The position numbers and the translations under genes were made by a program. Positions 1-64,000 of a stretch of 64,000 nucleotides of DNA are shown one piece after another (position 1 is the stretch's first letter; each line of letters opens with the position of its first letter). The notes below the pieces were generated by a model, which did no database searches, was not told where the DNA came from, and worked only from the letters and a program-made list of their open reading frames with translations. The stretch lies in IMG/VR virus record IMGVR_UViG_3300043436_003324; one strand, given 5' to 3'. The DNA is from a virus.

Positions 1-1
1 A

Positions 2-892
2 GAAGATATAGATAATGAAACAAATTCGTTAATAAGCTCTTTTAAAGAAATTTTATCTTTATCTGGTCAAGAAAATATAATTAGAGACACTAAAAGGAAA
101 TTAAAGGCCTATGTAGAAAGTGTTGAAAAAGAAATTATAAGAGATTTAGCACAACCAATAAATACTATAACCGATAATGAACAAAACCTAATAAAGACTT
201 TTAACAAACTTAATGTTGTCACAACAAAAAAATTAGGAAACGTAGAACCAATAACAGGTATTGATGGTAAAATTTTACCTGACGGTAATGTTAAGATATA
301 TAACTTAACAGGTGATACTACAGTATTTGAGAAAATGATAACAGATTATTTAACAGTCGCCAAAAAATTAAATGATTATGCGATTGAAAAAAGTGATTTA
401 AAAATAATACCATTACCTAATGAAAAATTTTATGATAATGAAAATTGTTTTGAAATAACAGACTATTCCCTTTCTGAATTAGATAAAGACGAAGATAAAC
501 GTTTATACACATTATTATCACAAACATTTACAAATAAAGATAAATATGAACTATTGTTTATAGAATTTGTCTCAACCCCCGAAATAGAAGCCATATCAGG
601 AGCAAAGGCCGATCTAACAAAAAAATATGACGCTTTAAGGGTGAATTTTGAGGAGGCTTACGGTAGGGATAAAGAAAAAATGACACAAGATTCTAACGAT
701 AATATTCTTAAAGAATTAAAAACTTTTAAATTTGAGGATAATGTGAATAGAAGATTAAAATATGAAACACAACCATTAGATAGTAATGATAGTTTATCTA
801 AAGATAAGAAAACTCAAATCACTCAAATATATGGTCAAACAAATTGGGACAATAAAAAAGATACCTTTGATGGTAAAGTTAAATTAAATTAA
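2..892 (+). CDS. 5'-truncated hypothetical protein, probably tail-associated
   Basis: Frame 2 is open from base 2 (EDIDNETNSLISSFKEILS...) into the tracked ORF 335-892, so the gene starts before the window; lies directly upstream of the LysM/hub genes. Confidence 0.7.
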   Translation, partial: EDIDNETNSLISSFKEILSLSGQENIIRDTKRKLKAYVESVEKEIIRDLAQPINTITDNEQNLIKTFNKLNVVTTKKLGNVEPITGIDGKILPDGNVKIYNLTGDTTVFEKMITDYLTVAKKLNDYAIEKSDLKIIPLPNEKFYDNENCFEITDYSLSELDKDEDKRLYTLLSQTFTNKDKYELLFIEFVSTPEIEAISGAKADLTKKYDALRVNFEEAYGRDKEKMTQDSNDNILKELKTFKFEDNVNRRLKYETQPLDSNDSLSKDKKTQITQIYGQTNWDNKKDTFDGKVKLN

Positions 893-893
893 T

Positions 894-1217
894 ATGGGAT
901 TACAATATTATAATAGGTATAACCAATTTTTAATTAATGGAGAACAAAATATTGTTCCTTTTGTAAAATTAGATACAAAACCGTCAGATAAGAACTATAT
1001 TTATAAAGTCGGACAATCTAGACTTGACAAGATATCACAACAATATTATGGAACACCATTTTTTGGTTGGTTGGTATTAGCAGCAAATCCTCAGTTTGGG
1101 GGTGAAGAATGGAATATTCCTGACGGATCAATTTTACGTGTACCTTTCCCTTTAGTTGGTTCACTACAAGATTATAAAAATACGATAGAAAATTATTACT
1201 TTTATTATGGCGATTGA
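894..1217 (+). CDS. Baseplate LysM/gpX/gp53-like small protein
   Basis: RLDKISQQYYGTPFFGWLVLAANP...IPDGSILRVP is the degenerate LysM pattern of tail-X/gp53-like proteins; immediately precedes the hub gene. Confidence 0.65.
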   Translation: MGLQYYNRYNQFLINGEQNIVPFVKLDTKPSDKNYIYKVGQSRLDKISQQYYGTPFFGWLVLAANPQFGGEEWNIPDGSILRVPFPLVGSLQDYKNTIENYYFYYGD

Positions 1218-4200
1218 AAATGAAAATATTTTAGTAGACTTTGATTACCAGAATATAATAATTATAGATCCCAATAAAATTATAGATAACGACGGTAATG
1301 TAAAAGAACGTGCAGTTAAACATGAAAATTTGGTAATGTATGCAAATTTAGAGTGTAAGGTTTTACCAAGAACAAAATTAATTATTGGGACAACACCTGA
1401 CACAACAGACTTACAAAACTTATCAATAGCAACTATTAATTTTTTAAACCCTGGAAATAAAAAATTTTTAGATAATTCATATACAGATCAAATTACAGGT
1501 AAAGGGGCTTTACAAGGACAAGGAGTTAACCAAGCAAATCAAACTGCGGTAAAAAACCCTAAAAACTCAAATGAGTTTTATTTAAATCAAACTTTTTTAA
1601 GTGAAGGTAAAAATCAAACAACAGACACTGGTTTATTAGGGATTAGAAGTATTAAAGTTAGTACTGAAACAAGTTTAAGAACTGAAGTGTCAATTTCACT
1701 AATTGATGTTAGAGGAAGAGCATTATTTGAATTAGCAGATAATTCGCCCTATGCGGTCTTTTTCCAATTTCCATACCCACCATTTACCTTAACTTTAAAA
1801 GGGTGGTATGGAAAGGCAATTAGATATAAATTACAGTTATCCGATTTTAAAAGTAGATTTGATGCCGAATCAGGAAGTTTTAATATAGACCTAAAATTTC
1901 AACCATATCAATTTACAGTATTAAATGAGATTAAACTTTCCGATACATTAGCATTACCTCACATGTATGAGGCAAATGCAACTGTAACCTCAACACCAAA
2001 TGTTGCTACCCAAAATAGTGTTGCATCAAGTGCAAAATTAACAAGAGGATATCAAAAGATAAGGGAGGTTTACAAAGAGTATAAAAAGAAAAAATTGATG
2101 GATGAAAATATGCCTGAATATACTGTTTATGAGTTTAAAGAAAAACTTAAAACGTTTATTACGGACATATTAAATAACTATCAAAATCAAGAATCTTTAA
2201 GTGCTTTAACTAATTCTGAATTATATCTTAACCAATTAACAGAGTTTAAAAATGAAATATATTATAACAAAGATTCTTGGTATAATCAAAATTTATATAT
2301 ACAAGGACCGTTAGTATTAACATCTTATACTTCTAATAACACTGTTAGTTTTGTAAAAAATTATAAATTTAAGAAAGAAATAGTGACAGGTGGATTAACG
2401 GCCACGACTTTAAATAAATTACAAAGTATAATATCCGATAATTTAAAAAAATTAGGAGATAACCCCACCTTTGGTTCTAGTGCTACCGCAAATTATACTA
2501 TTGCGGGAAAAACAACAGTATCGACAATACCACTTAATATTAAATTAGAAGATTTTTATTATGACAAAAACGATAGTATATTAACAACTAGTGATCCTAT
2601 AGATTATAAACAATCCTACCAATTTATCTATAATACCTCACCAACAGGAGATACCGATCCTAATTTTGTTAAATATAAGACAGAAATCGCGGCTCAATTA
2701 CCGACAGAAAATTATTTTATTTTTGATGGTATAAGTGAGGGAGATAAAAGTTTTATTGAAAAAATTAATGATTTAGAAAAACAGTTAAAAACTAAAAAAA
2801 CTGAAATAGAACAAGAATTAACAAACGCACTTAAAGATACTTTAGAATTAAATCTTGGGTTTAAACCGACCATAAAAAACATGGCCGGAGTTTTGTTAGC
2901 CAATTCAGAAGCGTTTTTAAGAATTTTGGATGAGGTCCATAAAAGTGCTTGGAACAAAAGAGACGACCCAACAAGGAGAAGGGCGATAATAGATAGTGTA
3001 TCTAACAGTACTTCAGTTGATAGACCTAAGATTGCAAGATCTAACTCCCCTGTTTTTCCTTGGCCACAATTTATCGTGGAAGACAATTCTAATCCGAGTA
3101 AAACAACTTATCAATTAAAATACCCCGGAGACTATCCCGCAGAAACAGGATCAAACGATTATAATATTTGGCCCGAAGTTGAATTTGTGGAAGAGTACCT
3201 TTATGGGTTCACACAAAGGAATGCTCAAACTAATTTTATAACAACACAGAACCAAAAAGTTAATTTACCATACACAACTTTAAACTCTATTGAGTATCCG
3301 ATAACTTTTGAAATATTCTCAAGTACTGAAGATGTTAAATTTATATATGAAATATATGAAAGAGTTTTAACCTACGCCTTTTATTCTAAATTAAATAGGG
3401 GTGGTAGTAATGAAAATAGTATCTATAAAGTTATAATAGATATGGAAGCCGAGAATATAAAAAATTCTTTAGGTACAGACAATCCATTTTTAATTGAACT
3501 TTTAAAGAACTATAATTTTAATGCAAGAAACTTTGAATTAATATTAAAACACATCTCAAATGAGGGTAATGGGGAAAGTTGGCAAAATTTTAGAAGAGGG
3601 ATTTATAATACTTCATATCTTAAAAGTGTAACTGAAACCCCATTCTATTTATCTTCATATGAACCACCATCACAACCTGTTCTTGGAAATTCAACAGACG
3701 TTGGTAACTTTCTAAACTCAACAAAAAATAATGAGTTTGATAGAACAGACATTTATCCGTATGTTAACGTTGATTGGGTAAATAAAAATTTAGCAAACTC
3801 ACTTAGTGTTAGTGGAGACACTAAATTAGCATTTAATACTAATAAATCAATTTTTTATAATACGACAATAGTCCAAACTGCCAACTTTAAAGATAATAGC
3901 GATTCTAATTTTGTTAGACCATTTACATATTTTAACAATAATGGAGTTACAGACCCAACAATAAATTTAACCACAAAACAAAGTTTATATAATTTTTATG
4001 AAGAAAGAAGTAAAAAATATGAAAAACAATTTTTAACGGAAGGAACAGTAAATTATGTTGAGTATGATAACGAATTGTTATATAACCAAACAACATCAAT
4101 GTTAAATACCCCATATTTTGTTAACTCAATTTCAAAAGGGGTTGAAAATTTTAGAAATAATAATTTATATCCTTATAAAGAAGCGGCATATTTGTTTTTA

Positions 4201-7200
4201 AATTCATTACCACTAACAACTTTAAGGGAAAAATATAAAAAACTTGACGGTACCGCAACAACTGATTTGGATTATATGTTTGCCACTTTTAAAAAATTTG
4301 GGTCAGTACATAGATTACCATACGCTTGGGTTTTAAAGTACGGATCAATATGGCACAGATATAAAAGTTGGATTGATAATGGATTTGATTTTATGACAAC
4401 CCCTTGGGATAATTTTGACTACACAACAAATTTTGACCCAATAACTCAAAACGTATCAAAGATATATAACTTATCTGGATACACCACAGTTACAACCGCT
4501 AATACCGAAGTATCGTTACAAAGAGATATTACATCAGGATTTTTAACTGCAACTCAAATGAATGTAGGGTTTTACCCAAAACTTATTAATGATTTGAATG
4601 TTTTTTATAATGGGTTAACCCTATTTGAAAACTATACTGATTTAGAAATACAAGAAAATATTGACAGTAAAAAATTGTATTTAAATTTATCCGATAACTC
4701 ATTAATGAATTATGATTTTGGGTTTGATGATGCGGACCCTAATAGAGCTTTAAAGATTTCTACGTTATCAACAATGATTAAGGAGGATTCAGGATCAAAT
4801 TATTTTATTACCCCATCATTTGGATCTAGTTTTAATCAAACAAAATATGAATGTTTTAGTGGTCCACAAGGTCAAGAAAAATTAAAAGTTGAGGTAAAAA
4901 ATAATCCTGCGGTTTTTAACGGATCTGTTAGAATGTTTTGGGCGTTACCAAATTACGGGTATTTTGATAATAATAGATTAGGAATTAATTCACCAGATGA
5001 GTACCTAAAAAGTATTATTCTTGATGAGTCAAAACAACAAAACTTTTTAATAGACGGAGACGTTACAAAATATACAAAAATAGACGAAATATTTTCTATT
5101 TTTGAAAAGAGAGTTTTAGATTTATTCGAAGAACACTTTTTAAATTTTTCTAAATCAAAATATGACTATACCAACATAATAAAAACACCACAGGGAACCC
5201 CATCAGCTGAAGATTCGGTTTTAATAAAGTATAGGAACTTTCAATTATTAGCAACTGAATTATTTAAAGTACCTGAATCGGTTTTTATAAGTGAAAATAT
5301 AAGTGACAACGCAATTACCGCAATTAAAGATAAACAATTAGAATTAGTTTATGATTTACTTAATAAATTTATAAATTACGATCTATTGTTTGATAATGGT
5401 AATCCTTCTTTTTACAATAAAAGAGTATTTTATAGTTTAACTAGTTTACCTTTGGTGGACAAGATAGTACCTAAATCCTATAATTTAGATACCCCATATT
5501 CTTTACCGTCATTAAACGGTACGACTACTTTAGCCCAATCACAGAATGCCTATCCTGATGAGTGGAGAGCTTTAGAGACCTATGTTGGGTTCTCAACAAT
5601 ACCTCAGTTAGAATATACAAATATAGGATCATTTATCACCGATTTCTTTATTGATCTTGATATATCATTTTCTGTTGATAACATTAGAGATTTTGCCCCA
5701 TTAATTAAAATATACGCAACACAAAAATTAAATGATAATACGTTTAATGAGTTTAAATTTAGAGAATTATTAAATAGTCATTTTGAAAGTTGTAATTTGT
5801 TTAAGAATGATATTATAAACACATTAATGCCTGAAGTCCTTAAAAACTTACCTTCACAGGTTATTACCCCACAACCAAATAGGGCGAATTATACTGGAAA
5901 TATTGGTAGAATTGAGACTTGGGAAAAAATGAAGGCATTTAACGATAAATGGATTGCGGGAAATGATTATAAAGAAAATTCTCTTTTTGAAGACTTTTTA
6001 TTTATAGATAGGGCATCAAGAAATATTGCAGGTGAAGTTTATTGTGATGTAGTTGCTTGGAAAGATAAACTTGAAGAATCTATTTTAAAAACCCCTGATA
6101 GACCACTTTGGCAAATATTAAGAGAACTAATAGAGGCGAGTGGATTTACCGTTTTGGATTACGCCGGATATGTTAATTATTATGATGTAAATGATATATC
6201 AGTAAGACCAAACCCATCTAATCAAGGATCAACGTCAATTGCTAATGATATTTTTGGTACATTCTTAAATGTTGATTTTAGAAATTCTAAAAGTAAAATG
6301 GTTTGTACTTTTGCAAATGAATCAAGTAAGAATTTAGATATCCCTAATAGTGACTTTAGAAACGACGTATTCCAAATTAATAGACAATCCGAAAACCCAT
6401 TATTGGAAAATCAAAGTAAAAAACAAGATTGGGGTCAGTCTAATAAATTAGTTGCTTTTAATATGGATGTTGGTAGATTTAATCAAGGTATATTTACAAG
6501 TTTTGACATTAATATGAATTCAGGTCAAAAAACCGCAGAAGAAATAAGAATGTTAGAATATACCGCAAATCAGGCGGGAGGTATTAATGTTACTCCACAA
6601 AGTCAATCAATGTATAATTTTTACAAATATAGAGTATATACTTGTGATGTCTCAATGTTAGGTAATGCTTTAATACAACCAAAAATGTATTTTAACCTAA
6701 GAAATGTCCCCATGTTCTCAGGACCATACCAAATACAAAGTGTTTCACACTCTATTGGACCTGGAAGTTTTACAACATCTTTTTCAGGAACAAGACAACC
6801 CGTTTATGAGATATCGGCTCAAGATTCATATCTACAAACAATATATAAGAATTTTGTTACACCACTTTTAAATAAAGTTAAAAATACAACAAGTGCAAAT
6901 ATAACAACAAACATAATTGGACAACAAAATAGTAAAATGAATACTGTTAACGGACCTAATACCCCAAGTTCAAATCAATGTGGTCAATTCTTAGTTTCTC
7001 CGTTTGATGTATTTAACTACTCCGCATCAACCCAAACAGTAATTTCTGAAGCAAGTATTGTTGACACAATTAAAACAACCGTAAATAGTAAATTACCATT
7101 AGGTAACCAAAATACTGCATTAAGATATTATATATTCATAATCGGATATATTGCTAATTATGATGGAACCACATTTAAAGTGAACTCAAATAATTTTGGA

Positions 7201-7602
7201 AATATACCTTTAAATCAATCACATTTAGGTGATAATGATTTATATATATCAGGAGTAACAAATAGTTACTATTGTCAAAGTAGTGGTAATGGGCAAATAA
7301 TACCAACCGCGGCGTTTAGCTCGGTAACAAATCCAATTACAGTTTTAGTTAATAAATTTTTAAGTTTGGCTAAAAATCCTAATGGAGATACTTTCCTTTC
7401 TAATTTAACTACCGCCCAATTAACCACAAATCCAGCATTATTACCAATCGCCCAAGGGTTTGGTAAATTATATATTACCACATGGCCTAATCTTGTTGAT
7501 GATAATGTGTACTTACAATTACAACCATCTGATCAAACATCATTAAACAATAAAATAATAAGTGCGATTAATAGGGCTAATGGATTAGGATTAGGTGCAT
7601 AA
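1207..7602 (+). CDS. Very large (2131 aa) baseplate hub-like protein (gp27/gpD/VgrG-type)
   Basis: YTCDVSMLGNALIQPKMYFNL...SGPYQIQSVSHSI...FTTSFSG resembles the conserved C-terminal strands of gpD/gp27-like hubs; gene order LysM then hub. Confidence 0.55.
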   Translation: MAIENENILVDFDYQNIIIIDPNKIIDNDGNVKERAVKHENLVMYANLECKVLPRTKLIIGTTPDTTDLQNLSIATINFLNPGNKKFLDNSYTDQITGKGALQGQGVNQANQTAVKNPKNSNEFYLNQTFLSEGKNQTTDTGLLGIRSIKVSTETSLRTEVSISLIDVRGRALFELADNSPYAVFFQFPYPPFTLTLKGWYGKAIRYKLQLSDFKSRFDAESGSFNIDLKFQPYQFTVLNEIKLSDTLALPHMYEANATVTSTPNVATQNSVASSAKLTRGYQKIREVYKEYKKKKLMDENMPEYTVYEFKEKLKTFITDILNNYQNQESLSALTNSELYLNQLTEFKNEIYYNKDSWYNQNLYIQGPLVLTSYTSNNTVSFVKNYKFKKEIVTGGLTATTLNKLQSIISDNLKKLGDNPTFGSSATANYTIAGKTTVSTIPLNIKLEDFYYDKNDSILTTSDPIDYKQSYQFIYNTSPTGDTDPNFVKYKTEIAAQLPTENYFIFDGISEGDKSFIEKINDLEKQLKTKKTEIEQELTNALKDTLELNLGFKPTIKNMAGVLLANSEAFLRILDEVHKSAWNKRDDPTRRRAIIDSVSNSTSVDRPKIARSNSPVFPWPQFIVEDNSNPSKTTYQLKYPGDYPAETGSNDYNIWPEVEFVEEYLYGFTQRNAQTNFITTQNQKVNLPYTTLNSIEYPITFEIFSSTEDVKFIYEIYERVLTYAFYSKLNRGGSNENSIYKVIIDMEAENIKNSLGTDNPFLIELLKNYNFNARNFELILKHISNEGNGESWQNFRRGIYNTSYLKSVTETPFYLSSYEPPSQPVLGNSTDVGNFLNSTKNNEFDRTDIYPYVNVDWVNKNLANSLSVSGDTKLAFNTNKSIFYNTTIVQTANFKDNSDSNFVRPFTYFNNNGVTDPTINLTTKQSLYNFYEERSKKYEKQFLTEGTVNYVEYDNELLYNQTTSMLNTPYFVNSISKGVENFRNNNLYPYKEAAYLFLNSLPLTTLREKYKKLDGTATTDLDYMFATFKKFGSVHRLPYAWVLKYGSIWHRYKSWIDNGFDFMTTPWDNFDYTTNFDPITQNVSKIYNLSGYTTVTTANTEVSLQRDITSGFLTATQMNVGFYPKLINDLNVFYNGLTLFENYTDLEIQENIDSKKLYLNLSDNSLMNYDFGFDDADPNRALKISTLSTMIKEDSGSNYFITPSFGSSFNQTKYECFSGPQGQEKLKVEVKNNPAVFNGSVRMFWALPNYGYFDNNRLGINSPDEYLKSIILDESKQQNFLIDGDVTKYTKIDEIFSIFEKRVLDLFEEHFLNFSKSKYDYTNIIKTPQGTPSAEDSVLIKYRNFQLLATELFKVPESVFISENISDNAITAIKDKQLELVYDLLNKFINYDLLFDNGNPSFYNKRVFYSLTSLPLVDKIVPKSYNLDTPYSLPSLNGTTTLAQSQNAYPDEWRALETYVGFSTIPQLEYTNIGSFITDFFIDLDISFSVDNIRDFAPLIKIYATQKLNDNTFNEFKFRELLNSHFESCNLFKNDIINTLMPEVLKNLPSQVITPQPNRANYTGNIGRIETWEKMKAFNDKWIAGNDYKENSLFEDFLFIDRASRNIAGEVYCDVVAWKDKLEESILKTPDRPLWQILRELIEASGFTVLDYAGYVNYYDVNDISVRPNPSNQGSTSIANDIFGTFLNVDFRNSKSKMVCTFANESSKNLDIPNSDFRNDVFQINRQSENPLLENQSKKQDWGQSNKLVAFNMDVGRFNQGIFTSFDINMNSGQKTAEEIRMLEYTANQAGGINVTPQSQSMYNFYKYRVYTCDVSMLGNALIQPKMYFNLRNVPMFSGPYQIQSVSHSIGPGSFTTSFSGTRQPVYEISAQDSYLQTIYKNFVTPLLNKVKNTTSANITTNIIGQQNSKMNTVNGPNTPSSNQCGQFLVSPFDVFNYSASTQTVISEASIVDTIKTTVNSKLPLGNQNTALRYYIFIIGYIANYDGTTFKVNSNNFGNIPLNQSHLGDNDLYISGVTNSYYCQSSGNGQIIPTAAFSSVTNPITVLVNKFLSLAKNPNGDTFLSNLTTAQLTTNPALLPIAQGFGKLYITTWPNLVDDNVYLQLQPSDQTSLNNKIISAINRANGLGLGA

Positions 7603-7627
7603 TTTAAAACATTTACACCTAACGATA

Positions 7628-7634
7628 TATTTAT
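7628..7634 (+). promoter_or_regulatory. Putative late promoter TATTTAT
   Basis: TATTTATA 15 nt upstream of ATG 7650; same motif recurs before many structural genes. Confidence 0.5.
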
Positions 7635-7649
7635 AATAAAATAATAACT

Positions 7650-7874
7650 ATGAATACAAAATTAATTTTAGACAATTATTTGGGTAAAAACACCAAGATT
7701 TCTGAAAAAGATATGGGTGACGGAACCAAACAAGTTTGTGATTTAGAGACAAACGAATGTTATGTTGTAAGAATGAAAGATGGTCTTATAGAAAGAGTAG
7801 ACAATACTATGAATAAATTTAAAAAAATCCAGGTAGAAACTAAAACTGGTATAAAAACATTATTAAACGGATAA
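7650..7874 (+). CDS. Hypothetical protein (74 aa)
   Basis: ORF after TATTTAT motif, tightly coupled to next gene. Confidence 0.75.
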   Translation: MNTKLILDNYLGKNTKISEKDMGDGTKQVCDLETNECYVVRMKDGLIERVDNTMNKFKKIQVETKTGIKTLLNG

Positions 7875-7875
7875 A

Positions 7876-8577
7876 ATGAGTATAGACAGAAAAATTTTAG
7901 AAGAAATTAGAAGGGTGAATTTTATCACTAATTATATAACAGAACAAGGGGCACCTGAAGATCCTTTGGCGGGTTTAGGTGGAGCACCGGAACCTGAAGA
8001 TCCTTTGGCGGGTTTAGGTGGAGCACCTGCACCTGACGCAGGAGGATTACCCACACCTGACGCAGGAGCACCGGCACCTGACGCAGGAGGAGCACCGGCA
8101 CCTGACGCAGGAGGAGCACCGGCACCTATTGATGTTGCGACAGATCCTGACGTTGAAGAAGTTGGTAAAGAAGGAGAAGAAGAAGGAGAAGAATTAGATA
8201 TTACTGATTTAGTTACCGCACAAAAAAATATTGAGGATAAACAAGAAGAATATTTCCAAAACTTGTTTAAACAATTAGAGGGTATGGACTCTAAACTTAA
8301 AGAAATGGATGGACTAACAAATAGATTAACATCTATTGAAGATAAAATTGAAAAGTACAGACCTAAAACTCCACAAGAAAAATTAGAATTAAGAAGTTTA
8401 GATTCAGGACCATTCAAACAAAAACTATCTGATTTCTTTGTTGATAAACAACAAGAAATGGAACAATCAGGAAAAAATGAATATATTTTAACTACAGATG
8501 AAGTAAAACAATATTCACCAAATCAAATCGAGGACACGTTTAATCAGTACGGCCAAGATGAAGATGATATGATGTAA
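7876..8577 (+). CDS. Hypothetical acidic protein with Pro/Ala/Gly linker and coiled coil (possible head-internal/scaffold-like)
   Basis: N-terminal ILEEIRRVNFITNYITEQ, PEDPLAGLGGAP and APDAGG repeats, acidic stretch, heptad region. Confidence 0.75.
   Translation: MSIDRKILEEIRRVNFITNYITEQGAPEDPLAGLGGAPEPEDPLAGLGGAPAPDAGGLPTPDAGAPAPDAGGAPAPDAGGAPAPIDVATDPDVEEVGKEGEEEGEELDITDLVTAQKNIEDKQEEYFQNLFKQLEGMDSKLKEMDGLTNRLTSIEDKIEKYRPKTPQEKLELRSLDSGPFKQKLSDFFVDKQQEMEQSGKNEYILTTDEVKQYSPNQIEDTFNQYGQDEDDMM
7954..8127 (+). repeat. In-frame tandem repeats (35-bp copies at 39-bp period; 24-bp x2 plus degenerate copies)
   Basis: cctgaagatcctttggcgggtttaggtggagcacc at 7954-7988 and 7993-8027; gcacctgacgcaggaggagcaccg at 8074-8097 and 8098-8121. 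Confidence 0.9.
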
Positions 8578-8581
8578 CATT

Positions 8582-8618
8582 TTTGAGAGGGACATCAGTG
8601 TCTCTCTCAAATTTTTTT
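8582..8618 (+). terminator. Rho-independent terminator
   Basis: 13-bp stem tttgagagggaca / tgtctctctcaaa (one G-U), loop tcag, followed by T7. Confidence 0.85.
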
Positions 8619-8628
8619 AAATACTTTA

Positions 8629-8659
8629 TTGACTACCCTATTTTTTATAACTATATTTT
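8629..8659 (+). promoter_or_regulatory. Putative early/middle promoter TTG-N20-TATATTTT
   Basis: TTG 8629-8631 and TATATTTT 8652-8659 upstream of SSB; resembles the Bacteroidota -33/-7 consensus. Confidence 0.55.
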
Positions 8660-8689
8660 CTACGTAAACCTTTAATAAATATATACACA

Positions 8690-9553
8690 ATGGCGACAAA
8701 CAATGTTTTAGATGCAGTTTTGGCTCAATACGAGACCTCAAAACAAGGTGGTTCTTCTTCCACCTCAAAATTTACACAAGAAGAGAGAATGAAAAAGTAT
8801 TTCGCGGCAATCCTTAAGGATAACGAAAAACAAGGACAAAAAAGAGTCCGTATCTTACCTACACCAGATGGTTCTTCACCATTTAAAGAAGTATGGTTCC
8901 ATGAAATTTTTATCGACGGAAAATGGCAAAAGTTTTATGATCCTGCCAAGAATGACAATGAGCGTTCACCATTAAGTGAAGTTTATGACGAACTAATGTC
9001 AACAGGTAAGGATTCTGATAAAGAACTTGCAAAACAATACAAACCTCGTAAGTTTTATATTGTTAAAGTTATTGACCGAGACAGAGAAGAAGATGGAGTT
9101 AAATTTTGGAGATTTAAGCACAACTACAAACAAGAAGGTATTTTTGATAAAATTATTCCTATCTATAAGGCAAAAGGAGACGTTGCTGATTCCGAAAAAG
9201 GAAGAGACCTTATCCTTGAGTTGACAAAGGCAAAAACTCCAAAAGGAGCATTCTATACCGTAATTCAAACGGTTATGTATGATGATCCTACATCTGTTCA
9301 TGAAGATGAAAACACTATGAATGAGTGGGTTTCTGACAAACTTACTTGGGAGGATGTTTATTCTAAAAAACCTATCGAATACCTTGAGTCAATCGCAAGA
9401 GGAGAAACACCAAGATGGGATTCTGATGCGGGAAAATACGCTTACTCAAATAACGAAGTATCAAATGTTACAATGGGTGGAGGTAAAAAATCAATTAATG
9501 ATGTAAAGGATCCACAGTCTAACGACCAAGTGGATGAAGAATTACCATTCTAA
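8690..9553 (+). CDS. Single-stranded DNA-binding protein, T4 gp32-like
   Basis: KRVRILP...PFKEVWFH, KPRKFYIVKVIDR, GVKFWRF, GRDLILELTK, acidic C-terminus ending DEELPF. Confidence 0.75.
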   Translation: MATNNVLDAVLAQYETSKQGGSSSTSKFTQEERMKKYFAAILKDNEKQGQKRVRILPTPDGSSPFKEVWFHEIFIDGKWQKFYDPAKNDNERSPLSEVYDELMSTGKDSDKELAKQYKPRKFYIVKVIDRDREEDGVKFWRFKHNYKQEGIFDKIIPIYKAKGDVADSEKGRDLILELTKAKTPKGAFYTVIQTVMYDDPTSVHEDENTMNEWVSDKLTWEDVYSKKPIEYLESIARGETPRWDSDAGKYAYSNNEVSNVTMGGGKKSINDVKDPQSNDQVDEELPF

Positions 9554-9559
9554 TTTATT

Positions 9560-9605
9560 GAACTTGGACATCTACTTAGACAAGGTGTCCAAGTTCTTAC
9601 TTTTT
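9560..9605 (+). terminator. Stem-loop / probable terminator after SSB
   Basis: 14-bp stem gaacttggacatct / aggtgtccaagttc, 9-nt loop, followed by ttacttttt. Confidence 0.7.
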
Positions 9606-9619
9606 AAAATCAAAAATAT

Positions 9620-9910
9620 ATGAATAAAATAATTGAAAAAATGTATGAGGCACTATGCTTAAAGTATAGGTCTGAAATGGCGGAAGCCGAAGCGACTATT
9701 TTAATCTATTTCAACAATCCCGTTGCTATTGGAGAACACCCACAACATTTAGAAGAAATAGATAAAGTGATAGAAAAAATGTCAAATGCTAAAGGTAAAC
9801 TTGAAATGTTGGAAATTATTTACAAGTACAACATTAAAAGGGAAGAAAAGTTTGAAATAACTGAGGAAATGTTAAACGTATTAAAAGAACAAAACAAAGA
9901 TGGCAATTAA
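9620..9910 (+). CDS. Hypothetical protein (IGEHP motif, common in T4-like phages)
   Basis: NPVAIGEHPQHLEEIDK motif; clean ORF in the replication operon. Confidence 0.7.
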   Translation: MNKIIEKMYEALCLKYRSEMAEAEATILIYFNNPVAIGEHPQHLEEIDKVIEKMSNAKGKLEMLEIIYKYNIKREEKFEITEEMLNVLKEQNKDGN

Positions 9911-10904
9911 AAAAACAGATTTCGGTTTATTAAAGAAGAAATTTTCCACGTCTGCAAAATATAAACCACAAAGATTTTTTGATCTTGGAGAGTCATTTTT
10001 AGACGCAGTTGGATTACCAGGTCCGGCGATGGGACATATTAATATGTTCTTGGGACATTCTGATACTGGTAAGACAACTGCCTTAGTTAAAACCGCAGTA
10101 GATGCACAAAAGAAAGGTATTCTTCCTGTGTTTATTATTACAGAACAAAAATGGAGTTTTGAACACGCAAAACTTATGGGATTTGAATGTGAAGAAGTTG
10201 TTGATGAAGAGACAGGAGAATTAGATTGGGACGGGTTTTACATATTCAATAATAACTTTAGTTATATAGAACAAATTACCGATTACATAAATTCTTTATT
10301 AGATGCACAAGAAAAAGGAGAATTAGATTATAGTTTATGTTTTATGTGGGATTCAGTTGGTTCTGTTCCTTGTAAAATGACTTTTGAAGGTAAAGGAGGT
10401 AAACAACATAATGCGTCTACTTTAGCTGACAAAATTGGTATGGGTATTAACCAACGTATTTCAGGATCACGTAAATCTGATTCTAAATTCGAAAATACAT
10501 TAATCATTGTAAACCAACCTTGGGTTGAATTACCTGATAATCCTTTTGGACAACCAAAAATTAAAGCAAAAGGTGGTGAAGCAATTTGGTTAAACTCATC
10601 ATTGGTATTCTTATTTGGAAATCAAAAAGGGGCTGGAACAACTAAAATCACGGCAACCAAAGACAAACGAACAATTAAATTTGCGTCGAGAACAAAGGTA
10701 TCTGTTATGAAAAACCACATCAACGGACTTGGGTTTGAAGATGGGAAAATAATTATAACACCACATGGATTTTTACCTGGAAAAGAGGCTTCTGAAGAGA
10801 AGGCTTCAATTGAACAATACAAAAAAGAATACGCTGAGTATTGGAAAGAAATTATCGGAGTTGATGGTGATTTTGATTTGAAAACAGAAAAAGAAGAATC
10901 ATAG
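9900..10904 (+). CDS. recA: RecA/UvsX-like recombinase
   Basis: Walker A GHSDTGKTT, Walker B FMWDSVGS, IIVNQ, KAKGGEAI, KNHING. Confidence 0.9.
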   Translation: MAIKKTDFGLLKKKFSTSAKYKPQRFFDLGESFLDAVGLPGPAMGHINMFLGHSDTGKTTALVKTAVDAQKKGILPVFIITEQKWSFEHAKLMGFECEEVVDEETGELDWDGFYIFNNNFSYIEQITDYINSLLDAQEKGELDYSLCFMWDSVGSVPCKMTFEGKGGKQHNASTLADKIGMGINQRISGSRKSDSKFENTLIIVNQPWVELPDNPFGQPKIKAKGGEAIWLNSSLVFLFGNQKGAGTTKITATKDKRTIKFASRTKVSVMKNHINGLGFEDGKIIITPHGFLPGKEASEEKASIEQYKKEYAEYWKEIIGVDGDFDLKTEKEES

Positions 10905-10927
10905 TAAGAACCCTGTAATTAACAGAA

Positions 10928-11944
10928 ATGACAAAAACGTTATTGGTTGACGGAAACAACCTATTAAAAATTGGATTTCACGGAGTAAAAGATTTCTTTA
11001 ATAAAGGAGAACACGTTGGCGGTATTTGGCACTTTCTAAATACCGTAAGACGTTTCCTTGAAGAAAATAACTACAATAAAGTGGTTGTATTTTGGGACGG
11101 AGAAACAAGTTCTTCACAAAGAAGATTGTTATACCCAAAATATAAATTAAACCGTAAATCCGTTAAACCCGAAGAATTTAGAGAAGAGTCCTTCTCAAAC
11201 CAAAAACAAAGGGTTAAACAATATCTTGAAGAAATGTTTGTAAGACAATTAGATGTTGAGAATTCGGAAGCCGATGATCTAATTGCTTATTATTGTCAGA
11301 TTTCTGAAGACGAGGATAAAACAATTTTTTCGTCAGATAGAGACCTCACACAACTTATTTCTGAAAAGGTAAGTATCTATTCGCCACAAGCAAAGAAGTA
11401 CTTTAAAAATGGGGATACAATCAAAATTGATCAAACAGAGATCCCACATTATAATGTTAAAACTTATAAGATATTAACCGGTGATAGTTCGGATAATATT
11501 GATGGTATCTTTTATCTTGGTGAAAAAACTTTTATAAAATTATTTCCTGAAATACTTGAAAAGGAAATTAGTTTTACCGATATTTTAACAAAGGGTGAAG
11601 AGTTACTTAAAGAACAAAAAGATAATATGGTTTTAAAAAATCTTTTAAGTGGAAAAACAAAGGAAGGGATATTTGGAGATGAGTTTTTTGTAATAAACGA
11701 AAAATTAATTGATTTATCAAAACCTTTAATTTCCGAAGAAGGAAAAGAATTAGTTCAGTCGTATTACTCAGAGTCATTGGATCCTGATGGAAGGGGTCAC
11801 AGGAACTTAATTAGAATGATGATGGATGACGGATTCTTTAAATATTTACCAAAGGGTGATGATGCTTGGGTTAATTTTTTAAAGCCATTTTTAAAACTAT
11901 CAAGAAAAGAAAAAACAAATTTTAGAAACAGAACAAAAAAGTAA
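10928..11944 (+). CDS. 5'-3' exonuclease / flap endonuclease (PolA N-terminal, T4 RNase H type)
   Basis: LLVDGNNL, VFWDGE, YPKYKLNR, EADDLIAY, SSDRDLTQL, LTGDSSDNIDG. Confidence 0.92.
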   Translation: MTKTLLVDGNNLLKIGFHGVKDFFNKGEHVGGIWHFLNTVRRFLEENNYNKVVVFWDGETSSSQRRLLYPKYKLNRKSVKPEEFREESFSNQKQRVKQYLEEMFVRQLDVENSEADDLIAYYCQISEDEDKTIFSSDRDLTQLISEKVSIYSPQAKKYFKNGDTIKIDQTEIPHYNVKTYKILTGDSSDNIDGIFYLGEKTFIKLFPEILEKEISFTDILTKGEELLKEQKDNMVLKNLLSGKTKEGIFGDEFFVINEKLIDLSKPLISEEGKELVQSYYSESLDPDGRGHRNLIRMMMDDGFFKYLPKGDDAWVNFLKPFLKLSRKEKTNFRNRTKK

Positions 11945-11946
11945 AA

Positions 11947-12396
11947 ATGAAAGAACAAGACGTAACTAAGTTAGAATTTTTGTTGATGTGTAATGACAAC
12001 ATCGTAGTACAAAGATTTTTTAATGTAAAAGGGTTTAATAAACACGCCCACAAATCGGAAGAGTTTTATGAGTATATAAGGACATTTTGTAATGACCTTA
12101 AGTATGATTTAAAAATGAGATCGGTAGTTTATATGTTGGAAAACAGATATGAGATTACTGAAAATCCAGATGTATTGAACACTTCAATTACAGAAGGACT
12201 TGAAAACTTTAACCTTTATGTTAAAGTTGATAACATGATAATTTGTCAGAGATCATTTGACGCTAAAGTGTACCCACCAAAGGTAAGATATACCGTAGAT
12301 CTACGGCCAAAGTTAAAACAGGTACTTACAGACCTAACTGACATTTTTTCAGGCAAAAAATTTAATTATTTCTACCCACAATTTATTCAAAAGTAA
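11947..12396 (+). CDS. Hypothetical protein (149 aa)
   Basis: Clean ORF between exonuclease and helicase. Confidence 0.75.
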   Translation: MKEQDVTKLEFLLMCNDNIVVQRFFNVKGFNKHAHKSEEFYEYIRTFCNDLKYDLKMRSVVYMLENRYEITENPDVLNTSITEGLENFNLYVKVDNMIICQRSFDAKVYPPKVRYTVDLRPKLKQVLTDLTDIFSGKKFNYFYPQFIQK

Positions 12397-12399
12397 GAG

Positions 12400-12406
12400 T
12401 ATTTAT
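12400..12406 (+). promoter_or_regulatory. TATTTAT motif upstream of helicase
   Basis: In the short intergenic gap, 23 nt before ATG 12430. Confidence 0.4.
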
Positions 12407-12429
12407 CATTACTAACAGAAAGAAAAACT

Positions 12430-13815
12430 ATGGCGACTAATAAAAATTTTGAATATCTCGGTAACAATTTTCAGATACAATTACTTAATCAAATCATTTT
12501 AGATAAAGAATTTTCTCACTCAATTATTGACGTTATTGAAAATAATTATTTTGAGAATAAGTACTTTAAGATTATCATTCAGATGGTAAAAGAGTATTAT
12601 ACAAAATACGAGCATACACCATCGTTTGATACCTTAGAACAAGTCGCAAAATCCGAATTACAACAAGAAACCGCAGTTAAAGTAGTTCTTGACACAATTA
12701 AAAAAATCAAGGACGCACCTATCGATGGTGTAGATTTCGTACAAGAAAAGGCACTTAAATTCTGTAAACAACAAGAGTTACAGAAAGTAATGAAAAAGGC
12801 ACAAAAAATCATAGACGGTGGTGAGTTTGAAAACTATGACACACTAGAAGAACTGGTTAGAGAAGCCCTACTTGTTGGGTCAAAAGACACTACAACAATG
12901 GATGTCTTCTCAAATTTAGACCAAGTCTTGGACGAGGATTACAGACACCCTATCCCAATGGGAATTCCAGGAATTGATAGGTTGTTAAAAGGAGGATTAG
13001 CAAAAGGTGAGATCGGTGTTATATTGGCACCAACAGGAGTAGGTAAGTCTACCATCCTCACAAAGATTTCAAATCACGCATTTAACTTAGGATTTAACGT
13101 TCTTCAAATATTTTTTGAAGACAACCCAAAAGTGATACAAAGGAAACATTTTACCCTTTGGACAAAGATTCACCCTGATGAATTATCAGAAAAAAAAGAA
13201 GAGGTGATGAATAAGGTAAAAGAAATCAAAGAAAAAATGCCAAACACATTAGATTTGAAAAAACTACCTTCAGATACTAAAACAATGACACAAATAAAGA
13301 ACGAAATCAGAAAAATGATTGCGGACGGAATTAAGATAGACATGATTGTTTTGGATTATATTGACTGTATCGTTCCTGATAAAAATTTGGGTGACGAATG
13401 GAAAAGTGAAGGTTCGGTTATGAGAGGATTTGAGGCTATGTGTCATGAATTAAATCTTGTTGGTTGGACCGCAACACAAGGTAATAGAGCATCTATATCT
13501 TCTCAAGTTGTTACAACCGATCAAATGGGAGGATCAATCAAAAAGGCTCAAGTAGGTCACGTTATTATTACAGTAGCAAAAACGTTACAACAAAAAGAAA
13601 TGAAATTAGCCACAATTGCAATTACCAAGTCTCGTGTCGGAGATGACGGTGTGGTTTTTGAAAATTGTAAATTTGATAACGCTATGATTGACATTGATAC
13701 CGAATCTACAACCACATTCTTAGGTCTTGAAGAACAAAAAGAAGAAAGACAAAGACAAAGGGTTAAAGAATTGTTAGAAAAAAGAAAAGAACGAGAGAAT
13801 CAAAAAACTGAATAA
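12430..13815 (+). CDS. dnaB: Replicative DNA helicase, DnaB/gp41-like
   Basis: Walker A APTGVGKS, IVLDYID, WTATQGNR, ITKSRVG arginine finger region. Confidence 0.92.
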   Translation: MATNKNFEYLGNNFQIQLLNQIILDKEFSHSIIDVIENNYFENKYFKIIIQMVKEYYTKYEHTPSFDTLEQVAKSELQQETAVKVVLDTIKKIKDAPIDGVDFVQEKALKFCKQQELQKVMKKAQKIIDGGEFENYDTLEELVREALLVGSKDTTTMDVFSNLDQVLDEDYRHPIPMGIPGIDRLLKGGLAKGEIGVILAPTGVGKSTILTKISNHAFNLGFNVLQIFFEDNPKVIQRKHFTLWTKIHPDELSEKKEEVMNKVKEIKEKMPNTLDLKKLPSDTKTMTQIKNEIRKMIADGIKIDMIVLDYIDCIVPDKNLGDEWKSEGSVMRGFEAMCHELNLVGWTATQGNRASISSQVVTTDQMGGSIKKAQVGHVIITVAKTLQQKEMKLATIAITKSRVGDDGVVFENCKFDNAMIDIDTESTTTFLGLEEQKEERQRQRVKELLEKRKERENQKTE

Positions 13816-13841
13816 AAATAAAATAATTAAATTTAAATAAT

Positions 13842-15701
13842 ATGGATATTTCACAAAAAATATTGAGTGATATTACAGTGTATATGAAATACGCTAAATT
13901 TGTTCCTGAATTAAATAGAAGGGAATCGTGGGAAGAATTGGTAACAAGAAACAAAGAAATGCACCAAAAAAAATACCCACAAATTAAAGAAGAAATTGAA
14001 AACGTATACAAAATGGTATATGATAAAAAAATTCTTCCATCAATGAGATCATTACAATTTGGAGGTAAACCGATTGAGATTTCACCAAATAGAGTTTATA
14101 ACTGTGCTTACCTACCTATTGACCATACGGATGCATTTTCGGAGACAATGTTCTTACTTTTAGGAGGTACAGGTGTAGGATTCTCGGTACAAAGACACCA
14201 CGTAGATAAACTACCAGAAATTAAAAAACCAAATCCAACAAGAACAAGAAGGTACTTAATTGGAGATTCAATTGAAGGATGGGCAGACGCAATTAAAGTA
14301 CTTATTGAGTCATATATGGGTACAAAAGCGTCAACCCCTGTGTTTGATTTTTCGGATATCCGACATAAAGGAGCCTTATTGGTTACTTCTGGAGGAAAAG
14401 CACCAGGACCTCAACCGTTAAAAGATTGTATCCACCACATAACAAAAGTTTTAAATAACAAAAAAGATGGTGAAAAATTAACATCAATTGAAACTCACGA
14501 TATTATATGTCATATTGCAGACGCAGTACTTGCAGGTGGTATTAGAAGAGCGGCACTTATCTCATTATTCTCGGCTGATGATGAAGAAATGATTTCTTGT
14601 AAGTCAGGTAATTGGTGGGAACAAAATGCACAAAGAGGTAGAGCAAATAACTCGGCAGTACTTCTTCGTCACAAAATTACAAAAGAATTCTTTATGGGTC
14701 TTTGGAAACGTATTGAGTTATCAGGAGCAGGAGAACCAGGAATCTATTTGTCAAACGATAAAGATTGGGGAACTAATCCTTGTTGTGAGATTGCACTTCG
14801 TCCTAACCAGTTTTGTAACTTATGTGAAGTAAATGCGTCTGATATTGAATCACAAGAAGATTTTGAACAAAGAGTTAAAGGGGCCGCATTCATTGGAACA
14901 TTACAAGCAGGTTATACTGACTTCCATTACCTAAGAGACGTTTGGAAAAGAACAACTGAAAAAGACGCACTTATTGGTGTTGGAATGACAGGAATCGGTT
15001 CGGGTGTTGTTTTAGGATATGATATGAAAGCGGCGGCTCAAGCCGTTAAAGAAGAAAATGAAAGGGTTGCAGGTCTTATTGGAATTAACAAATCTGCAAG
15101 ATCAACGACAGTTAAACCATCCGGAACCTCATCATTGGTATTGGGTACATCGTCAGGAATCCACGCTTGGCATAACGATTATTACCTAAGAAGAATCCGT
15201 GTAGGTAAAAATGAATCAATCTATAATTACTTGGCGATTAATCACCCTGAGTTGATTGAAGATGAGTTTTTCCGTCCTCACGATACTGCAGTTATTGGTA
15301 TACCACAAAAAGCTCCTGAAGGTGCTATCATAAGACACGAGTCAGTATTCCAAATGTTGGAAAGAGTTAAAAAAGTTGCACAAGAATGGATTAAACCAGG
15401 TCATAGAACAGGACAAAATACCCATAACGTATCGGCAACAGTTTCAATTAAAGAAGACGAATGGGAATTAGTTGGTGAATGGATGTGGGATAACCGTAAG
15501 TTTTATAATGGACTATCTGTATTACCTTATAACGGAGGAACTTATACCCAAGCACCTTTTGAAGATTGTACAAAAGAAGATTTTGATAGATTATTAAACA
15601 CATTAAAAGATGTGGATCTTACAAAAGTTATTGAGTTACAAGATAATACCGACCTTAGAGGGGAAGCCGCTTGTGCTGGTGGGGCTTGTGAAATAGTATA
15701 A
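13842..15701 (+). CDS. nrdJ: Class II (adenosylcobalamin-dependent) ribonucleotide reductase
   Basis: LPSMRSLQFGG, YNCAY, TNPCCEI active-site loop, TTVKPSGTSS, C-terminal ACAGGACEIV cysteine pair; no small subunit gene nearby. Confidence 0.9.
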   Translation: MDISQKILSDITVYMKYAKFVPELNRRESWEELVTRNKEMHQKKYPQIKEEIENVYKMVYDKKILPSMRSLQFGGKPIEISPNRVYNCAYLPIDHTDAFSETMFLLLGGTGVGFSVQRHHVDKLPEIKKPNPTRTRRYLIGDSIEGWADAIKVLIESYMGTKASTPVFDFSDIRHKGALLVTSGGKAPGPQPLKDCIHHITKVLNNKKDGEKLTSIETHDIICHIADAVLAGGIRRAALISLFSADDEEMISCKSGNWWEQNAQRGRANNSAVLLRHKITKEFFMGLWKRIELSGAGEPGIYLSNDKDWGTNPCCEIALRPNQFCNLCEVNASDIESQEDFEQRVKGAAFIGTLQAGYTDFHYLRDVWKRTTEKDALIGVGMTGIGSGVVLGYDMKAAAQAVKEENERVAGLIGINKSARSTTVKPSGTSSLVLGTSSGIHAWHNDYYLRRIRVGKNESIYNYLAINHPELIEDEFFRPHDTAVIGIPQKAPEGAIIRHESVFQMLERVKKVAQEWIKPGHRTGQNTHNVSATVSIKEDEWELVGEWMWDNRKFYNGLSVLPYNGGTYTQAPFEDCTKEDFDRLLNTLKDVDLTKVIELQDNTDLRGEAACAGGACEIV

Positions 15702-15711
15702 TAAAATTAAA

Positions 15712-15930
15712 ATGACAGTAAGTGCATCTAAAGATTGGATACAACAGTTATATGTTCGGGAGATAACAAAAAAATCTCCTGAACCTGACTTTTATAAGGA
15801 TAAAAACGGTAATATAGTAATGACAGAATCTTTTCATATGAAAAGGGGTAGATGTTGTGGAAACGGATGTTTACATTGTCCCTATGAACCTATGTCTGAA
15901 AGAGGAAACACAAGATTAAAGAATCACTGA
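15712..15930 (+). CDS. Small Cys-rich protein, DUF5522-like
   Basis: FHMKRGRCCGNGCLHCPY motif. Confidence 0.7.
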   Translation: MTVSASKDWIQQLYVREITKKSPEPDFYKDKNGNIVMTESFHMKRGRCCGNGCLHCPYEPMSERGNTRLKNH

Positions 15931-15948
15931 GAAATCAGTGATTTTTTT
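15922..15948 (+). terminator. Rho-independent terminator ending the replication operon
   Basis: Perfect 9-bp stem aatcactga / tcagtgatt, GAAA loop, T-run. Confidence 0.85.
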
Positions 15949-15973
15949 ATTTATATAAAATATCCGAATACTA

Positions 15974-15980
15974 TATTTAT
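15974..15980 (+). promoter_or_regulatory. Putative late promoter TATTTAT
   Basis: 5 nt before ATG 15986; a second copy lies at 15948-15954. Confidence 0.5.
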
Positions 15981-15985
15981 TAGAT

Positions 15986-16444
15986 ATGGCAAATGGTATA
16001 ACTTACGGGATTACTTTCCCTTTTAGGGATTCCTTTAACGGTAAATATTTAGATTTAACAGATTACGCTTCTGAAGAAGTTAGAACTAATCTTATACATT
16101 TATTATTAACAAGAAAAGGAAGTAGATATTATTTACCTGATTTTGGATCAAGATTATATGAATATATTTTTGAACCATTAGACGGACCAACATTTGCCGA
16201 AATAGAGGCTGAAATTAGAGATTCCGTTGAGGAATTCATGCCTGGGGTTTTAATTACTAATGTGTTAATTACAGACGCCTCAACAGAGTATGAAGACAAA
16301 GGTACTTTTATAAACGGTGAGGATCAAAGAGAGTTTACCGTACCAAACATTTCACAAAAAGAACATACTGCAAGAGTTAGGATTGATTATAAAATAACTT
16401 CCGACGCATTTAACAGTAGTGATTTCATTATTTTAAATATTTAA
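15986..16444 (+). CDS. Baseplate wedge protein, gp25/GPW-like
   Basis: NLIHLLLTRKGSRYYLPDFGSRLYEYIFEPLD is the gp25 family signature. Confidence 0.9.
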   Translation: MANGITYGITFPFRDSFNGKYLDLTDYASEEVRTNLIHLLLTRKGSRYYLPDFGSRLYEYIFEPLDGPTFAEIEAEIRDSVEEFMPGVLITNVLITDASTEYEDKGTFINGEDQREFTVPNISQKEHTARVRIDYKITSDAFNSSDFIILNI

Positions 16445-16448
16445 TAGT

Positions 16449-18290
16449 ATGGCAGATAAAAAAATATCATATACAACAAGGGATTTTCAAGGAGTTAGAA
16501 CAGAATTAGTTAATTACGTAAAAACTTATTATCCTGAATTAATACAAAATTTTAATGATGCTTCGGTATTTTCCGTTTTAATGGATTTAAATGCCGCAGT
16601 TGCCGACAACCTTAATTTTCAAATTGATAGAAGTATACAAGAGACTGTATTACAATACGCACAACAAAAGACTTCATTATTTAACATTGCAAGAACATAC
16701 GGTTTAAAAATACCTGGACAAAGACCATCAATATCATTAGTTGATTTTTCTATTGTTGTACCTGCGTTTGGAGATAAGGAAGATATAAGATATTGTGGTA
16801 TATTAAGAAGAGGTACTCAAGTAAATGGTGCAGGACAATCATATGAAACTGTGTATGATATAGATTTTTCATCTCAATATAATGGAGAAGGACAACCAAA
16901 TTCAAGAATAGTAAGGCCAAATATAGATTCAAATGGTACAATACAAAATTACACAGTAACCAAAAGAGAAGTAGTTCTTAATGGTTTAACTAAAGTTTTT
17001 AAAAGAGTTATAACACCTAACGATGTTAAACCATTTTTTGAGTTATTTTTACCTGAAAGAAATGTGTTGGGAGTAACTAGTGTCATTGTAAAAGACGGAT
17101 CACAATATAGTAACGTACCTTCAGATCAAGATTTTTTATCCCCTAATAACAGATTTTATGAAGTAAGGGCCTTAGTTGAAGACAGAGTTTTTGTTGAAGA
17201 TCCAACAAAACCTTCGGATGCTCCTGGCATTAAAATCGGTAGATACATTACAACAAGTGATAAATTTATTACAGAATATACCCCACAAGGTTTTATGAAA
17301 TTAACTTTTGGTGGTGGTAATAATTCTGCGGAAGAACAATTAAGGGAATTTGCAAGGAATGGACAATCAATTAACATAAACAAATACGTTAATAATTTAG
17401 GTTTAGGAAGTACACTTAAATCAAACTCAACATTGTTTATTCAGTATAGAATTGGTGGGGGAATATCAAGTAATGTCGGTGTTGGGGTTATTACTCAAGT
17501 ACAGAAAAGTAATTTCTTTGTTAACGGTCCTTCTGAGAGTCTTAATACAAGTACGTCAAACTCATTAAGTTGTACAAACCCGATTGCTGCGGTTGGTGGA
17601 GCGGCGGCACCAACATTAGAGGAGATTAGAAATTTTGTTTCTTTCAATTTCTCATCACAAAATAGAGCGGTAACGGTTAATGACTATGATTCATTATTAA
17701 GAAATATGCCTTCACAATTTGGGGCACCATCTAAAGTATCGATAGTAGAGGAAAATAACAAAATAAAAATAAAATTACTTTCTTATGACTCAAGTGGAAC
17801 ACTTACATCAGTAGTTCCAAACGCATTAAAAACTAATATTGCAAATTATTTATCAAACTATAGAATGATAAATGATTACATATCTGTAGAAAGTGCTAAT
17901 GTTATTGACTTAGGGTTTGATATTGCGGTGGTTTTAGATTCTTCACAAAGCCAGGGATCTATAATTGCAAAAATCATAGATATTGTATCTACATATATGT
18001 CACCAACGTCAAGACAATTAGGTCAAAATGTTAATATTTCTGAATTAAGAAGACTAATACAAGCGGAAAACGGAGTATTGTCAATATCGGATATACAGGT
18101 CTTTAACAAAGTTGGGGGGCAGTATTCTTCATCACAAACATCACAACCATATTCTAATCAATCAACAAAAGAAATTCAGTTGATATCTGACACTATTTTT
18201 GCCGACCCAACACAAATATACCAAGTTAGATTTGGAAACAAAGATATTAGAGTAAGTGTTGTTAATTTATCTTCAGTAACATATTCTTGA
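16449..18290 (+). CDS. Baseplate wedge protein, gp6/baseplate-J-like
   Basis: RDFQGVRTEL...NFNDAS, GGAAAPTLEEIR...SQNRAVTVNDY; follows gp25-like gene. Confidence 0.88.
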   Translation: MADKKISYTTRDFQGVRTELVNYVKTYYPELIQNFNDASVFSVLMDLNAAVADNLNFQIDRSIQETVLQYAQQKTSLFNIARTYGLKIPGQRPSISLVDFSIVVPAFGDKEDIRYCGILRRGTQVNGAGQSYETVYDIDFSSQYNGEGQPNSRIVRPNIDSNGTIQNYTVTKREVVLNGLTKVFKRVITPNDVKPFFELFLPERNVLGVTSVIVKDGSQYSNVPSDQDFLSPNNRFYEVRALVEDRVFVEDPTKPSDAPGIKIGRYITTSDKFITEYTPQGFMKLTFGGGNNSAEEQLREFARNGQSININKYVNNLGLGSTLKSNSTLFIQYRIGGGISSNVGVGVITQVQKSNFFVNGPSESLNTSTSNSLSCTNPIAAVGGAAAPTLEEIRNFVSFNFSSQNRAVTVNDYDSLLRNMPSQFGAPSKVSIVEENNKIKIKLLSYDSSGTLTSVVPNALKTNIANYLSNYRMINDYISVESANVIDLGFDIAVVLDSSQSQGSIIAKIIDIVSTYMSPTSRQLGQNVNISELRRLIQAENGVLSISDIQVFNKVGGQYSSSQTSQPYSNQSTKEIQLISDTIFADPTQIYQVRFGNKDIRVSVVNLSSVTYS

Positions 18291-18340
18291 TAATTTCCTT
18301 TTTTTATAAAAGGGTTATCCTTTTAAAATAGGAAATAAAC

Positions 18341-18347
18341 TATTTAT
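18341..18347 (+). promoter_or_regulatory. Putative late promoter TATTTAT
   Basis: 15 nt before ATG 18363. Confidence 0.5.
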
Positions 18348-18362
18348 CAAGAAAAGAAATTA

Positions 18363-21300
18363 ATGCCACATTCATATAGAATACGAACTAATATAGGTGT
18401 AGATAAATCTGTAAATTTAAAGTTTGATCAAGATTTTGACTTTATAGAAATACTATCACTTAAATTAACACAAGCAGAAATATACGAAAGAAGATGTGCC
18501 GATTATGGTGTTATTGCAGGTAGAGTTTCAGTTAATGGAGGATTCGGACTTGCAAACGCAAAGTTATCTGTTTTTATACCGTTAACAAATGAGGATGAGT
18601 TAAACCCAATTATAAGTGAATTATATCCTTACAAAACATTAAATAATAAAAATGAAGATGGGTATAAATATAATTTATTACCTAAATCTCCTGAGTATTT
18701 AGGTCACGTACCAACGGGTAGTTTCTTTGATAGAGACGAAGCAATTCTTGAAAGATCGGTAATAGAAGTTTATGACAAATATTATAAGTACACAGTAACA
18801 ACAAACGATAGTGGTGACTTTATGATTTTTGGGGTACCGACAGGACAACAAACCCTTGTCATGAACCTTGACCTTTCAAACATAGGATGTTTTTCATTAA
18901 CACCACAAGATTTAATAGATAGTGGATTTGCGGTTGAAAGTCAATTTAACGGTTCTAAGTTTAAATCATCAAACAATTTAAGTGAGTTACCACAAATTAT
19001 AACATTAGTTAAACAAGTTAATGTTGAACCATTATGGGGAGAACCTGATATTTGTTTCATTGGAATTACAAGACAAGATTTTGACTTGTCTGAAGAGATA
19101 AATTTAACCATAAAACCAACTGCGGTATTTATGGGGTCAATCGCAACTACTCAAGACGAACAGGCATTAAAAACAAATTGTAGAGTCCCATTGGCGGCAG
19201 GTACATTCTGTTCGTTAAACGCAGGACAAGGTAGAGTATCGGCAATAAGACAAACAATAAATATTGATGGAAATGGATACCCAGTACTCGAAGAGTATGA
19301 AATAGAACAAGGGGGTAAAATAATTGACGGTGACGGAACGTACCTATTAAAAGTCCCAATGAACTTAGATTATATTGTTACCGATGAGTTTGGTAATCAA
19401 GTTATTTCTTTGGACCCTACGGTAGGGATTCCAACAAAAGGCAAATACAGATTTAAAGTTAGTTGGCAAAATGACGGAGGAATCCAAAGCGAAATATTGA
19501 GAGCAAATTTCTTAGTTCCAAATATTAAAGAATATGGTTGGGCATCAACAACACCAACTGCGGATCCAACATTAGGAGTTCCTTTAAATTATTCGGTTTC
19601 AGTTCCTGGTACCACAACAAGTTTAAACCCGGCAATAGTATTACCCGCACAAACAGGTGGATTAATTTTACAATCTTATGTTAACTCTCAGGACGTTACT
19701 ATAACAATAAACGGTGTACCATATACAGGAAGTTTAAGTAGTATACCAATTAACACACCTGGGGCCAACATAGGAATAAACTCAAATGCGGTAGACACAA
19801 CTCAAACACAAAATTTTGAATTTACATTCTACGATCAAGCGGCGTACGATTCTTTTAGATCATACGCATTTAGTTTAGATTGGGACGATTATGGGGATTC
19901 CACAATGATTCAAGAGGCAATCAATTGTGAGGATAGATTTTTTGAACTTAATTATAATAAGGTTTATACTACCGCAATGTTTTTAGACCGTTATAAGAAC
20001 GGTATATCTAGAGCAAGACATTTAGGGATTAAAGAGATTGATGATAGGGAGTGTATTTCTAAAAATAATCCATTCCCTGTTAATGATGCAGTACAAAAAT
20101 TTGATTTTATATATTTCTTGGCGATGTTACTATTAAACATATTAACATTCCCAATATTAGTGGTATTATTTGTGGCTCACTTTGTCGCTTGGGCTTGGCC
20201 TGTTTTAAAATGGGTTTTAATTATATTATGTTTGTATTTTTTATACATACAAGTTAGAGAAACAATAGACGCGATACAATCAGCACTTGAAAGTGCGGCA
20301 ACGGCAATTCCAGGAGGTCCCGTATTTAATATTGGGGTAATACTTAGAACCGCTTGGCAAATATTACAGGCGGTATTTAAATTAGCCTTATATTTAGTTT
20401 TCTTTGCTTTTGTAATTGTGTTCATAATAAGATTAAAAGGTTTTCCTAGAATTGGATTACCTATGTTATCTTACCCTGAATGTAATGCCTGTTCATGTGA
20501 CTGTGGAAGTGCGGAAATTGATGATGATTTTGATATTAGTTCCGTAACCCAACAAGTAAATAATGAATATAATAACCAACAGTCAGAAGCCGGTAATCCC
20601 GCAACAACAACAACAGATAATACATTTTTAGCACCATTAAGTAGTCCCGCAACTTATTCGTTATCGGAACACCCTAACTACCCACAAATAAGTGAAAACG
20701 ACGATATTGGTGAAAATGATAAAGGTAATTTTTATTGTGGTGGATCATTACAATATAAATCTTTAATAAATAGGGTTAGTGATCAAGAAATTGTTGGAGA
20801 TGTCTTAACCCAAGCTTTATTAGATTATCAAAGAATATTTTCAGGTTATGATTTAATAGATTCTGTTAATCTTTATAAGTTACATGCCCCACAACCATTT
20901 CTATTTGCTGCCGAAAAAAGTGTCGGTAGTGATGAAAGATGGTTTGCGTATCCCACTAAAGAAACATACCCACAAAAGTTAAATGAATTTAATACAAGAG
21001 ATAAATACTTTAAAAACTCGCCTTCTGGAGGTGCAAACTCAGGGGTTAATAAAGTTCGTATTACGGTAAACCCAACCACAACCGCACCATTGGTTAGTCA
21101 ACCATATGAGGATCAAGTTTTGGTTGTTATTGCAAAGGCAGGAATGATACAACAATTAGGGATTGGGGAAGTTATATCATTCCAAGACCCTAAATTATCT
21201 GGAGGGTGGGTTAACTTAACAGGGGCCACTGAAAATCAATTTAATAATACCGCAATAACGGGTACAACAGTTACGGGGGATTCTGTTACACCAATAGTAA

Positions 21301-23843
21301 GGACAATAGAATACGCCGATCCAGCATCCAACGGGGATGTTTTAGCTAACTCAACAATTTATGTGATTAACACAGGTCAAACTGATTATTATTTAGAATA
21401 TCCTACAGACATTGAGTATTTTCAAGTAGTAACAGGATATACGGTTAACTCATTCACGGGAAATACAAATTTTAGTATTACTGATTTAAATAAATTTCCT
21501 AAAAAATACTTATTACATGAAATTGGTTTTGTTTATGAAGACCAATGTAATCCATATACAAATACTTCTCCTTTATTGTACTCTTCAGGTGCCGCAATAG
21601 ACGCAATTGAATCTAGTGTTAGGAATTCTTTGGAAATTATAATATTGACAAGAGGGGTAGACCCATTTACCCCAAAACAAGAGATTGAATACGATTTATC
21701 AATAATATTTGGTAATTCTTCATATGGAGTTGGACCTATAATTACTGGTAACTATTATTTAAATTATCCTATACAACCATTATTAACAAACAATATTAAA
21801 CCATTATCTCACGATACGGTTGATAATACTACAAATAATTTATATTTCCCGTCATTAACTTTTGACCTAACACCAGGACAATACACAGGTTATACCTCAA
21901 CATTACCGTATTATTATTTATCTACAGACGATAATTCAGGAACATATACCCCAAATGGTACATTACAACAAGTTTCTGTAATATCTTCATCACCGTACAA
22001 TTTATTTACAACCTCTCCATATAATTGGGTCATTCCAAAATACGTACAAGATTATTTTGTTGGGGGTACCTTTATTGGGTCACAGTCTCAAGATGGGCCG
22101 TCAACTAACCCAACCGTGTATACATTTTTTGATTCAGGTGCTGCGTATGATGAAACTAGTTATGGAACACCACCAAGTGGATATAATGCACTGTACTCAA
22201 GATCATATTATAGATATCTTTCATCTTCCGTTAACTTTAGTGATGAAACAAGGTTAGTAATGAGAAGTGATAGGATACCAACATCAACAAGAACTCAAGA
22301 TGGTAACGATACTCAAACAGGGTATGGTCTACATCAAAATAATAACTTTTATTTCTTTAAGGGTAGTGGGGTTCAGTCAAACCCTAGTATTGGTGGGCCA
22401 GGAACACTACCAACAGGTAATTATGCTGATTCGACAGGGTTAGTTACGGGATTAACATCAACATTAACTTGTGAAGGTTTGGTTTCGTTACAATGTTACT
22501 CAGGAACAGGAACAGGAATTACCGTAAACCCAAATTGTGATGTACCAAGTGATAGAGTTGTTAAAGGATGTTATTGTCTTCTAAATAAAAAATATATTTC
22601 ACAATACGATGAAGATGTAAAATTATTTTTAGAATGGAAAGTTAGATACTTGTTAATGTTAGCGGCATGTAGAGGAGTATTTGCAAGAGTATTCCAAAAC
22701 AATTGGATAAATGGATTTTTATATATGCCTTCATTTAATAAGACATCCACATATGCAAATAATTCAGTTACTGACCCAACATACAATTACTGTAAAGACA
22801 CTGTAGTTTTTGATGACGCACAAAATACTTTCTATTATAGATCATCTCCTTGGGATAGATTTGTTAACCAATTCATTGGTAAACCATCACCAACACCACC
22901 AAATAACTTGGCGGCATTATTTATCAATAATCCAGGGTATAACGACAAACAAATACAAAGTCCAACAACAATTGTAGATTTAGGACCAAGAGATGAATTC
23001 ATTAATCAAATATGTAATAATGAAAATTTAGAGGGTTATTTTGCAAACCAATTAAAATCAACTTCATATAGTGATGACTCTGATATTATGCAAATGGGAT
23101 TCATTTCTAGATTACTGAATCAAACTATAATACAACAAATGTTTCCGGTATCTACAAACGGAAATCAAGGGGAAGGTATAGGTGTTGTTCAGTTCTTTAA
23201 TAGTACGAGAGGTGGTGATAGAATTGACGGAGATTTTGCACAAGCAATCTCAACAAATAGTGAATTTAAAGTAAATCCTTATTTAGAACAGAACTACCCA
23301 AATAACTACTTATTCATTGGAGACGACACCCAATCACCATCAAGACCTATTTTTGGTATTTTCTTTCAAGACAATAACGAGGAAAAAATAACAAGAAAAA
23401 AATTAACACCTGGAATACAAACATATAACATTTCACCATTTGTTGGTTATAATTATGGGTACCCATCCACACAAGAAGTTCCATTCTATAAATGGCAAAT
23501 TACTTCCCCATCAAATTACATTTTTGGAACGGAGAATAATAATTGGTATACATCCCCATTTATAACAAGTGGAGGGTTCTATAAAAACAAATACCAAAGT
23601 TTAGATTTCCAAACCTCAGATTATTTTAAAACCACAACAACACAAGAAGGTCATATTGCAAACTTTACCCCAGGACCTAACCCAACAACAGTTAACGTTA
23701 CTTATGGAGCACCAAACACACCTGGTTTAGACCCTGTTCTTGTTGGGGCACCGTTCCATTTTTATTTTGGATTGAATAACGGTTTTACCGCACTTGATAG
23801 ATTTATTAAACTTTATGTAAATAACGCAGAGACAAATGGGTAA
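18363..23843 (+). CDS. Large (1826 aa) putative virion protein with an internal hydrophobic multi-helix segment
   Basis: Baseplate-cluster context; N-terminal beta-sandwich-like TNDSGDFMIFGVPTGQQTL; strongly hydrophobic aa ~582-690 followed by CNACSCDC. Confidence 0.8.
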   Translation: MPHSYRIRTNIGVDKSVNLKFDQDFDFIEILSLKLTQAEIYERRCADYGVIAGRVSVNGGFGLANAKLSVFIPLTNEDELNPIISELYPYKTLNNKNEDGYKYNLLPKSPEYLGHVPTGSFFDRDEAILERSVIEVYDKYYKYTVTTNDSGDFMIFGVPTGQQTLVMNLDLSNIGCFSLTPQDLIDSGFAVESQFNGSKFKSSNNLSELPQIITLVKQVNVEPLWGEPDICFIGITRQDFDLSEEINLTIKPTAVFMGSIATTQDEQALKTNCRVPLAAGTFCSLNAGQGRVSAIRQTINIDGNGYPVLEEYEIEQGGKIIDGDGTYLLKVPMNLDYIVTDEFGNQVISLDPTVGIPTKGKYRFKVSWQNDGGIQSEILRANFLVPNIKEYGWASTTPTADPTLGVPLNYSVSVPGTTTSLNPAIVLPAQTGGLILQSYVNSQDVTITINGVPYTGSLSSIPINTPGANIGINSNAVDTTQTQNFEFTFYDQAAYDSFRSYAFSLDWDDYGDSTMIQEAINCEDRFFELNYNKVYTTAMFLDRYKNGISRARHLGIKEIDDRECISKNNPFPVNDAVQKFDFIYFLAMLLLNILTFPILVVLFVAHFVAWAWPVLKWVLIILCLYFLYIQVRETIDAIQSALESAATAIPGGPVFNIGVILRTAWQILQAVFKLALYLVFFAFVIVFIIRLKGFPRIGLPMLSYPECNACSCDCGSAEIDDDFDISSVTQQVNNEYNNQQSEAGNPATTTTDNTFLAPLSSPATYSLSEHPNYPQISENDDIGENDKGNFYCGGSLQYKSLINRVSDQEIVGDVLTQALLDYQRIFSGYDLIDSVNLYKLHAPQPFLFAAEKSVGSDERWFAYPTKETYPQKLNEFNTRDKYFKNSPSGGANSGVNKVRITVNPTTTAPLVSQPYEDQVLVVIAKAGMIQQLGIGEVISFQDPKLSGGWVNLTGATENQFNNTAITGTTVTGDSVTPIVRTIEYADPASNGDVLANSTIYVINTGQTDYYLEYPTDIEYFQVVTGYTVNSFTGNTNFSITDLNKFPKKYLLHEIGFVYEDQCNPYTNTSPLLYSSGAAIDAIESSVRNSLEIIILTRGVDPFTPKQEIEYDLSIIFGNSSYGVGPIITGNYYLNYPIQPLLTNNIKPLSHDTVDNTTNNLYFPSLTFDLTPGQYTGYTSTLPYYYLSTDDNSGTYTPNGTLQQVSVISSSPYNLFTTSPYNWVIPKYVQDYFVGGTFIGSQSQDGPSTNPTVYTFFDSGAAYDETSYGTPPSGYNALYSRSYYRYLSSSVNFSDETRLVMRSDRIPTSTRTQDGNDTQTGYGLHQNNNFYFFKGSGVQSNPSIGGPGTLPTGNYADSTGLVTGLTSTLTCEGLVSLQCYSGTGTGITVNPNCDVPSDRVVKGCYCLLNKKYISQYDEDVKLFLEWKVRYLLMLAACRGVFARVFQNNWINGFLYMPSFNKTSTYANNSVTDPTYNYCKDTVVFDDAQNTFYYRSSPWDRFVNQFIGKPSPTPPNNLAALFINNPGYNDKQIQSPTTIVDLGPRDEFINQICNNENLEGYFANQLKSTSYSDDSDIMQMGFISRLLNQTIIQQMFPVSTNGNQGEGIGVVQFFNSTRGGDRIDGDFAQAISTNSEFKVNPYLEQNYPNNYLFIGDDTQSPSRPIFGIFFQDNNEEKITRKKLTPGIQTYNISPFVGYNYGYPSTQEVPFYKWQITSPSNYIFGTENNNWYTSPFITSGGFYKNKYQSLDFQTSDYFKTTTTQEGHIANFTPGPNPTTVNVTYGAPNTPGLDPVLVGAPFHFYFGLNNGFTALDRFIKLYVNNAETNG

Positions 23844-25569
23844 TAATGAAACTATACAAATATTATTAGGATCTAAAAAGAATAAAATATCCTCAAATGT
23901 TGATGAAGCGGTAAGAGTTCCTCTAAATCAAACGTTTAAACAACAAGTTGAATATGATAGAACCGAAGAAATAAATTTGGCTGAGTTGTTTCAAAAAGAA
24001 AGAGGAGAATCTACAATATTTAGACCAACAACAAAGATAGTATTTTTATTTAAAAACCAATACAGTGGAGGAACGTCTTATGTTCCATATAGAAATAATT
24101 TATATTACACAAACGCTATATCAAATGCGGTTACATCAATAGGTAATCCATCGGCACCTTGGGATGGATTTCCACAATATTATGAATTTGATCTTATTAG
24201 AACAGATAATAACGTAAATGGATACACAACAGGTGTGGGTAATCATGTGAGTTTTATTAATAAAAGTGCAACAACATATAATTGGATGTATTATTTAACG
24301 TACCCACATTTAAATGTTGATCGACAATTATATGCTGATGATCAAGATACAACAAACACATGGTCTTGGCAGGCTTTTGATGGAATACCGTTTATTATTG
24401 AAAACAACACTTTATATGGTGACGATGTAATATCATTTAGATGTCCTATGAATCATGGTTTATCTGTTGGAGAATCAGTTAAACTTAACTTTAATTATAA
24501 TGGAACAGACACCTTTCAAGTGACTTCTTTGGGTAATGAAAATTATGATTCTGAAGATTACATTTTTAACATACAAAATATAGGGTATTTAGGTACCACT
24601 TTCAGTGTGAACACAACAGGGACATTTAAAAGAATTATAAACGCAACTAATGAAATAGACACAACCTCAAACTATTATGTTAGGGTTCACAAAATATTAA
24701 CTAGTATTGAAGATTCTGTTTTAGTTAATGCCGGATTTGAAAAAAATATTTTTAGTAAAGCCGTTAAATTTGAAAAAGCGGTCTTAACACCAAATGGGGT
24801 TGATAGATCTTCCATTAAAGAAGGTAATGACAGTTACAATTTAATGTTTAATAATAACATTGATATTGACGGTTTAAGGGATAACCTTAACAGACCTGTA
24901 AGCGAGTTATTTTTTAGTTTTATTTGGAAAGGATATTTTGGATGGACATTAGGTCCGAATACAAATCTTAAAGAGGGTTACGAATTTAATTTACCTTTAG
25001 AGAATAACCAACCTAGTGTTTGGTGGGATCAAACAAATACACAATCGGATACAGGGTTTTTAACAAACAATTACACATCTAATGGTAATGTTTTTTATTA
25101 TGTCGATAATTTAAATATTGGAGATAACATAAATGGAGACTTTTGTGAATTTAATCCTTATGAACAAAAAGAACGAGTTATATCAAGTACCTATCAAAAA
25201 TTCACATTTAATCCTAACTACTTTACATCAACAAGTTTGTTAACACCATCAAATCAATTAGGGTATTACTATAAAGTACACCACCCAATGACAATTAAAG
25301 TTTTCTCAACATCTGTAAATGAAGAAGGATATCAAAATATAGATTTAGTTCCTGACTACTCATATTTCTCAATAACAAGTCAAACTTTTAGATGGAGAGA
25401 TATTTACCCATATGGGTACAAAGATAGTGAAGGATTCGGAGTTGATTACCCATTTTTAAATGGTAGTCATTACCCTTACGATCAAATTATATTCAGATTA
25501 ATTGGAGACGGAAGTAATATAAATAATCCAAACGTAATTGCAGAACCTATTATAGATGATTGTGAATAA
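23836..25569 (+). CDS. Hypothetical virion structural protein (577 aa)
   Basis: Overlaps the upstream stop; Asn/Tyr/Thr-rich composition typical of baseplate genes. Confidence 0.75.
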   Translation: MGNNETIQILLGSKKNKISSNVDEAVRVPLNQTFKQQVEYDRTEEINLAELFQKERGESTIFRPTTKIVFLFKNQYSGGTSYVPYRNNLYYTNAISNAVTSIGNPSAPWDGFPQYYEFDLIRTDNNVNGYTTGVGNHVSFINKSATTYNWMYYLTYPHLNVDRQLYADDQDTTNTWSWQAFDGIPFIIENNTLYGDDVISFRCPMNHGLSVGESVKLNFNYNGTDTFQVTSLGNENYDSEDYIFNIQNIGYLGTTFSVNTTGTFKRIINATNEIDTTSNYYVRVHKILTSIEDSVLVNAGFEKNIFSKAVKFEKAVLTPNGVDRSSIKEGNDSYNLMFNNNIDIDGLRDNLNRPVSELFFSFIWKGYFGWTLGPNTNLKEGYEFNLPLENNQPSVWWDQTNTQSDTGFLTNNYTSNGNVFYYVDNLNIGDNINGDFCEFNPYEQKERVISSTYQKFTFNPNYFTSTSLLTPSNQLGYYYKVHHPMTIKVFSTSVNEEGYQNIDLVPDYSYFSITSQTFRWRDIYPYGYKDSEGFGVDYPFLNGSHYPYDQIIFRLIGDGSNINNPNVIAEPIIDDCE

Positions 25570-26338
25570 TTATAAAATATTGAAAAAACCAACAGACGTT
25601 TATATTAATATACCTGTTGAAGTTAAGTGGGACATAGATGGTAATGATGATGCCATTGATGAATTTGTTCTTAAAACTATTGATGAGGTTATTGGTAAAG
25701 AAAATGATTTTGAGGTTGCAAGATTCTCACATAAAAAACATGATAATACCGATAAGACCGATATAAATTACGATTTTGGATTTTTTGATCAATCTCTTAA
25801 TTTATGGAACTCTTCTTATTTAACCGAAGGATTTTCCGTTAATGAAGTCTATTATTACACAAAACCATTCACAAAAAGTTTCTTCAAGTTAGACCTATAT
25901 GATACTAAAGATTCTGCAACACAAAGAAATTATTTAACAATAATTTTACCAGTACAACAAGGGGGAATAGAAAACGGTTTAGTTTTAAGTCCGTCCATCC
26001 CTACTGTTAACATAAAAAAACCTGAATTTAAGTTAGACTTTGTTGGAGATAAAGAAGGGTTTTTTATTTATTGGGTTAGAAGTAGAGATTTTATTGATAT
26101 AGATACTTTTTATATGAGGGCCAAATTCTTTAACGGTAAAACGGGAAGTTATGTTATTATGACAAACACTCCACAAACAAGTATTTTACCTACACAATAT
26201 AATTTTGATCCCGCTGAGTATTTTTATTATGAAGTTAATTTAGATTACAGTGATTTTACATATACTATTAAAGACAACAATAATAATAGAGTTGGAACAA
26301 CAACACCAATAAACTGGTATGAATATATGAACCCATAA
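25556..26338 (+). CDS. Hypothetical virion structural protein (260 aa)
   Basis: Translationally coupled within the baseplate cluster. Confidence 0.75.
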   Translation: MIVNNYKILKKPTDVYINIPVEVKWDIDGNDDAIDEFVLKTIDEVIGKENDFEVARFSHKKHDNTDKTDINYDFGFFDQSLNLWNSSYLTEGFSVNEVYYYTKPFTKSFFKLDLYDTKDSATQRNYLTIILPVQQGGIENGLVLSPSIPTVNIKKPEFKLDFVGDKEGFFIYWVRSRDFIDIDTFYMRAKFFNGKTGSYVIMTNTPQTSILPTQYNFDPAEYFYYEVNLDYSDFTYTIKDNNNNRVGTTTPINWYEYMNP

Positions 26339-27480
26339 TGGAAGAACAAAGATATTATATACAGATTGGTCTTGAAGATATAAAGAATAAAATATTTCCT
26401 ATTAATTGGACAGGAGATTGTGAAGAAATATATGTGGAAGATCCTTGTTGTCCTACAGGGGTAACTTACGTTAATTGTGAAACAGGGACAACATATGTTT
26501 ATTCTTCCATGACCCAATTATTATCAGGGGGAACAAACGGAGACTCAACCTTAACAGGGTTAACTATTCCAATCATGTTAACACAGACAACATACGATAT
26601 GGGATGGTATTCTGTGTTTGATGGTTTAATTTACCAAAAAGAAACTTTAAATAACTTTATTTTTTCATCTGACACTATTAATCCATATACATTTTATGTT
26701 TTTAATACATCAAATAATGTAACTCAATCGGTATTTGAAATAGATTGGGGGGATGGATCGCCGATAGTCCCTATTAATATTTTTTCACCCTCATCATTAA
26801 ACCATACGTACCCCGCATCTAATGGTATTTATACAATAAAAATTAAAGGAACTACACCTTGGGGGATAACTGAAGTTACAAAAACCATAAACGTACCTTA
26901 CCAAAATATAGTACCAATTAATCCAAATGGAACGGTAGTATTTTACCAACAAGGGGGTAATTGGGCAAACATTCCTGTAAGTTATGATTTCTTATTTACA
27001 GGAGACTCGAACCCAAATATTATAGATTATATAAGTTCAAGTTATGTTGGAGTACCATTCTTGGTAACAGGAACAACAAATTCTACATTATCTGACTTAG
27101 AACAGTATGGCCCAGTACCATACCCATTAGGAATACAAGTAACAGGAGAAACAGGAGTTGTTGGTATCTATTACGGATCAGTACCAAATGGATCGTATTC
27201 TGCGTATACAATAAATGGTGTGGATTATTGGGACCTAAGTGGAGGTACAACATTATATTTTGTTCAATCTTCGGGATTAACACAAAATGATTTGGTTTTA
27301 TCTGCGATGACAAAAGAAGAAGCATTAATTGGGGTGGCTTATGAACCTGAAATAAGATCTGATTTATTTATTGAAAGGGGGAAAAATTCGGCGTTAGAAT
27401 CTATCGAAAGATTAGGAGAAGTTGATAACATAGGAGATTTAGTCAAATATGGTTATGGTTTTTTTAACGTGGAAACTTAA
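26338..27480 (+). CDS. Hypothetical virion protein with PKD-like domain
   Basis: FEIDWGDGS...LNHTY...GIYTIKIKG is a PKD-type pattern. Confidence 0.7.
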   Translation: MEEQRYYIQIGLEDIKNKIFPINWTGDCEEIYVEDPCCPTGVTYVNCETGTTYVYSSMTQLLSGGTNGDSTLTGLTIPIMLTQTTYDMGWYSVFDGLIYQKETLNNFIFSSDTINPYTFYVFNTSNNVTQSVFEIDWGDGSPIVPINIFSPSSLNHTYPASNGIYTIKIKGTTPWGITEVTKTINVPYQNIVPINPNGTVVFYQQGGNWANIPVSYDFLFTGDSNPNIIDYISSSYVGVPFLVTGTTNSTLSDLEQYGPVPYPLGIQVTGETGVVGIYYGSVPNGSYSAYTINGVDYWDLSGGTTLYFVQSSGLTQNDLVLSAMTKEEALIGVAYEPEIRSDLFIERGKNSALESIERLGEVDNIGDLVKYGYGFFNVET

Positions 27481-27487
27481 TTATTAA

Positions 27488-27494
27488 TATTTAT
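27488..27494 (+). promoter_or_regulatory. Putative late promoter TATTTAT
   Basis: TATTTATA 21 nt before ATG 27516. Confidence 0.5.
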
Positions 27495-27515
27495 AAAATA
27501 ACAAAGTAAAATTAC

Positions 27516-28424
27516 ATGGCAACAGGAACATATGGAACAATAAGACCGGCGGACGTAAGTCCAACTGACGTTGATATTATATTAAATTATACGGAGTCAA
27601 GAGACGTTACAAACAACTTTCAGTTGACAAAATTAAATTCTTCTGCGGTTTTGACCCCTTATTTTCACAACACAAATACTGGAGGTAATTCAGGTGTAGA
27701 AATCTTAGGTGGACTATATAATTTAAGACTACCATCAAATATTTTTAATCAATTAGGGATTTATACATTATATATAAGACCCGCAGAAATTAGAACTAGA
27801 ATAACTGATTGTGGTATATTAGCAGCACTACCAAACATAAAAGGGATAGTGATAGATATAAGTAACGTTCCCGTTTCATTCAGAGATAAATTTGTTAATC
27901 AAGGTTTAATTGGTTATAGGGTTGAATACTTACAGACAAGTGGGGCTAAAATACCAAATTTTTTCAGAATAGTTACCTCATCTTTTTACTGCGAACCCGT
28001 GGTCCAAAATACCACAAACACCTCAACAAGCACTGTTAGATATCAATATGTGAATGGGGTTACAAATTTAATATTTTGTACATTATCACCTTCTTCATCA
28101 CCATCTAACAAACCAAACGCAACACCATTTATTGGTCAACCAGATCAAGAAATAATAATAAGTAATACATTCTTTAATCCTGTTACTATGGAGATTGAAA
28201 TGGTTGAACACGACATTTCCACATTGGCAATTTCCTTGTTTGGTAATCAGACTAAGTCTCTTAATGATGGAATTTATACACTTTACGATACTCAGAATAA
28301 CATTTACAAACAATACAATTTATTTGAAATTAGAGATCAATATAACGAACTTTTATATGAAGTAAAACAAGATAGAGGTGATAACATAGATTTTAGTAAA
28401 AACTTTGCAAATATAACACAATAA
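27516..28424 (+). CDS. Hypothetical virion structural protein (302 aa)
   Basis: Late motif upstream; coupled to next gene. Confidence 0.75.
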   Translation: MATGTYGTIRPADVSPTDVDIILNYTESRDVTNNFQLTKLNSSAVLTPYFHNTNTGGNSGVEILGGLYNLRLPSNIFNQLGIYTLYIRPAEIRTRITDCGILAALPNIKGIVIDISNVPVSFRDKFVNQGLIGYRVEYLQTSGAKIPNFFRIVTSSFYCEPVVQNTTNTSTSTVRYQYVNGVTNLIFCTLSPSSSPSNKPNATPFIGQPDQEIIISNTFFNPVTMEIEMVEHDISTLAISLFGNQTKSLNDGIYTLYDTQNNIYKQYNLFEIRDQYNELLYEVKQDRGDNIDFSKNFANITQ

Positions 28425-31400
28425 TGGCAGTAATAAAATATAAATGGCCTCCACAAACTGATACAGGAGATAGTACATTTTCTGACGATTTAGTTGGGGT
28501 TCAATTAGTTGCCGGTGGGGGATTAACTAACGCTAATTTTGAGTTCACAACAGGAATTACTGAAAAACAAAACAGAACATTTAATATTGGTGCTTTTTCA
28601 GATCCGATAAGTTTATCTGATTTAGATTTAAAAAGTATCGAAGAGTCAAAAGTCTTAATTGCTAAAAATTTACAAGTTTACCCAAATTTTGATTTAAGTG
28701 AAATAACCAACTTTACATTATTTGGATCACTAACAAAAAGAATTTCAACGTCTATAACAAGAATAATTAATTATTTTCCGGCATCCGTAGAATGTTTAAA
28801 GAATAACCTTAATTTTCAAACAGGACTAACGGCAGTTAATATTTTATATAACAAAATTTTAAATGAAACATATTTAGAGATACCTTTAAATTGGATAAGA
28901 AATCCATTCGATATTGATTTTACAACAAACGCAACAAGAAACTTTGAATTAAGTGAGGTTGAGCAATCACCTTTAAGAAATTTAACAGTTCAATATAAGA
29001 ACTATTCAATATTTGTTAATAATTCCGAATATAACGTAGTATTTTTAGATCCTACTGATGAAACTGATAATTATTTAAAACTCTATGTAAATGGAAATCC
29101 TTTTTCAGGGATGTCCGCAACAACAGATAATATCATATTAAGACCCAACACTACTTATACGGAAAAATCGTTTAATGATTTTTTTGATGAGGTAGAAAAA
29201 TTTCTTTTAAATAGATTAATACAACCAATTTATACCGCAACTTTCCAAGTTCCACAAGAAAACAATGATGGTACTTACACAACAACAAGTCAAAACATTA
29301 CATGGCCTTTGGATGGATTGTGGAATTTAGATATTAGAACTAACGATTTTGATAAATATTTAACAACTTTAAATGACTTATGTGAAAACTTAGACTCATA
29401 TAATACTAATTTAATATCAAGGTTTTTAACCACAGGAGCATTAAAAGAATTTGATACTGGTGATAGAAAATTAGAAAAGGTATTACAGATATACGGAAGA
29501 AGTTTTGATGAGGTGAGAAAATTTGTTATGTCATTGGCAAATATGACATCCGTTAATTACAATACAGGTAATGACATACCATCACAATTATTAAAAAATC
29601 TTGCAGAAACATTAGGGTGGAAAACAAACATTTCACCAATAAGTAATGAATCGCTTTTAGATTCAATTTTTGGTACCAATCAAGAAAGTAATTTTCCTGG
29701 ATACTCAAGAGCGTTAACTCCTGATGAAATTAATTACCAATTCTATAAAAATTTAATTTTAAATGCCGCCTATTTGTTTAAATCAAAGGGAACAAGAAGA
29801 TCTATTGAAATTTTATTAAGATTGATTGGAGCACCTGAGGCTTTAATTGATTTTAATGAATACATATACATTGCAGATGAAAGAATAAACCTTTCTCAGT
29901 TTGAAAATCAATATTTAAATATTTCAGGTGGTCTGTATGTACAACAACTTCCTGTTTCAGACCCTACAGATACGTTTTCAATAATGGGAGTCCTATATAA
30001 TGGTTTTACATTACAAACGACTATTAGCGGAGTAACAACAACAAGGTTAGATTATCCAATGGATAGTTTAGGTTACCCAACCGCAGCACAAGAAAGCGAA
30101 GGGTATTTCTTCCAAATAGGAGGAGGTTGGTATGAATCAACACCTGATCATCACATGCCTGAACAAGTTGTAGAGACAAATCAAGTATTTGTTGGTCAAA
30201 ATCCTAATTACCAAACTGTTCTATTACCATTTAATTATGGTCAAACATACCTTGATAGGTATCGTAAATTTCCATTTATGTCTTTAGGTTATGATTTAGT
30301 TAAAGTAATTGATAATAAAAAAAGTTGGACTATTGATAATGTTGGTTTAAGAAATACGTCTGATGGTGGATTTACCGCATACTATAGGGTTTATGATGAA
30401 AGATTTGTTGTAAACGTTAAAAATGTTGACGTATTTTTAAATCCGGCTCAAGGGTTGGTTTATGATGTTTGGTCAATGTCAAGACAGTATAATTACCCAA
30501 TACCAAACGAGGGATTAGACTATGTTGAACCAACATATTGTAACCCTAATCCAAACGGACCATACCCAAATAGGGGGGGTATAGATTGGACTGAAATTAA
30601 CCCAAAACCAAAACAAAAAACATTCTTTGAGTTTGCTCAAACATTTTGGCATAACATGATCAATGTTAGAAATAGACAATTTATTACCGATGGTAAAACA
30701 GGAGGATACCCAACATTACAGTCTATATATTGGAAATACTTAGAATCTGAACAGGCGATTAATATCCCTAACGATAACTTTACATATAAAACAATGATCG
30801 ACTATGTTAATGGAATCGGAGATTATTGGATAAAATTAGTTGGACAAATGATACCAGCAACAACATTGGTAACATCAGGAGTAAGATTGGAAAATTCTAT
30901 ATTTCATAGACAAAAATTTGTTTGGAGAAGACAAATGGGTTGTCAAATAGTTCCAATACCATGTAAACCTTGTGCGTTGGTTGGTCAATTATTTGCGGTT
31001 GATTGTCCTATACAAGAAGTTACTTGTCCTATCTATCCTTGGGGGTCTAATCCAACAGTGACCTCATTTGCGGTTGTGTTAAATAGTTTATTACAATCTC
31101 AAGGATATGTTTTGACTGGTTGTGATCTTAATTCATTAGAAAGTACTTGGTATATTGATTTAGTTTTAAATGGTAATACTTTAGTTCATGATGAATTTTT
31201 TACGGGATATGGTAATACAAGTCCTATTGCTAGTTACCCATCTCAAAACGATTGGATAACCGCACTTGAATCGAGTTTAAGTAATTTACAATCAGAAGGT
31301 TTAAATTATGTTATTAATACTGATGATACTGTTACTGTATATAATGGTAATTGTATTCCATTAAGTGTTACTCAAGATTTTAAAATAAATGTTGGAATAA

Positions 31401-31426
31401 ACTTTAATCTACTTTGTAACCAATGA
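28424..31426 (+). CDS. Baseplate wedge protein, gp7/P2-gpI-like
   Basis: IPSQLLKNLAETLGW...LILNAAYLFKSKGTRRSIEILLRLIG matches the tail-protein-I/gp7 helix motif. Confidence 0.7.
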   Translation: MAVIKYKWPPQTDTGDSTFSDDLVGVQLVAGGGLTNANFEFTTGITEKQNRTFNIGAFSDPISLSDLDLKSIEESKVLIAKNLQVYPNFDLSEITNFTLFGSLTKRISTSITRIINYFPASVECLKNNLNFQTGLTAVNILYNKILNETYLEIPLNWIRNPFDIDFTTNATRNFELSEVEQSPLRNLTVQYKNYSIFVNNSEYNVVFLDPTDETDNYLKLYVNGNPFSGMSATTDNIILRPNTTYTEKSFNDFFDEVEKFLLNRLIQPIYTATFQVPQENNDGTYTTTSQNITWPLDGLWNLDIRTNDFDKYLTTLNDLCENLDSYNTNLISRFLTTGALKEFDTGDRKLEKVLQIYGRSFDEVRKFVMSLANMTSVNYNTGNDIPSQLLKNLAETLGWKTNISPISNESLLDSIFGTNQESNFPGYSRALTPDEINYQFYKNLILNAAYLFKSKGTRRSIEILLRLIGAPEALIDFNEYIYIADERINLSQFENQYLNISGGLYVQQLPVSDPTDTFSIMGVLYNGFTLQTTISGVTTTRLDYPMDSLGYPTAAQESEGYFFQIGGGWYESTPDHHMPEQVVETNQVFVGQNPNYQTVLLPFNYGQTYLDRYRKFPFMSLGYDLVKVIDNKKSWTIDNVGLRNTSDGGFTAYYRVYDERFVVNVKNVDVFLNPAQGLVYDVWSMSRQYNYPIPNEGLDYVEPTYCNPNPNGPYPNRGGIDWTEINPKPKQKTFFEFAQTFWHNMINVRNRQFITDGKTGGYPTLQSIYWKYLESEQAINIPNDNFTYKTMIDYVNGIGDYWIKLVGQMIPATTLVTSGVRLENSIFHRQKFVWRRQMGCQIVPIPCKPCALVGQLFAVDCPIQEVTCPIYPWGSNPTVTSFAVVLNSLLQSQGYVLTGCDLNSLESTWYIDLVLNGNTLVHDEFFTGYGNTSPIASYPSQNDWITALESSLSNLQSEGLNYVINTDDTVTVYNGNCIPLSVTQDFKINVGINFNLLCNQ

Positions 31427-34400
31427 GTTGTGGGTCAATAAATATATATAATTATAGTGTAAGTGGAGACTGCACAAACTCAGGATTTGGAGGGGTTTCC
31501 TTTTCTATTACAGGAGGATCCCCAAACTACACTGTAAGTGAGATATCAACATCAGGTTTATTACCGCTATCATCAAATACAACAACTTATTTTGTTACAG
31601 GTCTAACTCCTGATACTTATATTTTAGAGATTATAGATAGTTGTTTAGAACCACCTTTTATTCCTAGATATGTTGAATTTACAGTATCTTCAGGAACTTG
31701 TGTGTCTATAGAAAGTAGTGGGACTACTTGTGGATTAAATAATGGTACGATTACTGCATCAACAACAAATTATTATGGTGTTGGTTCGTTTTATTTATAC
31801 GAAAACACTTTAGGGTATATAACAAGTGGTGACAGTACAAGTAATGTTTTTACAAATCTTTCACCAGGACTATATTATGTGATCGGTGATGATGGTGGGG
31901 GATGTACAGGAAGAAGTGAAGTTTGTTTAATTAAAGAAACAAGTCCTTTGGACTTTGGTCTATATGTTGTAAATGATGCAAGTTGTGTACCTATTGATGG
32001 TACAGGAAAAATATTTGTAACAGGTTTAACAGGAAATCCGCCTTATACGTATAGTTGGAGTCCTAACGTTGGAACGCAAACAGGTCCTGAAGTTACAGGA
32101 CTAACTTTGGGGACCTACACACTTACAATAACCGACTTTGAAGGATGTACACTAACTAAAAGTGTAGTACTATCTGAGGTTCCTGATTTGGGGGTGGCGG
32201 CAATGTTGACAACAATACAACCCTCTTGTTTTTCAAATGACGGAGAGGTTGTGGTTATTGTTTCAGGAGGAACCGCACCTTATTATTTTTCAGGATCAAA
32301 CGGTGAAATAATAATACAGTATAGTAATATCTATACTTTTACAGGTTTATCTTCGGGAGTATTTACAGTGTCAGTAACAGATGCAGGACTTTGTAATGTG
32401 ATAAGTTCCGTTTCGTTATTAACACCAAATGGTTTTATTGTTACGACAATGTCAGTAACAAACTCTAATTGTAATTCAAGTGATGGGTCTGTTCACATAG
32501 AATTAAATAATGGACTATCTCCTGGAAACTACCAATACACTTTATATGACTTCAACGGAAATTCTACCGTAATTACCACAAATTCAATTTGTGATTTTGT
32601 TGGTTTAGAAAGTGGAAGTTACACAATATTAATACAAGATGTCCCTAATAATTCGGGATGTATATATACTGGACATTTTACTGTTGTAAATGTAAATAAA
32701 TATGAAATATCAGTAAGTTATTCAGATACAACATGTGGTTTAAATAATGGTACCGCAATAATAACCGCTACTTCAGGAGGAACATTACCGTTATCATATA
32801 ATTTATCAGGAGGAACACCCGTTACAACAACAACCCAATTAACAAATGTATTTAACAATTTAAGTTCTGGGTTTTATGTTGCAACAGTAACAGATTCGGG
32901 ATCACCTACCTGTACACAAACTGAAAATTTCTATATTGCAGATTCCCAACCTGTTGATTTTACTTTAGTTGGGGTACAACCAACTATCGGTAATGACGGT
33001 GAAATTTATTTAAATATAACAAGTGGAGTACCACCTTTCACAATTGTTTGGAGTTCAAATGTTGGGGCTCAAACAGGACTACATTTAACGGGGTTATCAA
33101 ATGGAAATTACTCTGTATTAGTAACAGATAGTGAAGGTTGTTTAAAAAGTGATATAATAATATTAAACGGTACTGAATTAACAACTAGTTATGCTTCATA
33201 TACAGTGTGTTCTGATGATTTTGTTAATACCGGAATATATGGTAAGAGAGGAATCTTACAAATGATGAATGAAGGGTTTTTTGATTTAACTTCAGGTGAT
33301 ATTGGTTGTTATATTGTAAATGCGACATTCAGAACTCAAGTAGAAATCGATGGGGTTATAAAAGAAGATTTATTTTATACATATACAGGTGGTAGTTTTG
33401 CTCAATATGCGGACACAATATGGATACAAAGTCTTAAAGACACAATACAAGAATATCCTGAAATTGGTGATGTTATAATTGATCTTGGAAAAAATAAGAT
33501 AACAATCACAAATAACTGTAATGAGAAAATTAAGGATTGTCAGTTAACAAATTTTAATGATTTAGGGGATACAAACGTTAAAATCAATTTACTAATTGAA
33601 TATTTAATTTCTTGTAAAGATTGTGGTAAGGCCCCCGAATGTTTAGGGTTTAACGCGACAATGGTTTTAAATAATAATTGTGAAACATTTAATGCTAATA
33701 TGTCATTAGTTGGACCAACTCCTACCATCACCCCTACACCGACTGTAACACCCACACCAACCGTTACACCCACACCAACACTAACCCCAACCGCAACTCC
33801 TGCGACAATTATGTGTTTTACCGTAAATACTAACTTACTGGTATTACCTTCTTGGGATTGTAGTTTAAATCCTGCCGGTATAATAAACGGTAAACCATTC
33901 TATATAATTTATCTATCAGACTGTACAACAAGTTGTAACAGTGTTGTATATTGGAATAATATAACAAACAGATGGGAACATATTAACCTTTCGTCACCAA
34001 CAATAATTTTACAACATAATGATAATCCATCATATTTTCCAGAAAGTAATGTAACGTATCCATGGGTTACTGATCTTATGATTGCATTTGGATGTGTAAT
34101 AGAAGACTCAATCTTGGGTAACTGTTTAAATCCAACTCCAACACCAACGGTAACACCAACACCAACCCCCACACCAACTATACCGGATACTGGTTGTACA
34201 TGTTATATTTTAGAAGCGACTGCAGATTTAGCAATTTTTGAGTATACAAGTTGTGATTCTTTTTCATCAGATACTATAACAGTTTTTGTTGGAACGGGAT
34301 CCACTTGTTCATTAACCACACCTATTTTACTAAGTGGTATGGGTTCAGTAGTAGGTTCATCTGGGTCATGTATAAGTTATCTGTGGGAAATTACGTTTAG

Positions 34401-34551
34401 TGGCGGAGGTTCATACACCACATATAGTTGTGGTTCATCAAATGAAACTACATTTTTAAGTGGAGGAACGTTCACTGATTGTTCAACAATAACACCGACA
34501 AGTTCATCACCTAATTTTGTGTCGGCAGTAAACCTTGGAATTTGTCCTTAA
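31423..34551 (+). CDS. SprB-repeat, Cys-rich fibre/decoration protein with two Pro-Thr linkers
   Basis: About 7 repeats of G-x-I...GGT(A/P)PY...GL..G.Y...VTD..GC; PT tracts at 33715-33807 and 34132-34185. Confidence 0.75.
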   Translation: MSCGSINIYNYSVSGDCTNSGFGGVSFSITGGSPNYTVSEISTSGLLPLSSNTTTYFVTGLTPDTYILEIIDSCLEPPFIPRYVEFTVSSGTCVSIESSGTTCGLNNGTITASTTNYYGVGSFYLYENTLGYITSGDSTSNVFTNLSPGLYYVIGDDGGGCTGRSEVCLIKETSPLDFGLYVVNDASCVPIDGTGKIFVTGLTGNPPYTYSWSPNVGTQTGPEVTGLTLGTYTLTITDFEGCTLTKSVVLSEVPDLGVAAMLTTIQPSCFSNDGEVVVIVSGGTAPYYFSGSNGEIIIQYSNIYTFTGLSSGVFTVSVTDAGLCNVISSVSLLTPNGFIVTTMSVTNSNCNSSDGSVHIELNNGLSPGNYQYTLYDFNGNSTVITTNSICDFVGLESGSYTILIQDVPNNSGCIYTGHFTVVNVNKYEISVSYSDTTCGLNNGTAIITATSGGTLPLSYNLSGGTPVTTTTQLTNVFNNLSSGFYVATVTDSGSPTCTQTENFYIADSQPVDFTLVGVQPTIGNDGEIYLNITSGVPPFTIVWSSNVGAQTGLHLTGLSNGNYSVLVTDSEGCLKSDIIILNGTELTTSYASYTVCSDDFVNTGIYGKRGILQMMNEGFFDLTSGDIGCYIVNATFRTQVEIDGVIKEDLFYTYTGGSFAQYADTIWIQSLKDTIQEYPEIGDVIIDLGKNKITITNNCNEKIKDCQLTNFNDLGDTNVKINLLIEYLISCKDCGKAPECLGFNATMVLNNNCETFNANMSLVGPTPTITPTPTVTPTPTVTPTPTLTPTATPATIMCFTVNTNLLVLPSWDCSLNPAGIINGKPFYIIYLSDCTTSCNSVVYWNNITNRWEHINLSSPTIILQHNDNPSYFPESNVTYPWVTDLMIAFGCVIEDSILGNCLNPTPTPTVTPTPTPTPTIPDTGCTCYILEATADLAIFEYTSCDSFSSDTITVFVGTGSTCSLTTPILLSGMGSVVGSSGSCISYLWEITFSGGGSYTTYSCGSSNETTFLSGGTFTDCSTITPTSSSPNFVSAVNLGICP

Positions 34552-34584
34552 AAAATAAAAAATAAAAAATAATATATATGAAAT

Positions 34585-36795
34585 ATGGCATTACAAGTTA
34601 ACATAACAAATATAAACTCAGTCACATATCCTGTTGATGTATATGTTTGTATAGATTGTCCTGATATTAATTGTACTTTAGTTGATACAATTAATTCTGT
34701 ACCCACAACAATAACAATTCCAGGACCATACAGTGGTTATTCCTCATTTGGTGTTAAAATTATAGACGAGGCAAATTGTGAATATTGTCAAACGTTCCAA
34801 GGAACTACCACAACATCAACATCGACAACATCAACAACAACCATTAATCCATTATGTGTTAGTTGTGATATCGGATTTGATTTTTATGACACAAACCCAA
34901 TTGCCGAAATTTCGGTAGGTTTAATAACCGCAAGTTGTGATCCTAGTGTGACTGACTATGTTATAGATTGGTATGGGCCTGGAATTGGTAGTACGACAGT
35001 TGCTTTCACTTCAGGTTACGGAACCGATTATACGGGTGATTATCTTTATGTTCATCCATTAACAGGTTCTTCGGCGGTTCCTGTGGTGGCGGGGGTTTAT
35101 ACCCCAATAATACAAAAAATTAAAATAAATGGGACCGAATATACTGATCTTAATTGTTTTAATTCTTCCACTGTTGACGTTGATGCCCTAACTTGTGATA
35201 ATGGACCAGGTTCAACAAGCCCATATTATAGTCATGGAATTAGTTTTACCGCAACAACAAGCATAACCCCACAACCAGTTACAACAACTTTTGTTTTAGA
35301 TCCGTTAAAACCTTATTTTGCGTATTCTTTTAAAGGAGAGCAAATATACGATGATCTAAAAATAACATTTTTTGGTGGTAATTATTCAGATCCTATAGTT
35401 TTAGAATACATAAGTATGGGACAAAATGTTCCTTTCACAAATTTTAGTTTAAGTTTAAATCCTAAAAATGTAAGGTCGGGAACTCAAAATGTGACTTTCC
35501 CAAAAGTATTATGTTTAACGGCTTTAACAGTTAATGTTGGGGATTATCTGGAAATAGAAGTAACACCAAACCCAATTAATAATAATACTAAATGGGAATT
35601 ACTATGTGAATGTTTAGAAACGTTTGATTGTGAGTTATGTTACGATACTAATTATACAATACCTTATAAAATAATAGAATCTACAATTAATAAAACATCT
35701 GTAGGGTGTGATGGTTATAAATATCCTTTTAAATTATCGGCATGTTCTGATAGTAATATTTATAGATATTTAAATCCGGGTGGACCATATAATTCTATAG
35801 GTGAGATAAATTATAATGGTAGCATAAACGGTTTTATATATGACCCAACAAATGAAATAGATTACAATCTCGCTAAAGTACAAGCAATATACTATAACCC
35901 AGTAACAGAATGCGGAATAGGTGGGTTCCTCCCTTATAGTAAAATATGTGATACCCCCTCTATTTCTACAATTACATATAATAAATCAGTTATTTTTGGG
36001 GAAGGGTTAATTACAATGACCTTTGACACGTATTCAGATTTAGATGATTATTATACTAATTGGGATTTCTTTTATACTAATTATGCCGGAAACCCCTTAA
36101 ATCCGTTGGATATTGACTATTATAGATGGTTTGTATTAACAATACCTTTGGCTAGTGGGGCACAACAATGTGGTGATTTAACAGGTTATCAAACTTACAT
36201 TATACACCCATCTTCGGTTGTCACTACAGGTGGTACAGGTCCTTGGACTATGACGGTTACTATGCCAACAATATCAAACGCATTAACATGGGGTAGTTGT
36301 GATATTGGGTGTACTGGTAATACAATGACTATTGTTGATACTATTAATCAGGCATCAACAGGAATAACAAATAACATATCCATAATCTCAAACACAGGAT
36401 CTAAATTAGAATATCCATTTAATTCATATTATACATTACAGGATAATACATTTGTTAAAACAGGAGCCACAAAATATGCTGAATTTATTATACCTGAATA
36501 CGTAAACACAACAATACCATACTCAGGATCTCCATTAACATTAATACCAAGTTTAAGTGCTCAAACATGTGATTTATCATCTTGGAACTATAATAATCCT
36601 AACCCTACTCGTAACTACGGTAATTTCTCAAGGGGGGTTTATTATTATGATTTTAGGATTGTAAGTCTAAGTGGTGATTTTGAAATATGGACATTTGATA
36701 TTGCAAATAACCCAACCATAACACCTCCGTTTTTTAAAATTTATGAAAACATTGGAGGAGTCCCTAACGTAATAGACCCAAGTTACTTTATATAA
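34585..36795 (+). CDS. Cys-rich putative fibre/decoration protein with Thr/Ser linker
   Basis: N-terminal ~70-aa module shared with 36795 and 46533 ORFs; TTTTSTSTTSTTT at 34804-34842. Confidence 0.75.
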   Translation: MALQVNITNINSVTYPVDVYVCIDCPDINCTLVDTINSVPTTITIPGPYSGYSSFGVKIIDEANCEYCQTFQGTTTTSTSTTSTTTINPLCVSCDIGFDFYDTNPIAEISVGLITASCDPSVTDYVIDWYGPGIGSTTVAFTSGYGTDYTGDYLYVHPLTGSSAVPVVAGVYTPIIQKIKINGTEYTDLNCFNSSTVDVDALTCDNGPGSTSPYYSHGISFTATTSITPQPVTTTFVLDPLKPYFAYSFKGEQIYDDLKITFFGGNYSDPIVLEYISMGQNVPFTNFSLSLNPKNVRSGTQNVTFPKVLCLTALTVNVGDYLEIEVTPNPINNNTKWELLCECLETFDCELCYDTNYTIPYKIIESTINKTSVGCDGYKYPFKLSACSDSNIYRYLNPGGPYNSIGEINYNGSINGFIYDPTNEIDYNLAKVQAIYYNPVTECGIGGFLPYSKICDTPSISTITYNKSVIFGEGLITMTFDTYSDLDDYYTNWDFFYTNYAGNPLNPLDIDYYRWFVLTIPLASGAQQCGDLTGYQTYIIHPSSVVTTGGTGPWTMTVTMPTISNALTWGSCDIGCTGNTMTIVDTINQASTGITNNISIISNTGSKLEYPFNSYYTLQDNTFVKTGATKYAEFIIPEYVNTTIPYSGSPLTLIPSLSAQTCDLSSWNYNNPNPTRNYGNFSRGVYYYDFRIVSLSGDFEIWTFDIANNPTITPPFFKIYENIGGVPNVIDPSYFI

Positions 36796-37103
36796 TGGCA
36801 CAGATACAGATACAAACTACAAGTTTTATTTTTACATCATATAATGTGTTTGTTTGTGATGTGTATGGTAATCAATGTGTTTTGGTTGCAAATGTGTTAC
36901 CACCACAACCACCAACAATAGTAATAACGATACCATCACAATTTAATACCGCACCTGCGGTTGGTATAAAACTAATTGACTCGTTAGGTTGTGAAATATT
37001 TAAAATAGTTGATTGTACACAACAATACCTTACAATAAAACAATTCCAAGACGGAGACGACTTTTATTTTATGGATAATGAGGAATATGATTTCCAAACT
37101 TAA
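36795..37103 (+). CDS. Small virion-associated protein (three-Cys beta module family)
   Basis: YNVFVCDVYGNQC...GIKLIDSLGC, paralogous to 46533-46748 and the N-terminus of 34585. Confidence 0.75.
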   Translation: MAQIQIQTTSFIFTSYNVFVCDVYGNQCVLVANVLPPQPPTIVITIPSQFNTAPAVGIKLIDSLGCEIFKIVDCTQQYLTIKQFQDGDDFYFMDNEEYDFQT

Positions 37104-37105
37104 AA

Positions 37106-37112
37106 TATTTAT
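37106..37112 (+). promoter_or_regulatory. Putative late promoter TATTTAT
   Basis: 14 nt before ATG 37127. Confidence 0.5.
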
Positions 37113-37126
37113 TAAAAAAAACTTAA

Positions 37127-38362
37127 ATGGCATTTTTAACAGACAGATCTTTATCAACAGGAGTAACATTAAATGATTTAATTCATATTGTTATACCAAG
37201 TGACATATCACAAGGAAACCCAGCGGGGTCTTCTTATAAAGCGACAGTTGGTCAAGTGGGGAATATCTTCTCAAGTTTGTTTGTTAATCAAAGTGGAGAC
37301 ACTATGACGGGTCCTTTGGTTGTTCCTTCGGTTTCGGCAACAACTTATTATAATTTACCACAAGACATCTATGTTACAGGAATGACATTTAATAATTCTA
37401 ACTATGACTTAACAATTTTCCGTAATGATGGTGTTTCATTTACTGATGATTTATCAATATTAGCGTCGGAAGTTACAATAACAGGAGGAACTTATAATCC
37501 AACTACAGGGGTTGTTGTTTTTACAAATAATACTGGAGGAACTTTTGATGTGTCGGGGTTTACAACGGGTTATACTGATGTTAAAGTAACCGCCTATACA
37601 TACAATTCAAATACTTTTACAATATACGAAACAGATGGTAGCACGCACGATGCAACAATAAATAGTGTGACTGGATGGACTGTTAATGGTGATTTAAATG
37701 TAACAGGAAATACTTCCTTACAATCAACAACCGCATCCACATTAAATATATCATCAACACCAACAACAGATACAGGAACAACCGCAAATTATTTAACAAG
37801 AGATGGATCAACAGGTGAGATTAAAGTTAAAACAATACCTGGACCAACAGTTTATGGGTTATTTAGTCAAACAGGAACCAGCGTTGCAGTAAGTGCAACA
37901 ACTGTTGAGACTACATTAATAAGTGGGGGAGTAGGATCTATTATAATTCCTGCAAATGGGTTTAGTGTGGGTGATAGCTTTCATGGAGTGTTAATAGGAC
38001 ATCTATCTTGTGTGGGTTCTGCCACTTTACATATTAGAATTAAAACTGTTTCAGGTATATTGTTAGCAGAAACAGGGGTAATGGCAATGAATGCCACCAC
38101 TAATAAACATTGGAAACTAGACGTTAATTTTACTATAAGACAAGTAGGATTATCAACAGTTGCTTCTATAGCATCAGGGGGATTGTTTTCATACACTAAA
38201 AATGGAGGACTTAACTTTGAAGGAGTAAATTTCAGTATTGTAAACAACACAACTTTTGATACTACAATATCTAATACACTTCTTGTCACTGCTGAATGGA
38301 ATACTAATAACGCAGGAAACTCAATATATTCAGAGATATTCACGTTAAACAAAATTTATTAA
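37127..38362 (+). CDS. Tail fibre-like protein
   Basis: Gly/Thr/Ser-rich; repeated VTGMTFN / ITGGTYN / VTAYTYN units; LNVTGNTSL beta-helix-like stretch. Confidence 0.6.
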   Translation: MAFLTDRSLSTGVTLNDLIHIVIPSDISQGNPAGSSYKATVGQVGNIFSSLFVNQSGDTMTGPLVVPSVSATTYYNLPQDIYVTGMTFNNSNYDLTIFRNDGVSFTDDLSILASEVTITGGTYNPTTGVVVFTNNTGGTFDVSGFTTGYTDVKVTAYTYNSNTFTIYETDGSTHDATINSVTGWTVNGDLNVTGNTSLQSTTASTLNISSTPTTDTGTTANYLTRDGSTGEIKVKTIPGPTVYGLFSQTGTSVAVSATTVETTLISGGVGSIIIPANGFSVGDSFHGVLIGHLSCVGSATLHIRIKTVSGILLAETGVMAMNATTNKHWKLDVNFTIRQVGLSTVASIASGGLFSYTKNGGLNFEGVNFSIVNNTTFDTTISNTLLVTAEWNTNNAGNSIYSEIFTLNKIY

Positions 38363-38363
38363 A

Positions 38364-38393
38364 TTCACTTTTTTACTTTTACGAATATATTTT
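38364..38393 (+). promoter_or_regulatory. Putative early/middle promoter TTC-N19-TATATTTT
   Basis: TATATTTT 38386-38393 ends 4 nt before ATG 38398. Confidence 0.45.
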
Positions 38394-38397
38394 CAAT

Positions 38398-39375
38398 ATG
38401 AAAGATATTGTATTTGTAACCGCACAACCCGATGTTCCATATTTTCATTGGCAAATTAAACTTTATGTTCACAATTTTATAGAAAAAGGAATTGACCCAA
38501 ACCAAATTCACGTAATTTTTGCCATGGTACACGGAGCTAAAACCCCGACTGAAGATGCCTTAAAATTAAAAGATTTTGGAATAAACATTCATTTTTATGA
38601 AGATAATAGAGACGTAAAAACTTATATACCAAGCGTTAAACCTTACCTAATCTCTAAATGGTTAGAGGAATATCCTGAATTTGGTGAGTTATTTTTTCTA
38701 CACGATGCCGATATTATATTTAATTATTTACCTAATTTTAATCTATTATTGGATGATGATATGACATATCTTTCAGACACAATTGGTTATATAGGTTACA
38801 ATTATATTATGGATTGTTGTAATAGATATGAAAAAAACCACCCAACATCTGAAAAAAGCCAATTATTACAAGAAATGGTTGATGTTATTGGAGTTAGTGT
38901 TGATTGTGTTAAATGTAATCAAGAAAATTCGGGTGGGGGTCAATACCTAATCAAAAATACAGATCATAATCTGTGGAAAAAAATATATGACGATTGTACT
39001 CCTTTGTATAACCAAATGTTAGATTATCAAAAAAGATTCCCAATAAATCCAGGAGAGATCCAATTTTGGACTGCAGAAATGTGGTCATTACTTTGGAATC
39101 TTTGGTTAAATGGTAATGAAACAAAAATAACAAAAGAGTTGGATTTTTCTTGGGCAACAGACCCAATACAAGTGTACGAAAAAAAACCAATACTACACAT
39201 GGCCGGAGTAACTGACAATCTTAAAAGAATTAAGTTTTACAAGGGCGAGTATATAAATGTAGACCCAATTGAAAAATTAAGGAATAACCCTAATCATTTT
39301 GATTATGTTGAAGTTAATAATTCAACGATCAAATATATAGAAGTTATGAAATCTTTCATTGAAAACGACAAATAA
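38398..39375 (+). CDS. Putative GT-A glycosyltransferase resembling plant SERGT1/HPAT protein O-glycosyltransferases
   Basis: YFHWQ (38440-38454), YIPSVKP..ISKWL, DxD motif LHDADII (DAD 38704-38712), GYI, SGGG, WTAEMW (39067-39084), ILH; no signal peptide or TM. Confidence 0.7.
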   Translation: MKDIVFVTAQPDVPYFHWQIKLYVHNFIEKGIDPNQIHVIFAMVHGAKTPTEDALKLKDFGINIHFYEDNRDVKTYIPSVKPYLISKWLEEYPEFGELFFLHDADIIFNYLPNFNLLLDDDMTYLSDTIGYIGYNYIMDCCNRYEKNHPTSEKSQLLQEMVDVIGVSVDCVKCNQENSGGGQYLIKNTDHNLWKKIYDDCTPLYNQMLDYQKRFPINPGEIQFWTAEMWSLLWNLWLNGNETKITKELDFSWATDPIQVYEKKPILHMAGVTDNLKRIKFYKGEYINVDPIEKLRNNPNHFDYVEVNNSTIKYIEVMKSFIENDK

Positions 39376-39378
39376 TTG

Positions 39379-39385
39379 TATTTAT
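39379..39385 (+). promoter_or_regulatory. Putative late promoter TATTTAT
   Basis: TATTTATA 14 nt before GTG 39400. Confidence 0.5.
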
Positions 39386-39399
39386 AAATAAAAAAGAAA

Positions 39400-40455
39400 G
39401 TGGCATCACCTGATAGACCAAAACCAAGTATTGAACCAAGAAATGAATGTGACGTTCTCACAATATTTCCTATGGGGGCCAAATGCTTCAGTAAAGAACC
39501 AACAAATGTTACAACTTTTAATGGATCTATTGCGGTTGGAGTTACGGGAGGAACACCACCATATACAATTTCTTGGGAAAATGGAAATGTGGCTCCCGCA
39601 ATTACAAATTTAGGGGTTGGAGAATACCCTGTTACAATAACAGATTCTTATGGTGATTTTATTGTTAATACAACATGTATTTTAAGTGCTACGGCATTAC
39701 CAACGCCCACACCAACAGGAACACCAACACCTACACCGACACCTACCATTACGCCTACACCTACTTTAACACCAACGGCAACACCGATACCTAGTCTAAC
39801 ACCATCGGCAACTCCAGAACCAATCATTTGTTTTACAACTGAATATGAATTTTTGGGCCCAATATATACAACAATACCATCAACAGGACTTTATAATGGT
39901 AAGTACTATTATACTTTAGTTGGTGTTGGAGGAAATGCTTACGTTTGGTGGAACTCAACGTTAAATAGATGGGAAATGACTTTAGTTTTAGGTGGAGGGT
40001 TACTACTTGCGTATTTACCATCAACAAATAGTTTCCCTGTTGATAACACAGTTGATTGGGTTAGTGAAAGAGTTACATATATGTTAACATCATATGGTTT
40101 ATGTAGTTATCCGCCAACAGATATGTGTTTTACTGTGGTTAAAAATGGGACAACACCTATAATAATTACAAGTAATGCTTATGTTGCAGGAACGTATAAT
40201 AATAAGTTTTATTATGGGGTATATAATCCTTTAACCTCACCACCATCATTAATTGGATACGTATTTTGGGATGATGTTGATAATAGATGGGAGTTTTGGC
40301 AAATATTTAACCCAACGGCAGGACCTTCAGGGTCTTATTATTCATATTTGAGTAATTCTTCTGATTATCCGAATAGTACTATCACCGAAAATTGGATTAA
40401 TAATCCATCTGTAATATACGGAATAAACGAATCTACTTTAGGTCATTGCGTATAA
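39400..40455 (+). CDS. SprB-like repeat + Pro-Thr linker + two aromatic modules (putative virion decoration)
   Basis: GTG start; GVTGGTPPYTISW...LGVGEYPVTITDS; PT tract 39700-39822; two YN(G/N)K...W...NRWE modules. Confidence 0.75.
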   Translation: MASPDRPKPSIEPRNECDVLTIFPMGAKCFSKEPTNVTTFNGSIAVGVTGGTPPYTISWENGNVAPAITNLGVGEYPVTITDSYGDFIVNTTCILSATALPTPTPTGTPTPTPTPTITPTPTLTPTATPIPSLTPSATPEPIICFTTEYEFLGPIYTTIPSTGLYNGKYYYTLVGVGGNAYVWWNSTLNRWEMTLVLGGGLLLAYLPSTNSFPVDNTVDWVSERVTYMLTSYGLCSYPPTDMCFTVVKNGTTPIIITSNAYVAGTYNNKFYYGVYNPLTSPPSLIGYVFWDDVDNRWEFWQIFNPTAGPSGSYYSYLSNSSDYPNSTITENWINNPSVIYGINESTLGHCV

Positions 40456-40456
40456 T

Positions 40457-41461
40457 ATGAATAGTATGGAATTATGTCTTTTATCTGAAGTATTGGAGAA
40501 TAACGTTAGAAAAGTTGAGACTTACGCTTTTGAACCATCAAATGAAGTTAATGGAAAAAATAGTTGGGTTAATTCTAATGGATATACCATATTTTGGTAT
40601 ACGGGAGATACAAACCAATGGGTATTAAGTGGGGTTGAAAATACCTTTATTTTCACATATACCACAAATGATGTTCCATTATCTGGGTGGCAGATTTTGG
40701 GATCAAGACCACCTAAACAAATAAAAAATATTAGAATTACAACAGGAGATTGCGTTAATAATGTGATAGTTGATTATAGTGTTAACATAAAAAACAGTTC
40801 TTGTAAATGTGACGGATCTTTAATCATTGATACTTTTAGTGGGATAGGACCTTTTAAATATTTTTTAAATGATAAAAAACAACTTGGAAACATAATTGAA
40901 AATCTATGTGAAGGTAAATATGTTGTTAAAGTTGTTGATAGTAAAGAATCGGAAACAATTAAGGAAGTTATAATACCAAAAAATAAATCTACACAATATT
41001 TTGTTACATTAAATTATAATAAAACTAATGGAGAATTTAGTGTTGTTTGTAATCCTGAATTAACAAATAATATAAAATTAAAATTTGATCTTGTTTATCA
41101 AAATGTTTTAAATTATGGACCAGAAGTAAATTCTGTTATACAAAATTATACCGAACAAGTCTATATTAATAATAGAGATATAAGTGAATACACAAATTTT
41201 AGTGAAAACACCCAAGTTACTAACTTACAAAGACCATGTATTGGTAGTAATTATAGAATAATTAAAATAAAAGAATGGCAAAATTTAACCATTGAAAGTG
41301 GGGACACGTTAATAGGATATATTATGAGTAGTATTAGTCCAAATATTGACGTTAAAACTTTATGTTATAATGGTAGTCAAGATTTGACATTAACTTTAAA
41401 AAATTTACAAGTAATTAATTGCAATTGTTGTAATGTTACGAAGGTAGTTTTTAACAAATAA
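40457..41461 (+). CDS. Putative virion protein with aromatic module and SprB-like repeat
   Basis: VNGKNSW...IFWY...NQW; DGSLIIDTFSGIGPFKY...LCEGKYVVKVVDSK. Confidence 0.7.
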   Translation: MNSMELCLLSEVLENNVRKVETYAFEPSNEVNGKNSWVNSNGYTIFWYTGDTNQWVLSGVENTFIFTYTTNDVPLSGWQILGSRPPKQIKNIRITTGDCVNNVIVDYSVNIKNSSCKCDGSLIIDTFSGIGPFKYFLNDKKQLGNIIENLCEGKYVVKVVDSKESETIKEVIIPKNKSTQYFVTLNYNKTNGEFSVVCNPELTNNIKLKFDLVYQNVLNYGPEVNSVIQNYTEQVYINNRDISEYTNFSENTQVTNLQRPCIGSNYRIIKIKEWQNLTIESGDTLIGYIMSSISPNIDVKTLCYNGSQDLTLTLKNLQVINCNCCNVTKVVFNK

Positions 41462-41475
41462 AAAAAGTTATTTAA

Positions 41476-41482
41476 TATTTAT
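41476..41482 (+). promoter_or_regulatory. Putative late promoter TATTTAT
   Basis: TATTTATA 7 nt before ATG 41490. Confidence 0.5.
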
Positions 41483-41489
41483 AATTTAA

Positions 41490-44195
41490 ATGGCATATAT
41501 AATTAAAAATACATCAGGGTTAGTTAACACTAGAGTTACTGACACAGGTAGAAAAAAATTATCACAGGGTAGTTTTAAGATTGCGTATTTCCAAGTAGGG
41601 GATAGTGAAGTGTCGTACGATAAATTACCATCAAATTATAATTACAATAATTTATTTGTGTTAGAACCTGCATTCAATACACAAAACTCTGCGGGAGTAC
41701 CTGAATCAAATAGACAAAGTATTAAATATCCTTATTATGTTGATGGATCTAGTGGATCAACATATGGTATACCATATATGGACTCTGTTGTTGAACCTGT
41801 TTATAATAGAGCCCCATTAAGAGGTTTTTTTACGGGTAATACCACCGCCGACACAATAGTTTGGAGTGCATTAACTAATGATCAGTATGTTGTTAGTTCT
41901 AATTATGTTATAGATATGTCCACATTAAGTGGGTCAAATAAAGTACAAATAATATATTCTGGATGTAACTATACGAATTTAAATAAACCATCTATAGGCG
42001 ATATTATAACAATTTATTATGATGGTTTTGGAGAGTATGACTGTAGTTGTATTAATTTACCAACACCAACCCCAAGCGTAACCCCAACACTCACACCAAC
42101 ACCCACATCATCTCAAATGCCAATTTCAGAGACATGTATATTAATGACAGAATTATCTGAATTTTTAACAACAGAAGATGGAGATTTCTTGGTATGGGGA
42201 GATTGTCAAGAAGTTCCGGCATTAACACCTACACCGACATCATCTCAAACACCAACACCGACACCGACACCAAGTGTTACTAAAAATTATAATCCTTGTG
42301 AGTCGCCAACACCTACACCTACGCCAACTAAAACACCATGTTTGACGCCTACACCTAGTAGATTGTGTCCGGCACCACCACCACCTAATTGTGTGGTCTC
42401 TATGAACTCTTGTTATCAGATATTAACATATAGAATTGTTGATGTTTGTGAAGATATAATAACATTAGATAGAAATACACCTGATTTTTGCGGTACCGTT
42501 ATTAGTCATTGTTATGCGAGAACTTTAATTTATCCACCAAACATGACATCTATATATGATAGTCTAACACCAAACCCACATTGGGGTGAACAAGTTATTG
42601 ATTTTGAATCAATATGTGATACCGATCAGTTTGATGTAAAAATTTGGAATATGAACATTCCATGGACTGAAAATCCTGCTGGTTTAGTACCAACAAAATA
42701 TGAAGGGTATGAATATTTTGGATCTGTAGATTATATCGGGTCTAAAGAATACTTTGGGTACAATTCAAATTCAGGTCAGACATTTTTTATTAATAACACT
42801 TTAAGTGCTGAGACAACAGATACATTCTATTATAACTCTTTAGGTGAAGTTGTTGATGTTGAACCTGAAGAACAAAAAGCGATTGCAATTATACACTACA
42901 CTAATCAAACTATAGATTTCTTCTATGGTGAAAAATTTGCGTTAGAACCTTATGATCCGTCAAATCTTGATGATACTACAGGTCAAGCAAGAAATTTTAG
43001 ACTACATATACCATGGTTAATGTGGCATAAAAATCCCGATTGTTGTTTTGGACAAACGTTTTGGGTAGATCCTCCAGAATTTGAAGGTAAGGGACTATTC
43101 CAAGTGAGATATGTACAAACAACTAAAAATGATGATATGAATAATCCTGGAATTAGATATTATCATCTTTGGGATAACAATAAAAATAAAAATGGACTAC
43201 CTAATAGAATTGGTAAAGTATTCCCTGATAGTAAATTAATTATTATTGATGATGAAGAGGTAATTGCCTCAATGTCTTACAAGTCAAATAGAAACTTTAC
43301 ATTACCAGCACCACAACTATCGTTAATAACCCCAAACACTTGTGGACAAGCATCTTTAAATGCTGATGGGGTTCTTACAGGTAATGGAGAAACTATGTAT
43401 GTAACTTATAGATTTACAAATAAAACATGTAGTACTAATTCACTACATTGTAATTACTATGTTAAATTAGTTGGTAATAATAATGATTGTAGTCCTAATG
43501 TTTCACAAAACGTGGCGGTAAGATTTGGAAGAGAGTTTAATTGTTTGGGGGAAAATCCAATAACAACAACAACTACAACTTATTATCCAATCACAACTAC
43601 AAGTACCACTTATTATCCAATCACAAGTACAACTACTACTTATTACCCAATCACCACCACAACAACAATATGTCCACAAACTTGTGACATCACAAAAGGT
43701 TATTTTGCGGAATACTTCCAAATAATTTGTCAAAAAGTGGTAACAGGTCAAAGACCTGACCCATCAAATTGGAGAGTAATTGATTATACGAGTGATTTAG
43801 GGGGTATAGTAACCCAAGACACATTAACAAATAATACATTTGTTATAACTAAAGATCAATATGATAAAGCACCATATTATGATTTAGGTAATTACATTAA
43901 TTTAACAAAAATTGGTAATGATGTACCTGATTTAAATTTTGGTGATGAATACTATTTTTATGGGTCTTTTGAGTCTGATATTATGGCAACAATATATGAG
44001 ATGAAATATAAAATTAATTTAAATTTTACCGAGTTCCAAAATACAACAAACCCAACTTGGAAACAAGGGACAAAATCTTATATAACCGAAATTGCATTGT
44101 TAGATGAAGATAAAGATATATTAGTTATGTCTAAATTACAATCACCTGTTTTAAGACAGGGAATCCAACAGTACTTAGTTAAAATAGATTTTTAA
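41490..44195 (+). CDS. Baseplate/tail-fibre attachment protein with several Pro-Thr and Thr-rich insertions
   Basis: N-terminal VTDTGRKKLSQGSFKIAYFQVGDSE and C-terminal YITEIALLDEDKDILVMSKLQSPV resemble tail-collar/gp8-like ends; PT tracts 42060-42113 and 42225-42386. Confidence 0.7.
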   Translation: MAYIIKNTSGLVNTRVTDTGRKKLSQGSFKIAYFQVGDSEVSYDKLPSNYNYNNLFVLEPAFNTQNSAGVPESNRQSIKYPYYVDGSSGSTYGIPYMDSVVEPVYNRAPLRGFFTGNTTADTIVWSALTNDQYVVSSNYVIDMSTLSGSNKVQIIYSGCNYTNLNKPSIGDIITIYYDGFGEYDCSCINLPTPTPSVTPTLTPTPTSSQMPISETCILMTELSEFLTTEDGDFLVWGDCQEVPALTPTPTSSQTPTPTPTPSVTKNYNPCESPTPTPTPTKTPCLTPTPSRLCPAPPPPNCVVSMNSCYQILTYRIVDVCEDIITLDRNTPDFCGTVISHCYARTLIYPPNMTSIYDSLTPNPHWGEQVIDFESICDTDQFDVKIWNMNIPWTENPAGLVPTKYEGYEYFGSVDYIGSKEYFGYNSNSGQTFFINNTLSAETTDTFYYNSLGEVVDVEPEEQKAIAIIHYTNQTIDFFYGEKFALEPYDPSNLDDTTGQARNFRLHIPWLMWHKNPDCCFGQTFWVDPPEFEGKGLFQVRYVQTTKNDDMNNPGIRYYHLWDNNKNKNGLPNRIGKVFPDSKLIIIDDEEVIASMSYKSNRNFTLPAPQLSLITPNTCGQASLNADGVLTGNGETMYVTYRFTNKTCSTNSLHCNYYVKLVGNNNDCSPNVSQNVAVRFGREFNCLGENPITTTTTTYYPITTTSTTYYPITSTTTTYYPITTTTTICPQTCDITKGYFAEYFQIICQKVVTGQRPDPSNWRVIDYTSDLGGIVTQDTLTNNTFVITKDQYDKAPYYDLGNYINLTKIGNDVPDLNFGDEYYFYGSFESDIMATIYEMKYKINLNFTEFQNTTNPTWKQGTKSYITEIALLDEDKDILVMSKLQSPVLRQGIQQYLVKIDF
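43557..43670 (+). repeat. 30-bp-period coding repeat (PITTTTTTYY x ~3.8)
   Basis: Units start at 43557, 43587, 43617, 43647 with synonymous variation. Confidence 0.9.
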
Positions 44196-44241
44196 ACTTT
44201 AATTTTTTAAAGTTTAATTTATTTTATAATAAAAACACTTT

Positions 44242-44841
44242 ATGGCAAAAATAAAAAATTCACCAAAGGTCCTTGGTTTAGATATATCAACTAAGACAAT
44301 AGGATGGGCGTTATTTGACATTCAATCACAACAATTGTTGGAGTTAACACATGTGTCGCCAAGACCAAAAATAAAGGAGGACGAAAAACTAAAAGAATTA
44401 TTACTTAAGTGTGAGATTTTTAGAGAAAAGTTAATAGAATATAAAAATTTAGGGGTTGTTAGTGTTATTATCGAAGAACCGTTAATGAACTCTAATAATG
44501 TGTATACAGTACAAACTTTATTAAGATTTAATAGTTTCATATTTAAAGAAATATATGAAACTCTAAACATAGTACCCGAATTTATATCGACATACAACTC
44601 AAGGAAATTTGCTTTTCCTGAGTTGGTTAAAGAAAATGATAAAGGTAAATATGTGTTATTTGGAGGATTACCAAAAGACGTTGATAAGAAGATGTTGATA
44701 TGGGAAAAAGTTGCAAAAAGAGAACCACAAATAAAATGGCAATATACAAGAAACAATACCCTCAAAAAAGAAAACTTTGATCAAACTGACGCATATGCTT
44801 GTGTTCTTGGATATATGAAATCAAAAGAAATTTGGAAATAA
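44242..44841 (+). CDS. RuvC-like Holliday junction resolvase
   Basis: VLGLDISTKTIGWA, IIEEP, DQTDAYAC acidic catalytic set. Confidence 0.8.
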   Translation: MAKIKNSPKVLGLDISTKTIGWALFDIQSQQLLELTHVSPRPKIKEDEKLKELLLKCEIFREKLIEYKNLGVVSVIIEEPLMNSNNVYTVQTLLRFNSFIFKEIYETLNIVPEFISTYNSRKFAFPELVKENDKGKYVLFGGLPKDVDKKMLIWEKVAKREPQIKWQYTRNNTLKKENFDQTDAYACVLGYMKSKEIWK

Positions 44842-44867
44842 TATCTATTAAAATACCAATAATTTTA

Positions 44868-44898
44868 AATATCATCTTTTTAGATGGTATTTTTTTTT
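44868..44898. terminator. Terminator between convergent genes
   Basis: 10-bp stem aatatcatct / agatggtatt, T4 loop, followed by T-run; lies between RuvC-like stop and minus-strand stop. Confidence 0.7.
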
Positions 44899-46531
44899 AT
44901 CCTAAAAGTGAAGAATCACATAAATCAAAAACAGTACCTGCACAATTTGCCGCTCCATTACCTGTTATTGTAAGAGTTGTGTACGGTGCCAAAGTTGTAA
45001 ATGTGAATATACCTGAACCAACATTACCTTGAGGGGATGTTTGAGGACAAGGAGATGCCTCTATAATATTACCATTAATTTTAGCACAACAATAAATACA
45101 ACTTGAAATAGATGGGTTAGATGAATTTGTTGTAAACGTAAAGGTTTCATAGTTTGTTGGACTTAAATAATCATAATTATTTATTCTTAAACTTATGTTA
45201 TTTACGGGTTGACTAAATGTTAAAGTATATGAGAATGGATAATCCACAGGTAAAACACCATTACCTAAATATAAAAACCCGTCTTGGACCAAAGGACCTG
45301 TAAGGCACCAACCTAAGAAACCACCAAATATCCCTTCTTCTATTGCACCTGTTCCGTTACCTGTAATTGTTATACCATTAACCGTAATTGAATTACCAAC
45401 TTGAGGTAAGTTGGTTATTAATGAACAATCAACACAACCAGCAGGAGTTGTTGGTGTAGGTGTTGGGGTTGATGTTGGTGTAGGTGTTGGGGTATTTGAA
45501 GGGATCGGAATACAATCCAAACACTTACCTTCATTTTCAGGACCAAGTTCTGACACTAATTCTATTTTATCAACACCACTTATGTTATCCACTAAACCTA
45601 AGAAAGTCGCACAAATAGATTCATCATTAATTATTGTTTTATAAACATAACCTTGTATAGGGATTTCACCATTTATAAGAATTAGATCGGCACTAAAATA
45701 TTCAGTTCCTGTAAAACAATCTCTAAATTTCTTACTATTTGAACATCTTATGTAATCATCAATAATATTAAATGTAACTAAACCTGAAACCAAACAATCT
45801 ATTGTTGGCGTTGGAGTTGGACTTGGTGTGTCGCTAGGTGTTGGTGTGGGTGTTGGGGTATATGTTATACCTGTTGCGACAAAATTTAAACTATTACACA
45901 CATTAGATGGTGTTGGAGTTACTGTAGGGGTTGGTGTTGGTGTTGATGTTGGAGTAACAGTTGGAGTTGGAGTAACATCACAATTAAATAATGCCTCAAA
46001 ATCAATTATGTCACAACTATTATATGTTGTTGTTGTACTTACCACACAATATCCTTCAGTAAAAAATGTTTCACATAAGTCAGGACAATTACTAAGACAA
46101 GGTGATTTACCAAAAAGTTCACAGGGACCGTCTAATACGGAAGAAACGCACCAACAAGTCTCGCCTGTCGAATAGTAAATCACATAACTCCCACTTTGTC
46201 CTGTATAATATGGGAAACCGTTATAAGATCCATTAAACGTATAGTTATCGTCATACGTGTCTGTACCTGAGATACAGTATTCTGTATTACATTCGGCACA
46301 AGGTTCTATGGTTTCTATGGTTCCCCTGTCACTTGTTTCACCAACTGTATATGTATTAATCCCGTCAGAATAAAATCCATTATTTACCAACACTGTACAT
46401 AAGGAATCTGAATAGATTAAGGATCCCAAGTTTAAATCATCACCATAAATTGATATAGTTTTAATTTCGTCACAAAGTAATTTAGGACTAATTGATGAGT
46501 AGGAAAACGTTCCAAGTAAAACACAAGCCAT
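44897..46531 (-). CDS. Cys-rich putative virion protein with three Pro-Thr linkers
   Basis: 544-aa ORF; PT tracts ~45441-45509, ~45803-45866, ~45908-45976; YNGFPYY aromatic module. Confidence 0.8.
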   Translation of the reverse strand: MACVLLGTFSYSSISPKLLCDEIKTISIYGDDLNLGSLIYSDSLCTVLVNNGFYSDGINTYTVGETSDRGTIETIEPCAECNTEYCISGTDTYDDNYTFNGSYNGFPYYTGQSGSYVIYYSTGETCWCVSSVLDGPCELFGKSPCLSNCPDLCETFFTEGYCVVSTTTTYNSCDIIDFEALFNCDVTPTPTVTPTSTPTPTPTVTPTPSNVCNSLNFVATGITYTPTPTPTPSDTPSPTPTPTIDCLVSGLVTFNIIDDYIRCSNSKKFRDCFTGTEYFSADLILINGEIPIQGYVYKTIINDESICATFLGLVDNISGVDKIELVSELGPENEGKCLDCIPIPSNTPTPTPTSTPTPTPTTPAGCVDCSLITNLPQVGNSITVNGITITGNGTGAIEEGIFGGFLGWCLTGPLVQDGFLYLGNGVLPVDYPFSYTLTFSQPVNNISLRINNYDYLSPTNYETFTFTTNSSNPSISSCIYCCAKINGNIIEASPCPQTSPQGNVGSGIFTFTTLAPYTTLTITGNGAANCAGTVFDLCDSSLLG

Positions 46532-46532
46532 A

Positions 46533-46748
46533 TTATACGGTAATGGTATTAGTTTTTATACAATTATTATTGTCAACAATTTTTACAATAAAATCTGTTA
46601 AAGAAGAGTATACGTAAGGAACCTCAAATGTGTAAGGTACCGTACTAAATGTACTAACATATATACAGGTTGTTAAAGTTGTATCACAAACCCACACGTT
46701 ATAAGGTGAAGATCCTGTTAAATTTGTTATTGTTACGTTTGTTGGCAT
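46533..46748 (-). CDS. Small three-Cys beta module protein
   Basis: YNVWVCDTTLTTC...IVKIVDNNNC; paralog of 36795-37103. Confidence 0.75.
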   Translation of the reverse strand: MPTNVTITNLTGSSPYNVWVCDTTLTTCIYVSTFSTVPYTFEVPYVYSSLTDFIVKIVDNNNCIKTNTITV

Positions 46749-46764
46749 AAATATATTATCTATA

Positions 46765-46771
46765 ATAAATA
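46765..46771 (-). promoter_or_regulatory. Putative late promoter TATTTAT (minus strand)
   Basis: ataaata on + strand, 16 nt upstream of the minus-strand ATG at 46748. Confidence 0.5.
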
Positions 46772-46796
46772 TAGAAAATTGAAAAAACTTGTGAAG

Positions 46797-46827
46797 TTGA
46801 TTAACTTAATTATTTGGACTATATTTT
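46797..46827 (+). promoter_or_regulatory. Putative early/middle promoter TTG-N20-TATATTTT
   Basis: Octamer ends 5 nt before primase ATG 46833; divergent from the minus-strand late motif. Confidence 0.55.
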
Positions 46828-46832
46828 AGGTA

Positions 46833-47732
46833 ATGGAAGAAAACGAGGCTTTAGTTGAATTATTAGAAGAAATTTTGGGAGACCACGGGTTGCATTATGA
46901 CAACAGAGGTCAAATATCCTTCAATTGTCCCGTTTGCGATGAAGGTAGAAATAAACATAATTTGGAAATAAATTACATAAGTAATGTTTATAAGTGTTGG
47001 TCTTGTGGTGATATTGAGAATACTCACGGATCTTTGGGTAAGTTATTTGACAAATTTGGTAATAAAAAACAAAAAAAGTTATATTATATTTTAAAACCAG
47101 AAACCGTACCCGTAAAAGAAAAAAAATACAAAAAATTAAAGTTACCTGAAAGTTTTACGTTATTTAAAGACTCTCATAAAATTTATCCTGTTAGAAGACA
47201 GGCTTATAATTATTTACAAAGTCGTGGAATAACAGATGATATTATTGAAAAATATGGTATTGGTTTTTGTGATAAGGGAAGTCATGTTGGTAGAATAGTT
47301 GTTCCATCGTACGATAAAAAAGGAGAATTAAATTATTATGTTGCCCGTAGTTGGGACCCACATACTAAATTTAAATATAAAAACCCAGAAGCTGAGAAAG
47401 ACAAAATAATCTTTAATGAAAAACTAATAGATTGGAAAAAAGACATTTACTTGGTTGAGGGAGTATTCGATGGATTTTTCTTAGAGAACTCAATACCAAT
47501 GTTGGGTAAACATATGTCAGAAATGTTATTTGATAAAGTTTATAATAACGCAAAAGGAAATGTGATAATTGCGTTGGATGGGGATGCATGGAATAACGCA
47601 ATTAAACTTTACCACGAATTAAATGGTGGAGAATTATACGAAAAAATAAAAATAGTGAAATTACCTAACGATCAAGATGTTTGTGATTTAAGGGGTAATA
47701 TAAATGAATACTTTATAGAAATAAGAGATTAA
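46833..47732 (+). CDS. DNA primase (zinc-binding domain + TOPRIM)
   Basis: FNCPVC...YKCWSC zinc ribbon; LVEGVFD and IALDGDA TOPRIM motifs; KYKNP. Confidence 0.88.
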   Translation: MEENEALVELLEEILGDHGLHYDNRGQISFNCPVCDEGRNKHNLEINYISNVYKCWSCGDIENTHGSLGKLFDKFGNKKQKKLYYILKPETVPVKEKKYKKLKLPESFTLFKDSHKIYPVRRQAYNYLQSRGITDDIIEKYGIGFCDKGSHVGRIVVPSYDKKGELNYYVARSWDPHTKFKYKNPEAEKDKIIFNEKLIDWKKDIYLVEGVFDGFFLENSIPMLGKHMSEMLFDKVYNNAKGNVIIALDGDAWNNAIKLYHELNGGELYEKIKIVKLPNDQDVCDLRGNINEYFIEIRD

Positions 47733-48586
47733 TGGATTTATTATTAATAGCAGAAGAAATAAGACAAATTATTTCAGAAAAACAAAAAGAATTACAATTA
47801 ACTTTTGAGGAAGAATCTCACAAGTACACAATGATTGACCTTGATGGTAATCTAACTTCTAAATTTCCCTCAGTTTCAAAATTAATGAAATTGTTTTATG
47901 AGGAATTTGATTCAGAAGGAATTGCGGAATATAAATCAGGTGGTAATCCTGACGAAAAAGAACGTTTATTAAAAGAATGGTCAGACGCCGGAACATACTC
48001 AACAAATATGGGATCTCGTGTTCACTACATACTTGAAACTCATACATTAAAAGAATTTGGTATTGAAAAAGAAATAAGACAACCAATATTTGAGTGTGAT
48101 GCCGAACAGATAGTCAAAGGAGACTCGATGATAGTTGCCGGTAAACGATACATTGATTTAATCAAAGAAAGAGGTTGTATTTTATTGGACACTGAAATTG
48201 TTTTGGGACATCCTGAATTAGGATATACGGGACAACCTGATAAGGTTTGGTTGGTTATTGGGGTTAATGGCAAACTTGGTATTTTAATAACAGATTGGAA
48301 AACAAATAAGGAAAAAAACTTTGTTACCAACAAATACACAAAACCAATGAGAAAACCATTTGAGGACTTACCAAATAACGCTCTCGGACATTATAATACT
48401 CAGTTACCATTCTACGGTAAACTACTTTTAAAAATGTTAGAAGGGTCTAAGTATGAAGACATACAATTAATGGGTTGTATAGTCGTAAGATTAACGGACG
48501 AAAGAGAGTACGTTGAGTACAGAGTCTCAAGAAAAACAATTAAAACAATCCTTGAAATGGATATGACCAAATACTTGAAAAAATAA
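47732..48586 (+). CDS. PD-(D/E)XK exonuclease
   Basis: FPSVS, GSRVH, ETEI-like DTEI, GQPDKV, TDWKT, HYNTQLPFY. Confidence 0.8.
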   Translation: MDLLLIAEEIRQIISEKQKELQLTFEEESHKYTMIDLDGNLTSKFPSVSKLMKLFYEEFDSEGIAEYKSGGNPDEKERLLKEWSDAGTYSTNMGSRVHYILETHTLKEFGIEKEIRQPIFECDAEQIVKGDSMIVAGKRYIDLIKERGCILLDTEIVLGHPELGYTGQPDKVWLVIGVNGKLGILITDWKTNKEKNFVTNKYTKPMRKPFEDLPNNALGHYNTQLPFYGKLLLKMLEGSKYEDIQLMGCIVVRLTDEREYVEYRVSRKTIKTILEMDMTKYLKK

Positions 48587-48604
48587 AATAAAAAACTATA
48601 TTTT
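48575..48604 (+). promoter_or_regulatory. Putative early/middle promoter TTG-N19-TATATTTT
   Basis: Octamer 48597-48604 ends 4 nt before ATG 48609. Confidence 0.5.
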
Positions 48605-48608
48605 TACC

Positions 48609-48683
48609 ATGGAAAGTACAATCACACCTATTTGGTATACCAACACTAGTTGGGACCACCCAAAATTTAAAATAAACATAAAT
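48609..48683 (+). CDS. Putative 24-aa small protein MESTITPIWYTNTSWDHPKFKINI
   Basis: Not in ORF track; fills the gap and sits at the same spacing from the promoter octamer as other starts. Confidence 0.4.
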
Positions 48684-48697
48684 TATATTATAAAATA

Positions 48698-48910
48698 ATG
48701 GACGATATTATTAAACCAAGAATTGATCTTAAAAAACAAGAAACAATTAAATGCGAAAAATGTGAATCTAAATTCTTCAAAGAAGTTACGATGATAAAAA
48801 AAGTACCTAAGTTATTGACAGGAACCCCAGAGGATACCATTGTACCGTTCCCAACCTATATGTGTGATAGTTGTGGATTCGTAAATGAAGAATTTTTAAT
48901 TTTTGAATAA
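48698..48910 (+). CDS. Small zinc-ribbon protein
   Basis: CEKC...CDSC. Confidence 0.75.
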   Translation: MDDIIKPRIDLKKQETIKCEKCESKFFKEVTMIKKVPKLLTGTPEDTIVPFPTYMCDSCGFVNEEFLIFE

Positions 48911-49056
48911 TGGAAATCGGGAAAATGACAATAAATGAGGCATACCCACACCTTAAAAGTGTGGCTTTGGCTTATGGGTTAAACTTAAATAGAGTTAGGG
49001 AATTTAGATTTGCTAGACTTATATTAGTAAACCTTTATAATAGAGAATTGGTATGA
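48910..49056 (+). CDS. Hypothetical 48-aa protein
   Basis: Not in track; MEIGKMTINEAYPHLK...NRELV, TAATG and ATGA overlaps with both neighbours. Confidence 0.6.
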   Translation: MEIGKMTINEAYPHLKSVALAYGLNLNRVREFRFARLILVNLYNRELV

Positions 49057-49292
49057 CACACAAAGAATTTTACGTTTGGTTAGATGGTTTTATGACCAAC
49101 AGAGATTGGACAACAATTAAACAGGTTGATATTGAAAGTATTAAAGAAAAAATGAAAAAAGTTAATAATAACGACCCATTTTTTCCTAACCCAAGAACAA
49201 TGGTCTCTCCAATTCAAATACCAATACCACATAACCCTTTTAAAGAAGACGGTTATGATGATTTAGGTTCACCACCAAAAATTGTTATGTGA
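49053..49292 (+). CDS. Hypothetical protein (79 aa)
   Basis: ATGA overlap; MTHKEFYVWLDGF start. Confidence 0.7.
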   Translation: MTHKEFYVWLDGFMTNRDWTTIKQVDIESIKEKMKKVNNNDPFFPNPRTMVSPIQIPIPHNPFKEDGYDDLGSPPKIVM

Positions 49293-49314
49293 TTAATCTT
49301 TTAAAGTATTGAGG

Positions 49315-49321
49315 TATTTAT
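49315..49321 (+). promoter_or_regulatory. Putative late promoter TATTTAT
   Basis: 15 nt before ATG 49337. Confidence 0.5.
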
Positions 49322-49336
49322 TAGTAAATTAAAGTT

Positions 49337-49693
49337 ATGAAAAACATACTATCAAGTTTAACAAACAATGAAAAAAATAGAATTCTTGAAATGCATAAAA
49401 AGGCAACATCTAAATTTTATTTATTTGAAAATACTTTACCCACAGATATAAAATGGCAATCTTGTGATGGTAATTTAAATACTTTGTCTTCCGAGTCAAT
49501 ATCATTTTTAACTCCTTCAGGTGAAGAAAATGGAAAAAAATTATATAAATTCACTAAAACCCCTGAAGATAAGGCAGGAACTTATGATGTAAAAGGATGT
49601 GTTTGTGAAGATACATGTGTAACAGAAGACGAATCTTTTTATATTGAAGAAGGAGAGGGAACAAATATTTTAAGACTTTATGAAGGATTTTAA
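49337..49693 (+). CDS. Hypothetical late protein with N-terminal NEKNRILEMH motif
   Basis: Own late motif and terminator; MKNILSSLTNNEKNRILEMHKKATSKFYLFEN. Confidence 0.75.
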   Translation: MKNILSSLTNNEKNRILEMHKKATSKFYLFENTLPTDIKWQSCDGNLNTLSSESISFLTPSGEENGKKLYKFTKTPEDKAGTYDVKGCVCEDTCVTEDESFYIEEGEGTNILRLYEGF

Positions 49694-49713
49694 GTTTTAG
49701 TTAAAGAATTATT

Positions 49714-49741
49714 AAACCCACCCCAAAAAGGTGGGTTTTTT
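49714..49741 (+). terminator. Rho-independent terminator
   Basis: Stem aaacccacc / ggtgggttt, 7-nt loop, T-run. Confidence 0.85.
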
Positions 49742-49746
49742 GTTGA

Positions 49747-49777
49747 TTGACAATTAATTTAAAATAGTTTATATTTT
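49747..49777 (+). promoter_or_regulatory. Putative early/middle promoter TTG-N20-TATATTTT
   Basis: Octamer 49770-49777 ends 4 nt before ATG 49782. Confidence 0.55.
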
Positions 49778-49781
49778 GTGT

Positions 49782-50561
49782 ATGATAAAAACTATTATAC
49801 ATTTTTCTGATTTACATATAAGATTATTTAAAGATCACGACTTATATAAATCAATTTTAGAAGAAGCGATTAATCAATGGAAAGAAATTAAACCTGATAG
49901 AATTGTATTCACAGGAGATTTAGTACACTCTAAAAATCAAATGACACCTGAGCTTATTGAAATGGTTTCTTGGATATTAAAAGAATGTTCATACATTGCG
50001 CCAACAATTATAATACCAGGTAATCACGATTTCTTAGTTAATAACACAGAAAGATTAGATGCACTTTCACCCGTAATTAATTCACTAAACAACCCAAATA
50101 TATTTTATTACAGAGATAGGGGTGTGTATGAGGATGAAAATATAAGTTGGTGTGTCTATTCTCAATATCAAGGAAACATACCACCTGATTTAAATGTTGC
50201 AACTGGAATTAAGGTTGGATTATTCCATGGACCAATATCAGGACTTAAAACTGATTTAGGTTTTGAATTTGGGGAAGAGGCGTATGATGTTGAAAAGTTT
50301 GATGGACTTGATGTTGTTTTATGTGGAGATATTCACAAAAGAGCGGAATTTAAGTTTAAGACAGGTAAAGGTTATATGATTGGATCAACAATACAAAACA
50401 ATATTGGTGAAAGTATCGGTAGACATGGTTATGGTGTTTATAATGTTGAAACAAACGACTATACTTATAGAGACTTGTTTAACCCAAAACCTTTTTTAAA
50501 ATTCTCAATGAAGTCATTTGAAGATATTGAAAAAGGAACGGAAAAAATACAAAATTTTTAA
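49782..50561 (+). CDS. sbcD: SbcD/Mre11/gp47-like metallophosphoesterase nuclease
   Basis: HFSDLH, GDLVH, PGNHD, LFHG, GDIH; start moved from TTG 49776 (inside the promoter octamer) to ATG 49782. Confidence 0.88.
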   Translation: MIKTIIHFSDLHIRLFKDHDLYKSILEEAINQWKEIKPDRIVFTGDLVHSKNQMTPELIEMVSWILKECSYIAPTIIIPGNHDFLVNNTERLDALSPVINSLNNPNIFYYRDRGVYEDENISWCVYSQYQGNIPPDLNVATGIKVGLFHGPISGLKTDLGFEFGEEAYDVEKFDGLDVVLCGDIHKRAEFKFKTGKGYMIGSTIQNNIGESIGRHGYGVYNVETNDYTYRDLFNPKPFLKFSMKSFEDIEKGTEKIQNF

Positions 50562-50564
50562 TTA

Positions 50565-51323
50565 ATGGAATTACCAAAAGACTTAAAAGACAAAGTTTGG
50601 AATTATTGTAGATTAAATGATATAACCGACGTAAACGGTTTTATTATTAAAACAATAAAAAAAGGGTTAGATGTTGAAGTTTATGGGTTTTTGGGTAAAA
50701 CACTTAATGAAGGTGAAAAAGACTTAAAAACGGATAACGAAGGTGAAAAAGACTTAATAGATTCAAGAAAAACATGCGGGATTGAAGAAAAACGTGCGGA
50801 AATTGAGGTAATCCGAGAAATACGGGTGGAAGTACCCGTTGAAGTTATAAGGGAGGTTGAGAAAATAGTTGAAATTATCAAGGAAATTGAGGTAATCAAG
50901 GAAGTTACTGTGGAAGTACCTGTTGAGAAAATTGTCACAAAAATAGAATATATTAGTGACAAAACAAGTGAGAATGAACTATTGTTAAAAATACAACAGT
51001 TGGAAGATAATATTTTCCACTTAAATGATGAAATAGACACGGAAAGACAAATATTTTCCACTAAGACAGAACAAGTGGAAAATATTTTCCAAAATGAAAT
51101 GTCTAAAAAGGATAAAGAGTTAGACGAACTTAGACGTAATTTAGACATTAAAAAAGATGACGACCAAGTAAAGTTACTTCAAGAGACACTACAGAAATTA
51201 AGAAAAGAGATTTCAGAAAAAAATAAAAAAATAGAAGAGTTAGAAAAAATAAACAAAGAACCTAACAATAATGCGATGAACGCATTTTTTATGAAAGGAT
51301 CAAACTTAAAAGATATATTATGA
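50565..51323 (+). CDS. Coiled-coil protein with EVPVE/EKIVE repeats
   Basis: RVEVPVEVIREVEKIVEIIKEIEVIKEVTVEVPVEKIV; 30-bp-period duplication NEGEKDL near 50706-50757. Confidence 0.75.
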   Translation: MELPKDLKDKVWNYCRLNDITDVNGFIIKTIKKGLDVEVYGFLGKTLNEGEKDLKTDNEGEKDLIDSRKTCGIEEKRAEIEVIREIRVEVPVEVIREVEKIVEIIKEIEVIKEVTVEVPVEKIVTKIEYISDKTSENELLLKIQQLEDNIFHLNDEIDTERQIFSTKTEQVENIFQNEMSKKDKELDELRRNLDIKKDDDQVKLLQETLQKLRKEISEKNKKIEELEKINKEPNNNAMNAFFMKGSNLKDIL

Positions 51324-51721
51324 TAGAATTAGTAATTTGGGCAATGGTTGCCTATGGTATGACAAACATTTTAGTTTATGGGTCAATATTTAACGGATTA
51401 AGAAACTCAATCCATAAATGGGGAAATAATAAATATGCTCCCTTTAATCACTTTGGTAAATTTTTATCTGAATTAATATCTTGTGTTTTATGTACATCTA
51501 CTTGGGTAGGGTTCTTCCTGTCCTTGGCGTACTTTTCTCCGAACACTTGTTTCATTGGACTTAATAAATATTTATCGGTATTTTTTGATGGGATATTATC
51601 CGCAGGTTTTGTGTGGGCAATAAATTCTATAATTGAATGGTTTGAAGAAAACAGACCAATGAAACAAAATCAATATGTTGAAGAAACAACAGAAACTGAA
51701 GAACAAATTTTAAACGATTAA
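51320..51721 (+). CDS. Membrane protein, DUF1360-like
   Basis: Three hydrophobic segments, LISCVLCTSTWVG. Confidence 0.6.
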   Translation: MIELVIWAMVAYGMTNILVYGSIFNGLRNSIHKWGNNKYAPFNHFGKFLSELISCVLCTSTWVGFFLSLAYFSPNTCFIGLNKYLSVFFDGILSAGFVWAINSIIEWFEENRPMKQNQYVEETTETEEQILND

Positions 51722-51733
51722 ATAATAAATAAA

Positions 51734-51967
51734 ATGGGAAAAAAAGATAAAGAACACAGAGCAAAGGTCGCAAAAAGAAATGCAAAAGTAAAAGAACAAA
51801 AATCAGGAATGCAAAAAGCATTTGATATGTTAATGAAACAACAAATAGAAAGATTGCAAGAAAATAATGGGGTTGACGTTAGTTTATCGGGACAACCATT
51901 AACTTTTAATGTTGTTGATCAAGATACTCCTGAAATTAATGAAGAAAATAAGGAAGAAGACAAATAA
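51734..51967 (+). CDS. Hypothetical protein (77 aa)
   Basis: Basic N-terminus, acidic C-terminus; clean ORF. Confidence 0.7.
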   Translation: MGKKDKEHRAKVAKRNAKVKEQKSGMQKAFDMLMKQQIERLQENNGVDVSLSGQPLTFNVVDQDTPEINEENKEEDK

Positions 51968-51970
51968 TAA

Positions 51971-54346
51971 ATGGATCTCTTTAATCCACCAAAAATATAC
52001 AACTACAAAATTATGATAAAAGATTTAGACTTTACTAAGTTTGAAAACCCAACAATACAAGTTGTTTGGGAGGACTTACAAGAAAATTTTACTCAAGATA
52101 AAATTAAAAGTGTTAAATACTATTTTCAAAAAAAATATAATACAACAAACGTCAACGTATTAACAAAAGTTAAAAACGTAGATCAAGAAACAATGCAAAC
52201 AGTTGATGTGTCTGTTAATATCACTGATAGTAATTATCAAATAGATCTTTTGAAAAATTTTTTACAATCTAAAGGTTATGATAAAAACTTAGACCAAATA
52301 TTAGATCTAAACAGAACTGTAGAACATAAAATGGAAGAAGGTGACGTTGACGTAACCCAATTTAAAAAATGGTACATTAGAAACATTGAGTTCTCAAATT
52401 TTCTATCCTATGGTGAAAATCAAAAATTAGATTTTGATACTTTAAATGGATTAATTGTTGTTGAGTCCGACCCCCCAAATTTTGGAGGGAAAACAGTTTT
52501 GTCTGTGGACTTATTAATGTTCTTATTCTTTAATGAGACAACAAAAACAACCAAGGCCGAAGAAATCTTTAATCGATTTACCGATAAAGACTCGGTAGTT
52601 GTTAAAGGTGAAATTACAATTGATGGTGAAGATTATATAATCTTAAGAAAAATTGAAAGAAAGAAATCAAAAAAAGGTGATTGGAATGTAAAAACAGAAT
52701 TAGATTTCTTTAAAAAACTTTCCGACGGTAGTTTACAAAATTTTACTGGTGAACAAAGAAGAGAAACCGAAGCTTTCATTAAAAATTCTATTGGAACAAA
52801 AGAAGATTTTTTAATGACAATACTTACAACTTCGACAAATCTTGAAGAGTTGTTGGAGTCAAAACCAACTGCAAGAGGACAAGTCCTATCAAGATTTATG
52901 GGTCTTGAGTTTTTAAAAAGGAAAGAGGAGGTTGCGAAAGAAATATATAGTTCGTTTGGAAAATCAAAACTATCAAATTTGTATAGTTCTGAACAATTAA
53001 AAACGGATATAGAAACTTATGTGACTAAAATCGTTGAATACAATGATCAGATTGAGGAAAACAAAAAAGAACTAGAGGACATCGAAGATAAGATATCCAA
53101 AGGTAAAGAATATCGTGACGATATGTTAAAGAAAAAACATAACGACATTGATAAAGAAATTGCTCTGATGAACCCTGATAAAACTCAAGACGAGGTTGTT
53201 AAGTTAAAAAAAGAAAAAGAAGAATTCTTAGTTAAGTTAACCGAACTTAAAGTTATTGAACCATCTTCGTTTTATTATGAGGATGATCACGATAAAGTTA
53301 AAGATGAATACAACAAATCATTTAAACAAATGGTTGAGGTTGAAAGTAAGATTAAATCAATTGAAGAATTAAAGAGTTCTGTTGACGGTGGAATCAAATG
53401 TGAACACTGTGGAATTGACTTAATGATGGCCTCAATCACACAATCTAAAATTGCCGAACTTGATGGTTATATCATGCAAAAAGACCAAATTTATACCATA
53501 ATGCAGGTTTTAACCGGCACAGAACAAACATTTGTTAGACTTAAAAAAGAATTTGATGAGTATGAAAAAAACAAATTAATCAAAGAAAAATATGATTTAA
53601 GTGTGGAAAGTTGTGACCTTAAGATTAATGGTTTAAATGATAAATTAAAAAGATGGTCCGAAGTACAAGACAAGATTAAATTAAATACCCAAATAGACGG
53701 TCAATTAATAAAGGCAGATCTTCGTTTAGAGGAATTAGATAGATTAAAAAAGAATAAGAACACTGAAATATCTAACTGTGAATACAATATAAAAACAAAT
53801 GAAGAAAAAATAGAACATAATAAAAAATTAATCGTTAAAATAAAAGAAGAGGACGAAAAAGATAAAATTTATAAAATGTATCTTGAATCTTACGGAAAAA
53901 ATGGGGTATCAAAATCAATAATGAAAACTATGATGCCACTAATTAATTCTGAATTACAAAGATTAATGGAAGATAGTTCATATTTTAAATTGGAGGTGAG
54001 AATTAATGATAAAAGTGAGGTTGAATTTATTATGGTTGATAATGGAACTGGTATTGAAAAATTGATGGTTTCAGGTTCAGGTTACGAAAAAACAATTGCT
54101 TCGTTAGCGTTAAGATCGGTATTAAGTAAGGTTTGTTCGTTACCAAAACCAAATGTTGTTGTCTTTGATGAGGTATTTGGTAAAATATCTAACGATAATT
54201 TAGAAATGGTTTCCGAATTTTTCATCAAAATTAAGACATATTTTGATAAGATATTCCTTATTTCGCACAATCCTTTGGTTAATCAATGGGCAGACTCAAC
54301 GGTTAAGATATCCAAACAAAATAATGTCTCAAGACTATCAAAATAA
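51971..54346 (+). CDS. sbcC: SbcC/Rad50/gp46-like SMC ATPase with N-terminal extension
   Basis: IEFSNFLSYG, P-loop PNFGGKT, coiled coils, zinc hook CEHC, SGYEK signature, VVFDEVFG, LISH. Confidence 0.9.
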   Translation: MDLFNPPKIYNYKIMIKDLDFTKFENPTIQVVWEDLQENFTQDKIKSVKYYFQKKYNTTNVNVLTKVKNVDQETMQTVDVSVNITDSNYQIDLLKNFLQSKGYDKNLDQILDLNRTVEHKMEEGDVDVTQFKKWYIRNIEFSNFLSYGENQKLDFDTLNGLIVVESDPPNFGGKTVLSVDLLMFLFFNETTKTTKAEEIFNRFTDKDSVVVKGEITIDGEDYIILRKIERKKSKKGDWNVKTELDFFKKLSDGSLQNFTGEQRRETEAFIKNSIGTKEDFLMTILTTSTNLEELLESKPTARGQVLSRFMGLEFLKRKEEVAKEIYSSFGKSKLSNLYSSEQLKTDIETYVTKIVEYNDQIEENKKELEDIEDKISKGKEYRDDMLKKKHNDIDKEIALMNPDKTQDEVVKLKKEKEEFLVKLTELKVIEPSSFYYEDDHDKVKDEYNKSFKQMVEVESKIKSIEELKSSVDGGIKCEHCGIDLMMASITQSKIAELDGYIMQKDQIYTIMQVLTGTEQTFVRLKKEFDEYEKNKLIKEKYDLSVESCDLKINGLNDKLKRWSEVQDKIKLNTQIDGQLIKADLRLEELDRLKKNKNTEISNCEYNIKTNEEKIEHNKKLIVKIKEEDEKDKIYKMYLESYGKNGVSKSIMKTMMPLINSELQRLMEDSSYFKLEVRINDKSEVEFIMVDNGTGIEKLMVSGSGYEKTIASLALRSVLSKVCSLPKPNVVVFDEVFGKISNDNLEMVSEFFIKIKTYFDKIFLISHNPLVNQWADSTVKISKQNNVSRLSK

Positions 54347-54373
54347 TTAAAAAATATTTATTCATTAAAAATT

Positions 54374-54403
54374 CTGTAAATCAAAAAAAAACAACTATAT
54401 TTG
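54374..54403 (+). promoter_or_regulatory. Putative promoter CTG-N19-TATATTTG
   Basis: TAnnTTTG at 54396-54403 matches the Bacteroidota -7 element. Confidence 0.5.
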
Positions 54404-54451
54404 TACAACAATAACAGTATAGTTGTTTTAATTCTTACGAAAATTATAAAA

Positions 54452-54982
54452 ATGAAATATATCTTATTTATCTACCGTTGTGACGATAAAAAAAACAAAA
54501 CCGAATTTGTCGGAGGAATTGCTCAAGAATTAAGTCCAATTGTTAAATCAGACGAAATTAAATTTGTTTTTGGTGATACAAACGCGGTTTACCATTTTGA
54601 AACAGAAATGTCATTTCCTGAATTGAATATCTATTTGGAATTAGTTAGTAAAGACTTTGATGACTTTACGTACTTCTTAATCCCAAAAGGAAGGAATTTT
54701 GCAAGTAATATTGAGAAACAAAATTTAGACCACCTAATGGATCTTTATCCAAATAAGAAAAAAAGAAAAAGTAATAAAGGTATCTTTGAATTACCTAAAA
54801 TTGAACTCAACGAAGAGGAGTTTATAAAAAATTATCTATCATCTGTTGATTATAAGGAAAAAAATGAAGATATTTGTATCCTTACAGTTGATGAGATATT
54901 AGATAAAATAACAGATAATGGTATTAACTCTTTAACTAAATCAGAAAAAAATAAACTTGACGAATATTCTAAAAACGTATAA
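54452..54982 (+). CDS. Hypothetical protein with C-terminal DUF6576-like helix pair
   Basis: LTVDEILDKITDNGINSLTKSEKNKL; start placed at ATG 54452 because tracked TTG 54401 overlaps the promoter motif. Confidence 0.7.
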   Translation: MKYILFIYRCDDKKNKTEFVGGIAQELSPIVKSDEIKFVFGDTNAVYHFETEMSFPELNIYLELVSKDFDDFTYFLIPKGRNFASNIEKQNLDHLMDLYPNKKKRKSNKGIFELPKIELNEEEFIKNYLSSVDYKEKNEDICILTVDEILDKITDNGINSLTKSEKNKLDEYSKNV

Positions 54983-54983
54983 T

Positions 54984-55784
54984 ATGAAAGACAAAAATGT
55001 TGGGGCACCAATAAACCAAGAAGAAATTCAACACTACCTTAAAGACATTAGGAAAATAAAAGTTATGACTCCCGATAGAGAAAAGGAAATGGCAAAACTT
55101 ATGAAGTCAGATGAAATAAGTGTGGACCAAAGAAAACAAATTGAGGAAGAATTACTTAGAGGTAACTTACGTTTTGTGATAACAGTCGCAAAACAATACC
55201 AAAACCAAGGATTGGATCTTTCAGATTTAATCGCTGAAGGTAATTTAGGTCTTATGAAGGCAATTAAACACTTTGATTGGAATAAGGACTTAAGATTTAT
55301 CTCATACGCAGTGTGGTGGGTTAAACAATCTATAATCCAATCATTAAATGATAACGCAAGAACAATAAGACTACCAGTTAATGTTGTTCAGGATCTACAA
55401 AGAGCAAAGAAAGAGTTAGAACAAACAGGTAAAAAACTTGAAGATAAGTTCTCATCTTTACCATCAATAATTGATTTAGATATGAAAATTAATGATGAAG
55501 GAGATACTTTAATTGACATGATCTCAAACCCAGATGCCGAACAACCTGATTCAGCATTTAATACTAAAGATTTATTAAAAGATAAATTAATGTCTTTGTT
55601 AAATGTTTTAGACGATCGTGAAAAAATAATTGTTGGAGATTATTTTGGGTTAACAGGAACACCAAGAACCCTTGAGGACATTGGGACTGATTTTGGCCTA
55701 ACAAAAGAAAGAGTTAGACAGATTAAAGAAAAAGCGTTACGAAGACTTAGAAATGGTGGTTCTGTATTATTTGAATATATTTAA
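54984..55784 (+). CDS. Sigma-70 family RNA polymerase sigma factor (RpoD/RpoS-like, no region 1.1)
   Basis: YLKDI (1.2), NLRFVITVAKQY...DLIAEGNLGLMKA...FISYAVWWVKQ (2), TLEDIG...LTKERVRQIKEKALRRL (4.2). Confidence 0.93.
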   Translation: MKDKNVGAPINQEEIQHYLKDIRKIKVMTPDREKEMAKLMKSDEISVDQRKQIEEELLRGNLRFVITVAKQYQNQGLDLSDLIAEGNLGLMKAIKHFDWNKDLRFISYAVWWVKQSIIQSLNDNARTIRLPVNVVQDLQRAKKELEQTGKKLEDKFSSLPSIIDLDMKINDEGDTLIDMISNPDAEQPDSAFNTKDLLKDKLMSLLNVLDDREKIIVGDYFGLTGTPRTLEDIGTDFGLTKERVRQIKEKALRRLRNGGSVLFEYI

Positions 55785-55804
55785 ATAATTTTTCATACTT
55801 TTTG

Positions 55805-55835
55805 TTTGGTGGTTTAAAAAAAATCATTACCTTTG
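55805..55835 (+). promoter_or_regulatory. Bacteroidota-type promoter TTTG-N19-TACCTTTG
   Basis: Exact match to the -33 TTTG / -7 TAnnTTTG consensus with 19-nt spacer. Confidence 0.7.
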
Positions 55836-55858
55836 TAATGTATCTAAAACGAAATATT

Positions 55859-56305
55859 ATGACAACTGACATCATCAAAGTAACTGAAGGGACAATGTCC
55901 GGAGATGTATTCTACGGATCTTTTAACACAAACATCAAAGGTAAAAGAATTACCGTTGGGGTATCTAACCACCTTAAAGATGTGAACAAAGAATACGAAT
56001 TCCGTATCGCAAATAAATGTCAGGCAGGGTTTATCAATATCCACGACACTAAAGGAACCGCAGAATCAGTAATCCGTGGATACCAAAAAAACTCATTGGT
56101 TAATATCCAAGCAAAAAATGAGTACGGATACTGGATGAACGTTTACACTGTCAAAGGAGGTAAATGGTACTCAATCGACAAAGGGTTCTTGGACGTGTTA
56201 ACCGTAGGAACTATGAGAGAGTCATTCCCTGATATGTGTGACATGGAATTGTGGGGTAGAATGGGAGCAAAAACTTGGGCAGACAAAGCATTTAAACAAA
56301 ACTAA
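55859..56305 (+). CDS. Hypothetical early protein (148 aa)
   Basis: Start moved to ATG 55859 downstream of the promoter. Confidence 0.7.
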   Translation: MTTDIIKVTEGTMSGDVFYGSFNTNIKGKRITVGVSNHLKDVNKEYEFRIANKCQAGFINIHDTKGTAESVIRGYQKNSLVNIQAKNEYGYWMNVYTVKGGKWYSIDKGFLDVLTVGTMRESFPDMCDMELWGRMGAKTWADKAFKQN

Positions 56306-56308
56306 AAA

Positions 56309-56644
56309 ATGGGAACTTACATCTATACATACAAGAAAAAATTTGATAAGAACGCAACCTTCAACGGAGAGAAGGTTGTTGTTGGACAAGCAACATTTAT
56401 GTGTCGTCAAGATTGGTCAGGTAATTACTCACCATCTGAGAAGAGAGAAATGACAAGAGCTTACGCTTTGACTAAAAATGACCAACCTGAATATATTACA
56501 TTCGATGGTGAAATGGTTTATAAAAATAATAAAAAAGGTGTTTGGTCGGACGGAAGTGGTTTTTATGGTGGTATTAATCACGAAAATGATTTTGTTGGGA
56601 AATTAGAAAAAGAAGGAAGAAAATACGTAGTTGAAACAAAATAA
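56309..56644 (+). CDS. Hypothetical protein (111 aa)
   Basis: Clean ORF in early cassette. Confidence 0.7.
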   Translation: MGTYIYTYKKKFDKNATFNGEKVVVGQATFMCRQDWSGNYSPSEKREMTRAYALTKNDQPEYITFDGEMVYKNNKKGVWSDGSGFYGGINHENDFVGKLEKEGRKYVVETK

Positions 56645-56655
56645 AAATAAGTGAT

Positions 56656-56838
56656 ATGGAAAAAGAAACAGTTGAAGAAGCAGCTACTAAAGTATTAGAT
56701 AGGAAATACCCTTACCATCGACCATCAGATGCAAGTTATTGGAAAGATATGTTTATATCAGGTGCTAAATGGATGGAAGAAGAGATGGAGAAGTTAAAAG
56801 ATTTTGATACTTGGAAGGAGTGGAAAAATAAAAATTAA
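56656..56838 (+). CDS. Hypothetical protein (60 aa)
   Basis: MEKETVEEAA...FISGAKW pattern typical of small phage ORFs. Confidence 0.65.
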   Translation: MEKETVEEAATKVLDRKYPYHRPSDASYWKDMFISGAKWMEEEMEKLKDFDTWKEWKNKN

Positions 56839-56858
56839 TAAAAAATATATAAATTAAA

Positions 56859-57305
56859 ATGGGAAGTGTAATTGACTTTATTGAATGTCCAAATTGTAAA
56901 CAAGAAGCCTTTAGTGATTTCTATTACAAAACAGGAGAAGAATATTTAAATTGTAACAATTGTGGATATCATAGATCTGGATTTTATAAAAGAGGTGAGG
57001 ATGGTAAATTTCTTACCGAGGATGGTACTGAAAATTACGCTTTTGATAATCTAATATGGGAAACTAATGAATTAAAAAATCCATACGGTTCTTACCGGTT
57101 AAAAGTTTATCAATCACCAGCAACTCAGTGTGGTTCTTTTGAAACTGAGGAACAATATAATGAATTTAAATCAAATCTTAATGAGGATGTTGAAATTGAA
57201 TTCTGTTCTGTGTCAAGATTTGTTGATGGTGAGATCAAAGTTGAAATGTTAATTGACAATGGTCCTGAAGTTGATTCTTCTGGCTTTACGATTGAAGATC
57301 GTTAA
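56859..57305 (+). CDS. Zinc-ribbon hypothetical protein
   Basis: CPNC...CNNCGY. Confidence 0.75.
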   Translation: MGSVIDFIECPNCKQEAFSDFYYKTGEEYLNCNNCGYHRSGFYKRGEDGKFLTEDGTENYAFDNLIWETNELKNPYGSYRLKVYQSPATQCGSFETEEQYNEFKSNLNEDVEIEFCSVSRFVDGEIKVEMLIDNGPEVDSSGFTIEDR

Positions 57306-57331
57306 TTTAAACTAACAACCCTATCATATAT

Positions 57332-57358
57332 AAACCCCCACCTAAAATGGGGGTTTTT
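57332..57358 (+). terminator. Rho-independent terminator
   Basis: Stem aaaccccca / tgggggttt, 7-nt loop, T-run. Confidence 0.85.
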
Positions 57359-57370
57359 CTTTATCTTTTA

Positions 57371-57377
57371 TATTTAT
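57371..57377 (+). promoter_or_regulatory. Putative late promoter TATTTAT
   Basis: 18 nt before ATG 57396. Confidence 0.5.
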
Positions 57378-57395
57378 TAAGTATAGTTTATTAAT

Positions 57396-58553
57396 ATGAA
57401 AGAAAAATTTTTACCTTGGTTTATGTTATTTTGTGCGTTGGGTTTATCTGGAACTGCAGCATATTATTCAGTAGTTGGTTTATCAATAGTATTTGTTGGT
57501 GTAGCATTACCCGTTATCATTATGGGATCATTCCTTGAAATATCCAAGATTGCAATTGCAACATACTTACACGATAAATGGAAAGAAACCTATGGTATTC
57601 TTAAGATTTACCTATCAATTGCTCTTATAGTACTATCTATAATTACCTCTTTAGGGATATACGGACTGTTAAGTACCGGTTTTCAGAGTAATATTGCAAA
57701 ACTTGAAATAAATGAAAAACAAGTTAAAAATATTGAAGTCAAAAAGAAACGATTTGATGAAGTTAAAGTTGAGTTAACCAAAGAAAAAAACACTTTAGAT
57801 GGAGACATTACTAAGTTAAGAGATGGGGTATCTAATAACACAACAACACAATCTATAGATAGAAGAACCGGACAGGTAATTACAAGAGCCAACGAAGGTA
57901 ATAGAAAATTATTTGAATCTCAATTATCGCAAGCACAAGTTAGAAGGGACACTATAGCAAAAAGAATTGATAATATGAATGATAGTATCACACAACTTGA
58001 TATTGATATTTTAAACATGGAATCAAAAGAAATTTCAGGAAGTGAATTGGGAGCTCTAAAGTATGTTAGCGAACTACTTGATTGGGATATTAAAAGAACG
58101 GCAAATCTTTTTATTTTAATTCTGATATTTGTATTTGATCCATTGGCAATCACGTTAGTTATTGCGACAAACCAAGCGTTTAAAGGAAAAAGAAAAGACG
58201 AACTTACCCCCCAAGTTACCCCCCAAGTTACCCCCCAAGTTACCCCCCAAGTTATCCCCCAAGTTACCATACATGATGAGGTTGAGATTCCTGAAAGTTA
58301 TTTAACTCATCATACCCCTCAAGTTACCGACGAAGTACCGACTAAGTACCGACTAAGTACCGACGAAGTAAAAAAGGTTTGGGAAAGGGTTAAAAAATTA
58401 AGAAAAAAAGGTTTATTACCTCTTGAACAAACAGAAGAAGAAAAGATTGATGAACCTACCGCATTGGCATTTACCCCATATGAAATTGAAGATTTGGGGG
58501 AAACCGACTATGTTGAAGAAAACAATAAGAAAAGATTGATTTATAAAAAATAA
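57396..58553 (+). CDS. Membrane protein: 3 N-terminal TM helices, coiled coil, 4th TM, repeat-containing tail
   Basis: AAYYSVVGL...IMGSFLEISK...W pattern; TPQV repeats. Confidence 0.8.
   Translation: MKEKFLPWFMLFCALGLSGTAAYYSVVGLSIVFVGVALPVIIMGSFLEISKIAIATYLHDKWKETYGILKIYLSIALIVLSIITSLGIYGLLSTGFQSNIAKLEINEKQVKNIEVKKKRFDEVKVELTKEKNTLDGDITKLRDGVSNNTTTQSIDRRTGQVITRANEGNRKLFESQLSQAQVRRDTIAKRIDNMNDSITQLDIDILNMESKEISGSELGALKYVSELLDWDIKRTANLFILILIFVFDPLAITLVIATNQAFKGKRKDELTPQVTPQVTPQVTPQVIPQVTIHDEVEIPESYLTHHTPQVTDEVPTKYRLSTDEVKKVWERVKKLRKKGLLPLEQTEEEKIDEPTALAFTPYEIEDLGETDYVEENNKKRLIYKK
58204..58263 (+). repeat. 12-bp tandem repeat ttaccccccaag x5 (TPQV)
   Basis: Four perfect copies plus one with a single mismatch. 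Confidence 0.95.
58333..58365 (+). repeat. 11-bp tandem repeat aagtaccgac(t/g) x3
   Basis: Units at 58333, 58344, 58355; non-triplet unit, 33 nt total keeps the frame. Confidence 0.9.
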
Positions 58554-59149
58554 TGGTGGACATAATAAAATATGGAAACTTTAAATCTAAAAATGTATCA
58601 GATTTAAAAAAACAAATCATATTAATACATTCCTCCAGATATTCTGAAGAATATATTACATCCCTAAAATACAGGCACAACGAGTCATACAATAAAATAC
58701 CTAACTATTTTATTGATCGGGAAGGTAAAATAGTTAAGTTATTGGAGGATCAAGAATACTCAAAATTTTTTAATAAAAATGATTTAAATAAAAACGCAAT
58801 TTTTGTTTGTTTAGAAAATTTAGGTTGGTTAGAAAAACAACCATTAAAAACTGGTTACATTAACTGGATTGGCAATATTTATAATAGTGAAGTTTTCCAA
58901 AGAAGATGGAGAGATTATTATTATTGGCAACCATATACTGAAGATCAGATGAAATCTACTTCAGACTTATGTTTAAAATTATGTGGTGATAACAATATTG
59001 AGGTCAAAATTTTGGGAAACAACACAAAAATAAATGGTATTGAAAATTTTGAAGGTATTGTCACAAAAAGTAATTATTTAAGTGAGATTACAGACTTAAG
59101 TCCGGCCTTTAATTTTGAATTATTTAGTAAATTATTAGAAAATGAATAG
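58553..59149 (+). CDS. N-acetylmuramoyl-L-alanine amidase-like protein (Amidase_2 fold, possibly degenerate)
   Basis: IILIHS, PNYFIDREGKI, VCLEN, YTEDQ, TDLSPAF; second Zn-ligand His position reads IVTKSN. Confidence 0.7.
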   Translation: MVDIIKYGNFKSKNVSDLKKQIILIHSSRYSEEYITSLKYRHNESYNKIPNYFIDREGKIVKLLEDQEYSKFFNKNDLNKNAIFVCLENLGWLEKQPLKTGYINWIGNIYNSEVFQRRWRDYYYWQPYTEDQMKSTSDLCLKLCGDNNIEVKILGNNTKINGIENFEGIVTKSNYLSEITDLSPAFNFELFSKLLENE

Positions 59150-59717
59150 ACAGGAAGAAATAAAAAAATTATTGTCAGCATCAAGAAATCTTCTTAACAA
59201 AGATATGGTGAAGGAATCAACAGACATACTTAATAAGTATTACGGTATAATTAAGGAATCTGATGATGAATATGAAACCGCAGAACCCAACGACGAAGAT
59301 AATGAAGAAACTCCTGAAGATAGAAAGTTTGAAAAGAAAACAACCTATAGGATTTCAGGAGGACTTATGACAATAAATGGTAAAGATAAAAAAGAATTAC
59401 AATTAACAACAGACGATAAAAACGCATTTCAGGAATCAATGGACGAGTTTGTTGGTGAAGTATCTGAATTAGTTGATTTTAATACTCTTAATTTATACCC
59501 AAATAACGTAGAATGGTCAGGTAAAATACAAGACTTAGATATTGAATTTTTCTTCTCTATTGGTGAAACAAATGGGGTTTACATAAACGGAGATATGATA
59601 AACATTAATGATGAATTTGTTGAATTTACCACTAAGTTAAGAACTTATTACGAAAAGTTTAAGGCAAAATGGTCAAAAGTTATCGCTAACAGAAAAAAAA
59701 CACCAAAAGAAAAATGA
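59142..59717 (+). CDS. Hypothetical protein (191 aa)
   Basis: N-terminal EEIKKLL...VKES...IIKES then acidic linker. Confidence 0.75.
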   Translation: MNRQEEIKKLLSASRNLLNKDMVKESTDILNKYYGIIKESDDEYETAEPNDEDNEETPEDRKFEKKTTYRISGGLMTINGKDKKELQLTTDDKNAFQESMDEFVGEVSELVDFNTLNLYPNNVEWSGKIQDLDIEFFFSIGETNGVYINGDMININDEFVEFTTKLRTYYEKFKAKWSKVIANRKKTPKEK

Positions 59718-60067
59718 AAAATTTTTTAGTTAAATATTATAAAGAAATCTTATTAGTAGTATTAACATTATTATTAACAATAATTCTAATTAAGATATTT
59801 AAACCAATTGAAGATAGGTCTGAATTATTAAATTATAAGTTAGATCAATTAGATCAAAACATTAGTAAAGTTAAAAACTTACAACTACAATTAAATGATT
59901 CTATCACATCATATAAAAAAGATATTGAAAAGATTGATGAAAATATATTAAAAATAAAAAGTGAAAAAACAACCGTAAATAATTATTACGAACAAAAGAA
60001 AGATCAAATAAAAGGAATGGACAAAAAAGAAATTGACAGTTCGTTCAAACAAAGATACAAATATTAA
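59714..60067 (+). CDS. N-terminally anchored coiled-coil membrane protein
   Basis: ILLVVLTLLLTIILIKIF TM followed by heptads. Confidence 0.75.
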   Translation: MKNFLVKYYKEILLVVLTLLLTIILIKIFKPIEDRSELLNYKLDQLDQNISKVKNLQLQLNDSITSYKKDIEKIDENILKIKSEKTTVNNYYEQKKDQIKGMDKKEIDSSFKQRYKY

Positions 60068-60069
60068 TT

Positions 60070-60486
60070 ATGAAAAAAATTATTTTATTAACATTTTTTA
60101 TGGTGTCTTTTATAGGTTTTAGTCAAACTAAACCACAAAAAGAAGATACCACTACAATATGTTTTCCTGTTAATGTGGGGAAACAAATACTATTAGATCT
60201 TAATGACTTAGATAAATTAAAAAAACAATCTATTTTAGATCAAAAAGAAATAAAAGAATTAGAAACCAAAGTAATTAAAGAAGAGGGTGTTGTTAAATTT
60301 TTGGAACAAAAAGATAAAAATAGTGAAATAATAATAAAAGATACCGAAGAAAAGGTAACACTATTAGATACTGAAAACAAAGAGTTAAGAAAAGATATTA
60401 AAAAAATAAAAACAAAAAACACAATTATTGAAATAGTTTCAGGATCAATAGTTGGAGCATTAACATATATTTTAATTTTTAAATAA
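60070..60486 (+). CDS. Secreted/membrane coiled-coil protein
   Basis: Signal peptide MKKIILLTFFMVSFIGFS-Q, coiled coil, C-terminal hydrophobic anchor. Confidence 0.75.
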   Translation: MKKIILLTFFMVSFIGFSQTKPQKEDTTTICFPVNVGKQILLDLNDLDKLKKQSILDQKEIKELETKVIKEEGVVKFLEQKDKNSEIIIKDTEEKVTLLDTENKELRKDIKKIKTKNTIIEIVSGSIVGALTYILIFK

Positions 60487-60488
60487 AA

Positions 60489-61214
60489 ATGGAAGATTGG
60501 AAAGGGGCAATACAAAAAAGTTTTTCCGAAGTAATTGCAAATGCTAGAGGTTATGAGGGTGGAGGTCAATTAGACCCTACCTCTGCCATCCAATCAAAAA
60601 ACGATTTATTATCAACAATACAAACAGAAGAAGATAACGGAGAAAATACAAAAAATCATTATATGGATTTTTTAAAAGATAAGAAGGATATAATTGAAAT
60701 GTACAAACTTATTAGAAACAAAAAGTTATCAAAAAACAAGATAAAACAGGAGATGAAAAAATATTTAAAAGATCCTGAAGAATTAAAGGATTTTTTAGAA
60801 ATGGTAGTTACTACTAAAAAAAATAATACGGAAACCAAAGAGGCAACCGCAACAGGAGGATCAGGATCCTTTGAACCTTTATTTTCAGGTGAAGAACCTA
60901 AAAAAATTGAGGCCACGGAAGCGACTTCATCTTCATCTTCAGGATCATATGAAACAACAGGAGCTTGGGCCAAATCTATGAGTAAGAAAGATTGGAGAGG
61001 TAAATCCAAAACACAATTACCTGGAGGAAAATTCGTTCAGGTTAAAAAAAAATGTAAACGTTTTCCATATTGTAACCAAGGCGATATTAAAGCTCTTAAC
61101 ATTTTTGAGAATCAATCGGTAGAAAATGTAATAAAAAAGATAAGTGGTAAATATAAAATTCATGAGGATATTATTAAAGATATTATCTTAAGTGAAATGA
61201 ATAAACTTGGATAA
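60489..61214 (+). CDS. Hypothetical protein (241 aa)
   Basis: Duplicated EAT...GS(F/Y)E motif; CKRFPYC. Confidence 0.75.
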   Translation: MEDWKGAIQKSFSEVIANARGYEGGGQLDPTSAIQSKNDLLSTIQTEEDNGENTKNHYMDFLKDKKDIIEMYKLIRNKKLSKNKIKQEMKKYLKDPEELKDFLEMVVTTKKNNTETKEATATGGSGSFEPLFSGEEPKKIEATEATSSSSSGSYETTGAWAKSMSKKDWRGKSKTQLPGGKFVQVKKKCKRFPYCNQGDIKALNIFENQSVENVIKKISGKYKIHEDIIKDIILSEMNKLG

Positions 61215-61219
61215 TCATA

Positions 61220-61226
61220 TATTTAT
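61220..61226 (+). promoter_or_regulatory. Putative late promoter TATTTAT
   Basis: TATTTATA 13 nt before ATG 61240. Confidence 0.5.
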
Positions 61227-61239
61227 AATAAAAAAAGAA

Positions 61240-62346
61240 ATGAAAAACTATAGAGGAGAAATGTCCAAAAAATACGATACAATGAAATTCAATAAAGCAG
61301 GGAATTCTTTTGATTATGTTGAGGAAGAGATGGAAGAAGGAAACGCTTTTACTGATGCTCTTAGAAAAACAAAAAAAGGTGAAAAATTTAAATTAGGAAA
61401 TAAAGAATATATGGATAGATCTTCTTTAGAGGAGGATGAGACAATCTACGAATTTGAAGTTAATGAAAGTGACATCTGTGAGTGTGGTGGATTAAAAATG
61501 GAGGGAGAATGTTCTGAGTGTGGAATGAACGAATCTAGTCTTTTAGAAATTGAAGAAGACATGTATGACAATATGGAAAAAACATCTGATTTTTGGAATA
61601 AGGGAGAAAAAACATTTAGAACAAAAATGTATGAGTACGAAATATTCAACGATAAATTAGGTAGAACTGTAAGATTAAGTGAAGAACAAGTTGTTAATTT
61701 AATTGAGACTTTAGCTGAAGAGAAATTAAAACCATCTAAAAAAACAAGAGGTTATTCTGAATATGAAAGATCTTTTGATAAATCAGGAAAAGAAAATCAA
61801 GATTACTACAAAGAAGTCTCTAAAAAAATGAAAGATTATATGAAAGATGGATCTAAAGAGTCATTTACTATGGAACCTAAACATTTCCCAATGGGTAATG
61901 GGGAGATAGAAGAAATGGATAAGATGGCTTATGTTCCTTCAGATAGTGTTGCAGAATACGTTGAAAACTTTACTGCCGCAGCATTAGAAAATATTGAATA
62001 CGATGAATTCGCACCTAATAAAGAGTGGGTTGAAGATAATGTTCTTGGATCGTCAAGAACAGGAAACAACCCTAAATGGGCAAATGCGGTAGAAACACCA
62101 ACAAACAAAAGAAGAAATGAAATTAGAGAAAAGAATTTGTTAGGTCAAATTAAGAAAAAGGCTTATAATAAATCTCCACAACCTATTGTTAAAGATAGAC
62201 CAGGAAGTGATGATGCTTCTGATCTTTTAAATAAAGTTGAAAGTGGGGAAAAAAGAAGTAAAAGAAGTAGTAAAAAGTCTAAAAAAATTAACGAGGATTT
62301 AGAAAGAATCGGAAATTTAATTTCATACGGTAGAAAAACACAATAA
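61240..62346 (+). CDS. Acidic hypothetical late protein with CECG...CSEC knuckle
   Basis: Start moved from TTG 61207 to ATG 61240 after the late motif; VRLSEEQVVNLIETLAEE and INEDLERIGNLI motifs. Confidence 0.75.
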   Translation: MKNYRGEMSKKYDTMKFNKAGNSFDYVEEEMEEGNAFTDALRKTKKGEKFKLGNKEYMDRSSLEEDETIYEFEVNESDICECGGLKMEGECSECGMNESSLLEIEEDMYDNMEKTSDFWNKGEKTFRTKMYEYEIFNDKLGRTVRLSEEQVVNLIETLAEEKLKPSKKTRGYSEYERSFDKSGKENQDYYKEVSKKMKDYMKDGSKESFTMEPKHFPMGNGEIEEMDKMAYVPSDSVAEYVENFTAAALENIEYDEFAPNKEWVEDNVLGSSRTGNNPKWANAVETPTNKRRNEIREKNLLGQIKKKAYNKSPQPIVKDRPGSDDASDLLNKVESGEKRSKRSSKKSKKINEDLERIGNLISYGRKTQ

Positions 62347-62383
62347 TTTACATAAAAATATAATAACCTATAATTATCCATAG

Positions 62384-62857
62384 ATGAACTCTATGGATAA
62401 TTTTTTTAACTATATCTCTAAACCTATCAATAAAGAAGATATTGATACTTGGTTTAAAATTAACAATATTTTACCGGAAAAATTAGAATTGTATTATGAT
62501 TTTTCATATTCATTATATGATTTAATTAAAAAAACATTTTTAGGGGAGGAAGATAATTCTGAAACCAAAATAAAAATGTCGGAAGAAGATATAGTCAATC
62601 ATTTTAAATGGTGTTGGAATAAAACAATAGATAATTTTGGTAAAGAAGGTATATTTTTTACCAACGAGGGAAAACACTACGAATACTTCGTATTATTTTT
62701 TATAGAGATCTTTTATAATCAAAACGATAAAAAAATTAAAGAATCAATAGGGGAGTTTTTTGATGACATATTCAGCATAGAAAAAACTTTCACACAATCA
62801 GATCTTGACATAATGTTAAATATATACAAATCATTAGATAACAATTTAACTGTTTAA
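62384..62857 (+). CDS. Hypothetical protein (157 aa)
   Basis: Clean ORF; upstream TTTACA...TATAAT-like sequence. Confidence 0.75.
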   Translation: MNSMDNFFNYISKPINKEDIDTWFKINNILPEKLELYYDFSYSLYDLIKKTFLGEEDNSETKIKMSEEDIVNHFKWCWNKTIDNFGKEGIFFTNEGKHYEYFVLFFIEIFYNQNDKKIKESIGEFFDDIFSIEKTFTQSDLDIMLNIYKSLDNNLTV

Positions 62858-62917
62858 TATTTACTAAGATCTTAAAATTGATATTTTTAATATTAAATAA
62901 ACATATAATAATAAAAA

Positions 62918-63088
62918 ATGGAAACACTTGAAAAAATCAAAGTTTTAACAGAACAACTTAGCGTAGATACCACAAAATTTTTTGAGGGTAATAAAAGTGC
63001 GGGAACAAGAGCAAGAAAATCGGCTCAGGAGTTAAAGGCTTTAATGCAACAACTAAGAGGTGAAATTTTAGAAAGTAAAAAAGTATAA
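62918..63088 (+). CDS. Hc1/histone-H1-like small DNA-binding protein (Bacteroidota type)
   Basis: Not in track (56 aa): METLEKIKVLTEQLSVDTTKFFEGNKSAGTRARKSAQELKALMQQLRGEILESKKV; GNK(S/A)AGTRARK is the family signature. Confidence 0.8.
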   Translation: METLEKIKVLTEQLSVDTTKFFEGNKSAGTRARKSAQELKALMQQLRGEILESKKV

Positions 63089-63089
63089 T

Positions 63090-63284
63090 ATGACAAACAT
63101 TAATACATTATATCTTTTTGTATTTATATTTTCAATATTATCAATATTTAGAATTTTTCTAAAATTTGTTATTTCCCTACTACATAGTAATCCTAAACCA
63201 ATTGATTTAAGTGGTAGGGAAATATTTTTGTATGGTTTATCTTTAACTTATATAATAACATTTTTAATACAAACAAACGAATGA
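63090..63284 (+). CDS. Small two-TM membrane protein
   Basis: Two hydrophobic segments in 64 aa. Confidence 0.65.
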   Translation: MTNINTLYLFVFIFSILSIFRIFLKFVISLLHSNPKPIDLSGREIFLYGLSLTYIITFLIQTNE

Positions 63285-63697
63285 GCATGTTCCAAGAATT
63301 TAATATCTTATTTCCGTACTTACAATCGGTAAGAAAATTAAAAAATTATCTATCATTTGACATAGAATTTCCAGACACTTGGAAATTACCTAAAAAATTT
63401 GTCGATGAAAAAAGCGTACTAGAAAGTAAAACCCAAAACCCTAACGTAAGGTTGTTTTCTTTTGTTAGTGAATTTAATGAACAATTAATTGATAATCAGA
63501 TCACTAATATAAAAAATATAATTGCTTACAATAAGGAAAGAGAAGACAAAGACAAACTATTCCAACAAAAGATAGACGAACTAAAACATATTTTTGAAAA
63601 ACAAAAATTAAATGATCTACAAGGATTGAAATTTGAAATAAAATCACCTAAAATTGAGTTAGAAGATGATGAAGAAGAAAAGCAAATTGGAGGCTGA
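63281..63697 (+). CDS. Hypothetical protein (138 aa)
   Basis: ATGA overlap with upstream gene; C-terminal coiled coil. Confidence 0.7.
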   Translation: MSMFQEFNILFPYLQSVRKLKNYLSFDIEFPDTWKLPKKFVDEKSVLESKTQNPNVRLFSFVSEFNEQLIDNQITNIKNIIAYNKEREDKDKLFQQKIDELKHIFEKQKLNDLQGLKFEIKSPKIELEDDEEEKQIGG

Positions 63698-63866
63698 GAT
63701 TGATTGGTTAAAAAATGAAATAGAAAGAGACTCTAAAGATTTAAATTTTGAAAAAAATAACTTTATCAATAAGATCAAAGAATTAAAAAAAGAGGATATA
63801 TTACCAAAAAAACCTAAGAAACTTACTTTATGGGAGAAACTGAAAAAAATATTAATGATATCTTAG
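63666..63866 (+). CDS. Hypothetical protein (up to 66 aa; start uncertain)
   Basis: Overlapping ORF ending KPKKLTLWEKLKKIL. Confidence 0.55.
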   Translation: MMKKKSKLEAEIDWLKNEIERDSKDLNFEKNNFINKIKELKKEDILPKKPKKLTLWEKLKKILMIS

Positions 63867-64000
63867 AAAAATTAGTTATTGTTACTGATGCCGCTAATAA
63901 TATTTTTCCTTCAGGAAAAACAATTTTGGTGTATGAATTAGACAATGAAGACTTTAAAGAAGTACAAAAAAATTTTAGAAAAGTTGATAGTAATAGATTA
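63830..64000 (+). CDS. 3'-truncated hypothetical protein
   Basis: ATG 63830 opens MGETEKNINDILEKLVIVTDAANNIFPSGK... with no stop before the window end. Confidence 0.6.
   Translation, partial: MGETEKNINDILEKLVIVTDAANNIFPSGKTILVYELDNEDFKEVQKNFRKVDSNRL

Follow-up and report, generated by a model that had tools for sequence, protein, structure and literature searches.

A predicted phrog_4417-family glycosyltransferase encoded among Thr- and Pro-Thr-rich fibre-like genes of a giant phage: a candidate system for virion glycosylation

To our knowledge, glycosylation of phage virions has been demonstrated only in mycobacteriophages, and the report on mycobacteriophage glycosylation is said to describe it as rare elsewhere. 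In the chloroviruses, the glycans are N-linked to Asn. Mycobacteriophage virion glycosylation, in Che8 and its relatives, was reportedly described by Freeman et al. in 2023 (Cell Host Microbe 31:1216). In this system, which is also summarised in PMC11256854, glycosyltransferases encoded by the phages attach O-glycans to the C-terminal ends of the capsid and tail-tube subunits. A literature search covering poly-threonine or Thr-rich phage glycosylation, HPAT in phages, and crAssphage glycosyltransferases returned no account of poly-Thr tags or of the phrog_4417 family, which is the subject here.

The gene under study lies at 38398-39375 (+ strand) of the window, that is, of the whole 64-kb stretch of viral DNA that was analysed. 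The initial annotation had put its 325-aa product forward as a relative of the plant enzymes HPAT and SERGT1 on the basis of a series of motifs: YFHWQ, YIPSVKP..ISKWL, LHDADII, GYI, SGGG, and WTAEMW. All of these are present in the open reading frame and in the order given, the DxD motif being formed by D103 and D105, and the opposite strand is dense in stop codons. The protein had also been described as soluble and devoid of a plant-type membrane anchor; indeed, it has no N-terminal hydrophobic helix, and its structural model opens with a beta-strand at residues 5-11. It matches the profile of phrog_4417, a family listed under "unknown function", with an E-value of 1.1e-68 (residues 6-319 aligned to positions 3-290 of the 293 in the profile). 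No Pfam family matches the protein, and no glycosyltransferase family, GT8 (PF01501) included, appears at E <= 10; the core domain of 142 relatives likewise matches no Pfam glycosyltransferase family, and a profile search of the PDB sequences with the enzyme gave only chance-level matches. The family is large: a search of 90%-identity clusters gave 1,157 matches, and at 50% identity there are 834 cluster representatives. Homologues were found with tblastn in 77 phage records, none of which is that of a Mycobacterium phage. Among the carriers are dairy phages of Lactococcus and Lactobacillus, phages of Enterococcus and Staphylococcus, and giant phages that are uncultured, aquatic, and abundant.

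The phage itself is large and uncultured. The window (G+C 31%) is syntenic with the 43-108 kb region of a complete IMG/VR genome of 290,887 bp, G002, which indicates a genome of about 300 kb and thus a giant phage. Its genes include those for a UvsX-like recombinase, an exonuclease, a DnaB helicase, a ribonucleotide reductase, and a baseplate-wedge protein, followed beyond 44.2 kb by a RuvC-like resolvase, a primase, SbcCD-like genes, and a sigma-70-family factor. A crAss-like phage had been considered, and this idea was dropped after the baseplate-wedge, UvsX-like, DnaB, and ribonucleotide reductase genes were found. Among isolates, the nearest homologue of the enzyme is that of Chryseobacterium phage MA9V-3 (40% identity), and this points to a host among the Bacteroidota. 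With megablast, the locus matched no isolated phage, and tblastn searches with the neighbouring proteins of 28424-31426 and 41490-44195, and with the neighbour of the gene in MA9V-3, gave no further isolates. Two other large ORFs of the window, 1207-7602 (2131 aa) and 18363-23843 (1826 aa), both on the + strand, have as their sole family match a weak one of the first to 'tail protein'. No other sugar-related gene was found in the 64-kb window. In the complete relatives, there are 7-8 matches to GT2, all in other parts of the genome, and G002 also has an NAD-dependent epimerase above the family threshold. This epimerase gene is at 121.9 kb, and GT2 genes are found at 219-221 kb and, as a cluster, at 271.7-280.7 kb; about 5 kb past this cluster, two consecutive ORFs, 286256-289132 and 289134-289922, are rich in Pro-Thr.

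The neighbourhood of the gene is rich in threonine. The annotation had counted five flanking putative virion genes with at least ten Pro-Thr or poly-Thr/Ser tracts. A strict tract was defined here as one in which at least 9 of 10 residues are S, T, or P, at least 4 of them being T, and ORFs of at least 100 aa were scanned throughout the window. Ten strict tracts emerged, in five ORFs, none of them farther than 7.2 kb from the gene; the stretches 1-31 kb and 46.5-64 kb were free of them. The codons for Thr and Pro vary within the tracts, which are therefore not simple DNA repeats. Upstream of the gene, an SprB-repeat fibre-like protein of 1042 aa (31423-34551, + strand) contains two Pro-Thr tracts (nt 33715-33780 and 34132-34185), and a 736-aa protein (34585-36795, + strand) contains one Thr/Ser tract (nt 34801-34845). 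Directly downstream, a 351-aa protein (39400-40455, + strand) with one strict tract has an SprB repeat, after which come a long Pro-Thr linker (from nt 39700) and a small C-terminal domain in two copies. Further on, a 901-aa protein (41490-44195, + strand) has three Pro-Thr tracts (nt 42060-42338) and a TTTTYYPI repeat (nt 43551-43673), and a 544-aa protein of no known family, encoded on the opposite strand (44897-46531, - strand), has another three Pro-Thr tracts. These five proteins are the candidate acceptors.

Between 39400-40455 and 41490-44195 lies a tract-free gene, 40457-41461 (+ strand), for an all-beta protein of 334 aa, the predicted fold of which is a string of Ig-like domains; it resembles adhesins and the Aureispira grappling-hook fibre, and so marks the neighbourhood as adhesin- or fibre-like. 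Since the genes form a co-directional block that starts from the baseplate-wedge gene, and since two of them encode SprB repeats and one the Ig-like string, it is reasonable to infer that the neighbours are virion fibre genes, as the annotation had labelled them. Several of them are modular and highly variable among relatives. After the Pro-Thr linkers of 31423-34551 and 39400-40455 comes a small segment with the pattern xNGKxxY...(V/F)WWxxxxNRWE, present twice in the latter protein, and a similar one is found near the N-terminus of 40457-41461; this recurring segment may be a displayed binding domain.

The annotation had also given the enzyme gene a promoter of an early or middle type and its neighbours a late motif. 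The candidate element, TATTTATWA, lies 12-25 nt upstream of several starts, including those of the genes at 27516, 37127, 39400, and 41490 (sites on the + strand at 15974, 27488, 37106, 39379, 41476, 49315, and 57371), and the 35 nt that precede 38398 do not contain it. Overall, its 19 matches, versus 13.4 expected, are not a significant enrichment. A scan for consensus promoters was at chance level (37 matches versus 29.8 expected), and the same holds for the sigma-70-like match in the gap before 38398. An earlier timing of the enzyme gene, as put forward in the annotation, is unsupported. The sigma-70-family factor encoded at 54957-55784 (+ strand), downstream of the SbcCD-like genes, has regions 1.2, 2, and 4 and could drive a promoter class of the phage's own.

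The relationship between the enzyme and Thr-rich proteins is clearest in the phages of Firmicutes, in which the enzymes are 32-37% identical to the 38398-39375 protein. In the siphophages of this group, the enzyme gene is located inside the morphogenesis module and adjoins a capsid or tail-tube gene: in bIL285 and nattely, it immediately follows the capsid or probable capsid gene, while in phiFL2B and phiCTP1 the gene immediately before it is the probable tail-tube gene. In each of these four, a poly-Thr tail ends a capsid, tail-tube, or head protein. A comparison was then made between IMG/VR loci retrieved with structural-protein queries from which the tails had been removed beforehand. Among homologues of the phiFL2B tail-tube protein, the poly-Thr tail was present in 12/12 loci with the enzyme versus 0/15 without it; for the bIL285 tail-tube protein, the figures were 14/14 versus 0/66, and for the phiFL2B capsid protein, 12/12 versus 0/12. 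Summed over the three sets, the C-terminal tail occurs in 38/38 enzyme loci and in 0/93 enzyme-free loci. In the bIL285 set, one 98%-identical protein has neither the tail nor the enzyme. In nattely-type loci, Thr-rich tails were found in all four with the enzyme and in neither of two distant loci without it.

Pooling the two tail-tube sets gives 81 enzyme-negative loci (1,403 kb) with no strict tract versus 26 positive loci (486 kb) with 36 tract-bearing ORFs; Fisher's test on these loci, which are not independent of one another, yields 1.6e-23. On a tree of the tail-tube core, the enzyme and the tail each undergo four changes of state, and the four independent contrasts on the best tree are concordant (two of them on well-supported branches), four being too few for a significant sign test on the tail-tube family alone. 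The linkage extends to bacterial contigs: many single-domain versions of the enzyme, most of which come from prophages of Firmicutes and phage-like contigs of Bacteroidota, are encoded right next to a protein that bears a poly-Thr tail or tract. Such a tail or tract is lacking at several other single-domain loci, some of them on short contigs. In MA9V-3 and other Bacteroidota phage-like contigs, the gene comes directly after that of a protein with a poly-Thr tract. The proposed linkage to Thr-rich virion genes in relatives is thus observed in the Firmicutes phages, in MA9V-3, and, as described below, in the phage's own lineage. These genomic comparisons make it likely that the family glycosylates the Thr-rich tags of Firmicutes phage virion proteins.

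In the giant-phage lineage, 80 related IMG/VR loci were compared: tract-bearing ORFs lie no more than 10 kb from the gene in 77 of them, and the remaining three loci have hardly any sequence downstream of the gene, or none. In G002, four of the seven tract-bearing ORFs are within 8 kb of the enzyme gene. A search for enzyme-negative relatives of this lineage found none, the anchor gene 40457-41461 retrieving near-identical contigs only, so the case for the Pro-Thr linkers as acceptors is one of adjacency. The suggestion that the enzyme acts on both kinds of tract therefore divides in two: the part on poly-Thr is supported by the way the tails track the enzyme in Firmicutes phages, whereas the part on Pro-Thr linkers depends on the position of the genes. 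Taking both parts together, we consider it fairly probable, and a little less so than for the Firmicutes tags, that the enzyme glycosylates the Thr and Pro-Thr tracts of the neighbouring fibre-like proteins.

What would the enzyme do if the Pro-Thr linkers were plain spacers? It could still be a peptide or protein O-glycosyltransferase, with the poly-Thr/Ser stretches (those of 34585-36795 or the TTTTYYPI repeat of 41490-44195) or some other phage or host protein as its acceptor. This possibility accords with the fact that every contrast test concerns poly-Thr and with the presence in G002 of the two Pro-Thr-rich genes that are far from the enzyme gene and close to the GT2 cluster. However, in the 80 loci of the lineage, the tracts around the gene comprise 479 Pro-Thr versus 87 poly-Thr tracts, and in the window the Pro-Thr tracts are confined to the surroundings of the gene, which makes mere spacers rather unlikely.

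The AlphaFold2 model of the enzyme, based on a 60-sequence alignment, has a pLDDT of 97 and a pTM of 0.93 and adopts a GT-A fold, with a Rossmann-like arrangement and the DxD motif after a beta-strand. Y76, D105, Y131, G180, F250, H267, G270, and Y313 are invariant across 60 diverse members of the family, and D103 is nearly so; the conservation of D103, D105, H267, and G270 would fit the metal site of GT8 enzymes, formed by the DxD motif plus a His. In Foldseek, the top ranks are occupied by WbbM, the ABO transferases (GT6), UGGT (GT24), glycogenin, and LgtC (GT8), and the nearest solved folds are of the GT8 type (glycogenin, the Skp1 alpha-galactosyltransferase, LgtC, WbbM, and UGGT); the top matches are all what we take to be retaining enzymes. 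In relatives, the domain is fused to partners that include GT2, GT6, GT7C, GT25, GT29, PF11397 (a GlcNAc-transferase), O-FucT, and F5/8-type-C domains and, once, a radical-SAM/SPASM domain. The fusions to other glycosyltransferase domains imply that the phrog_4417 domain works in enzymes that build glycans. Given this predicted fold and these catalytic residues, the product of 38398-39375 is very probably a glycosyltransferase.

The comparison with solved structures, which the annotation had proposed as a check on the acceptor, came out on both sides: glycogenin, the Skp1 alpha-galactosyltransferase, UGGT, and GlyE are directed at proteins, but the LOS and O-antigen enzymes LgtC and WbbM, whose acceptors are oligo- or polysaccharides, score equally well, and hence the fold by itself does not name the acceptor. 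Another possibility, then, is that the acceptor is not a protein at all: host cell-wall or teichoic-acid polymers, LPS/O-antigen, or phage DNA could be modified, with the Thr-rich tracts as unrelated linkers. The rank of LgtC and WbbM among the best matches is in line with this, as are the many GT2 genes and the epimerase in relatives, which could serve the synthesis of a polysaccharide. On the other hand, the enzyme is soluble and in Firmicutes phages is encoded within late structural operons and not beside an integrase or membrane genes of the Gtr type, and an enzyme with a non-protein acceptor would not predict that the poly-Thr tail follows it from locus to locus as it does. As for DNA, the small temperate phages of 35-39 kb that carry the enzyme speak against its glycosylation, a point to be counted as an expectation and not as a result. 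Overall, a non-protein acceptor seems improbable, even more so than plain spacers. Finally, a catalytically inactive protein, serving as a structural or sugar-binding component of the virion, would also fit the location in structural modules but is highly implausible in view of the conserved D103, D105, H267, and G270 and of the repeated fusions to other catalytic glycosyltransferase domains.

If tract glycosylation is the function of the enzyme, it might proceed as follows. A soluble, metal-dependent GT-A enzyme would be made in the cytoplasm of the infected cell and would transfer the first sugar from a host nucleotide-sugar onto the hydroxyls of Thr (or Ser) in poly-Thr and Pro-Thr tracts of fibre-like proteins made by the same phage, before or during assembly. 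The anomeric configuration would probably be retained, as by GT8-type folds. The glycan might then be extended by other glycosyltransferases encoded elsewhere in the genome of roughly 300 kb. The outcome would be extended, protease-resistant linkers coated in glycan.

The likeness to HPAT, on which the initial annotation had relied, survives in a reduced form: the order of motifs is that of the Pfam HPAT family (PF23452), and a remote link appears with hhalign, but the protein falls below the threshold of the PF23452 model and the hhalign support is uneven. The PF23452 model found no match in the 38398-39375 protein (E <= 10), in the 142 relatives (E <= 0.01 or 0.001), or in three related phage genomes (E <= 10). 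The hhalign comparison of the phage-family profile with an alignment of 27 PF23452 proteins, built from a protein search starting at a Myxococcales gene, gave a probability of 77% and an E-value of 2e-5 over 246 columns, that is, the whole domain. Compared with single PF23452 proteins, the profile gave 92% for one (E 6e-7, 105 columns) and 51% for the other, and a noisier alignment of fused forms gave 3.8% with the register unchanged. In all of these comparisons, the same motifs are aligned: PYxxWQ, Y..KP..WL, DxD, W-x-[AS]-[DE]-M, I-x-H, and K..Y. The PF23452 proteins used were bacterial, with no plant HPAT or SERGT1 sequence among them.

Several findings bring the two families together in other ways. 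In the nearest named ESM-Atlas clusters, PF23452 is assigned to 10% and 58% of the members. In a Myxococcales MAG (L214:2136-4255), 36 nt separate a PF23452 gene from the phrog_4417-family gene downstream of it, and in a Microthrix MAG (L216:3178-4143 and 8001-8963), the distance between the two is about 3.9 kb. The Myxococcales gene served to collect a family that is fused to PqqD, a domain that binds peptides, and several of its members bear the NCBI name 'PqqD family protein'; PF23452 is present in only one of 301 genomes of the phylum of that MAG. Kinship between the phrog_4417 enzyme and HPAT at the level of a superfamily, short of membership and with reference to the bacterial PF23452 proteins compared, is therefore something we hold to be quite probable. 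The annotation had further suggested a search for a prolyl 4-hydroxylase, such as would create the hydroxyproline (Hyp) modified by the plant enzymes. The one prolyl-hydroxylase-type family searched for, the 2OG-Fe(II) oxygenase PF13640, was missing from two complete relatives and one fragment, although the host could supply such an enzyme. Going by this family, Thr/Ser would be a likelier acceptor than Hyp.

The family also has two-domain forms of 450-620 aa, on the chromosomes of Chitinophaga, Mucilaginibacter, Pedobacter, and Sphingobacterium, and no strict tract was found within 3.9 kb of these. This observation means that the family is not tied to Thr tracts everywhere. In Chitinophaga polysaccharea (L233:2293-10873), a two-domain homologue of 574 aa lies between SPASM-like and LanC-like genes, with a gene of the HlyD family upstream, in what looks like a cluster of the RiPP or bacteriocin type; across the two-domain loci, HlyD homologues are present in 16 and LanC-like genes in five. 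Such a context points to the modification of secreted peptides, and the two-domain forms would thus fit a family that is directed at peptides, with different acceptors.

A wider proposal can be made, to which we give an even chance. This is that there exists a portable, two-part module for glyco-tagging, spread across the phages of Bacillota and Bacteroidota, in which a poly-Thr or Pro-Thr tag and a dedicated, HPAT-like cytoplasmic glycosyltransferase would together put O-glycans on capsids, tails, and fibres; glycosylation would be common among phages, and one superfamily would link the glycosylation of plant extensins and peptide hormones, bacterial peptide glycosylation of the RiPP type (the PqqD fusions and the LanC/SPASM clusters), and the glycosylation of phage particles. 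In that case, virion glycosylation would no longer count as an oddity of actinophages. If the enzyme does glycosylate virions, the resulting coats would matter for how the immune system sees therapeutic phages, for the stability of particles, and for their adhesion to mucus or host surfaces, and both virion proteomics and cryo-EM maps would need to be read with glycans in mind. Paired with one soluble enzyme, a short poly-Thr tag would also make a simple tool for protein glycosylation in the cytoplasm. The prediction is directly testable in cultured phages, including prophage bIL285 of L. lactis IL1403.

How, then, does this locus compare with the known systems? It resembles the mycobacteriophage system in that, in the Firmicutes relatives, a phage glycosyltransferase is associated with C-terminal tags on capsid and tail-tube proteins. 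It differs from it firstly in the family of the enzyme, secondly in the location of the phrog_4417 gene, which is inside the structural module or the fibre cluster, and thirdly in the tags, which are poly-Thr or Pro-Thr and which, in the window, are internal linkers of large fibre-like proteins. Towards the plant and algal HPAT (PF23452, GT95) and SERGT1 (GT96), the likeness lies in the ordered motifs, as aligned, with uneven support, to bacterial PF23452 proteins, and the acceptors of HPAT and SERGT1 are Pro-rich, hydroxyl-rich peptides; unlike these enzymes, the phrog_4417 enzyme is below the PF23452 threshold, has no type II membrane anchor, and is not accompanied by PF13640 in the complete relatives. 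Glycogenin, Skp1 Glat1, GlyE (from the pneumococcal pathway for serine-rich-repeat adhesins), and LgtC have a similar fold but only 8-12% sequence identity, and there is no match to Pfam GT8. The structural match is weaker with A64R of PBCV-1 and with other capsid glycosyltransferases of giant viruses, and the host of the chloroviruses is eukaryotic. Phage virion glycosylation would therefore be the known kind of system to which this locus belongs, and the enzyme family and the type of tag are candidates for what is new in it.
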